From NCBI GenBank assembly GCA_026770705.1, contig JANJGN010000163.1, positions 248,001 through 312,000 of the forward strand: 64,000 nucleotides of DNA, read 5' to 3'. The first letter of the stretch is position 1. Every line of letters begins with the position of its first letter. The stretch is from Isurus oxyrinchus (taxonomy: Eukaryota). A model generated the notes under the pieces. It searched no databases. It had not been told where the DNA came from and saw only the letters and a list, made by a program, of their open reading frames with translations. The translations under genes and the position numbers were made by a program. Shown here one piece after another: positions 1 through 64,000 of this stretch.

Positions 1-3000
1 GGGATGTCAACCTGGAATTGACAATCTAATTAGATATCAGACTTGGGATGTCAACCTGGAATTGAGAATCTAATTAGATATCAGTCTTGGGATGTCAACT
101 TTGAATTGACAATCTAATTTGATATCAAACTTGGGATGTCAACCTGGAATTGACGATCTAATTAGATATCAGACTTGGGATGTCAACCTGGAATTGACAA
201 TCTAATTAGATATCACACTTGGGATGTCAACCTGGATTTGACAATCTAATTAGATATCAGACTTGGGATGTCAACCTGGAATTGACAATCTAATTAGATA
301 TCAGACTTGGGATGTCAACCTGGAATTGACAATCTCATTAGATATCAGACTTGGGATGTCAACCTGGAATTGACAATCTAATTAGATATCAGACTTGGGA
401 TGTCAACTTGGAATTGACAATCTAATTAGCTATCAAACTTGGGATGTCAACCTGGAATTGACAATCTAATTAGATATCAGACTTGGGATGTCAATCTGGA
501 ATTGACAATCTAATTAGATATCAGACTTGGAGTGACAACTTGGAATTGACAATCTAATTAGATATCACACTTGGGATGTCAACCTGGATTTGACAATCTA
601 ATTAGATATCAGACTTGGGATGTCAACCTGGAATTGACAATCTCATTAGATATCAAACTTGGGATGTCAACCTGGAATTGACAATCTAATTAGATATCAG
701 ACTTGGGATGTCAACCTGGAATTGACAATCTAATTAGATATCAGACTTGGGATGTCAACCAGGAATTGACAATCTAATTAGATATCAGACTTGGGATGTC
801 AACCTGGAATTGACAATCTAATTAGATATCAGACTTGGGATGTCAACCTGGAATTGACAATCTAATTAGATATCAAACTTGGGATGTCAACCTGGAATTG
901 ACGATCTAATTAGATATCAGACTTGGGATGTCAACCTGGAATTGACAATCTAATTAGATATCAGACTTGGGATGTCAACCTGGATTTGACAATCTAATTA
1001 GATATCAGACTTGGGATGTCAACCTGGAATTGACAATCTCATTAGATATCAGACTTGGGATGTCAACCTGGAATTGACAATCTCATTAGATATCAGACTT
1101 GGGATGTCAACCTGGAATTGACAATCTAATTAGATATCAGACTTGGGATGTCAACTTGGAATTGACAATCTAATTAGATATCAAACTTGGGATGTCAACC
1201 TGGAATTGACAATCTAATTAGATATCAGACTTGGGATGTCAATCTGGAATTGACAATCTAATTAGATATCAAACTTGGGATGTCAACCTGGAATTGACAA
1301 TCTAATTAGATATCAAACTTGGGATGTCAACTTGGAATTGACAATCTAATTAGATATCAGACTTGGGATGTCAACCTGGAATTGACAATCTAATTAGATA
1401 TCAAAATTGGGATGTCAACCTAGAATTGACATTCTAATTAGATATCAGACTTGGGATGTCAACCTGGAATTGACAATCTAATTAGATATCACACTTGGGA
1501 TATCAACCTGGAATTGAAAATCTAATTAGATATCAGACTTGGGATGTCAACCTGGAATTGACAATCTAATTAGATATCAGACTTGGGATGTCAACCTGGA
1601 ATTGACAATCTCATTAGATATCAGACTTGGGATGTCAACCTGGAATTGACAATCTAATTAGATAGCAAACTTGGGATGTCAACCTGGAATTGACAATCTA
1701 ATTAGATATCAGACTTGGGATGTCAACCTGGAATTGACAATCTAATTAGATATCACACTTGGGATGTCAACCTGGATTTGACAATCTAATTAGATATCAG
1801 ACTTGGGATGTCAACCTGGAATTGACAATCTAATTAGATATCAGACTTGGGATGTCAACCTGGAATTGACAATCTCATTAGATATCAGACTTGGGATGTC
1901 AACCTGGAATTGACAATCTAATTAGATATCAGACTTGGGATGTCAACTTGGAATTGACAATCTAATTAGATATCAAACTTGGGATGTCAACCTGGAATTG
2001 ACAATCTAATTAGATATCAGACTTGGGATGTCAATCTGGAATTGACAATCTAATTAGATATCAGACTTGGGGTGTCAACTTGGAATTGACAATCTAATTA
2101 GATATCAAACTTGGGATGTCAACCTGGAATTGACAATCTAATTCGATATCAAACTTGGGATGTCAACTTGGAATTGACAATCTAATTAGATATCAAACTT
2201 GGGATGTCAACCTTGAATTGACAATCTAATTAGATATCAAACTTGGGATGTCAACCTGGAATTGACAATCTAATTAGATATCAGACTTGGGATGTCAACC
2301 TGGAATTGACAATCTAATTAGATATCAAAATTGGGATGTCAACCTAGAATTGACAATCTAATTAGATATCAGACTTGGGATGTCAACCTGGAATTGACAA
2401 TCTAATTAGATATCACTCTTGGGATATCAACCTGGAATTGACAATCTAATTAGATATCAGACTTGGGATGTCAACCTGGAATTGACAATCTAATTAGATA
2501 TAAGACTTGGGATGTCAACTTGGAATTGACAATCTAATTAGATATCAGACTTGGGATGTCAATGTGGAATTGACAATCTAATTAGATATCAGACTTGGGA
2601 TGTCAACTTGGAATTGACAATCTAATTAGATATCAGACTTGGGATGTCAACCTGGAATTGACAATCTAATTAGATATCAGACTTGGGATGTCAACTTGGA
2701 ATTGACAAACTAATTAGATATCACTCCTGGGATGTCAACCTGGATTTGACAATCTAATTAGATATCAGACTTGGGATGTCAACTTGGAATTGACAATCTA
2801 ATTAGATATCAGACTTGGGATGTCAACCTGGAATTGACAATCTAATTAGAAATCAGACTTGGGATGTCGACTTGGAATTGACAATCGAATTAGATATCAG
2901 ACTTGGGATGTCAATCTGGAATTGACAATCTAATTAGATATCAGACTTGGGATGTCAACCAGCTATTGACAATCTAATTAGATATCAGACTTGGGATGTC

Positions 3001-6000
3001 AACTTGGAATTGACAATCTAATTAGATATCAAACTTGGGATGTCAACCTGGAATTGACAATCTAATTAGATATCAAACTTGGGATGTCAACTTGGAATTG
3101 ACAATCTAATTAGATATCAGACTTGGGATGTCAACCTGGAATTGACAATCTAATTAGATATCAAAATTGGGATGTCAACCTAGAATTGACAATCTAATTA
3201 GATATCAGACTTGGGATGTCAACCTGGAATTGACAATCTAATTAGATATCACACTTGGGATATCAACCTGGAATTGACAATCTAATTAGATATCAGACTT
3301 GGGATTTCAACCTGGAATTGACAATCTAATTAGATATCAGACTTGGGATGTCAACCTGGAATTGACAATCTCATTAGATATCAGACTTGGGATGTCAAAC
3401 TGGAATTGACAATCTAATTAGATATCAGACTTGGGATGTCAACCTGGAATTGACAATCTAATTAGATATCAGACTTGGGATGTCAACTTGGAATTGACAA
3501 TCTAATTAGATATCAGACTTGGCATGTCAACCTGGAATTGACGATCTAATTAGATATCAGACTTGGGATGTCAACCTGGAATTGACAATCTAATTAGATA
3601 TCACACTTGGGATGTCAACCTGGATTTGACAATCTAATTAGATATCAGACTTGGGATGTCAAACTGGAATTGACAATCTAATTAGATATCAGACTTGGGA
3701 TGTCAACCTGGAATTGACAATCTCATTTGATATCAGACTTGGGATGTCAACCTGGAATTGACAATCTAATTAGATATCAGACTTGGGATGTCAACTTGGA
3801 ATTGACAATCTAATTAGCTATCAAACTTGGGATGTCAACCTGGAATTGACAATCTAATTAGATATCAGACTTGGGATGTCAATCTGGAATTGACAATCTA
3901 ATTAGATATCAGACTTGGAGTGTCAACTTGGAATTGACAATCTAATTAGATATCACACTTGTGATGTCAACCTGGATTTGACAATCTAATTAGATATCAG
4001 ACTTGGGATGTCAACCTGGAATTGACAATCTCATTAGATATCAAACTTGGGATGTCAACCTGGAATTGACAATCTAATTAGATATCAGACTTGGGATGTC
4101 AACCTGGAATTGACAATCTAATTAGATATCAGACTTGGGATGTCAACCAGGAATTGACAATCTAATTAGATATCAGACTTGGGATGTCAACCTGGAATTG
4201 ACAATCTAATTAGATATCAGACTTGGGATGTCAACCTGGAATTGACAATCTAATTAGATATCAAACTTGGGATGTCAACCTGGAATTGACGATCGAATTA
4301 GATATCAGACTTGGGATGTCAACCTGGAATTGACAATCTCATTAGATATCAGACTTGGGATGTCAACCTGGAATTGACAATCTAATTAGATATCAGACTT
4401 GGGATGTCAACTTGGAATTGACAATCTAATTAGATATCAAACTTGGGATGTCAACCTGGAATTGACAGTCTAATTAGATATCAGACTTGGGATGTCAATC
4501 TGGAATTGACAATCTAATTAGATATCAAACTTGGGATGTCAACCTGGAATTGACAATCTAATTAGATATCAAACTTGGGATGTCAACTTGGAATTGACAA
4601 TCTAATTAGATATCAGACTTGGGATGTCAACCTGGAATTGACAATCTAATTAGATATCAAAATTGGGATGTCAACCTAGAATTGACATTCTAATTAGATA
4701 TCAGACTTGGGATGTCAACCTGGAATTGACAATCTAATTAGATATCACACTTGGGATATCAACCTGGAATTGAAAATCTAATTAGATATCAGACTTGGGA
4801 TGTCAACCTGGAATTGACAATCTAATTAGATATCAGACTTGGGATGTCAACCTGGAATTGACAATCTCATTAGATATCAGACTTGGGATGTCAACCTGGA
4901 ATTGACAATCTAATTAGATATCAAACTTGGGATGTCAACCTGGAATTAACAATCTAATTAGATATCAGACTTGGGATGTCAACCTGGAATTGACAATCTA
5001 ATTAGATATCACACTTGGGATGTCAACCTGGATTTGACAATCTAATTAGATATCAGACTTGGGATGTCAACCTGGAATTGACAATCTAATTAGATATCAG
5101 ACTTGGGATGTCAACCTGGAATTGACAATCTCATTAGATATCAGACTTGGGATGTCAACCTGGAATTGACAATCTAATTAGATATCAGACTTGGGATGTC
5201 AACTTGGAATTGACAATCTAATTAGATATCAAACTTGGGATGTCAACCTGGAATTGACAATCTAATTAGATATCAGACTTGGGATGTCAATCTGGAATTG
5301 ACAATCTAATTAGATATCAGACTTGGGGTGTCAACTTGGAATTGACAATCTAATTAGATATCAAACTTGGGATGTCAACCTGGAATTGACAATCTAATTC
5401 GATATCAAACTTGGGATGTCAACTTGGAATTGACAATCTAATTAGATATCAAACTTGGGATGTCAACCTTGAATTGACAATCTAATTAGATATCAAACTT
5501 GGGATGTCAACCTGGAATTGACAATCTAATTAGATATCAGACTTGGGATGTCAACCTGGAATTGACAATCTAATTAGATATCAAAATTGGGATGTCAACC
5601 TAGAATTGACAATCTAATTAGATATCAGACTTGGGATGTCAACCTGGAATTGACAATCTAATTAGATATCACTCTTGGGATATCAACCTGGAATTGACAA
5701 TCTAATTAGATATCAGACTTGGGATGTCAACCTGGAATTGACAATCTAATTAGATATCAGACTTGGGATCTCAACCTGGAATTGACAATCTAATTAGAAA
5801 TCAGACTTGGGATGTCAACTTGGAATTGACAATCTAATTAGATATCAGACTTGGGATGTCAATGTGGAATTGACAATCTAATTAGATATCAGACTTGGGA
5901 TGTCAACCTGGAATTGACAATCTAATTAGATATCACTCTTGGGATATCAACCTGGAATTGACAATCTAATTAGATATCAGACTTGGGATGTCAACCTGGA

Positions 6001-9000
6001 ATTGACAATCTAATTAGATATCAGACTTGGGATCTCAACCTGGAATTGACAATCTAATTAGAAATCAGACTTGGGATGTCAACTTGGAATTGACAATCTA
6101 ATTAGATATCAGACTTGGGATGTCAATGTGGAATTGACAATCTAATTAGATATCAGACTTGGGATGTCAACTTGGAATTGACAATCTAATTAGATATCAG
6201 ACTTGGGATGTCAACCTGGAATTGACAATCTAATTAGATATCAGACTTGGGATGTCAACTTGGAATTGACAAACTAATTAGATATCACTCCTGGGATGTC
6301 AACCTGGATTTGACAATCTAATTAGATATCAGACTTGGGATGTCAACTTGGAATTGACAATCTAATTAGATATCAGACTTGGGATGTCAACCTGGAATTG
6401 ACAATCTAATTAGAAATCAGACTTGGGATGTCGACTTGGAATTGACAATCGAATTAGATATCAGACTTGGGATGTCAATCTGGAATTGACAATCTAATTA
6501 GATATCAGACTTGGGATGTCAACCAGCTATTGACAATCTAATTAGATATCAGACTTGGGATGTCAACTTGGAATTGACAATCTAATTAGATATCAAACTT
6601 GGGATGTCAACCTGGAATTGACAATCTAATTAGATATCAAACTTGGGATGTCAACTTGGAATTGACAATCTAATTAGATATCAGACTTGGGATGTCAACC
6701 TGGAATTGACAATCTAATTAGATATCAAAATTGGGATGTCAACCTAGAATTGACAATCTAATTAGATATCAGACTTGGGATGTCAACCTGGAATTGACAA
6801 TCTAATTAGATATCACACTTGGGATATCAACCTGGAATTGACAATCTAATTAGATATCAGACTTGGGATTTCAACCTGGAATTGACAATCTAATTAGATA
6901 TCAGACTTGGGATGTCAACCTGGAATTGACAATCTCATTAGATATCAGACTTGGGATGTCAAACTGGAATTGACAATCTAATTAGATATCAGACTTGGGA
7001 TGTCAACCTGGAATTGACAATCTAATTAGATATCAGACTTGGGATGTCAACTTGGAATTGACAATCTAATTAGATATCAGACTTGGCATGTCAACCTGGA
7101 ATTGACGATCTAATTAGATATCAGACTTGGGATGTCAACCTGGAATTGACAATCTAATTAGATATCACACTTGGGATGTCAACCTGGATTTGACAATCTA
7201 ATTAGATATCAGACTTGGGATGTCAAACTGGAATTGACAATCTAATTAGATATCAGACTTGGGATGTCAACCTGGAATTGACAATCTCATTTGATATCAG
7301 ACTTGGGATGTCAACCTGGAATTGACAATCTAATTAGATATCAGACTTGGGATGTCAACTTGGAATTGACAATCTAATTAGCTATCAAACTTGGGATGTC
7401 AACCTGGAATTGACAATCTAATTAGATATCAGACTTGGGATGTCAATCTGGAATTGACAATCTAATTAGATATCAGACTTGGAGTGTCAACTTGGAATTG
7501 ACAATCTAATTAGATATCACACTTGGGATGTCAACCTGGATTTGACAATCTAATTAGATATCAGACTTGGGATGTCAACCTGGAATTGACAATCTCATTA
7601 GATATCAAACTTGGGATGTCAACCTGGAATTGACAATCTAATTAGATATCAGACTTGGGATGTCAACCTGGAATTGACAATCTAATTAGATATCAGACTT
7701 GGGATGTCAACCAGGAATTGACAATCTAATTAGATATCAGACTTGGGATGTCAACCTGGAATTGACAATCTAATTAGATATCAGACTTGGGATGTCAACC
7801 TGGAATTGACAATCTAATTAGATATCAAACTTGGGATGTCAACCTGGAATTGACGATCGAATTAGATATCACACTTGGGATGTCAACCTGGAATTGACAA
7901 TCTAATTAGATATCAGACTTGGGATGTCAACCTGGATTTGACAATCTAATTAGATATCAGACTTGGGATGTCAACCTGGAATTGACAATCTCATTAGATA
8001 TCAGACTTGGGATGTCAACCTGGAATTGACAATCTCATTAGATATCAGACTTGGGATGTCAACCTGGAATTGACAATCTAATTAGATATCAGACTTGGGA
8101 TGTCAACTTGGAATTGACAATCTAATTAGATATCAAACTTGGGATGTCAACCTGGAATTGACAGTCTAATTAGATATCAGACTTGGGATGTCAATCTGGA
8201 ATTGACAATCTAATTAGATATCAAACTTGGGATGTCAACCTGGAATTGACAATCTAATTAGATATCAAACTTGGGATGTCAACTTGGAATTGACAATCTA
8301 ATTAGATATCAGACTTGGGATGTCAACCTGGAATTGACAATCTAATTAGATATCAAAATTGGGATGTCAACCTAGAATTGACATTCTAATTAGATATCAG
8401 ACTTGGGATGTCAACCTGGAATTGACAATCTAATTAGATATCACACTTGGGATATCAACCTGTAATTGAAAATCTAATTAGATATCAGACTTGGGATGTC
8501 AACCTGGAATTGACAATCTAATTAGATATCAGACTTGGGATGTCAACCTGGAATTGACAATCTCATTAGATATCAGACTTGGGATGTCAACCTGGAATTG
8601 ACAATCTAATTAGATATCAAACTTGGGATGTCAACCTGGAATTAACAATCTAATTAGATATCAGACTTGGGATGTCAACCTGGAATTGACAATCTAATTA
8701 GATATCACACTTGGGATGTCAACCTGGATTTGACAATCTAATTAGATATCAGACTTGGGATGTCAACCTGGAATTGACAATCTAATTAGATATCAGACTT
8801 GGGATGTCAACCTGGAATTGACAATCTCATTAGATATCAGACTTGGGATGTCAACCTGGAATTGACAATCTAATTAGATATCAGACTTGGGATGTCAACT
8901 TGGAATTGACAATCTAATTAGATATCAAACTTGGGATGTCAACCTGGAATTGACAATCTAATTAGATATCAGACTTGGGATGTCAATCTGGAATTGACAA

Positions 9001-12000
9001 TCTAATTAGATATCAGACTTGGGGTGTCAACTTGGAATTGACAATCTAATTAGATATCAAACTTGGGATGTCAACCTGGAATTGACAATCTAATTCGATA
9101 TCAAACTTGGGATGTCAACTTGGAATTGACAATCTAATTAGATATCAAACTTGGGATGTCAACCTTGAATTGACAATCTAATTAGATATCAAACTTGGGA
9201 TGTCAACCTGGAATTGACAATCTAATTAGATATCAGACTTGGGATGTCAACCTGGAATTGACAATCTAATTAGATATCAAAATTGGGATGTCAACCTAGA
9301 ATTGACAATCTAATTAGATATCAGACTTGGGATGTCAACCTGGAATTGACAATCTAATTAGATATCACTCTTGGGATATCAACCTGGAATTGACAATCTA
9401 ATTAGATATCAGACTTGGGATGTCAACCTGGAATTGACAATCTAATTAGATATCAGACTTGGGATCTCAACCTGGAATTGACAATCTAATTAGAAATCAG
9501 ACTTGGGATGTCAACTTGGAATTGACAATCTAATTAGATATCAGACTTGGGATGTCAATGTGGAATTGACAATCTAATTAGATATCAGACTTGGGATGTC
9601 AACTTGGAATTGACAATCTAATTAGATATCAGACTTGGGATGTCAACCTGGAATTGACAATCTAATTAGATATCAGACTTGGGATGTCAACTTGGAATTG
9701 ACAAACTAATTAGATATCACTCCTGGGATGTCAACCTGGATTTGACAATCTAATTAGATATCAGACTTGGGATGTCAACTTGGAATTGACAATCTAATTA
9801 GATATCAGACTTGGGATGTCAACCTGGAATTTACAATCTAATTAGAAATCAGACTTGGGATGTCGACTTGGAATTGACAATCGAATTAGATATCAGACTT
9901 GGGATGTCAATCTGGAATTGACAATCTAATTAGATATCAGACTTGGGATGTCAACCAGCTATTGACAATCTAATTAGATATCAGACTTGGGATGTCAACT
10001 TGGAATTGACAATCTAATTAGATATCAAACTTGGGATGTCAACCTGGAATTGACAATCTAATTAGATATCAAACTTGGGATGTCAACTTGGAATTGACAA
10101 TCTAATTAGATATCAGACTTGGGATGTCAACCTGGAATTGACAATCTAATTAGATATCAAAATTGGGATGTCAACCTAGAATTGACAATCTAATTAGATA
10201 TCAGACTTGGGATGTCAACCTGGAATTGACAATCTAATTAGATATCACACTTGGGATATCAACCTGGAATTGACAATCTAATTAGATATCAGACTTGGGA
10301 TTTCAACCTGGAATTGACAATCTAATTAGATATCAGACTTGGGATGTCAACCTGGAATTGACAATCTCATTAGATATCAGACTTGGGATGTCAACCTGGA
10401 ATTGACAATCTAATTAGATATCAGACTTGGGATGTCAACCTGGAATTGACAATCTAATTAGATATCAGACTTGGGATGTCAACTTGGAATTGACAATCTA
10501 ATTAGATATCAGACTTGGCATGTCAACCTGGAATTGACAATCTAATTAGATATCAGACTTGGGATGTCAACCTGGAATTGACAATCTCATTAGATATCAG
10601 ACTTGGGATGTCAACCTGGAATTGACAATCTAATTAGATATCAGACTTGGGATGTCAACCTGGAATTGACAATCTAATTAGATATCAGACTTGGGATGTC
10701 AACTTGGAATTGACAATCTAATTAGAAGTCAGACTTGGGATGTCAACTTGGAATTGACAATCTCATTAGATATCAGACTTGGGATGTCAACCTGGAATTG
10801 ACAATCTAATTAGATATCAGACTTGGGATGTCAACTTGGAAGTGACAATCTAATTAGATATCAGACTTGGGATGTCAACCTGGAATTGACAATCTAATTA
10901 GATATCAGACTTGGGATGTCAACTTGGAATTGACAATCTAATTAGATATCACACTTGGGATGTCAACCTGGATTTGACAATCTAATTAGATATCAGACTT
11001 GGGATGTCAACCTGGAATTGACAATCTAATTAGATATCAGACTTGGGATGTCAACCTGGAATTCACAATCTAATTAGATATCAGACTTGGGATGTCAACC
11101 TGGAATTGACAATCTAATTAGAAATCAGACTTGGGATGTCGACTTGGAATTGACAATCTAATTAGATATCAGACTTGGGATGTCAATCTGGAATTGACAA
11201 TCTAATTAGATATCAGACTTGGGATGTCAACCTGCTATTGAAAATCTAATTAGATATCAGACTTGGGATGTCAACTTGGAATTGACAATCTAATTAGATA
11301 TCAAACTTGGGATGTCAACCTGGAATTGACAATCTAATTAGATATCAAACTTGGGATGTCAACTTGGAATTGACAATCTAATTAGATATCAGACTTGGGA
11401 TGTCAACTTGGAATTGACAATCTAATTAGATATCACACTTGGGATGTCAACCTGGATTTGACAATCTAATTAGATATCAGACTTGGGATGTCAACTTGGA
11501 ATTGACAATCTAATTAGATATCACACTTGGGATGTCAACCTGGATTTGACAATCTAATTAGATATCAGACTTGGGATGTCAACCTGGAATTGACAATCTA
11601 ATTAGATATCAAACTTGGGATGTCAACCTGGAATTGACAATCTAATTAAATATCAGACTTGGGATGTTAACCTGGAATTGACAATATAATTAGATATCAC
11701 ACTTGGGATGTCAACCTGGATTTGACAATCTAATTAGATATCAGACTTGGGATGTCAACCTGGAATTGACAATCTAATTAGATATCAGACTTGGGATGTC
11801 AACCTGGAATTGACAATCTCATTAGATATCAGACTTGGGATGTCAACCTGGAATTGACAATCTAATTAGATATCAGACTTGGGATGTCAACTTGGAATTG
11901 ACAATCTAATTAGATATCAAACTTGGGATGTCAACCTGGAAATGACAATCTAATTAGATATCAGACTTGGGATGTCAATCTGGAATTGACAATCTAATTA

Positions 12001-15000
12001 GATATCAGACTTGGGGTGTCAACTTGGAATTGACAATCTAATTAGATATCAAACTTGGGATGTCAACCTGGAATTGACAATCTAATTAGATATCAAACTT
12101 GGGATGTCAACTTGGAATTGACAATCTAATTAGATATCAAACTTGGGCTGTCAACCTGGAATTGACAATCTAATTAGATATCAAACTTGGGATGTCAACC
12201 TGGAATTGACAATCTAATTAGATATCAGACTTGGGATGTCAACCTGGAATTGACAATCTAATTAGATATCAAAATTGGGATGTCAACCTAGAATTGACAA
12301 TCTAATTAGATATCAGACTTGGGATGTCAACCTGGAATTGACAATCTAATTAGATATCAGACTTGGGATATCAACCTGGAACTGACAATCTAATTAGATA
12401 TCAGACTTGGGATGTCAACCTGGAATTGACAATCTAATTAGATATCAGACTTGGGATGTCAACCTGGAATTGACAATCTCATTAGATATCAGACTTGGGA
12501 TGTCAACCTGGAATTGACAATCTAATTAGATATCAGACTTGGGATGTCAACCTGGAATTGACAATCTAATTAAATATCAGACTTGGGATGTTAACCTGGA
12601 ATTGACAATATAATTAGATATCACACTTGGGATGTCAACCTGGATTTGACAATCTAATTAGATATCAGACTTGGGATGTCAACCTGGAATTGACAATCTA
12701 ATTAGATATCAGACTTGGGATGTCAACCTGGAATTGACAATCTCATTAGATATCAGACTTGGGATGTCAACCTGGAATTGACAATCTAATTAGATATCAG
12801 ACTTGGGATGTCAACTTGGAATTGACAATCTAATTAGATATCAAACTTGGGATGTCAACCTGGAAATGACAATCTAATTAGATATCAGACTTGGGATGTC
12901 AATCTGGAATTGACAATCTAATTAGATATCAGACTTGGGGTGTCAACTTGGAATTGACAATCTAATTAGATATCAAACTTGGGATGTCAACCTGGAATTG
13001 ACAATCTAATTAGATATCAAACTTGGGATGTCAACTTGGAATTGACAATCTAATTAGATATCAAACTTGGGCTGTCAACCTGGAATTGACAATCTAATTA
13101 GATATCAAACTTGGGATGTCAACCTGGAATTGACAATCTAATTAGATATCAGACTTGGGATGTCAACCTGGAATTGACAATCTAATTAGATATCAAAATT
13201 GGGATGTCAACCTAGAATTGACAATCTAATTAGATATCAGACTTGGGATGTCAACCTGGAATTGACAATCTAATTAGATATCAGACTTGGGATATCAACC
13301 TGGAACTGACAATCTAATTAGATATCAGACTTGGGATGTCAACCTGGAATTGACAATCTAATTAGATATCAGACTTGGGATGTCAACCTGGAATTGACAA
13401 TCTCATTAGATATCAGACTTGGGATGTCAACCTGGAATTGACAATCTAATTAGATATCAGACTTGGGATGTCAACCTGGAATTGACAATCTAATTAGATA
13501 TCAGACTTGGGATGTCAACTTGGAATTGACAATCTAATTAGATATCAGACTTGGCATGTCAACCTGGAATTGACAATCTAATTAGAAATCAGACTTGGGA
13601 TGTCAACTTGGAATTGACAATCTAATTAGATATCAGACTTGGGATGTCAACCTGGAATTGACAATCTAATTAGATATCAGACTTGGGATGTCAACTTGGA
13701 ATTGACAATCTAATTAGATATCAGACTTGGGATGTCAACCTGGAATTGACAATCTAATTAGATATCAGACTTGGGATGTCAACTTGGAATTGACAATCTA
13801 ATTAGATATCACACTTGGGATGTCAACCTGGATTTGACAATCTAATTAGATATCAGACTTGGGATGTCAACTTGGAATTGACAATCTAATTAGATATCAG
13901 ACTTGGGATGTCAACCTGGAATTGACAATCTAATTAGAAATCAGACTTGGGATGTCGACTTGGAATTGACAATCTAATTAGATATCAGACTTGGGATGTC
14001 AATCTGGAATTGACAATCTAATTAGATATCAGACTTGGGATGTCAACCTGCTATTGACAATCTAATTAGATATCAGACTTGGGATGTCAAGTTGGAATTG
14101 ACAATCTAATTAGATATCAAACTTGGGATGTCAACCTGGAATTGACAATCTAATTAGATATCAAAATTGGGATGTCAACTTGGAATTGACAATCTAATTA
14201 GATATCAGACTTGGGATGTCAACCTGGAATTGACAATCTAATTAGATATCAAACTTGGGATGTCAACCTGGAATTGACAATCTAATTAGATATCAGACTT
14301 GGGATGTCAACCTGGAATTGACAATCTAATTAGATATCAGACTTGGGATGTCAACCTGGAATTGACAATCTAATTAGATATCAAACTTGGGATGTCAACC
14401 TAGAATTGACAATCTAATTAGATATCAGACTTGGGATGTCAACCTAGAATTGACAATCTAATTAGATAACAGACTTGGGATGTCAACCTGGAATTGACAA
14501 TCTAATTAGATATCACACTTGGGATGTCAACCTGGATTTGACAATCTAATTAGATATCAGACTTGGGATGTCAACCTGGAATTGACAATCTAATTAGATA
14601 TCAGACTTGGGATGTCAACCTGGAATTGACAATCTCATTAGATATCACACTTGGGATATCAACCTGGAATTGAAAATCTAATTAGATATCAGACTTGGGA
14701 TGTCAACCTGGAATTGACAATCTAATTAGATATCAGACTTGGGATGTCAACCTGGAATTGACAATCTCATTAGATATCAAACTTGGGATGTCAACCTGGA
14801 ATTGACGATCTAATTAGATATCAGACTTGGGATGTCAACCTGGAATTGACGATCTAATTAGATATCAGACTTGGGATGTCAACCTGGAATTGACAATCTA
14901 ATTAGATGTCACACTTGGGATGTCAACCTGGATTTGACAATCTAATTAGATATCAGACTTGGGATGTCAACCTGGAATTGACAATCTAATTAGATATCAG

Positions 15001-18000
15001 ATTTGGGATGTCAACCTGGAATTGACAATCTCATTAGATATCAGACTTGGGATGTCAACCTGGAATTGACAATCTAATTAGATATCACACTTGGGATGTC
15101 AACTTGGAATTGACAATCTAATTAGATATCAAACTTTGGATGTCAACCTGGAATTGACAATCTAATTAGATATCAGACTTGGGATGTCAATCTGGAATTG
15201 ACAATCTAATTAGATATCAGACTTGGAGTGTCAACTTGGAATTGACAATCTAATTAGATATCACACTTGGGATGTCAACCTGGATTTGACAATCTAATTA
15301 GATATCAGACTTGGGATGTCAACCTGGAATTGACAATCTAATTAGATATCAAACTTGGGATGTCAACCTGGAATTGACAGTCTAATTAGATATCAGACTT
15401 GGGATGTCAACCTGGAATTGACAATCTAATTAGATATCAGACTTGGGATGTCAACCTGGAATTGACAATCTAATTAGATATCAGACTTGGGATGTCAACC
15501 TGGAATTGACAATCTAATTAGATATCAGACTTGGGATGTCAACCTGGAATTGACAATCTAATTAGATATCAAACTTGGGATGTCAACCTGGAATTGACGA
15601 TCTAATTAGATATCAGACTTGGGATGTCAACCTGGAATTGACAATCTAATTAGATATCACACTTGGGATGTCAACCTGGATTTGACAATCTAATTCGATA
15701 TCAGACTTGGGATGTCAACCTGGAATTGACAATCTCATTAGATATCAGACTTGGGATGTCAACCTGGAATTGACAATCTAATTAGATATCAGACTTGGGA
15801 TGTCACCCTGGAATTGACAATCTCATTAGATATCAGACTTGGGATGTCAACCTGGAATTGACAATCTAATTAGATATCAGACTTGGGATGTCAACTTGGA
15901 ATTGACAATCTAATTAGATATCAAACTTGGGATGTCAACCTGGAATTGACAATCTAATTAGATATCAGACTTGGGATGTCAATCTGGAATTGACAATCTA
16001 ATTAGATATCAGACTTGGGATGTCAACCTGGAATTGACAATCTAATTAGATATCAAACTTGGGATGTCAACCTGGAATTGACAATCTAATTAGATATCAG
16101 ACTTGGGATGTCAACCTGGAATTTACAATCTAATTAGATATCAAACTTGGGATGTCAACCTAGAATTGACAATCTAATTAGATATCATACTTGGGATGTC
16201 AACCTGGAATTGACAATCTAATTAGATATGAAACTTGGGATGTCAACCTGGAATTGACAATATAATTAGATATCAGACTTGGGATGTCAACCTGGAATTG
16301 ACAATCTAATTAGATATCAGACTTGGGATGTCAACCTGGAATTGAGAATCTAATTAGATATCAGTCTTGGGATGTCAACTTTGAATTGACAATCTAATTA
16401 GATATCAAACTTGGGATGTCAACCTGGAATTGACGATCTAATTAGATATCAGACTTGGGATGTCAACCTGGAATTGACAATCTAATTAGATATCACACTT
16501 GGGATGTCAACCTGGATTTGACAATCTAATTAGATAACAGACTTGGGATGTCAACCTGGAATTGACAATCTAATTAGATATCAGACTTGGGATGTCAACC
16601 TGGAATTGACAATCTCATTAGATATCAGACTTGGGATGTCAACCTGGAATTGACAATCTAATTAGATATCAGACTTGGGATGTCAACTTGGAATTGACAA
16701 TCTAATTAGCTATCAAACTTGGGATGTCAACCTGGAATTGACAATCTAATTAGATATCAGACTTGGGATGTCAATCTGGAATTGACAATCTAATTAGATA
16801 TCAGACTTGGAGTGTCAACTTGGAATTGACAATCTAATTAGATATCACACTTGGGATGTCAACCTGGATTTGACAATCTAATTAGATATCAGACTTGGGA
16901 TGTCAACCTGGAATTGTCAATCTCATTAGATATCAAACTTGGGATGTCAACCTGGAATTGACAATCTAATTAGATATCAGACTTGGGATGTCAACCTGGA
17001 ATTGACAATCTAATTAGATATCAGACTTGGGATGTCAACCAGGAATTGACAATCTAATTAGATATCAGACTTGGGATGTCAACCTGGAATTGACAATCTA
17101 ATTAGATATCAGACTTGGGATGTCAACCTGGAATTGACAATCTAATTAGATATCAAACTTGGGATGTCAACCTGGAATTGACGATCTAATTAGATATCAG
17201 ACTTGGGATGTCAACCTGGAATTGACAATCTAATTAGATATCAGACTTGGGATGTCAACCTGGATTTGACAATCTAATTAGATATCAGACTTGGGATGTC
17301 AACCTGGAATTGACAATCTCATTAGATATCAGACTTGGGATGTCAACCTGGAATTGACAATCTCATTAGATATCAGACTTGGGATGTCAAGCTGGAATTG
17401 ACAATCTAATTAGATATCAGACTTGGGATGTCAACTTGGAATTGACAATCTAATTAGATATCAAACTTGGGATGTCAACCTGGAATTGACAATCTAATTA
17501 GATATCAGACTTGGGATGTCAATCTGGAATTGACAATCTAATTAGATATCAAACTTGGGATGTCAACCTGGAATTGACAATCTAATTAGATATCAAACTT
17601 GGGATGTCAACTTGGAATTGACAATCTAATTAGATATCAAACTTGGGCTGTCAACCTGGAATTGACAATCTAATTAGATATCAAACTTGGGATGTCAACC
17701 TGGAATTGACAATCTAATTAGATATCAGACTTGGGATGTCAACCTGGAATTGACAATCTAATTAGATATCAAAATTGGGATGTCAACCTAGAATTGACAA
17801 TCTAATTAGATATCAGACTTGGGATGTCAACCTGGAATTGACAATCTAATTAGATATCAGACTTGGGATATCAACCTGGAACTGACAATCTAATTAGATA
17901 TCAGACTTGGGATGTCAACCTGGAATTGACAATCTAATTAGATATCAGACTTGGGATGTCAACCTGGAATTGACAATCTCATTAGATATCAGACTTGGGA

Positions 18001-21000
18001 TGTCAACCTGGAATTGACAATCTAATTAGATATCAGACTTGGGATGTCAACCTGGAATTGACAATCTAATTAGATATCAGACTTGGGATGTCAACTTGGA
18101 ATTGACAATCTAATTAGATATCAGACTTGGCATGTCAACCTGGAATTGACAATCTAATTAGAAATCAGACTTGGGATGTCAACTTGGAATTGACAATCTA
18201 ATTAGATATCAGACTTGGGATGTCAACCTGGAATTGACAATCTAATTAGATATCAGACTTGGGATGTCAACTTGGAATTGACAATCTAATTAGATATCAG
18301 ACTTGGGATGTCAACCTGGAATTGACAATCTAATTAGATATCAGACTTGGGATGTCAACTTGGAATTGACAATCTAATTAGATATCACACTTGGGATGTC
18401 AACCTGGATTTGACAATCTAATTAGATATCAGACTTGGGATGTCAACTTGGAATTGACAATCTAATTAGATATCAGACTTGGGATGTCAACCTGGAATTG
18501 ACAATCTAATTAGAAATCAGACTTGGGATGTCGACTTGGAATTGACAATCTAATTAGATATCAGACTTGGGATGTCAATCTGGAATTGACAATCTAATTA
18601 GATATCAGACTTGGGATGTCAACCTGCTATTGACAATCTAATTAGATATCAGACTTGGGATGTCAAGTTGGAATTGACAATCTAATTAGATATCAAACTT
18701 GGGATGTCAACCTGGAATTGACAATCTAATTAGATATCAGACTTGGGATGTCAACCTGGAATTTACAATCTAATTAGATATCAAACTTGGGATGTCAACC
18801 TAGAATTGACAATCTAATTAGATATCATACTTGGGATGTCAACCTGGAATTGACAATCTAATTAGATATGAAACTTGGGATGTCAACCTGGAATTGACAA
18901 TATAATTAGATATCAGACTTGGGATGTCAACCTGGAATTGACAATCTAATTAGATATCAGACTTGGGATGTCAACCTGGAATTGAGAATCTAATTAGATA
19001 TCAGTCTTGGGATGTCAACTTTGAATTGACAATCTAATTAGATATCAAACTTGGGATGTCAACCTGGAATTGACGATCTAATTAGATATCAGACTTGGGA
19101 TGTCAACCTGGAATTGACAATCTAATTAGATATCACACTTGGGATGTCAACCTGGATTTGACAATCTAATTAGATATCAGACTTGGGATGTCAACCTGGA
19201 ATTGACAATCTAATTAGATATCAGACTTGGGATGTCAACCTGGAATTGACAATCTCATTAGATATCAGACTTGGGATGTCAACCTGGAATTGACAATCTA
19301 ATTAGATATCAGACTTGGGATGTCAACTTGGAATTGACAATCTAATTAGCTATCAAACTTGGGATGTCAACCTGGAATTGACAATCTAATTAGATATCAG
19401 ACTTGGGATGTCAATCTGGAATTGACAATCTAATTAGATATCAGACTTGGAGTGTCAACTTGGAATTGACAATCTAATTAGATATCACACTTGGGATGTC
19501 AACCTGGATTTGACAATCTAATTAGATATCAGACTTGGGATGTCAACCTGGAATTGTCAATCTCATTAGATATCAAACTTGGGATGTCAACCTGGAATTG
19601 ACAATCTAATTAGATATCAGACTTGGGATGTCAACCTGGAATTGACAATCTAATTAGATATCAGACTTGGGATGTCAACCAGGAATTGACAATCTAATTA
19701 GATATCAGACTTGGGATGTCAACCTGGAATTGACAATCTAATTAGATATCAGACTTGGGATGTCAACCTGGAATTGACAATCTAATTAGATATCAAACTT
19801 GGGATGTCAACCTGGAATTGACGATCTAATTAGATATCAGACTTGGGATGTCAACCTGGAATTGACAATCTAATTAGATATCAGACTTGGGATGTCAACC
19901 TGGATTTGACAATCTAATTAGATATCAGACTTGGGATGTCAACCTGGAATTGACAATCTCATTAGATATCAGACTTGGGATGTCAACCTGGAATTGACAA
20001 TCTCATTAGATATCAGACTTGGGATGTCAAGCTGGAATTGACAATCTAATTAGATATCAGACTTGGGATGTCAACTTGGAATTGACAATCTAATTAGATA
20101 TCAAACTTGGGATGTCAACCTGGAATTGACAATCTAATTAGATATCAGACTTGGGATGTCAATCTGGAATTGACAATCTAATTAGATATCAAACTTGGGA
20201 TGTCAACCTGGAATTGACAATCTAATTAGATATCAAACTTGGGATGTCAACTTGGAATTGACAATCTAATTAGATATCAAACTTGGGCTGTCAACCTGGA
20301 ATTGACAATCTAATTAGATATCAAACTTGGGATGTCAACCTGGAATTGACAATCTAATTAGATATCAGACTTGGGATGTCAACCTGGAATTGACAATCTA
20401 ATTAGATATCAAAATTGGGATGTCAACCTAGAATTGACAATCTAATTAGATATCAGACTTGGGATGTCAACCTGGAATTGACAATCTAATTAGATATCAG
20501 ACTTGGGATATCAACCTGGAACTGACAATCTAATTAGATATCAGACTTGGGATGTCAACCTGGAATTGACAATCTAATTAGATATCAGACTTGGGATGTC
20601 AACCTGGAATTGACAATCTCATTAGATATCAGACTTGGGATGTCAACCTGGAATTGACAATCTAATTAGATATCAGACTTGGGATGTCAACCTGGAATTG
20701 ACAATCTAATTAGATATCAGACTTGGGATGTCAACTTGGAATTGACAATCTAATTAGATATCAGACTTGGCATGTCAACCTGGAATTGACAATCTAATTA
20801 GAAATCAGACTTGGGATGTCAACTTGGAATTGACAATCTAATTAGATATCAGACTTGGGATGTCAACCTGGAATTGACAATCTAATTAGATATCAGACTT
20901 GGGATGTCAACTTGGAATTGACAATCTAATTAGATATCAGACTTGGGATGTCAACCTGGAATTGACAATCTAATTAGATATCAGACTTGGGATGTCAACT

Positions 21001-24000
21001 TGGAATTGACAATCTAATTAGATATCACACTTGGGATGTCAACCTGGATTTGACAATCTAATTAGATATCAGACTTGGGATGTCAACTTGGAATTGACAA
21101 TCTAATTAGATATCAGACTTGGGATGTCAACCTGGAATTGACAATCTAATTAGAAATCAGACTTGGGATGTCGACTTGGAATTGACAATCTAATTAGATA
21201 TCAGACTTGGGATGTCAATCTGGAATTGACAATCTAATTAGATATCAGACTTGGGATGTCAACCTGCTATTGACAATCTAATTAGATATCAGACTTGGGA
21301 TGTCAAGTTGGAATTGACAATCTAATTAGATATCAAACTTGGGATGTCAACCTGGAATTGACAATCTAATTAGATATCAAAATTGGGATGTCAACTTGGA
21401 ATTGACAATCTAATTAGATATCAGACTTGGGATGTCAACCTGGAATTGACAATCTAATTAGATATCAAACTTGGGATGTCAACCTGGAATTGACAATCTA
21501 ATTAGATATCAGACTTGGGATGTCAACCTGGAATTGACAATCTAATTAGATATCAGACTTGGGATGTCAACCTGGAATTGACAATCTAATTAGATATCAA
21601 ACTTGGGATGTCAACCTAGAATTGACAATCTAATTAGATATCAGACTTGGGATGTCAACCTAGAATTGACAATCTAATTAGATAACAGACTTGGGATGTC
21701 AACCTGGAATTGACAATCTAATTAGATATCACACTTGGGATGTCAACCTGGATTTGACAATCTAATTAGATATCAGACTTGGGATGTCAACCTGGAATTG
21801 ACAATCTAATTAGATATCAGACTTGGGATGTCAACCTGGAATTGACAATCTCATTAGATATCAGACTTGGGATGTCAACCTGGAATTGACAATCTAATTA
21901 GATATCAGACTTGGGATGTCAACCTGGAATTGACAATCTAATTAGATATCAGACTTGGGATGTCAACCTGGAATTGACAATCTAATTAGATATCAGACTT
22001 GGGATGTCAACCTGGAATTGACAATCTAATTAGATATCAGACTTGGGATGTCAACCTGGAATTGACAATCTAATTAGATATCAAACTTGGGATGTCAACC
22101 TGGAATTGACGATCTAATTAGATATCAGACTTGGGATGTCAACCTGGAATTGACAATCTAATTAGATGTCACACTTGGGATGTCAAGCTGGATTTGACAA
22201 TCTAATTAGATATCAGACTTGGGATGTCAACCTGGAATTGACAATCTAATTAGATATCAGATTTGGGATGTCAACCTGGAATTGACAATCTCATTAGATA
22301 TCAGACTTGGGATGTCAACCTGGAATTGACAATCTAATTAGATATCACACTTGGGATGTCAACTTGGAATTGACAATCTAATTAGATATCAAACTTTGGA
22401 TGTCAACCTGGAATTGACAATCTAATTAGATATCAGACTTGGGATGTCAATCTGGAATTGACAATCTAATTAGATATCAGACTTGGAGTGTCAACTTGGA
22501 ATTGACAATCTAATTAGATATCACACTTGGGATGTCAACCTGGATTTGACAATCTAATTAGATATCAGACTTGGGATGTCAACCTGGAATTGACAATCTA
22601 ATTAGATATCAAACTTGGGATGTCAACCTGGAATTGACAGTCTAATTAGATATCAGACTTGGGATGTCAACCTGGAATTGACAATCTAATTAGATATCAG
22701 ACTTGGGATGTCAACCTGGAATTGACAATCTAATTAGATATCAGACTTGGGATGTCAACCTGGAATTGACAATCTAATTAGATATCAGACTTGGGATGTC
22801 AACCTGGAATTGACAATCTAATTAGATATCAAACTTGGGATGTCAACCTGGAATTGACGATCTAATTAGATATCAGACTTGGGATGTCAACCTGGAATTG
22901 ACAATCTAATTAGATATCACACTTGGGATGTCAACCTGGATTTGACAATCTAATTCGATATCAGACTTGGGATGTCAACCTGGAATTGACAATCTCATTA
23001 GATATCAGACTTGGGATGTCAACCTGGAATTGACAATCTAATTAGATATCAGACTTGGGATGTCACCCTGGAATTGACAATCTCATTAGATATCAGACTT
23101 GGGATGTCAACCTGGAATTGACAATCTAATTAGATATCAGACTTGGGATGTCAACTTGGAATTGACAATCTAATTAGATATCAAACTTGGGATGTCAACC
23201 TGGAATTGACAATCTAATTAGATATCAGACTTGGGATGTCAATCTGGAATTGACAATCTAATTAGATATCAGACTTGGGATGTCAACCTGGAATTGACAA
23301 TCTAATTAGATATCAAACTTGGGATGTCAACCTGGAATTGACAATCTAATTAGATATCAGACTTGGGATGTCAACCTGGAATTTACAATCTAATTAGATA
23401 TCAAACTTGGGATGTCAACCTAGAATTGACAATCTAATTAGATATCATACTTGGGATGTCAACCTGGAATTGACAATCTAATTAGATATGAAACTTGGGA
23501 TGTCAACCTGGAATTGACAATATAATTAGATATCAGACTTGGGATGTCAACCTGGAATTGACAATCTAATTAGATATCAGACTTGGGATGTCAACCAGGA
23601 ATTGAGAATCTAATTAGATATCAGTCTTGGGATGTCAACTTTGAATTGACAATCTAATTAGATATCAAACTTGGGATGTCAACTTGGAATTGACGATCTA
23701 ATTAGATATCAGACTTGGGATGTCAACCTGGAATTGACAATCTAATTAGATATCACACTTGGGATGTCAACCTGGATTTGACAATCTAATTAGATATCAG
23801 ACTTGGGATGTCAACCTGGAATTGACAATCTAATTAGATATCAGACTTGGGATGTCAACCTGGAATTGACAATCTCATTAGATATCAGACTTGGGATGTC
23901 AACCTGGAATTGACAATCTAATTAGATATCAGACTTGGGATGTCAACTTGGAATTGACAATCTAATTAGCTATCAAACTTGGGATGTCAACCTGGAATTG

Positions 24001-27000
24001 ACAATCTAATTAGATATCAGACTTGGGATGTCAATCTGGAATTGACAATCTAATTAGATATCAGACTTGGAGTGTCAACTTGGAATTGACAATCTAATTA
24101 GATATCACACTTGGGATGTCAACCTGGATTTGACAATCTAATTAGATATCAGACTTGGGATGTCAACCTGGAATTGACAATCTCATTAGATATCAAACTT
24201 GGGATGTCAACCTGGAATTGACAATCTAATTAGATATCAGACTTGGGATGTCAACCTGGAATTGACAATCTAATTAGATATCAGACTTGGGATGTCAACC
24301 AGGAATTGACAATCTAATTAGATATCAGACTTGGGATGTCAACCTGGAATTGACAATCTAATTAGATATCAGACTTGGGATGTCAACCTGGAATTGACAA
24401 TCTAATTAGATATCAGACTTGGGATGTCAACCTGGAATTGACAATCTCATTAGATATCAGACTTGGGATGTCAACCTGGAATTGACAATCTAATTAGATA
24501 TCAGACTTGGGATGTCAACCTGGAATTGACAATCTAATTAGATATCAGACTTGGGATGTCAACTTGGAATTGACAATCTAATTAGATATCAGACTTGGCA
24601 TGTCAACCTGGAATTGACAATCTAATTAGAAATCAGACTTGGGATGTCAACTTGGAATTGACAATCTAATTAGATATCAGACTTGGGATGTCAACCTGGA
24701 ATTGACAATCTAATTAGATATCAGACTTGGGATGTCAACTTGGAATTGACAATCTAATTAGATATCAGACTTGGGATGTCAACCTGGAATTGACAATCTA
24801 ATTAGATATCAGACTTGGGATGTCAACTTGGAATTGACAATCTAATTAGATATCACACTTGGGATGTCAACCTGGATTTGACAATCTAATTAGATATCAG
24901 ACTTGGGATGTCAACTTGGAATTGACAATCTAATTAGATATCAGACTTGGGATGTCAACCTGGAATTGACAATCTAATTAGAAATCAGACTTGGGATGTC
25001 GACTTGGAATTGACAATCTAATTAGATATCAGACTTGGGATGTCAATCTGGAATTGACAATCTAATTAGATATCAGACTTGGGATGTCAACCTGCTATTG
25101 ACAATCTAATTAGATATCAGACTTGGGATGTCAAGTTGGAATTGACAATCTAATTAGATATCAAACTTGGGATGTCAACCTGGAATTGACAATCTAATTA
25201 GATATCAAAATTGGGATGTCAACTTGGAATTGACAATCTAATTAGATATCAGACTTGGGATGTCAACCTGGAATTGACAATCTAATTAGATATCAAACTT
25301 GGGATGTCAACCTGGAATTGACAATCTAATTAGATATCAGACTTGGGATGTCAACCTGGAATTGACAATCTAATTAGATATCAGACTTGGGATGTCAACC
25401 TGGAATTGACAATCTAATTAGATATCAAACTTGGGATGTCAACCTAGAATTGACAATCTAATTAGATATCAGACTTGGGATGTCAACCTAGAATTGACAA
25501 TCTAATTAGATAACAGACTTGGGATGTCAACCTGGAATTGACAATCTAATTAGATATCACACTTGGGATGTCAACCTGGATTTGACAATCTAATTAGATA
25601 TCAGACTTGGGATGTCAACCTGGAATTGACAATCTAATTAGATATCAGACTTGGGATGTCAACCTGGAATTGACAATCTCATTAGATATCAGACTTGGGA
25701 TGTCAACCTGGAATTGACAATCTAATTAGATATCAGACTTGGGATGTCAACCTGGAATTGACAATCTAATTAGATATCAGACTTGGGATGTCAACCTGGA
25801 ATTGACAATCTAATTAGATATCAGACTTGGGATGTCAACCTGGAATTGACAATCTAATTAGATATCAGACTTGGGATGTCAACCTGGAATTGACAATCTA
25901 ATTAGATATCAAACTTGGGATGTCAACCTGGAATTGACGATCTAATTAGATATCAGACTTGGGATGTCAACCTGGAATTGACAATCTAATTAGATGTCAC
26001 ACTTGGGATGTCAAGCTGGATTTGACAATCTAATTAGATATCAGACTTGGGATGTCAACCTGGAATTGACAATCTAATTAGATATCAGATTTGGGATGTC
26101 AACCTGGAATTGACAATCTCATTAGATATCAGACTTGGGATGTCAACCTGGAATTGACAATCTAATTAGATATCACACTTGGGATGTCAACTTGGAATTG
26201 ACAATCTAATTAGATATCAAACTTTGGATGTCAACCTGGAATTGACAATCTAATTAGATATCAGACTTGGGATGTCAATCTGGAATTGACAATCTAATTA
26301 GATATCAGACTTGGAGTGTCAACTTGGAATTGACAATCTAATTAGATATCACACTTGGGATGTCAACCTGGATTTGACAATCTAATTAGATATCAGACTT
26401 GGGATGTCAACCTGGAATTGACAATCTAATTAGATATCAAACTTGGGATGTCAACCTGGAATTGACAGTCTAATTAGATATCAGACTTGGGATGTCAACC
26501 TGGAATTGACAATCTAATTAGATATCAGACTTGGGATGTCAACCTGGAATTGACAATCTAATTAGATATCAGACTTGGGATGTCAACCTGGAATTGACAA
26601 TCTAATTAGATATCAGACTTGGGATGTCAACCTGGAATTGACAATCTAATTAGATATCAAACTTGGGATGTCAACCTGGAATTGACGATCTAATTAGATA
26701 TCAGACTTGGGATGTCAACCTGGAATTGACAATCTAATTAGATATCACACTTGGGATGTCAACCTGGATTTGACAATCTAATTCGATATCAGACTTGGGA
26801 TGTCAACCTGGAATTGACAATCTCATTAGATATCAGACTTGGGATGTCAACCTGGAATTGACAATCTAATTAGATATCAGACTTGGGATGTCACCCTGGA
26901 ATTGACAATCTCATTAGATATCAGACTTGGGATGTCAACCTGGAATTGACAATCTAATTAGATATCAGACTTGGGATGTCAACTTGGAATTGACAATCTA

Positions 27001-30000
27001 ATTAGATATCAAACTTGGGATGTCAACCTGGAATTGACAATCTAATTAGATATCAGACTTGGGATGTCAATCTGGAATTGACAATCTAATTAGATATCAG
27101 ACTTGGGATGTCAACCTGGAATTGACAATCTAATTAGATATCAAACTTGGGATGTCAACCTGGAATTGACAATCTAATTAGATATCAGACTTGGGATGTC
27201 AACCTGGAATTTACAATCTAATTAGATATCAAACTTGGGATGTCAACCTAGAATTGACAATCTAATTAGATATCATACTTGGGATGTCAACCTGGAATTG
27301 ACAATCTAATTAGATATGAAACTTGGGATGTCAACCTGGAATTGACAATATAATTAGATATCAGACTTGGGATGTCAACCTGGAATTGACAATCTAATTA
27401 GATATCAGACTTGGGATGTCAACCAGGAATTGAGAATCTAATTAGATATCAGTCTTGGGATGTCAACTTTGAATTGACAATCTAATTAGATATCAAACTT
27501 GGGATGTCAACTTGGAATTGACGATCTAATTAGATATCAGACTTGGGATGTCAACCTGGAATTGACAATCTAATTAGATATCACACTTGGGATGTCAACC
27601 TGGATTTGACAATCTAATTAGATATCAGACTTGGGATGTCAACCTGGAATTGACAATCTAATTAGATATCAGACTTGGGATGTCAACCTGGAATTGACAA
27701 TCTCATTAGATATCAGACTTGGGATGTCAACCTGGAATTGACAATCTAATTAGATATCAGACTTGGGATGTCAACTTGGAATTGACAATCTAATTAGCTA
27801 TCAAACTTGGGATGTCAACCTGGAATTGACAATCTAATTAGATATCAGACTTGGGATGTCAATCTGGAATTGACAATCTAATTAGATATCAGACTTGGAG
27901 TGTCAACTTGGAATTGACAATCTAATTAGATATCACACTTGGGATGTCAACCTGGATTTGACAATCTAATTAGATATCAGACTTGGGATGTCAACCTGGA
28001 ATTGACAATCTCATTAGATATCAAACTTGGGATGTCAACCTGGAATTGACAATCTAATTAGATATCAGACTTGGGATGTCAACCTGGAATTGACAATCTA
28101 ATTAGATATCAGACTTGGGATGTCAACCAGGAATTGACAATCTAATTAGATATCAGACTTGGGATGTCAACCTGGAATTGACAATCTAATTAGATATCAG
28201 ACTTGGGATGTCAACCTGGAATTGACAATCTAATTAGATATCAAACTTGGGATGTCAACCTGGAATTGACGATCTAATTAGATATCAGACTTGGGATGTC
28301 AACCTGGAATTGACAATCTAATTAGATATCAGACTTGGGATGTCAACCTGGATTTGACAATCTAATTAGATATCAGACTTGGGATGTCAACCTGGAATTG
28401 ACAATCTCATTAGATATCAGACTTGGGATGTCAACCTGGAATTGACAATCTCATTAGATATCAGACTTGGGATGTCAACCTGGAATTGACAATCTAATTA
28501 GATATCAGACTTGGGATGTCAACTTGGAATTGACAATCTAATTAGATATCAAACTTGGGATGTCAACCTGGAATTGACAATCTAATTAGATATCAGACTT
28601 GGGATGTCAATCTGGAATTGACAATCTAATTAGATATCAAACTTGGGATGTCAACCTGGAATTGACAATCTAATTAGATATCAAACTTGGGATGTCAACT
28701 TGGAATTGACAATCTAATTAGATATCAGACTTGGGATGTCAACCTGGAATTGACAATCTAATTAGATATCAAAATTGGGATGTCAACCTAGAATTGACAT
28801 TCTAATTAGATATCAGACTTGGGATGTCAACCTGGAATTGACAATCTAATTAGACATCACACTTGGGATATCAACCTGGAATTGAAAATCTAATTAGATA
28901 TCAGACTTGGGATGTCAACCTGGAATTGACAATCTAATTAGATATCAGACTTGGGATGTCAACCTGGAATTGACAATCTCATTAGATATCAGACTTGGGA
29001 TGTCAACCTGGAATTGACAATCTAATTAGATATCAAACTTGGGATGTCAACCTGGAATTGACAATCTAATTAGATATCAGACTTGGGATGTCAACCTGGA
29101 ATTGACAATCTAATTAGATATCACACTTGGGATGTCAACCTGGATTTGACAATCTAATTAGATATCAGACTTGGGATGTCAACCTGGAATTGACAATCTA
29201 ATTAGATATCAGACTTGGGATGTCAACCTGGAATTGACAATCTCATTAGATATCAGACTTGGGATGTCAACCTGGAATTGACAATCTAATTAGATATCAG
29301 ACTTGGGATGTCAACTTGGAATTGACAATCTAATTAGATATCAAACTTGGGATGTCAACCTGGAATTGACAATCTAATTAGATATCAGACTTGGGATGTC
29401 AATCTGGAATTGACAATCTAATTAGATATCAGACTTGGGGTGTCAACTTGGAATTGACAATCTAATTAGATATCAAACTTGGGATGTCAACCTGGAATTG
29501 ACAATCTAATTCGATATCAAACTTGGGATGTCAACTTGGAATTGACAATCTAATTAGATATCAAACTTGGGATGTCAACCTTGAATTGACAATCTAATTA
29601 GATATCAAACTTGGGATGTCAACCTGGAATTGACAATCTAATTAGATATCAGACTTGGGATGTCAACCTGGAATTGACAATCTAATTAGATATCAAAATT
29701 GGGATGTCAACCTAGAATTGACAATCTAATTAGATATCAGACTTGGGATGTCAACCTGGAATTGACAATCTAATTAGATATCACTCTTGGGATATCAACC
29801 TGGAATTGACAATCTAATTAGATATCAGACTTGGGATGTCAACCTGGAATTGACAATCTAATTAGATATCAGACTTGGGATCTCAACCTGGAATTGACAA
29901 TCTAATTAGAAATCAGACTTGGGATGTCAACTTGGAATTGACAATCTAATTAGATATCACTCCTGGGATGTCAACCTGGATTTGACAATCTAATTAGATA

Positions 30001-33000
30001 TCAGACTTGGGATGTCAACTTGGAATTGACAATCTAATTAGATATCAGACTTGGGATGTCAACCTGGAATTGACAATCTAATTAGAAATCAGACTTGGGA
30101 TGTCGACTTGGAATTGACAATCGAATTAGATATCAGACTTGGGATGTCAATCTGGAATTGACAATCTAATTAGATATCAGACTTGGGATGTCAACCAGCT
30201 ATTGACAATCTAATTAGATATCAGACTTGGGATGTCAACTTGGAATTGACAATCTAATTAGCTATCAAACTTGGGATGTCAACCTGGAATTGACAATCTA
30301 ATTAGATATCAAACTTGGGATGTCAACTTGGAATTGACAATCTAATTAGATATCAGACTTGGGATGTCAACCTGGAATTGACAATCTAATTAGATATCAA
30401 AATTGGGATGTCAACCTAGAATTGACAATCTAATTAGATATCAGACTTGGGATGTCAACCTGGAATTGACAATCTAATTAGATATCACACTTGGGATATC
30501 AACCTGGAATTGACAATCTAATTAGATATCAGACTTGGGATTTCAACCTGGAATTGACAATCTAATTAGATATCAGACTTGGGATGTCAACCTGGAATTG
30601 ACAATCTCATTAGATATCAGACTTGGGATGTCAACCTGGAATTGACAATCTAATTAGATATCAGACTTGGGATGTCAACCTGGAATTGACAATCTAATTA
30701 GATATCAGACTTGGGATGTCAACTTGGAATTGACAATCTAATTAGATATCAGACTTGGCATGTCAACCTGGAATTGACAATCTAATTAGAAGTCAGACTT
30801 GGGATGTCAACTTGGAATTGACAATCTCATTAGATATCAGACTTGGGATGTCAACCTGGAATTGACAATCTAATTAGATATCAGACTTGGGATGTCAACT
30901 TGGAAGTGACAATCTAATTAGATATCAGACTTGGGATGTCAACCTGGAATTGACAATCTAATTAGATATCAGACTTGGGATGTCAACTTGGAATTGACAA
31001 TCTAATTAGATATCACACTTGGGATGTCAACCTGGATTTGACAATCTAATTAGATATCAGACTTGGGATGTCAACCTGGAATTGACAATCTAATTAGATA
31101 TCAGACTTGGGATGTCAACCTGGAATTGACAATCTAATTAGATATCAGAATTGGGATGTCAACCTGGAATTGACAATCTAATTAGAAATCAGACTTGGGA
31201 TGTCGACTTGGAATTGACAATCTAATTAGATATCAGACTTGGGATGTCAATCTGGAATTGACAATCTAATTAGATATCAGACTTGGGATGTCAACCTGCT
31301 ATTGAAAATCTAATTAGATATCAGACTTGGGATGTCAACTTGGAATTGACAATCTAATTAGATATCAAACTTGGGATGTCAACCTGGAATTGACAATCTA
31401 ATTAGATATCAAACTTGGGATGTCAACTTGGAATTGACAATCTAATTAGATATCAGACTTGGGATGTCAACCTAGAATTGACAATCTAATTAGATATCAC
31501 ACTTGGGATGTCAACCTGGATTTGACAATCTAATTAGATATCAGACTTGGGATGTCAACTTGGAATTGACAATCTAATTAGATATCACACTTGGGATGTC
31601 AACCTGGATTTGACAATCTAATTAGATATCAGACTTGGGATGTCAACCTGGAATTGACAATCTAATTAGATATCAAACTTGGGATGTCAACCTGGAATTG
31701 ACAATCTAATTAAATATCAGACTTGGGATGTTAACCTGGAATTGACAATATAATTAGATATCACACTTGGGATGTCAACCTGGATTTGACAATCTAATTA
31801 GATATCAGACTTGGGATGTCAACCTGGAATTGACAATCTAATTAGATATCAGACTTGGGATGTCAACCTGGAATTGACAATCTCATTAGATATCAGACTT
31901 GGGATGTCAACCTGGAATTGACAATCTAATTAGATATCAGACTTGGGATGTCAACTTGGAATTGACAATCTAATTAGATATCAAACTTGGGATGTCAACC
32001 TGGAAATGACAATCTAATTAGATATCAGACTTGGGATGTCAATCTGGAATTGACAATCTAATTAGATATCAGACTTGGGGTGTCAACTTGGAATTGACAA
32101 TCTAATTAGATATCAAACTTGGGATGTCAACCTGGAATTGACAATCTAATTAGATATCAAACTTGGGATGTCAACTTGGAATTGACAATCTAATTAGATA
32201 TCAAACTTGGGCTGTCAACCTGGAATTGACAATCTAATTAGATATCAAACTTGGGATGTCAACCTGGAATTGACAATCTAATTAGATATCAGACTTGGGA
32301 TGTCAACCTGGAATTGACAATCTAATTAGATATCAAAATTGGGATGTCAACCTAGAATTGACAATCTAATTAGATATCAGACTTGGGATGTCAACCTGGA
32401 ATTGACAATCTAATTAGATATCAGACTTGGGATATCAACCTGGAATTGACAATCTAATTAGATATCAGACTTGGGATGTCAACCTGGAATTGACAATCTA
32501 ATTAGATATCAGACTTGGGATGTCAACCTAGAATTGACAATCTCATTAGATATCAGACTTGGGATGTCAACCTGGAATTGACAATCTAATTAGATATCAG
32601 ACTTGGGATGTCAACCTGGAATTGACAATCTAATTAGATATCAGACTTGGGATGTCAACTTGGAATTGACAATCTAATTAGATATCAGACTTGGCATGTC
32701 AACCTGGAATTGACAATCTAATTAGAAATCAGACTTGGGATGTCAACTTGGAATTGACAATCTAATTAGATATCAGACTTGGGATGTCAACCTGGAATTG
32801 ACAATCTAATTAGATATCAGACTTGGGATGTCAACTTGGAATTGACAATCTAATTAGATATCAGACTTGGGATGTCAACCTGGAATTGACAATCTAATTA
32901 GATATCAGACTTGGGATGTCAACTTGGAATTGACAATCTAATTAGATATCACACTTGGGATGTCAACCTGGATTTGACAATCTAATTAGATATCAGACTT

Positions 33001-36000
33001 GGGATGTCAACTTGGAATTGACAATCTAATTAGATATCAGACTTGGGATGTCAACCTGGAATTGACAATCTAATTAGAAATCAGACTTGGGATGTCGACT
33101 TGGAATTGACAATCTAATTAGATATCAGACTTGGGATGTCAATCTGGAATTGACAATCTAATTAGATATCAGACTTGGGATGTCAACCTGCTATTGACAA
33201 TCTAATTAGATATCAGACTTGGGATGTCAAGTTGGAATTGACAATCTAATTAGATATCAAACTTGGGATGTCAACCTGGAATTGACAATCTAATTAGATA
33301 TCAAAATTGGGATGTCAACTTGGAATTGACAATCTAATTAGATATCAGACTTGGGATGTCAACCTGGAATTGACAATCTAATTAGATATCAAACTTGGGA
33401 TGTCAACCTGGAATTGACAATCTAATTAGACATCAGACTTGGGATGTCAACCTGGAATTGACAATCTAATTAGATATCAGACTTGGGATGTCAACCGGGA
33501 ATTGACAATCTAATTAGATATCAAACTTGGGATGTCAACCTAGAATTGACAATCTAATTAGATATCAGACTTGGGATGTCAATCTAGAATTGACAATCTA
33601 ATTAGATAACAGACTTGGGATGTCAACCTGGAATTGACAATCTAATTAGATATCACACTTGGGATGTCAACCTGGATTTGACAATCTAATTAGATATCAG
33701 ACTTGGGATGTCAACCTGGAATTGACAATCTAATTAGATATCAGACTTGGGATGTCAACCTGGAATTGACAATCTCATTAGATATCAGACTTGGGATGTC
33801 AACCTGGAATTGACAATCTAATTAGATATCAGACTTGGGATGTCAACCTGGAATTGACAATCTAATTAGATATCAGACTTGGGATGTCAACCTGGAACTG
33901 ACAATCTAATTAGATATCAGACTTGGGATGTCAACCTGGAATTGACAATCTAATTAGATATCAGACTTGGGATGTCAACCTGGAATTGACAATCTAATTA
34001 GATATCAAACTTGGGATGTCAACCTGGAATTGACGATCTAATTAGATAACAGACTTGGGATGTCAACCTGGAATTGACAATCTAATTAGATGTCACACTT
34101 GGGATGTCAACCTGGATTTGACAATCTAATTAGATATCAGACTTGGGATGTCAACCTGGAATTGACAATCTAATTAGATATCAAAATTGGGATGTCAACC
34201 TAGAATTGACAATCTAATTAGATATCAGACTTGGGATGTCAACCTGGAATTGACAATCTAATTAGATATCACTCTTGGGATATCAACCTGGAATTGACAA
34301 TCTAATTAGATATCAGACTTGGGATGTCAACCTGGAATTGACAATCTAATTAGATATCAGACTTGGGATCTCAACCTGGAATTGACAATCTAATTAGAAA
34401 TCAGACTTGGGATGTCAACTTGGAATTGACAATCTAATTAGATATCAGACTTGGGATGTCAATGTGGAATTGACAATCTAATTAGATATCAGACTTGGGA
34501 TGTCAACTTGGAATTGACAATCTAATTAGATATCAGACTTGGGATGTCAACCTGGAATTGACAATCTAATTAGATATCAGACTTGGGATGTCAACTTGGA
34601 ATTGACAAACTAATTAGATATCACTCCTGGGATGTCAACCTGGATTTGACAATCTAATTAGATATCAGACTTGGGATGTCAACTTGGAATTGACAATCTA
34701 ATTAGATATCAGACTTGGGATGTCAACCTGGAATTGACAATCTAATTAGAAATCAGACTTGGGATGTCGACTTGGAATTGACAATCGAATTAGATATCAG
34801 ACTTGGGATGTCAATCTGGAATTGACAATCTAATTAGATATCAGACTTGGGATGTCAACCAGCTATTGACAATCTAATTAGATATCAGACTTGGGATGTC
34901 AACTTGGAATTGACAATCTAATTAGATATCAAACTTGGGATGTCAACCTGGAATTGACAATCTAATTAGATATCAAACTTGGGATGTCAACTTGGAATTG
35001 ACAATCTAATTAGATATCAGACTTGGGATGTCAACCTGGAATTGACAATCTAATTAGATATCAAAATTGGGATGTCAACCTAGAATTGACAATCTAATTA
35101 GATATCAGACTTGGGAAGTCAACCTGGAATTGACAATCTAATTAGATATCACACTTGGGATATCAACCTGGAATTGACAATCTAATTAGATATCAGACTT
35201 GGGATTTCAACCTGGAATTGACAATCTAATTAGATATCAGACTTGGGATGTCAACCTGGAATTGACAATCTCATTAGATATCAGACTTGGGATGTCAACC
35301 TGGAATTGACAATCTAATTAGATATCAGACTTGGGATGTCAACCTGGAATTGACAATCTAATTAGATATCAGACTTGGGATGTCAACTTGGAATTGACAA
35401 TCTAATTAGATATCAGACTTGGCATGTCAACCTGGAATTGACAATCTAATTAGAAGTCAGACTTGGGATGTCAACTTGGAATTGACAATCTCATTAGATA
35501 TCAGACTTGGGATGTCAACCTGGAATTGACAATCTAATTAGATATCAGACTTGGGATGTCAACTTGGAAGTGACAATCTAATTAGATATCAGACTTGGGA
35601 TGTCAACCTGGAATTGACAATCTTATTAGATATCAGACTTGGGATGTCAACTTGGAATTGACAATCTAATTAGATATCACACTTGGGATGTCAACCTGGA
35701 TTTGACAATCTAATTAGATATCAGACTTGGGATGTCAACCTGGAATTGACAATCTAATTAGATATCAGACTTGGGATGTCAACCTGGAATTGACAATCTA
35801 ATTAGATATCAGAATTGGGATGTCAACCTGGAATTGACAATCTAATTAGAAATCAGACTTGGGATGTCGACTTGGAATTGACAATCTAATTAGATATCAG
35901 ACTTGGGATGTCAATCTGGAATTGACAATCTAATTAGATATCAGACTTGGGATGTCAACCTGCTATTGAAAATCTAATTAGATATCAGACTTGGGATGTC

Positions 36001-39000
36001 AACCTGGAATTGACAATCTAATTAGATATCAGACTTGGGATGTCAACTTGGAATTGACAATCTAATTAGATATCAAACTTGGGATGTCAACCTGGAATTG
36101 ACAATCTAATTAGATATCAAACTTGGGATGTCAAGTTGGAATTGACAATCTAATTAGATATCAGACTTGGGATGTCAACCTAGAATTGACAATCTAATTA
36201 GATATCACACTTGGGATGTCAACCTGGATTTGACAATCTAATTAGATATCAGACTTGGGATGTCAACTTGGAATTGACAATCTAATTAGATATCACACTT
36301 GGGATGTCAACCTGGATTTGACAATCTAATTAGATATCAGACTTGGGATGTCAACCTGGAATTGACAATCTAATTAGATATCAAACTTGGGATGTCAACC
36401 TGGAATTGACAATCTAATTAAATATCAGACTTGGGATGTTAACCTGGAATTGACAATATAATTAGATATCACACTTGGGATGTCAACCTGGATTTGACAA
36501 TCTAATTAGATATCAGACTTGGGATGTCAACCTGGAATTGACAATCTAATTAGATATCAGACTTGGGATGTCAACCTGGAATTGACAATCTCATTAGATA
36601 TCAGACTTGGGATGTCAACCTGGAATTGACAATCTAATTAGATATCAGACTTGGGATGTCAACTTGGAATTGACAATCTAATTAGATATCAAACTTGGGA
36701 TGTCAACCTGGAAATGACAATCTAATTAGATATCAGACTTGGGATGTCAATCTGGAATTGACAATCTAATTAGATATCAGACTTGGGGTGTCAACTTGGA
36801 ATTGACAATCTAATTAGATATCAAACTTGGGATGTCAACCTGGAATTGACAATCTAATTAGATATCAAACTTGGGATGTCAACTTGGAATTGACAATCTA
36901 ATTAGATATCAAACTTGGGCTGTCAACCTGGAATTGACAATCTAATTAGATATCAAACTTGGGATGTCAACCTGGAATTGACAATCTAATTAGATATCAG
37001 ACTTGGGATGTCAACCTGGAATTGACAATCTAATTAGATATCAAAATTGGGATGTCAACCTAGAATTGACAATCTAATTAGATATCAGACTTGGGATGTC
37101 AACCTGGAATTGACAATCTAATTAGATATCAGACTTGGGATATCAACCTGGAATTGACAATCTAATTAGATATCAGACTTGGGATGTCAACCTGGAATTG
37201 ACAATCTAATTAGATATCAGACTTGGGATGTCAACCTGGAATTGACAATCTCATTAGATATCAGACTTGGGATGTCAACCTGGAATTGACAATCTAATTA
37301 GATATCAGACTTGGGATGTCAACCTGGAATTGACAATCTAATTAGATATCAGACTTGGGATGTCAACTTGGAATTGACAATCTAATTAGATATCAGACTT
37401 GGCATGTCAACCTGGAATTGACAATCTAATTAGAAATCAGACTTGGGATGTCAACTTGGAATTGACAATCTAATTAGATATCAGACTTGGGATGTCAACC
37501 TGGAATTGACAATCTAATTAGATATCAGACTTGGGATGTCAACTTGGAATTGACAATCTAATTAGATATCAGACTTGGGATGTCAACCTGGAATTGACAA
37601 TCTAATTAGATATCAGACTTGGGATGTCAACTTGGAATTGACAATCTAATTAGATATCACACTTGGGATGTCAACCTGGATTTGACAATCTAATTAGATA
37701 TCAGACTTGGGATGTCAACTTGGAATTGACAATCTAATTAGATATCAGACTTGGGATGTCAACCTGGAATTGACAATCTAATTAGAAATCAGACTTGGGA
37801 TGTCGACTTGGAATTGACAATCTAATTAGATATCAGACTTGGGATGTCAATCTGGAATTGACAATCTAATTAGATATCAGACTTGGGATGTCAACCTGCT
37901 ATTGACAATCTAATTAGATATCAGACTTGGGATGTCAAGTTGGAATTGACAATCTAATTAGATATCAAACTTGGGATGTCAACCTGGAATTGACAATCTA
38001 ATTAGATATCAAAATTGGGATGTCAACTTGGAATTGACAATCTAATTAGATATCAGACTTGGGATGTCAACCTGGAATTGACAATCTAATTAGATATCAA
38101 ACTTGGGATGTCAACCTGGAATTGACAATCTAATTAGATATCAGACTTGGGATGTCAACCTGGAATTGACAATCTAATTAGATATCAGACTTGGGATGTC
38201 AAGCTGGAATTGACAATCTAATTAGATATCAAACTTGGGATGTCAACCTAGAATTGACAATCTAATTAGATATCAGACTTGGGATGTCAACCTAGAATTG
38301 ACAATCTAATTAGATAACAGACTTGGGATGTCAACCTGGAATTGACAATCTAATTAGATAACACACTTGGGATGTCAACCTGGATTTGACAATCTAATTA
38401 GATATCAGACTTGGGATGTCAACCTGGAATTGACAATCTAATTAGATATCAGACTTGGGATGTCAACCTGGAATTGACAATCTCATTAGATATCAGACTT
38501 GGGATGTCAACCTGGAATTGACAATCTAATTAGATATCAGACTTGGGATGTCAACCTGGAATTGACAATCTAATTAGATATCAGACTTGGGATGTCAACC
38601 TGGAATTGACAATCTAATTAGATATCAGACTTGGGATGTCAACCTGGAATTGACAATCTAATTAGATATCAGACTTGGGATGTCAACCTGGAATTGACAA
38701 TCTAATTAGATATCAAACTTGGGATGTCAACCTGGAATTGACGATCTAATTAGATATCAGACTTGGGATGTCAACCTGGAATTGACAATCTAATTAGATG
38801 TCACACTTGGGATGTCAACCTGGATTTGACAATCTAATTAGATATCAGACTTGGGATGTCAACCTGGAATTGACAATCTAATTAGATATCAGATTTGGGA
38901 TGTCAACCTGGAATTGACAATCTCATTAGATATCAGACTTGGGATGTCAACCTGGAATTGACAATCTAATTAGATATCACACTTGGGATGTCAACTTGGA

Positions 39001-42000
39001 ATTGACAATCTAATTAGATATCAAACTTTGGATGTCAACCTGGAATTGACAATCAAATTAGATATCAGACTTGGGATGTCAATCTGGAATTGACAATCTC
39101 ATTAGATATCAGACTTGGAGTGTCAACTTGGAATTGACAATCTAATTAGATATCACACTTGGGATGTCAACCTGGATTTGACAATCTAATTAGATATCAG
39201 ACTTGGGATGTCAACCTGGAATTGACAATCTAATTAGATATCAAACTTGGGATGTCAACCTGGAATTGACAGTCTAATTAGATATCAGACTTGGGATGTC
39301 AACCTGGAATTGACAATCTAATTAGATATCAGACTTGGGATGTCAACCTGGAATTGACAATCTAATTAGATATCAGACTTGGGATGTCAACCTGGAATTG
39401 ACAATCTAATTAGATATCAGACTTGGGATGTCAACCTGGAATTGACAATCTAATTAGATATCAAACTTGGGATGTCAACCTGGAATTGACGATCTAATTA
39501 GATATCAGACTTGGGATGTCAACCTGGAATTGACAATCTAATTAGATATCACACTTGGGATGTCAACCTGGATTTGACAATCTAATTCGATATCAGACTT
39601 GGGATGTCAACCTGGAATTGACAATCTCATTAGATATCAGACTTGGGATGTCAACCTGGAATTGACAATCTAATTAGATATCAGACTTGGGATGTCACCC
39701 TGGAATTGACAATCTCATTAGATATCAGACTTGGGATGTCAACCTGGAATTGACAATCTAATTAGATATCAGACTTGGGATGTCAACTTGGAATTGACAA
39801 TCTAATTAGATATCAAACTTGGGATGTCAACCTGGAATTGACAATCTAATTAGATATCAGACTTGGGATGTCAATCTGGAATTGACAATCTAATTAGATA
39901 TCAGACTTGGGATGTCAACCTGGAATTGACAATCTAATTAGATATCAAACTTGGGATGTCAACCTGGAATTGACAATCTAATTAGATATCAGACTTGGGA
40001 TGTCAACCTGGAATTTACAATCTAATTAGATATCAAACTTGGGATGTCAACCTAGAATTGACAATCTAATTAGATATCATACTTGGGATGTCAACCTGGA
40101 ATTGACAATCTAATTAGATATGAAACTTGGGATGTCAACCTGGAATTGACAATCTAATTAGATATCAGACTTGGGATGTCAACCTGGAATTGACAATCTA
40201 ATTAGATATCAGACTTGGGATGTCAACCTGGAATTGAGAATCTAATTAGATATCAGTCTTGGGATGTCAACTTTGAATTGACAATCTAATTAGATATCAA
40301 ACTTGGGATGTCAACCTGGAATTGACGATCTAATTAGATATCAGACTTGGGATGTCAACCTGGAATTGACAATCTAATTAGATATCACACTTGGGATGTC
40401 AACCTGGATTTGACAATCTAATTAGATATCAGACTTGGGATGTCAACCTGGAATTGACAATCTAATTAGATATCAGACTTGGGATGTCAACCTGGAATTG
40501 ACAATCTCATTAGATATCAGACTTGGGAAGTCAACCTGGAATTGACAATCTAATTAGATATCAGACTTGGGATGTCAACTTGGAATTGACAATCTAATTA
40601 GCTATCAAACTTGGGATGTCAACCTGGAATTGACAATCTAATTAGATATCAGACTTGGGATGTCAATCTGGAATTGACAATCTAATTAGATATCAGACTT
40701 GGAGTGTCAACTTGGAATTGACAATCTAATTAGATATCACACTTGGGATGTCAACCTGGATTTGACAATCTAATTAGATATCAGACTTGGGATGTCAACC
40801 TGGAATTGACAATCTCATTAGATATCAAACTTGGGATGTCAACCTGGAATTGACAATCTAATTAGATATCAGACTTGGGATGTCAACCTGGAATTGACAA
40901 TCTAATTAGATATCAGACTTGGGATGTCAACCAGGAATTGACAATCTAATTAGATATCAGACTTGGGATGTCAACCTGGAATTGACAATCTAATTAGATA
41001 TCAGACTTGGGATGTCAACCTGGAATTGACAATCTAATTAGATATCAAACTTGGGATGTCAACCTGGAATTGACAATCTAATTAGATATCAAACTTGGGA
41101 TGTCAACCTGGAATTGACGATCTAATTAGATATCAGACTTGGGATGTCAACCTGGAATTGACAATCTAATTAGATATCAGACTTGGGATGTCAACCTGGA
41201 TTTGACAATCTAATTAGATATCAGACTTGGGATGTCAACCTGGAATTGACAATCTCATTAGATATCAGACTTGGGATGTCAACCTGGAATTGACAATCTC
41301 ATTAGATATCAGACTTGGGATGTCAACCTGGAATTGACAATCTAATTAGATATCAGACTTGGGATGTCAACTTGGAATTGACAATCTAATTAGATATCAA
41401 ACTTGGGATGTCAACCTGGAATTGACAATCTAATTAGATATCAGACTTGGGATGTCAATCTGGAATTGACAATCTAATTAGATATCAGACTTGGGGTGTC
41501 AACTTGGAATTGACAATCTAATTAGATATCAAACTTGGGATGTCAACCTGGAATTGACAATCTAATTACATATCAAACTTGGGATGTCAACTTGGAATTG
41601 ACAATCTAAGTAGATATCAGACTTGGGATGTCAACCTGGAATTGACAATCTAATTAGATATCAAACTTGGGATGTCAACCTCGAATTGACAATCTAATTA
41701 GATATCAGACTTGGGATGTCAACCTGGAATTGACAATCTAGTTAGATATCAAACTTGGGATGTCAACCTAGAATTGACAATCTAATTAGATATCAGACTT
41801 GGGATGTCAACCTGGAATTGACAATCTAATTAGATATCAAACTTGGGATGTCAACCTGGAATTGACAATCTAATTAGATATCAGACTTGGGATGTCAACC
41901 TGGAATTGACAATCTAATTAGATATCAGACTTGGGATGTCAACCTGGAATTGAGAATCTAATTAGATATCAGTCTTGGGATGTCAACTTTGAATTGACAA

Positions 42001-42269
42001 TCTAATTAGATATCAAACTTGGGATGTCAACCTGGAATTGACGATCTAATTAGATATCAGACTTGGGATGTCAACCTGGAATTGACAATCTAATTAGATA
42101 TCAGACTTGGGATGTCAACCTGGAATTGACAATCTAATTAGATATCAGACTTGGGATGTCAACCTGGAATTGACAATCTAATTAGATATCAGACTTGGGA
42201 TGTCAACCTGTAATTGACAATCTAATTAGATATCACACTTGGGATGTCAACCTGGAATTGACAATCTAA
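1..42269. repeat. 44-bp tandem satellite array (~960 monomers; starts before the window)
   Basis: The monomer GGGATGTCAACCTGGAATTGACAATCTAATTAGATATCAGACTT repeats head-to-tail. Phase is kept throughout: positions 1, 661, 1321 ... 42241 (multiples of 660 = 15x44) all start at the same monomer position. Only scattered substitutions are seen, and the ORF track has no ORFs here. Confidence 0.99.
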
Positions 42270-42498
42270 CGATGACTATGAATCCAATATCGATTGTCGT
42301 AAAACCCCATCTGCCTCACCAATGTCCCTTGAGGGAGGGAAATCTGCTGTCCTTACCCCGGTCTGGCCTACATGTGACTCCAGACCCACAGCAATGTGGT
42401 TAACTGTTAGAAATGCTCTCTGAACAAGGGCGGTTATGGATGGGTAAGAAATGCTGGCCTAGCCAGTGACGCCCACATCCCATGAATGAATAGGAAAA
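42250..42498 (+). mobile_element. 5'-truncated shark SINE (SacSINE1/Deu-SINE-like)
   Basis: The sequence GGAAATCTGCTGTCCTTACCCCGGTCTGGCCTACATGTGACTCCAGACCCACAGCAATGTGG...TGCTGGCCTAGCCAGTGACGCCCACATCCCATGAATGAAT resembles the elasmobranch SacSINE1 body and tail as I recall them. The tRNA-derived head is absent. Family name is from memory, not from a search. Confidence 0.75.
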
Positions 42499-42519
42499 GG
42501 ATTACTCACTGGCCACGCC

Positions 42520-43050
42520 TGCATCTGCTGTTCATTCCTGGTCGCCACTGGGGAGGGCGGGCTCAGGTTCCGCTTCTAGGTGGTAGGGACCGTGCGATTC
42601 GCAAGTGTGACTGAAGGAGCCTTGGTGGATTGTTTCTATGCATCTTGTATATTGTAGTGACTGTGTCCGTGTGTTGAATGTTGAAGGCGGCGGGTGCACT
42701 CACCATCCTGTTGGTCCGCTTTATCCTTCATTGCGCAGAGCTCCTGGAGAATAATTGGGATCTGCACTTATCGGTGCAAATGGAGTGTGAGCCATCACAG
42801 TGATGCCTTTTGTCTTGTAGTTGGAGGACAGGCTTTTTGAGTGCAGAATCCCCAGGCCCTGACCTGCTCCTGTAGCAGCAGCATTTACACGGATAGGCCA
42901 GTCCAGTTTCTGGTGAACGGTAACCCCTAGGGCGTTAGTGGCAGGGTTTAACTGATGTTCCTGTTGTTGAATATCTAGGTGCAATGGTTAGATTCTGTCT
43001 GTTGCAGACCATGGCCCATTGCCTGGGACATGTGTGTGCATGTGTCACCA
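42520..43050 (-). mobile_element. Decayed CR1/L2-group LINE ORF2 C-terminal fragment
   Basis: Minus ORF 42721-42984 (ALGVTVHQKLDWPIRVNAAATGAGQGLGILH...SLSSNYK) resembles the post-RT segment LGVTIDQKLNWxxHINxVAxRAGQRLGIL...SLSTIYK of CR1/L2-type LINEs. Confidence 0.7.
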
Positions 43051-43435
43051 GGCCAGGAAATGACCATTGTCCTACCGGTGCCGTGTTTGGGGGAAGGTTT
43101 GATGCATCTTCCTGGGTGAAGAGGCAGGTGTGGTTTTGCCTTGTGCTGCTGTAGGAAGCAATTCAGTCAGTTAAAAGCTAAATGCGGCAGATGCTGGAAA
43201 CCTGAAACATGCTTTTCCAGCTGGTCCACCGACCTCGGGTACTGAGGCCAATTGCATGGCTGTCGTGCTGCTACAATAGAATTGGAGGGACCCTGAGGGT
43301 CCAGGAATTACAGCTCTGTAGCTTCAGCCAGTTGAGTGCGCACCGTGAGGTTTGACAGGGGAGTTTCACACTGTCCTTATTCTGGCTGTGCTTATATGAT
43401 CCGTTCTCTCTCTCATCTTTTCCTTTCCTCCTCAG

Positions 43436-43736
43436 ACACTTGCAGGAGCGCCTCCTTACCCAGTGGGGGGTCCGGCTGTCTGTTGTACAGGGGCAGACGG
43501 CGGAGATGCACTGTTACCAGAACGACACTGAGCATATCAACATGTCCTGGTACTGTCAGCACCCCGGGGCAGGGCTGCAGCTCATGGTCACCTCGGTGGG
43601 TACCTCAGAGCCCAGGCCTGAAGAGGGGTTCAAGGAGAGGTTTGAAGTGACGAGACACAACACCAAGTGGTGCAGCCTGAAAATACTGAGCGTGGAGCTG
43701 ACTGACACTGCGGTTTATTACTGCGCTGCTGGTGAA
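43436..43736 (+). pseudogene. TRBV: TRBV pseudogene V1 (chimeric; 1-bp deletion near exon start; no leader found)
   Basis: A polypyrimidine acceptor ...TTCCTCCTCAG ends at 43435. The phase-1 frame reads DTCRSA, then shifts (GCC-TCCTTACC versus expected GCC CTC CTT ACC) and stops at 43648-43650. The V domain (..HCYQND..WYCQHPG..DTAVYYCAAGE) lies in the other frame (ORF 43440). No leader exon was recognised upstream. Confidence 0.85.
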
Positions 43737-43775
43737 CACAGAGACTCAAACAGGTGTAGATCTTGTTCAAAAATA
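43737..43775 (+). other. 23-RSS of V1 (CACAGAG-23-TCAAAAATA)
   Basis: Heptamer 43737-43743, 23-bp spacer, nonamer 43767-43775, directly after YYCAAGE. Confidence 0.88.
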
Positions 43776-44089
43776 TCCCCACTCTGTTCTACTGGGAGCT
43801 AAAACCTCTGTAAACTCCAGTAAGTGGTGGTGCTGCAACCACCTGGATATTGGTGAAGATCTATGTGGTTTTTACTGCAACCTTCCCAGTGGATAAAATG
43901 TCCCAACGCCTCTCAGTCTGTCCTGAATGACAAGTCCAAACCTACCTCCCACAGCAAATCCTTTCCATAATGAAGACCAATAAAAACAAAGAGGCTGGAA
44001 TAAGCGGCGGATTATACAGGGCAGCGCCCTCCCCCCGGCCTATCGCACCTATTTGAAACTGTTCTAAGGGTTCATCTCATTCCAACAGT

Positions 44090-44165
44090 GACTAATCTGT
44101 GCTTTTCCAATGTTCCCACAGACACTGCGGCTTGTCCCTGCGCTGCTGGTGTTCACAGGGACTCG
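44090..44165 (+). pseudogene. Collapsed V-exon remnant (acceptor fused to FR3 end plus heptamer CACAGGG), copy 1
   Basis: Branch/polypyrimidine/acceptor ACTAAT..TTTTCCAATGTTCCCACAG is followed by ACACTGCGGCTTGTCCCTGCGCTGCTGGTGTT CACAGGG ACTC, homologous to the V end GACACTGCGGTTTATTACTGCGCTGCTGGTGAA CACAGAG ACTC. No nonamer is present. Confidence 0.65.
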
Positions 44166-44459
44166 GACATGAAATCAGGAGCCAGTCCTGATAGGGCTGT
44201 GAGCTGGTCAGCTCCAAATCTCCATGAAGAATCCATCATTAACCGCTCTCTCTCCTTTACCAAGTTACCTCATTGTGAAATGGTAACATCCAGCTGGCCA
44301 ATCAAAAATAATATTAACAAATCCAACCAGAATAATAATCACCTTCCAAATGAGATATAAGCTGGCGCGTTAACACTTCAAATAAGAAGCGCAAGTCCTT
44401 TCGGGGAGGTTTGTGTGAAGCAAATCTTCATACACAGGCTGGAGGGAAACTAGCAAACT

Positions 44460-44712
44460 CTCTCTCTCTCTCTACACCCCCCACTCCCCCCACCCCCCCA
44501 CTCCCCCCTCCCCACTCCCCCCACACCCCACTGCCCCCAATACCCCCACACCCCTCCCCCACCCCCCAGTCCCTGCTACCCCCTCCAACCACTCACCCTC
44601 CCTCCCACTGCCCCCACTCACTCTCCCCATTCTCCCACTCACTGCACCCTGCCCCCACTCCCTCCCCCCTCCCCCTCCCCTTCTCCGTCCCCCCTCCTTC
44701 CACTCCCCCCTT
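44460..44712. repeat. (CT)n plus C-rich low-complexity tract (G-rich on - strand)
   Basis: Many runs of C4-C7 separated by short A/T linkers. Paralogous tracts lie at about 52965-53170 and 60716-61060. Confidence 0.9.
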
Positions 44713-46985
44713 CCCGCTGACATGGGTGGTGCTGTTGTTGTCTGGCGCACTGACCTCTACCTCACAGAGGCTCTGCGTCAACTCGCAGACACTTCCTCCT
44801 ACCTCTCCCTGGACCATGACCCCACCACTGAACATCAAGCCATTGTTTCCAGGACTGTCACTGACCTCATCTCCTCTGGGGATCTTCCTCCCACAGCTTC
44901 CAACCTGATAGTCGCCCAACCTCGGACGGCCCGCTTCTATCTCCTACCCAAAATCCACAAACAGAACTGCCCCGGTAGACCGATCGTCTCAGCTTGCTCC
45001 TGCCCCACAGAACTCATTTCTCGTTATCTTGCCTCCCTTCTCTCTCCCCTTGTCCAGTCCCTTCCCACCTACATCCGTGATTCCTCTGACACCTTACGTC
45101 ACATCAACAATTTCCAGTTCCCTGGCCCCAACCGCTTCCTCTTCACCATGGACGTCCAATCCCGCTACACCTCCATCCCCCACCAGGATGGTCTGAGGGC
45201 CCTTAGCTTCTTCCTCGAACAGAGGCCCGAACAATCCCCATCCACCACTACTCTCCTCCGTCTGGCTGAACTTGTTCTCATACTGAACAATTTCTCCTTC
45301 AACTCCTCTCACTTCCTCCAAATAAAAGGTGTGGCTATGGGTACCCACATGGGCCCCAGCTATGCCTGTCTCTTTATGGGGTATGTGGAACATTCCTTGT
45401 TCCAGTCCTACTCCGGCCCCCTTCCACAACTCTTTCTCCGGTACATCGATGATTACTTCGGTGCTGCTTCATGCTCTCGTCGGGACTTGGAAAAATTTAT
45501 TAATTTTGCTTCCAATCTCCATCCCTCCATCATTTTCACGTGGTCCATCTCTGACACTTCCTTTCCCTTCCTTGACCTTTCTGTCTCAATCTCTGGTGAT
45601 AGACTGTCCACCAATATCCATTAGAAACCCACCGACTCCCACAGCTACCTTGACTACAGCTCCTCACACCCCGCTTCCTGTAAGGACTCCATCCCATTCT
45701 CCCAGTTCCTTCGCCTTCGTCGCATCTGTTCCGATGATGCTACCTTCAAAAACAGTTCCTCTGACATGTCCTCCTTCTTCCTTAACCGAGGTTTTCCACC
45801 CACTGTTGTTGACAGGGCCCTCAACTGTGTCCGGCCCATCTCCCGCACATCCGCCCTCACACCTTCTCCTCCCTCCCAGAAACATGATAGTGTCCCCCTT
45901 GTCCTCACTTATCACCCCACCAGCCTCCGCATTCAAAGGATCATCCTCCGCCATTTCCGCCAACTCCAGCATGATGCCCCCACCAAACACATCTTCACTT
46001 TCACTCCCACGGTGGCATTCCGCAGGGATTGTTCCCTCCGGGACACCCTGGTCCACTCCTCCATCACCCCCTACTCCTCAACCCCCTCCTATGGCACCAC
46101 CCCATGCCCACGCAAAAATTGTAACACCTGCCCCTTCACTTCCTCTCTCCTCACCGTCCAAGGGCCCAAACATTCCTTTCAAGTGAAGCAGCATTTCACT
46201 TGCATTTCCACAACTTAGTCTACTGCATTCGATGCTCCCAATGTGGTGTCCTCTACATTGGAGAGACCAAACGTAAACTGGGCGACCGCTTTGCAGAACA
46301 CCTGCGGTCTGTCCGCAAGAATGACCCAGACCACCCTGTCGCTTGCCATTTTAACACTCCACCCTGCTCTCTTGCCCACATGTCTGTCCTTGGCTTACTG
46401 CATTGTTCCAGTGAAGCCCAACGCAAACTGGAGGAACAGCACCTCATCTTCCGACTAGGCACCTTACAGCCTTCCGGTCTGAATATTGAATTCAATAACT
46501 TTAGGTCGTGAGCTCCCTCCCCCATCCCCACCCCCTTTCTGTTTCTTCCCCCTTCCTTTTGTTTTTTTTCCAATAAATTATATAGATTTGTCTTTTTACC
46601 AGCTATTTCCATTATTTTTAAATATTTTTAAATCTTTTATGCTCCCCCACCCCCACTAGAGCTATATCTTGAGTGCCCTACCATTCATTCTTAATTAACA
46701 CATTCGTTTAGATAATATCACCAACTTTAATACCTATGTGTTCTTTTGTTCTGTTGTCTGTGACATCTTTTGTTGATCTGCTTCAATCGCTGCTTGTTGG
46801 TCCCTACAACCACACCACCCCCCTCCACTTCTCTCCCCCCACCCAACCCACACCTCTCCCCCCAACCCCCCACCCCCACCTTAAACCAGCTTATATTTCA
46901 CCCCTTCCTTGGATTCACCTAGTTCTGTCGAAGGGTCATGAGGACTCGAAACGTCAACTCTTTTCTACTCCCCCGATGCTGGCAG
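44713..46985 (+). mobile_element. Penelope-like retroelement, 5'-truncated, decayed (RT + GIY-YIG endonuclease + 3' pLTR-like end)
   Basis: RT motifs FYLLPKIHK..PGRPIVS, FTMDVQS, GVAMGT, RYIDD (ORF 44722-45624) and GIY-YIG-type NLVYCIRC..LYIGETKR (ORF 46200-46511). There is an in-frame TAG at 45622-45624 and a frameshift near 46205-46212. Confidence 0.92.
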
Positions 46986-46989
46986 TTTT

Positions 46990-48163
46990 TTGTTTTTATC
47001 TGTGATTAATTGACTGCCCCTGCTCTTCCAGAAATGCCTACCTCCTTGAAGAAGTTCTGTTCGTCTCTGCGACACGATGTACATATCTCTCTGTTGCCTT
47101 GTTCACCTTCATTGCTTTCCATTTCTCTCCTGGTGTTTGACAAGGTGTTTATTAAAACCCGCTTTCACAGCCATATCTCCTTTCTCAGTGACTGTCTCCG
47201 TCTCCGAATTACCCCACGTGGATTTCAACTGAAATTCCACCCCTCATGGTTTCGAACCCACCCAGGATTAGAGATATTTCCGGGACATAAAACGTTTCTC
47301 AGACTGGTGTTCCCGTCACATTCTGAAATCCACACTCAGTGCCATGCGCCGCCATATGAACACACTCGACCTCTCCCTCCAGCAGCACCGCCGTACCCTT
47401 TTTCAAAGTTGCGCGTGCCCCCAGTTTCATTTTATTCTTCGTCCTATCCGATGCCTCAACAAGAAACTTTTTCTCTTTCTCTCAAGTGCTAAGGAACGCA
47501 AGCTCCAACAACTCATCGACCGTCACAGCCATCTAGGACCCTCCACCCCTGCCCGTCCCTCCGTCCCCACCCCATCTTCCAATCCCAAGCCCAGCCGTGT
47601 ATTCACTATACCCCTGACCTTCCCCTCTCCGATGCTGAACGTTCAGTGCTCAGCAAAGGACTTAGTTTCATACCCTTACGCCCTCACCGCAATGAATTTC
47701 GGGCTTGGCACGATGCTGAACTCTTCTTCCGCCGTCTTCGTCTCCGGGCTCACTTCATTGGGCAGGAGTCCTCTCCCAGTTCAACGGATCCTTTTACCCA
47801 TCTCCAATATTCTCCCTCCACCTGGACCCCTCCCTCTGGATTCTTACCTTCTCTTGAACTTTTCATTGAGAACAGTCGGCGCGACATTAGTCGTCTCAAT
47901 TTCTCTGCTCCTCTCACCCATTCTAACCTGTCTCTCTCTGAACTTAGTTCACTCCATTCTCTCAGGTCCAACCCTGACATTGTCATCAAACCCGCTGACA
48001 AGTGTGGTGCTGTTGTTGTCTGGCGCACTGACCTCTACCTCGCGGAGGCTGAGCGTCAACTCGCAGACACTTCCTCCTACCTCTCCCTGGACCATGACCC
48101 CACCACTGAACATCAAGCCATTGTTTCCAGGACTGTTACTGACCGCATCTCCTCTGGGGATCT
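46990..48163 (+). mobile_element. Second tandem Penelope-like unit: 5' half of ORF, 3'-truncated, frameshifted
   Basis: N-terminal motif HISFLSDC..TPRGF, then LSKGLSFIP and IVIKPADKCGAVVVW. Bases 47991-48163 repeat 44713-44885 (173 bp). Confidence 0.88.
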
Positions 48164-49082
48164 GGTAAAAGTCACCAGATCATTGATGAAGGGTGTCCGA
48201 TTTCCCACAAGATTGTGACTGGCTAGAACAATGTCTCAGCTTCTCAACAGTTCGGAACCCCAAACTCAGCACCTCCCAAAGCGGAGGGAATTAGCTCGAG
48301 TGAAAGGTGAAGGTTAACACGGGGACAGTGTTCAGTTCAAACTGCTTCATATCCCTTCTCAGTAATTCCATTCCCTCAAAGCGACAGGGAAATAATGTTC
48401 CATTCAAATCTCTTCTCAAAGTTCCCGCTGTATCTGCTTCCTGTAACCTCTTAATAACACAATCAGTTAGAATTAAAAATCACCTGAATCTCCCCTGTCG
48501 GCCGTTTATGAATCCACTTTAATCGGCGACCCCCGTTCCCTTAGATTATTGTCAAGGGGAAAAGCTTCAGTCCTAAATCTAACCATGGCCCTAATGTGGA
48601 ACATATCTATCAGATCGGCACTCAGCTTGATCTGGCTGAATAATGGCTGTCCGTGTTTCCTCGCTGCTACTTATACTGTCGGGTAAGAGCAATAGCTTGT
48701 TATGGGACGTCAAAGTCAGTTCCCTGTGCAGAGAGCCTGAGCTGCCGAGTGGAGACATTAGACCAACTCGAGAGGATTGGACAGGGTTTCCACATGAACT
48801 ATCTCTCCACAGGCCACATGCGGCCAACTGGTTCCAATCTTTGCAACCAATCATCTGTAACACAATGCACATTGCCAGGCAGCCGGACCACCTGTATTGT
48901 TAACCCCACCCAGTGACCAGGCAGGAAAGAGTCATCTGCCTTGTTTGGAGGGACAATGGGGGAGGGGGTTTTCTCTGGACCTCCATGATATGCAGCCACT
49001 TCCACAGCCAAGCGAAAGGCGGGGCGACATTCAACAACCGAGGCAGGACCTTCCTAGGGCGCTTTGACTGGAACATTCCTTC

Positions 49083-49155
49083 CCAGTTAGGAACGGGCTA
49101 TAATTGCTGGGCTGGGCCAGTGAAGGCCACATCCCGGGAACAAATAAGGAAACAA
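49083..49155 (+). mobile_element. Degenerate SINE/LINE 3' tail fragment (paralog at about 56222-56294)
   Basis: TGCTGGGCTGGGCCAGTGAAGGCCACATCCCGGGAACAAATAAGGAAA aligns to the tail at 42452-42498 (TGCTGGCCTAGCCAGTGACGCCCACATCCCATGAATGAATAGGAAA). Confidence 0.6.
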
Positions 49156-49299
49156 AAGCCCCTGAGTAAATTCCGGCCATGGATCCAATTTCCACATGGC
49201 AGTCAGAGCTGGATATTCATCCTTCTCACCTGGCCGGCTACGGAAGGGCCACCTGCTGTGCTTTGGTCAGCAAGGACCTGTCCTGTTGAGTGAGCTTCC

Positions 49300-49351
49300 A
49301 ATGACATCACTTCCGCACGCAGCCATATCACGAGGCGCAGCGGCAGTATAA
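49300..49351 (+). promoter_or_regulatory. TRBV promoter: CRE-like decamer AATGACATCA, overlapping ETS core CACTTCC, TATA-like TATAA
   Basis: The decamer at 49300-49309 is a 9/10 match to the mammalian Vbeta promoter decamer AGTGAYRTCA. CACTTCC is at 49308-49314 and TATAA at 49347-49351, about 60-110 bp upstream of the leader ATG. Confidence 0.7.
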
Positions 49352-49412
49352 CTCCAGTCTGTGAAAGCGGGCGGAGCTGCGAGTTTGAGAGAGCGTGTGA
49401 AAGTCCCGCATC

Positions 49413-50342
49413 ATGGGCTGGACAGTGAATCTCTCTGCACTGTTGCTGCTGCTGCTACCAGGTTACAATGAATATTTGTAAGGGGGAATGGGCTCCCTGT
49501 TGCTGAAGCGACAATTCATTCAGTTGGATCATTTGTAGAATTGGATATTGTTGAGCTCGGTGTTGCCAGTCATAGTGCGGAAGTTGCATTCTGCCAAAGT
49601 AACTGGGAACAATAGACGGGCGGGGAATATCTGCTGGACAAAGGGTTGAGGGAAAGGGGATAGGACTACATACAAATGCAAAGCCCCTTGGCAGCCGAGC
49701 TGGGGAGGTGAGCAGCCTCACTGAGCAGGAAGAGTCCGTCTCACTGGAGAGTTAAAGTGTGTGGGGCGCGGCGAACGCGGCTGAGTTAGCGGTGTGGGGT
49801 ATGGGAAGCTGCTGGGCAGGAGTATTGCACACAAATCTGCACCCAGGACAAGTATCTCCAGAGAGCGCCGCTACCACTGAGCTGGGGCGACACTGGGCAC
49901 CCAGACATTATGGTTCTGTTTCTGGGTGAAGGGAGCTGAGCGACCGAGAGCTGCGCTGTGAGATTCGACAATAGCTTTCTCCACATCCTGATGGTGCCAG
50001 TTCATTTCTGATCCGCTCTGTCTCTCACCTCCCTCCTCAGCCTCCTGCAGGAGCGCCCTGGTTTCCCAGTGGCCGAGCCGTCTGTCCGTTAGAGAGGGGG
50101 ACACGGTGGAGATGGGCTGTTACCAGAACGATACCAGCGAGACCGACATGTACTGGTATCGGCAGCACCCCGGAGCAGGGCTGCAGCTCATGGTCACCTC
50201 GGTGGGTACCTCAGAGCCCAGGCCTGAAGATGGTTTCAAGAAGAGGTTTAATGTGACCAGACCCGAGATTAAGTTGTTCAGCCTGAAAATACTGAGCGTG
50301 GAGCTGACTGACACTGCGGTTTATTACTGCGCTGCGAGTGAA
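49413..50342 (+). CDS. TRBV: TRBV gene segment V3 (type B); leader exon 49413-49461, V exon 50041-50342
   Basis: Leader MGWTVNLSALLLLLLP with phase-1 donor G|GTTACA and acceptor CCTCCTCAG| at 50040. It splices in frame to ASCRSALVSQWPSRLSVREGDTVEMGCYQNDTSETDMYWYRQHPGAGLQLMVTSVGTSEPRPEDGFKKRFNVTRPEIKLFSLKILSVELTDTAVYYCAASE. Both canonical Cys and WYRQ are present, and it resembles TRBV20/TRBV29. Confidence 0.92.
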
Positions 50343-50381
50343 CACAGAGACTCAAACTGCTGCCGGGCTGGGTCTAAAACC
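50343..50381 (+). other. 23-RSS of V3 (CACAGAG-23-TCTAAAACC)
   Basis: Heptamer 50343-50349, spacer 50350-50372, nonamer 50373-50381. Confidence 0.9.
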
Positions 50382-51442
50382 TTTAAATTAACCCTTTAAA
50401 GCGCATCACTCACCAAACTCCAACTTAAGCACTCTAATGCAACCCAAAGCTGCACTCCTACACTGACCAGTGTCTGGTTTTCCAAAAGAAAACTTACGAT
50501 TTGATAAAACAATCCTTTCCAACACTGCCTGAGTGACAATTCAAAATTGACAGCATCGCTTCAATACTTTTCAACGCAGTAGAAATATCCTGGGGTGAAT
50601 CGTGGACTCTTACAGGACAGAGTATTCATTTATTTCTATTGTGCCTCTTTGAATCGGCTCCATACTTCATTTCACTACTTATTTCCTCAAAGCGCCTCCG
50701 ATAAACCTTGTTCCAAGACATTGCCAAATATCTCCTCAAAGTTCCCATTCAATCTGCTTCCTGCATCATTTCAGACAATACAATCCAACTAATAATAGCT
50801 TCAATGAGATATAAGTACCATCCTTTTAATCTCCCCTGTTGTACGTTTGTGAATCACCTTTAGGGCTGTGCCCTCTGTTCCCCAAATACTATCAAAGTGA
50901 CCTGCTTCCCCTTATTTACCCCATCCAAACCGGACATCATTGTGAACAGACACATCCCGTCTATTCTAAGCATTCTCTGGCCAATGATGTCCGGCACCTT
51001 TCCTTCACTGCTGCTGGGACTGGTCTCTGAAGGAAATAACTGGGAACAGTGCTAATGGAGTCCTCCTGAGATGCCGTTGGAGAAATGAGGGGAGCTCCGA
51101 CAGGTTTAACAATCGCCTCAGGTGAGATATCTCTCCCTACGCTTCACATAGGCAATCGGTACGAATCTTTATACACAGCCCCCATCAGATGCAATGTCCT
51201 GCACCTTGCCAGACAACGCCATGTACTTATCATTCTGCTATCCACAGACAGGAAAAGGGGTGGCTGTTTGTCTCGGGTAAGAAACGGGCCAGTAAACACC
51301 TTGTGGGTGTTGCTGAAATGTTGTCGTCTCCACACCCCCAAACCCGAGAGGTGTGACAGCGGATTTGGAGCTGCAGTGTGTCTGTCTGAGAGCTGGGATG
51401 GAGCAGAAGGATTGACCCAGGGTGGTTCATGATTCCAGCACC

Positions 51443-52242
51443 ATGCTGCACAGTGCTTTCCTGTACCTCATGTTTCTGCTGCTCCCAGGTTACTTTTCAT
51501 CCTTTGTAGGCCAACCCTGGCCGCTCTAAACCTGCTTTTGGGGGGAAACTTCAATTCTTGGAGCATTAGAAGCTGCAGAAAGGCTTCGGTCAGTGAAGAG
51601 ATTGAGCAGGTTCCTTACTGACTGAAGCAGTGAGTGGCTGTGGTCTGGAGAATACATTGCATGAGAGGCTGGGGAAGCAGCTGCAACTTGTGCCCCACAC
51701 AAGGGACAGGGTAAATTTCCAAATGGGGTAATATTGCTCGGGCTGACGGTAAAGGGCACGGGAGTGGGGGTTTAATTGGAAATGGCCTCGCCAGAGATGG
51801 GCAGGCACGGTTCCCCTATCCAATTCTACGGATTCTAGTGGTTTAAAATGTACAGAACCGGCCCCATCACCAGAAAGTTGATGTTTGACCCGATGTGCCT
51901 GTGGTTTGTTTTTTAATGTAATAAAAGTGTTTCTCTGTAGCTGTCTGCAGGAGCGCTCTCATTACCCAGTGGCCCAAGAGATTGTCCGTGGGAAAAGGGG
52001 AGATGGTGGAGATGGGCTGTTACCAGAACGACAGCAGTGACAGCTCCATGTCCTGGTACCGTCAGCACCACCGGGCAGGGCTGCAGCTCATGGTCACCTC
52101 GCTGGGTACCTCAGAGCCCAGGCCTGAAGAGGGGTTCAAGGAGAGGTTTGAAGTGACGAGACACAACACCAAGTGGTGCAGCCTGAAAATACTGAGCGTG
52201 GAGCTGACTGACCCTACGGTTTATTACTGCGCTGCTGGTGAA
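51443..52242 (+). CDS. TRBV: TRBV gene segment V2 (type A); leader exon 51443-51488, V exon 51941-52242
   Basis: Leader MLHSAFLYLMFLLLP with G|GTTACT and acceptor TTCTCTGTAG| at 51940. It splices in frame to AVCRSALITQWPKRLSVGKGEMVEMGCYQNDSSDSSMSWYRQHHRAGLQLMVTSLGTSEPRPEEGFKERFEVTRHNTKWCSLKILSVELTDPTVYYCAAGE. The frame is open, but DPTVYYC and HHRAG are atypical. Confidence 0.88.
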
Positions 52243-52281
52243 CACAGAGACTCAAACAGGTGTAGATCTTGTTCAAAAACA
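52243..52281 (+). other. 23-RSS of V2 (CACAGAG-23-TCAAAAACA)
   Basis: Heptamer 52243-52249, spacer 52250-52272, nonamer 52273-52281. Confidence 0.9.
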
Positions 52282-52595
52282 TCCCCACTCTGTTCTACTG
52301 GGAGCTAAAACCTCTGTAAACTCCAGTAAGTGGTGGTGCTGCAACCACCTGGATATTGGTGACGATCTATGTGGTTTTTACTGCAACCTTCCCAGTGGAT
52401 AAAATGTCCCAAATCCTCTCAGTCTGACCTGAATGACAAGTCCAAACCTACCTCCCACAGCAAATCCTTTCCATAATGAAGACCAATAAAAACAAAGAGG
52501 CTGGAATAAGCGGCGGATTATACAGGGCAGCCCCCTCCCCCCGGCCTATCGCACCTATTTGAAACTGTTCTGAGGCTTCATCTCATTCCAGCAGT

Positions 52596-52671
52596 GCCTA
52601 ATCTGTGCTTTTCCAATGTTCCCACAGACACTGCGGCTTGTCCCTGCGCTGCTGGTGTTCACAGGGACTCG
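52596..52671 (+). pseudogene. Collapsed V-exon remnant, copy 2
   Basis: Same as 44090-44165: acceptor AG at 52626-52627, heptamer-like CACAGGG at 52660-52666. Confidence 0.65.
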
Positions 52672-52964
52672 GACATGAAACCAGGAGCCAGTCCTGATAG
52701 GGCTGTGAGCTGGTCAGCTCCAAATCTCCATGAAGAATCCATCATTAACCGCTCTCTCTCCTTTACCAAATTACCTCATTGTGAAATGGTAAAATCCAGC
52801 TGGCCAATCAAAAATAATATTAACAAATCCAACCAGAATAATAATCACCTTCCAAATGAGATATAAGCTGGCGCGTTAACACTTCAAATAAGAAGCGCAA
52901 GTCCTTTCGGGGAGGTTTGTGTGAAGCAAATCTTCATACACAGGCTGGAGGGAAACTAGCAAAC

Positions 52965-53170
52965 TCTCTCTCTCTCTCTACACCCCCCACTCCCCCACCC
53001 CCCACTGCCCCCAATACCCCCCCCCACCCCCTGTCCCCCCTACCCCCTCCAACCACTCACGCTCCCTCCCACTGCCCCCACTCACTCCCCCCATTCCCCC
53101 ACTCACTGCACCCTTCCCCCTCTCCCTGCCCCCTCCCCTTCTCCTTCCCCCCTCCTTCCACTCCCCCCTT
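52965..53170. repeat. (CT)n plus C-rich low-complexity tract, copy 2
   Basis: Shorter paralog of 44460-44712. Confidence 0.9.
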
Positions 53171-55453
53171 CCCGCTGACATGGGTGGTGCTGTTGTTGTC
53201 TGGCGCACTGACCTCTACCTCACAGAGGCTGAGCGTCAACTCGCAGACACTTCCTCCTACCTCTCCCTGGACCATGACCCCACCACTGAACATCAAGCCA
53301 TTGTTTCCAGGACTGTCACTGACCTCATCTCCTCTGGGGATCTTCCTCCCACAGCTTCTAACTTGATAGTCGCCCAACCTCGGACGGCCCGCTTCTATCT
53401 CCTACCCAAAATCCACAAACAGAACTGCCCCGGTAGACCGATCGTCTCAGCTTGCTCCTGCCCCACAGAACTCATCTCTCGTTATCTTGACTCCCTTCTC
53501 TCTCCCCTTGTCCAGTCCCTCCCCACCTACATCCGTGATTCCTCTGACACCTTACGTCACATCAACAATTTCCAGTTCCCTGGCCCCAACCGCTTCCTCT
53601 TCACCATGGACGTCCAATCCCTCTACACCTCCATCCCCCACCAGGATGGTCTGAGGGCCCTTAGCTTCTTCCTCGAACAGAGGCCCGAACAATCCCCATC
53701 CACCACTACTCTCCTCCGTCTGGCTGAACTTGTTCTCACACTGAACAATTTCTCCTTCAACTCCTCTCACATCCTCCAAATAAAAGGTGTGGCTATGGGT
53801 ACCCACATGGGCCCCAGCTATGCCTGTCTCTTTATGGGGTATGTGGAACATTCCTTGTTGCAGTCCTACTCCGGCCCCCTTCCACAACTTTTTCTCCGGT
53901 ACATCGATGATTACTTCGGTGCTGCTTCATGCTCTCGTCGGGACTTGGAAAAATTTATTAATTTTGCTTCCAATCTCCATCCCTCCATCATTTTCACGTG
54001 GTCCATCTCTGACACTTCCCTTCCCTTCCTTGACCTCTCTGTCTCAATCTCTGGTGATAGACTGTCCACCAATATCCATTAGAAACCCACCGACTCCCAC
54101 AGCTACCTCGACTACAGCTCCTCACACCCCGCTTCCTGTAAGGACTCCATCCCATTCTCCCAGTTCCTTCGCCTTCGTCGCATCTGTTCCGATGATGCTA
54201 CCTTCAAAAACAGTTCATCTGACATGTCCTCCTTCTTCCTTAACCGAGGTTTTCCACCCACGGTCGTTGACAGGGCCCTCAACCGTGTGCGGCCCATCTC
54301 TCGCACATCCGCCCTCACGCCTTCTCCTCCCTCCCAGAAACATGATAGGGTCCCCCTTGTCCTCACTTATCACCCCACCAGCCTCCGCATTCAAAGGATC
54401 ATCCTCCGCCATTTCCGCCAACTCCAGCATGATGCCACCACCAAACACATCTTCACTTTCACTCCCACGGTGGCATTCCGCAGGGATTGTTCCCTCCGGG
54501 ACACCCTGGTCCACTCCTCCATCACCCCCTACTCCTCAACCCCCTCCTATGGCACCACCCCATGCCCACACAAAAGATGTAACACCTGCCCCTTCACTTC
54601 CTCTCTCCTCACCGTCCAAGGGCCCAAACACTCCTTTCAAGTGAAGCAGCATTTCACTTGCATTTCCCCAACTTAGTCTACTGCATTCGTTGCTCCCAAT
54701 GTGGTCTCCTCTACATTGGAGAGACCAAACGTAAACTGGGCGACCGCTTTGCAGAACACCTGTGGTCTGTCCGCAAGAATGACCCAAACCTCCCTGTCGC
54801 TTGCCATTTTAACACTCCATCCTGCTCTCTTGCCCACATGTCTGTCCTTGGCTTACTGCATTGTTCCAATGAAGCCCAACGCAAACTGGAGGAACAACAC
54901 CTCATCTTCCGACTAGGCACCTTACAGCCTTCCGGACTGAATATTGAATTCAATAACTTTAGGTCGTGAGCTCCCCCCCCCATCCCCACCCCCTTTCTGT
55001 TTCCCCCTTTTTTTTCCCTATAAATTTTATAGATTTTTCTTTTCCCACCTATTTCCATTATTTTTAAATATTTTAAATCTTTTATGCTCCCTCCACCCCC
55101 ACTAGAGCTGTACCTTGAGTGCCCTACCATCCATTCTTAATTAGCACATTCGTTTAGATAATATCACCAACTTTAACTTTAACACCTATGTGTTCTATTG
55201 TACCATTGTCGCTGATATCTTTTGATGATCTGCTTCTATCACTGCTTGTTTGTCTACACAAGCACCTCTCTCTCTCTCTCCGCCCCCCCCCCCCACACAC
55301 ACACACCTTAAACCAGCTTATATTTCAACTCTTTCTTGGACTCGAAATCAAGTTCTGTCGAAGGGTCATGAGGACTCGAAATGTCAACTCTTTTCTTCTC
55401 CGCCGATGCTGCCAGACCTGCTGAGTTTTTCCAGGTAATTCTGTTCTTGTTTT
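53171..55453 (+). mobile_element. Penelope-like retroelement, paralog of 44713-46985
   Basis: It has the same 5' truncation point, the same TAG (54080-54082) and the same frameshift near 54665. RT is ORF 53180-54082 and GIY-YIG is ORF 54658-54969. It ends in ..GATGCTGCCAGACCTGCTGAGTTTTTCCAGGTAATTCTGTTCTTGTTTT. Confidence 0.92.
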
Positions 55454-56438
55454 TAACACGGGGACAGTGTTCAGTTCAAACTGTTTCATATCCCTTCTCA
55501 GTAATTCCATTCCCTCAAAGCGACAGGGAAATAATGTTCCATTCAAATCTCTTCTCAAAGTTCCCGCTGTATCTGCTTCCTGTAACCTCTTAATAACACA
55601 ATCAGTTAGAATTAAAAATCACCTGAATCTCCCCTGTCGGCCGTTTATGAATCCACATTAATCGGCGACCCCCGTTCCCTTAGATTATTGTCAAGGGGAA
55701 ACGCTTCAGTCCCAAATCTAACCATGGCCCTAATGTGGAACATATCTATCAGATCGGCACTCAGCTTGATCTGGCTGAATAATGGCTGTCCGTGTTTCCT
55801 CGCTGCTACTTATACTGTCGGGTAAGAGCAATAGCTTGTTATGGGACGTCAAAGTCAGTTCCCTGTGCAGAGAGCCTGAGCTGCCGAGTGGAGACATTAG
55901 ACCAACTCGAGAGGATTGGACAGGGTTTCCACATGAACTATCTCTCCACAGGCCACATGCGGCCAACTGGTTCCAATCTTTGCAACCAATCATCTGTAAC
56001 ACAATGCACATTGCCAGGCAGCCGGACCACCTGTATTGTTAACCCCACCCAGTGACCAGGCAGGAAAGAGTCATCTGCCTTGTTTGGAGGGACAATGGGG
56101 GAGGGGGTTTTCTCTGGACCTCCATGATATGCAGCCACTTCCACAGCCAAGCGAAAGGCGGGGCGACATTCAACAACCGAGGCAGGACCTTCCTAGGGCG
56201 CTTTGACTGGAACATTCCTTCCCAGTTAGGAACGGGCTATAATTGCTGGGCTGGGCCAGTGAAGGCCACATCCCGGGAACAAATAAGGAAACAAAAGCCC
56301 CTGAGTAAATTCCGGCCATGGATCCAATTTCCACATGGCAGTCAGAGCTGGATATTCATCCTTCTCACCTGGCCGGCTACGGAAGGGCCACCTGCTGTGC
56401 TTTGGTCAGCAAGGACCTGTCCTGTTGAGTGAGCTTCC

Positions 56439-56490
56439 AATGACATCACTTCCGCACGCAGCCATATCACGAGGCGCAGCGGCAGTATAA
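56439..56490 (+). promoter_or_regulatory. TRBV promoter (CRE-like decamer + ETS core + TATA-like), paralog upstream of V4
   Basis: AATGACATCA at 56439-56448, CACTTCC at 56447-56453, TATAA at 56486-56490. Confidence 0.7.
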
Positions 56491-56551
56491 CTCCAGTCTG
56501 TGAAAGCGGGCGAAGCTGCGAGTTTGAGAGAGCGTGTGAAAGTCCCGCATC

Positions 56552-57481
56552 ATGGGCTGGACAGTGAATCTCTCTCCACTGTTGCTGCTGCTGCTACCAG
56601 GTTACAATGAATATTTGTAAGGGGGAATGGGCTCCCTGTTGCTGAAGCGACAATTCATTCAGTTGGATCATTTGTAGAATTGGATATTGTTGAGCTCGGT
56701 GTTGCCAGTCATAGTGCGGAAGTTGCATTCTGCCAAAGTAACTGGGAACAATAGACGGGCGGGGAATATCTGCTGGACAAAGGGTTGAGGGAAAGGGGAT
56801 AGGACTACATACAAATGCAAAGGCCCTTGGCAGCCGAGCTGGGGAGGTGAGCAGCCTCACTGAGCAGGAAGAGTCCGTCTCACTGGAGAGTTAAAGTGTG
56901 TGGGGCGCGGCGAACGCGGCAGAGTTAGCGGTGTGGGGTATGGGAAGTTGCTGGGCAGGAGTATTGCACACAAATCTGCACCCAGGACAAGTATCTCCAG
57001 AGAGCGCCGCTACCACTGAGCTGGGGCGACACTGGGCACCCAGACATTATGGTTCTGTTTCTGGGTGAAGGGAGCTGAGCGACCGAGAGCTGCGCTGTGA
57101 GATTCGACAATAGCTTTCTCCACCTCCTGATGGTGCCAGTTCATTTCTGATCCGCTCTGTCTCTCACCTCCCTCCTCAGCCTCCTGCAGGAGCGCCCTGG
57201 TTTCCCAGTGGCCGAGCCGTCTGTCCGTTAGAGAGGGGGACACGGTGGAGATGGGCTGTTACCAGAACGATACCAGCGATAGCTCCATGTACTGGTATCG
57301 GCAGCACCCCGGAGCAGGGCTGCAGCTCATGGTCACCTCGGTTACCGGTTCGAAGCCTACCTATGAAGATGGTTTCAAGAAGAGGTTTAATGTCACCAGA
57401 CCCGACCGTAAGTTGTGCAGCCTGAAAATACTGAGCGTGGAGCTGACTGACACTGCGGTTTATTACTGCGCTGCGAGTGAA
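56552..57481 (+). CDS. TRBV: TRBV gene segment V4 (type B); leader exon 56552-56600, V exon 57180-57481
   Basis: Leader MGWTVNLSPLLLLLLP, donor GT at 56601, acceptor AG at 57178-57179. The V reads ..MGCYQNDTSDSSMYWYRQHPGAGLQLMVTSVTGSKPTYEDGFKKRFNVTRPDRKLCSLKILSVELTDTAVYYCAASE. LMVTSVTGSKPTYEDGF closely parallels TRBV20/29 LMATSNEGSKATYEQG / GSEATYESGF. Confidence 0.93.
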
Positions 57482-57520
57482 CACAGCGACTCAAACTGCT
57501 GCCGGGCTGGGTCTAAAACC
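57482..57520 (+). other. 23-RSS of V4 (CACAGCG-23-TCTAAAACC)
   Basis: Heptamer 57482-57488, spacer 57489-57511, nonamer 57512-57520. Confidence 0.9.
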
Positions 57521-57959
57521 TTTAAATTAACCCTTTAAAGCGCATCACTCACCAAACTCCAACTAAAGCACTCTAATGCAACCCAAAGCTGCACTCCTAC
57601 ACTGACCAGTGTCCTGTGTTCCAAAAGAAAACTTACGATCGCATTAAGCAATCCTTGCCAACACTGCCTGAGTGACAATTCAAAATTGACAGCATCGCTT
57701 CAATACTTTTCAACGCAGTAGAAATATCCTGGGGTGAATCGTGGACTCTTACAGGACAGAATATTCATTTTTTGCCATCGTGCCTCCAAGTAGCTGCTTG
57801 TCTTTCTGAGAGAAGATAGAAAATCAAAGGATCATCTTCCCTCTTCGCTGAACTACCACACTCACCAAACTCAAACTGATGCCCTCTAATGCAGCCTAAA
57901 GCCACATCCAGTATAGACCAGCAAGCACAGCAGAAATCTTGCTTTTGTGCTGACGGAAT

Positions 57960-58060
57960 CCAGCTTCTGAAAACCTGTTGATGCAGCTTATCGAATTAAC
58001 TATCTGCAGCTGCAAGCACAGCCTGTAGAACTGCTGTTTAAAACTGGGCTAAAACTCAAC
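57960..58060 (+). pseudogene. Highly degenerate type-B V 3' end/RSS remnant
   Basis: CTGAAAACCTG..CTGCAGCTGCAAG CACAGCC TGTAGAACTGCTG..CTGGGCTAAAAC parallels CTGAAAATACTG..CTGCGCTGCGAGTGAA CACAGCG ACTCAAACTGCTG..CTGGGTCTAAAAC of V4. Confidence 0.4.
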
Positions 58061-59194
58061 TACTCCCAACACAAAGAGCAAATTTTACTTCGTAGCTAAA
58101 TTCAAGAAATATTTTAGATTAAAAAAATAACCTCTAAATTAAACCTTAAAAGCCCTTCACTCACCAAACTCCAACTTAAGCACTCTAATGCAACCCAAAG
58201 CTGCACTCCTACACTGACCAGTGTCTTGTTTTCCAAAAGAAAACTTAGGATTGCATTAAGCAATCCTTGCCAACACTGCCTGAGTGACAATTCAAAATTG
58301 ACAGCATCGCTTCAATACTTTTCAACGCAGTAGAAATATCCTGGGGTGAATCGTGGACTCTTACAGGACAGAGTATTCATTTATTTCTATTGTGCCTCTT
58401 TGAATCGGCTCCATACTTCATTTCGCTACTTATTTCCTCAAAGCACCTCCGATAAATCTTGTTCCAAGACATTGACAAATATCTCCTCAAAGTTCCCATT
58501 CAATCTGCTTCCTGCATCATTTCAGACAATACAATCCAACTAATAATAGCTTCAATGAGATATAAGTACCATCCTTTTAATCTCCCCTGTTGTACGTTTG
58601 TGAATCACCTTTAGGGTTGTGCCCTCTGTTCCCCAAATACTATCAAAGTGACCTGCTTCCCCTTATTTACTCCATCCAAACCGGACATCATTGTGAACAG
58701 ACACATCCCGTCTATTCTAAGCATTCTCTGGCCAATGATGTCCGGCCCCTTTCCTTCACTGCTGCTGGGACTGGTCTATGAAGGAAATAACTGGGAACAG
58801 TGCTAATGGAGTCCTCCTGAGATGCCGAGTGGAGAAATGAGGGGAGTTCCAACAGGTTTAACAATCGCCTCAGGTGAGATATCTCTCCCTACGCTTCACA
58901 TAGGCAATCGGTACGAATCTTTATACACAGCCCCCATCAGATGCAATGTCCTGCACCTTGCCAGACAACGCCATGTACTTATCATTCTGCTATCCACAGA
59001 CAAGAAAAGGGTTGGTTGTTTGTCTCGGGTAAGAAACGGGCCAGTAAACACCTTGTGGGTGTTGCTGAAATGTTGTCGTCTCCACACCCCCAAACCCGAG
59101 AGGAGTGACAGCGGATTTGGAGCTGCAGTGTGTCTGTCTGAGAGCTGGGATGGAGCAGAAGGATTGACCCATGGTGGTTCATGATTCCAGCATC

Positions 59195-59994
59195 ATGCTG
59201 CACAGTGCTTTCCTGTACCTCATGTTTCTGCTGCTCCCAGGTTACTTTTCATCCTTTGTAGGCCAACCCTGGCCGCTCTAAACCTGCTTTTGGGGGAAAC
59301 TTCAATTCTTGGAGCATTAGAAGCTGCAGAAAGGCTTCGGTCAGTGAAGAGATTGAGCAGGTTCCTTACTGATTGAAGCAGTGAGTGGCTGTGGTCTGGA
59401 GAATACATTGCATGAGAGGCTGGGGAAGCAGCTGCAACTTGTGTCCCACACAAGGGACAGGGTAAATTTCCAAATGGGGTAATATTGCTCGGGCTGACGG
59501 TAAAGGGCACGGGAGTGGGGGTTTAATTGGAAATGGCCTCGCCAGAGATGGGCAGGCACGGTTCCCCAATCCAATTCTTCGGATTCTAGTGGTTTAAAAT
59601 GTACAGAACCGGCCCCATCACCAGAAATGTTGATGTTTGACCCTATGTGTCTGTGGTTTGTTTTTTAATGTAATAAAAGTGTTTCTCTGTAGCTGTCTGC
59701 AGGAGCGCTCTCATTACCCAGTGGCCCAAGAGATTGTCCGTGGGAAAAGGGGTGATGGTGGAGATGGGCTGTTACCAGAACGACAGCAGTGACAGCTCCA
59801 TGTCCTGGTACCGTCAGCACCCCGGAGCAGGGCTGCAGCTCATGGTCACCTCGGTGGGTACCTCAGAGCCCAGGCCTGAAGAGGGGTTCAAGGAGAGGTT
59901 TGAAGTGACGAGACACAACACCAAGTGGTGCAGCCTGAAAATACTGAGCGTGGAGCTGACTGACACTGCGGTTTATTACTGCGCTGCTGGTGAA
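59195..59994 (+). CDS. TRBV: TRBV gene segment V5 (type A); leader exon 59195-59240, V exon 59693-59994
   Basis: Leader MLHSAFLYLMFLLLP, donor GT at 59241, acceptor AG at 59691-59692. The V exon is open: ..MGCYQNDSSDSSMSWYRQHPGAG..DTAVYYCAAGE. Confidence 0.92.
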
Positions 59995-60033
59995 CACAGA
60001 GACTCAAACAGGTGTAGATCTTGTTCAAGAACA
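59995..60033 (+). other. 23-RSS of V5 (CACAGAG-23-TCAAGAACA; nonamer A5>G)
   Basis: Heptamer 59995-60001, spacer 60002-60024, nonamer 60025-60033. Confidence 0.88.
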
Positions 60034-60348
60034 TCCCCACTCTGTTCTTCTGGGAGCTAAAACCTCTGTAAACTCCAGTAAGTGGTGGTGCTGCAACCAC
60101 CTGGATATTGGTGACGATCTATGTGGTTTTTACTGCAACCTTCCCAGTGGATAAAATGTCCCAACGCCTCTCGGTCTGACCTGAATGACAAGTCCAAACC
60201 TACCTCCCACAGCAAATCCTTTCCATAATGAAGACCAATAAAAACAAAGAGGCTGGAATAAGCGGCGGATTATACAGGGCAGCCCCCTCCCCCCCGGCCT
60301 ATCGCACCTATTTGAAACTGTTCTGAGAGTTCATCTCATTCCAGCAGT

Positions 60349-60424
60349 GCCTAATCTGTGCTTTTCCAATGTTCCCACAGACACTGCGGCTTGTCCCTGC
60401 GCTGCTGGTGTTCACAGGGACTCG
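60349..60424 (+). pseudogene. Collapsed V-exon remnant, copy 3
   Basis: Same as 44090-44165: acceptor AG at 60379-60380, CACAGGG at 60413-60419. Confidence 0.65.
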
Positions 60425-60715
60425 GACATGAAACCAGGAGCCAGTCCTGATAGGGCTGTGAGCTGGTCAGCTCCAAATCTCCATGAAGAATCCATCATTA
60501 ACCGCTCTCTCTCCTTTACCAAATTACCTCACTGTGAAATGGTAAAATCCAGCTGGCCAATCAAAAATAATATTAACAAATCCAACCAGAATAATAATCA
60601 CCTTCCAAATGAGATATAAGCTGGCGCGTTAACACTTCAAATAAGAAGCGCAAGTCCTTTCGGGGAGGTTTGTGTGAAGCAAATCTTCATACACAGGCTG
60701 GAGGGAAACTAGCAA

Positions 60716-61060
60716 ACTCTCTCTCTCTCTCTACACCCCCCCACTCCCCCCACCCCCCACTCCCCCCTCCCGACTCACCCCACCCCCCCACCCCTCACTG
60801 CTCCCACTCCCTCCCCCCCTCCGTCCCCCCTCCACCTACTCCCCCCTTCCCCCCTCCCCCCACTCCCTCCCGCACTCACACCACCCCCATTCCCCCCACC
60901 TCCCCACTCCCCACACTAAATCCCCGGCCACTGCCCCCACACCCTCTCCCCTCCCTTCCCTTCCCCTCCCCCCAAACAAACCCCCCGGCCACTCCCCCCA
61001 CTCCCTCCCCCACTCCCCCCTCCCCACACTCCTCCCTCCCCACACTCCCCCTCCCCCCAA
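60716..61060. repeat. (CT)n plus C-rich low-complexity tract, copy 3 (not followed by Penelope)
   Basis: It has the same left flank (GGAAACTAGCAAACTCTCTCT..ACACCCCCC) as copies 1 and 2 but different right-hand content. Confidence 0.9.
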
Positions 61061-61422
61061 ACAAACTCCGTTCAGACTTGGGGAACATTCAAACATCAAT
61101 GATGTGACTGATTCAGTGTTTCAGGTGAGGATATGGGTGTGTGGGAAATGGTTTGTGGCCGTGTCGGGTCAACCCTCTGTCCAGCATCACCCGGTGTGGC
61201 TCAAGAGCCCAGACCCTGGCTTCTCCACCTCCGCTGCCGTTTGCGGACAATGAAGGCAGTGGGTGCGGAATGTGAACCATTCACTGTGGCCTCCGTCTCT
61301 CCTCAGTCCCCTCCACAGATGGAGGAACTTTCTGTTTCTGCACACAATGTGGAACCGAGAGGGCAGAGAGAGAGAAAGGAGGGATCCATGGGCGAGGGAC
61401 AAATCCACTGGGGAGAGATGGA

Positions 61423-61708
61423 CTAAGAGAACCCAAACAGTCCCATCCCCACAGGCCAGAGACAACCTGAGCTAAGAGAACCCAAACAGTCCCATCCCCA
61501 CAGGCCAGAGACAACCTGAGCTAAGAGAACCCAAACAGTCCCACCTCCACAGGCCAGAGACAACCTGAGCTAAGAGAACCCAAACAGTCCCACCTCCACA
61601 GGCCAGAGACAACCTGAGCTAAGAGAACCCAAACAGTCCCACCTCCACAGGCCAGAGACAACCTGAGCTAAGAGAACCCAAACAGTCCCACCTCCACAGG
61701 CCAGAGAC
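61423..61708. repeat. 49-bp minisatellite, about 5.8 copies
   Basis: The unit CTAAGAGAACCCAAACAGTCCCA(TC/CCT)CCACAGGCCAGAGACAACCTGAG starts at 61423, 61472, 61521, 61570, 61619 and 61668. Confidence 0.95.
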
Positions 61709-61711
61709 CAT

Positions 61712-63900
61712 CGTCCTGTTTGCAACGTCCACTCCCTCCAGCTTCAGGTCTGCCTTTGCAAGTGTCTTCGTAACAGAGGTGTGAATGGCCAAGATGTGGT
61801 GACCCAGTGGCCAACTGACTGTGCAGGAGGGGTGTTGAGTGTACAACCACCTCCCCATCCGGTGAACGTGGAGGGACTTGCCCAGGGTATCCATGGATTA
61901 GTAATGAGTGTGCGCTGATGGAAGTGGCTGACATGGTGACCTTGCCCCTGGTGAGAGATACTGAGGAGACGCCTGAGAGAGCCTGTCCTCCTGCCTAGCC
62001 CATGGTGCTCAGGTCTCACCGTGTAGATTGGAGCACGCCTGCCAATGCGGCTTTGACAAAGTTCTTGGTAAGGTTGATGTTACCTCACAATATCTTACAC
62101 TGTTTCATCACAGTCAGAGCTTGTGCAGTGTGTGTGCTGGTTTGGACATGAAGTGACAGATTGCTGGTGATTGTGGAGCCTAGGTATGAGGAGCTATCAA
62201 TGGTGGCATGGCAACTTCATAGGCCAGGACATGTTTCTTCCTGTTGCTGATAGACAAGCGGAATTAGTTACAGGTGTGAGCTGCTCTGCCTGTATCGCGC
62301 TGCTGCTGTTCCTCAGTATGGATTGTAAGTGCGGGATGTCAGCCGTGAGTAACTCACTGCTGAGGGCTTGGTGCCATGGATCTCAGAGCAACACATGTTT
62401 TCCCATCTGTTCTGATCGGTAAGTAGTTCCCCCATCTGTAGGTGACCTGTCAGCACATGACAGCAGCTAGAAAATGAACAGGTCAAACACTGCCGGAGCT
62501 GCTCACGGCTCTGCCTGTAACACTGTGGGTCTTAAAGGGTTCCAATGTCCAGTTGTCGCAGCTGAGTTTACCTAGTATGTTGCTGTGGGAAGAGAAGATC
62601 ACATCCAGAATATCTGGTGACAGCCAGTTCTCTCCAGCACCCTAGACAGACTGCCACTCATCACATGGGGCGAAAGGCTTCATGAGCTGCCTGACTGGAA
62701 TGTGTCGTGGTCTCCGTGGTCACGGCATTTCTCTTGCTGCTGCCTGACTCAGAGGTCATGTCAGCTGGAGGTCTTCCACTGAGGAAGTCACACTGGGATT
62801 CGAGGTAGATGTTCTCAGCCAAATCCTGCAGTCTGATGCCTTTCCTACCTTGCCCAGCAGGGTGACTCCTCTATCATTGTTAGAATTGCTGCCTGGTTCC
62901 TGTGCAACTTTGCAACACACAGATACCTGGGCAGCTGCCCGCTCGCTCCAGTCCACTTCATGCAGATGCTGCAGGAGAGCTAATGTCCTGTGCTTGATGA
63001 TTTCAAGGTGGTATATCATCAGCCCCTGGAGCTCTGCCCATAATTGCTGGTGATTCTACAGCTTTCAGAAACCCCTCCAATGCTCATTCGAATTTCACTC
63101 TGCCCATGACAGGCAGCACCTCTGCCAGATGCCTGGCGCTTCCTCGGTAACTGTCTTCTCCCTAGAGTACCACCCAATGTGACACCATCTCACCAGCAGC
63201 TTATTGCAGTCAGTGATGACCTCCCCCGCCTCTCTTTTGAATTGAGCAGCTTTCTTCACCGAGTGACCTGTTCCCTTTCTGATAGCAACATGTATGCCCC
63301 TTGCCATTCCCCGTGTGGTAGGACACCTGGGTGTTCTGGCTGAGTTGTAACCAGCAGTCATTCTGGTCAGATCTAGGCTGCACCGCCCTGACAGCCTCTT
63401 GGAACTTGTTTCTGGCGTCTCCCGGTGCATTCAGAGGTTTCTTGCTCGGGTCCCTCTGGGTCACTTGGCTTCAATGACAGGTTTCCCCGCAGTGTCCTCA
63501 GTTTTCACCAGTCAGCCGTTTCCTGCTCTAGCGCCCCATGTGTTGAGAGTGTGGATGGTGACTGGGGATCTATTCCATTTCACTTGGGCGCTCTGTGTGG
63601 GAACGCTGGAGAGAACCAGCTCACTCCAGTTGCAACACCGTGATTCTTGTTTTAAGAAATCTGGGTGGGCAGCTATGGTTGGCGGTGATATGAAGGGGTG
63701 TTTCTGCTTTGAATGAAAAAGCTAGCAGGGTAACATCCTCAATGTAGTACACACCATGCAGTGATGTGTAGCACATTCTGCACTGTGGCTTCTACGTCTG
63801 GTGAGAATAATGTTCAATAATCTTTCTAGCAGAACTGCTGAGAAGTTGCTGCTATCGGTGTACGCTATACAGACCTCTACATGCAGAGGATGAATGTCAG
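61712..63900 (-). mobile_element. Old decayed RTE-clade LINE
   Basis: Minus-strand peptides HVHRMG, LLHSQLATGS..LCYEDTCK, NNDRGVTLLGKVGK and GEVITDCNKLLVRW..YSREKTVTEEA correspond in order to the RTE ORF motifs HVHRM..LLYGELATG..LRYKDxCK, NNYRGISLLSIVGK and GEVITD..QMERW..YSRENxV. Many frameshifts; the right boundary is uncertain. Confidence 0.75.
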
Positions 63901-63904
63901 CTCT

Positions 63905-64000
63905 CAGGCACTCCTTCCTAGCTCCTCTGAACCATGACCCCACCACGGAGCATCAAGCCATTGCTTTCAGCACTGCTGCTGACTTTAGTTCCACTGGAGG
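63905..64000 (+). mobile_element. Diverged Penelope-like fragment running off the window end
   Basis: ACCATGACCCCACCACGGAGCATCAAGCCATTGCTTTCAG aligns to ACCATGACCCCACCACTGAACATCAAGCCATTGTTTCCAG at 44813-44852. Confidence 0.8.

What the first reader, a model, noticed from the sequence alone, without database searches (positions are those of the whole stretch)
42200..42330. Satellite monomer appears to contain the 5' junction of the adjacent SINE
Seen: the last monomer ends ..CCTGGAATTGACAATCTAA and continues without spacer as CGATGACTATGAATCCAATATCGATTGTCGTAAAACCCCATCTG. From my recollection of the shark SacSINE1-type consensus, the segment just before GATGACCATGAAACCATTGTCGATTGTTGTAAAAACCCATCTG reads TCTGGAATTAAAAGTCTAAT. 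About 19 bp of the 44-bp monomer would therefore be SINE-derived. Inference: the array of more than 42 kb grew in place by amplifying a SINE/flank junction, and the founder element still sits at its edge.
Basis: partly seen in the sequence, partly recalled or inferred. Interest (0 to 1): 0.72.

Follow-up and report, generated by a model that had tools for sequence, protein, structure and literature searches.

The report
Shark satellite born at SINE edge
Almost half of each 44-base unit of this 88-kb shark repeat array is a piece of the jumping element sitting at its edge; the repeat occurs only at nine duplicated copies of one spot among immune-receptor gene segments, so it most likely began there, a clear new example of a known way for satellite DNA to arise.

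Summary
Confirmed, with corrections. The last 19-21 bp of the 44-bp monomer (42249/42251-42269) continue the adjacent SINE in register. Profile score is 17.6 bits, reached by 0 of 200,000 shuffles; published shark Zenon consensuses carry the same segment. The join lies inside the SINE (about position 121 of 360); the tRNA-like head is missing. The other ~23 bp are not detectably SINE.

The array is 87.6 kb (1,991 units). All 4,520 genome matches at up to 3 mismatches fall in nine arrays (10-2,374 units) with the same left flank, between V segments of a segmentally duplicated antigen-receptor cluster. So there was one birth site, later copied.

A related species has tandem units at the same junction but lacks 215 bp of the SINE body. 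No unamplified founder was found. A second individual carries about 530 units against 4,631 in the assembly.

Neighbouring 32- and 22-bp repeats in the same duplicated unit balloon in other copies, so giant expansion is regional, not SINE-specific. SINE-derived satellites with a trailing SINE are already described in reptiles; this is a new member.

The parts
1..42269 (+). 44-bp tandem array, right part (whole array G000:C163:202668-290269, 87,602 bp, 1,991 units, no length-variant unit)
42226..42248 (+). Non-SINE part of the last monomer: two junction bases (TT) plus 21 bp of presumed flank DNA
   Evidence: no significant SINE similarity on either strand; TT is absent from the first unit of all 9 arrays
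42249..42269 (+). SINE-derived part of the last monomer (family positions about 121-141; 16 of 21 identical)
42270..42289 (+). 20-bp SINE stretch that the related species also keeps next to its monomer; ends in a 4-bp repeat shared with the SINE's 3' boundary
   Evidence: joint 1476-1712 on L005
42290..42504 (+). SINE body and tail (215 bp), absent at this site in organism B. Zenon-like body to 42424, LINE-derived tail from 42425, A-rich end near 42500
42573..43036 (.). Old interspersed-repeat remnant (67-77% to dispersed copies, some of which lie in RT-coding LINEs); strand not determined
   Evidence: (query 84-547)
43440..43775 (+). Antigen-receptor V exon (open frame, V-set) with a 23-bp-spacer recombination signal; first V downstream of the array
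   Evidence: 61% to a shark Ig-like protein
50050..60035 (+). Four further V segments with 23-RSS (heptamers at 50343, 52243, 57482, 59995) in 93-98% identical tandem duplications

Best explanation
This is a locus-specific 44-bp repeat whose last 19-21 bases are an internal piece of the adjacent head-less shark SINE; it likely began as one small tandem duplication across the SINE's truncated left edge, was then likely carried to nine sites by segmental duplication of a V-gene unit, and probably ballooned to about 90-100 kb by repeated multi-kilobase block duplications. Steps: (1) inferred: a Zenon-derived SINE lacking its first ~120 bp sat in a spacer between two V segments. (2) Shown anatomy, inferred event: the array reads left flank-[42 bp]-(TT+42 bp)n-SINE at all eight complete sites, as expected from a single 42-bp duplication with two added bases. 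(3) Shown: the repeat exists only in nine copies of this unit. (4) Inferred: it predates the split from organism B, which likely lost the SINE body later by a deletion between 4-bp repeats. (5) Shown: 73% of this array lies in exact internal duplicates of 15 or more units; inferred: unequal exchange or break-induced copying rather than unit-by-unit slippage. (6) Inferred: neutral, region-wide instability, because the 32- and 22-bp repeats of the same unit balloon in other copies.
For: In-register homology with controls and published consensuses. Genome-wide confinement: 1,344 of 1,344 exact matches and 4,520 of 4,520 matches at up to 3 mismatches lie in nine arrays. The left flank has exactly 9 hits. 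Whole-number unit counts at 8 of 8 complete arrays, and GG instead of TT in 9 of 9 first units. Right flanks are 97.3-99.9% identical between the 8 complete sites. Block duplications of up to 88 units, none of 8 or more in 3 shuffles. Organism B contigs join the 20-bp SINE stub to the monomer and span tandem units. Per-unit copy numbers of the 32-, 22- and 44-bp repeats vary independently.
Against: No empty site or single-monomer founder was found in this genome or in organism B, so the flank origin of the left 21 bp and the first duplication are unobserved. The first 41 bp of SINE homology are more diverged (31 of 41) than the rest (181 of 203; Fisher p 0.04, and 0.025-0.135 across the 8 non-independent copies). 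That break coincides with organism B's breakpoint, as a later insertion would predict. No 5-10 bp direct repeat flanks the unit, unlike the usual slippage model. The joint was listed in 2 of 3 organism B runs.
Confidence: 0.78

Rival explanations
1. Two-step origin: the monomer came from an older 41-bp SINE stub, and the 215-bp SINE body now at the edge was inserted or recombined in later, in register, only in this lineage. Organism B would then show the pre-insertion state and the 4-bp repeat would be a target-site duplication.
For: Organism B lacks exactly 42290-42504. A 4-bp repeat bounds the segment, intact at both ends in 3 of 8 copies. The stub is more diverged than the body (p about 0.04).
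Against: It needs a new element to truncate exactly in register with an old fragment, whereas one microhomology deletion explains organism B. The first 21 columns are the family's variable part (mean conservation 0.79 against 0.92-0.95). The 20-bp stub alone is not significantly more diverged (p 0.08-0.16).
Confidence: 0.13
2. The whole 42-bp founder is SINE: a degenerate end of the head, or an inverted SINE piece. The repeat would then be an internal SINE duplication with no flank DNA in it.
For: A loose gapped alignment continues leftwards under the laxest scoring (2 of 300 shuffles at one of six settings). A 9-bp inverted match to the family consensus exists.
Against: The other five settings gave 19-300 of 300. 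Local alignment on both strands gave 370-2,623 of 3,000 shuffles as good. Ungapped log-odds fall to -22. No A or B box lies in the left flank I read.
Confidence: 0.06
3. Not exclusive with the best reading: this array and its 104-kb twin are two alleles assembled in false tandem, not two loci.
For: Right flanks differ at 9 of 8,731 bases. Monomer variants are collinear, with 140 variant types shared of 155 and 159. The neighbouring 32- and 22-bp repeats have identical lengths in both units. A second individual suggests about 6 units rather than 9.
Against: Left flanks align at 98.8% over 29.7 kb with 82 gaps. The V clusters after the two arrays differ in order and number. A very recent tandem duplication gives the same picture.
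Confidence: 0.35
4. A dispersed satellite from elsewhere landed beside the SINE and the match is chance.
For: None found.
Against: 0 of 200,000 shuffles and 0 of 234,717 positions reach the score; no monomer exists outside the nine sites.
Confidence: 0.02

Closest known systems
SINE-derived satellites (sSat1-3) of squamates, Vassetzky et al. 2023, PMC10702118 (parts 1-4 of 5 of the text read)
   Same: Tandem unit taken from part of a tRNA-type SINE; a terminal unit that runs on into the SINE up to its end; some units carry 14-44 nt of unknown origin; copy number differs between orthologous loci; single loci reach about 950 to over 1,200 units.
   Different: Shark, not reptile. Unit 44 bp (theirs about 70-290 nt) and less than half SINE. 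One ancestral site spread by segmental duplication, where major sSats occupy up to thousands of loci. Up to 2,374 units. Lies inside a V-gene cluster.
Minisatellites derived from Alu and B1 SINEs, and the Haber-Louis short-repeat model, as reviewed in PMC6947457 (passages read; the primary papers were not read)
   Same: A short unit born in or at a SINE and expanded as a variable-number repeat.
   Different: No 5-10 bp direct repeat flanks this unit; the junction has two added bases instead. Arrays reach satellite size.
Shark Zenon LINE 5' ends (two consensuses in Supplementary Table 2 of PMC13343379; first ~400 letters of two rows seen) and SacSINE1 (PMC5499810, passages)
   Same: The Zenon consensuses begin with the same tRNA-like head and contain the segment found in the monomer. 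SacSINE1 is described as tRNA-headed with a LINE-shared tail, as this family is.
   Different: This family is 360 bp and jumps from the Zenon-like body straight to the LINE tail. The copy here lacks the head. No SacSINE1 consensus could be seen, so identity with it is untested.

Membership tests
SINE-derived satellite (sSat type) | Repeat unit homologous to part of a SINE and shorter than it | tested here: met
   19-21 of 44 bp
SINE-derived satellite (sSat type) | Terminal unit continues into the SINE up to one terminus | tested here: met
   profile positions 147-398 at 42248-42502 and at 8 of 8 complete sites
SINE-derived satellite (sSat type) | At least four middle monomers in head-to-tail order | tested here: met
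   10-2,374 units
SINE-derived satellite (sSat type) | Subtelomeric preference (a tendency in the paper, not a strict criterion) | not testable with these tools
   C163 is a 1.12-Mb contig with no chromosome position
SacSINE1 (Deu-SINE) | tRNA-derived head with A and B boxes | tested here: inconclusive
   Family consensus has A-box-like and B-box-like motifs at 11 and 75 (recalled motifs; 9 and 13 of 22 members). ARAGORN and Rfam found no tRNA in 6 and 5 loci. This copy has no head.
SacSINE1 (Deu-SINE) | Deu domain and overall identity to the SacSINE1 consensus | not testable with these tools
   Supplement of PMC5499810 not readable; the name does not occur in the supplement searched
SacSINE1 (Deu-SINE) | 3' tail shared with a partner LINE | tested here: met
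   Family positions about 290-360 match 3' ends of LINE copies, one with a Pfam RVT_1 frame
Zenon-derived SINE (head/body plus tail) | 5' part matches Zenon LINE 5' end | tested here: met
   Two motifs, one from the junction segment, both found in two shark Zenon consensuses; read by eye, not aligned by a tool
Rearranging antigen-receptor V segment | V-set exon followed by heptamer-23-nonamer signal | tested here: met
T-cell receptor beta V (TRBV) | Linkage to D-J-C beta or named orthologue | not tested
   Resemblance is recalled. The only database relative was unnamed; PDB hits mix antibodies and TCRs.

The most novel reading that the evidence does not exclude
This duplicated V-gene unit is a satellite nursery: three unrelated minisatellites (32, 22 and 44 bp) flank one V segment, and each jumps 100-fold to 50-130 kb in different copies and individuals. 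A regional copying process would then turn any junction repeat into satellite within a species, and the 100-kb spacers would change which V segments a shark can rearrange.
Probability: 0.15. Interest if true: 0.72.

Novelty: new member of a known kind. Interest (0 to 1): 0.42.

Why it matters
Satellite birth sites are usually erased. Here both edges survive, and the same repeat is seen at 10, 11, 20, 49, 64, 94, 1,991 and 2,374 units in near-identical flanks, plus in a second individual and a related species. That is a ready series for measuring how a minisatellite becomes a satellite. It extends SINE-derived satellites from reptiles to sharks; the reptile paper left their wider range open. 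It also shows very large, probably polymorphic spacers inside an antigen-receptor V cluster. No function is shown, and the route itself is known.

Tried and rejected
Empty or single-monomer paralogue in this genome: none.

SINE origin of the left 21-23 bp, forward or inverted: not significant.

Hairpin-driven origin: the monomer folds back on itself and unit junctions form a 12-bp palindrome, but folding z-scores were -0.8 to -1.7 for four stretches and +0.6 for the fifth. A split-complement test gave 2 and 38 of 20,000 shuffles, but it was post hoc and the family consensus tail also scored 10 of 12. Kept only as a hint.

Regular higher-order repeat: no lag above 0.11.

Target-site duplications in 22 family members: longest shared word 0-10 bp, not convincing. 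The Fisher test used a slice 11 bases too short and was redone.

tRNA or Rfam hit in SINE heads: none.

A whole-contig BLAST timed out and was replaced by a k-mer map.

Summed Logan contig depths over the array were not used as copy numbers.

Literature searches (listings of titles and abstract openings only) showed no paper on this array or on SINE-derived satellites in sharks. Subscription journals, Repbase and Dfam are not covered, and the unread supplement of PMC5499810 bears on the SINE's name.

Full report
1. Observation. The array fills window 1-42269 with 960 whole 44-bp units, 292 of them identical to the consensus, and runs without spacer into a SINE at 42270. A genome search with 42270-42500 returned 8 near-identical copies (98-100%) and 32 dispersed family members (84-88%) among 40 scored of 3,854 candidates. 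I used the 22 dispersed members that came as loci. They were chosen without reference to their upstream bases. Their profile aligns 22 bases into the last monomer. The ungapped score peaks at 42249 with 17.55 bits; 0 of 200,000 shuffles, 0 of 234,717 non-array positions and none of the 43 other monomer phases reach it. Two published shark Zenon LINE consensuses contain the same segment just before the motif at the junction.

2. The element. The family is 360 bp, with A-box-like and B-box-like motifs in its head (recalled motifs) and a ~70-bp tail shared with LINE 3' ends; one such LINE copy encodes an RVT_1 domain. Read by eye, the body follows the Zenon 5' end to window 42424 and then switches to the tail. 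Earlier notes of this scan proposed such head-plus-tail SINEs; I checked that only in part. The copy here starts at family position about 121, so the head is missing and the junction is internal. The remaining 21 bp plus TT show no significant SINE similarity on either strand. SacSINE1 identity could not be tested.

3. Both edges. The array spans C163:202668-290269, 1,991 units. Its first unit lacks the two T bases, so the anatomy is flank-[42]-(TT+42)n-SINE. This holds at all 8 complete arrays, each a whole number of units with no length variant; all 9 first units start the same way. The TT completes a 12-bp palindrome across unit junctions. A fold-back origin is possible but not supported by folding energy, and the complementarity test was post hoc.

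4. Confinement. The genome holds 1,344 exact monomers: 1,334 on C163, 7 on C1134, 3 on C1481. At up to 3 mismatches it holds 4,520, again all on those stretches: 4,482 + 21 + 17. I read C163 from 48,001 to its end, all of C1134 and the first 2.7 kb of C1481. The nine arrays have 1,991, 2,374, 64, 20, 49, 94, 10, 11 and at least 18 units; the last is cut by a contig end. The left flank has exactly nine hits. Right flanks of the 8 complete sites are 97.3-99.9% identical. So one site was duplicated.

5. Context. The array lies about 0.75 kb after one V segment and 1.2 kb before the next; both are V-set exons with 23-bp-spacer signals. The best 56 of 150 scored matches to the downstream V lie on the same three contigs; the next are on C31 at 43% or so. 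The nearest database protein is from a shark, 61% identical and unnamed. A T-cell receptor beta identity is my recollection only.

6. Growth. The two giant arrays are collinear in their unit variants, with block gains and losses. 73% of this array lies in exact internal duplicates of 15 or more units, up to 88; three shuffles gave none of 8. No regular higher-order period exists. Their right flanks differ at 9 of 8,731 bases, so they are a very recent duplicate or two alleles in false tandem. In the same duplicated unit, the 32-, 22- and 44-bp repeats have these copy numbers in the six C163 units: 96/327/1,991; 96/327/2,374; 175/171/64; 2,233/5,855/20; 1,509/764/49; 86/137/94. Giant size therefore does not depend on the SINE junction.

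7. Other animals. Twenty runs hold part of the site: 4 of organism A and 16 of organism B, which shares about 30% of words. I laid 3 B runs and 1 further A run on the 10-unit copy. In 2 of the 3 B runs a contig skips the SINE body: it keeps 20 bp of SINE next to the monomer and joins the right flank, losing the equivalent of window 42290-42504 between 4-bp repeats. In one run that contig continues 23 bp into the monomer, and a 103-bp piece spans tandem units with 4 differences and 1 gap. So the repeat predates the A-B split (flanks about 3-7% apart) and no single-monomer founder was seen. Deletion in B is the simpler reading. Against it, the first 41 bp are more diverged than the rest (31 of 41 against 181 of 203, p 0.04). 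The second A individual (raw reads, 4% of the run) laid about 8,900 bases on the array, against 78,000 expected from the assembly, or 41,000 if the giants are alleles. That is about 530 units per haploid genome over about 6 unit copies. It rests on roughly 60 reads and a filtered tool, so it suggests, but does not prove, large variation between individuals.

8. Comparison and verdict. Vassetzky et al. 2023 (PMC10702118; parts 1-4 of 5 read) describe the same architecture in squamates, including extra bases of unknown origin and loci of over 1,200 units. SINE-born minisatellites are reviewed in PMC6947457 (passages). PMC5499810 and PMC3747384 were seen as passages; PMC13343379 as one reference-list passage and two supplement rows. 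My six searches listed no report of this array. It is a real, well-preserved new member of a known kind; its added value is the copy-number series and the V-cluster setting.

Noticed in passing
G000:C163:48001-115628 (L156-L162): A 56-bp array of at least 67.6 kb (about 1,208 units; left edge not read). The unit is a segment of a dispersed LINE (81-98% matches in 9 of 29 unrelated loci) and the array runs on into an RVT_1-coding LINE copy: a LINE-derived satellite with its source at the edge.
   Followed up: partly
G000:C163:116795-121679: An 87-bp array (about 56 units) next to that LINE; one weak match to a dispersed locus.
   Followed up: no
G000:C163 189819, 364148, 543222, 594809, 848630, 955072; two sites on C1134: A 32-bp repeat at 8 paralogous sites, 76 to 2,986 units. 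Its right edge abuts an old fragment of the same SINE family in at least 5 sites, but the profile extends only weakly into the unit (peak about 6 bits).
   Followed up: partly
G000:C163 193977 to 961889 (7 sites); 2 sites on C1134: A 22-bp repeat just upstream of the left V segment, 53 to 5,855 units (up to 129 kb); origin not examined.
   Followed up: no
G000:C163:1003128-1117539: A 36-bp GC-rich array of at least 114 kb running to the contig end.
   Followed up: no
C163, C1134, C1481 and C31:0.85-1.6 Mb: One V subfamily is amplified to at least 56 copies on three contigs, most with open frames and three with a stop; the more diverse V cluster lies on C31.
   Followed up: partly
window 61423-61708: A young 49-bp tandem repeat, 5.8 copies at 99% identity, inside the V cluster.
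   Followed up: no
L023:1956-2035: An 80-bp piece of 28S rRNA 5' end about 230 bp from a SINE copy.
   Followed up: no
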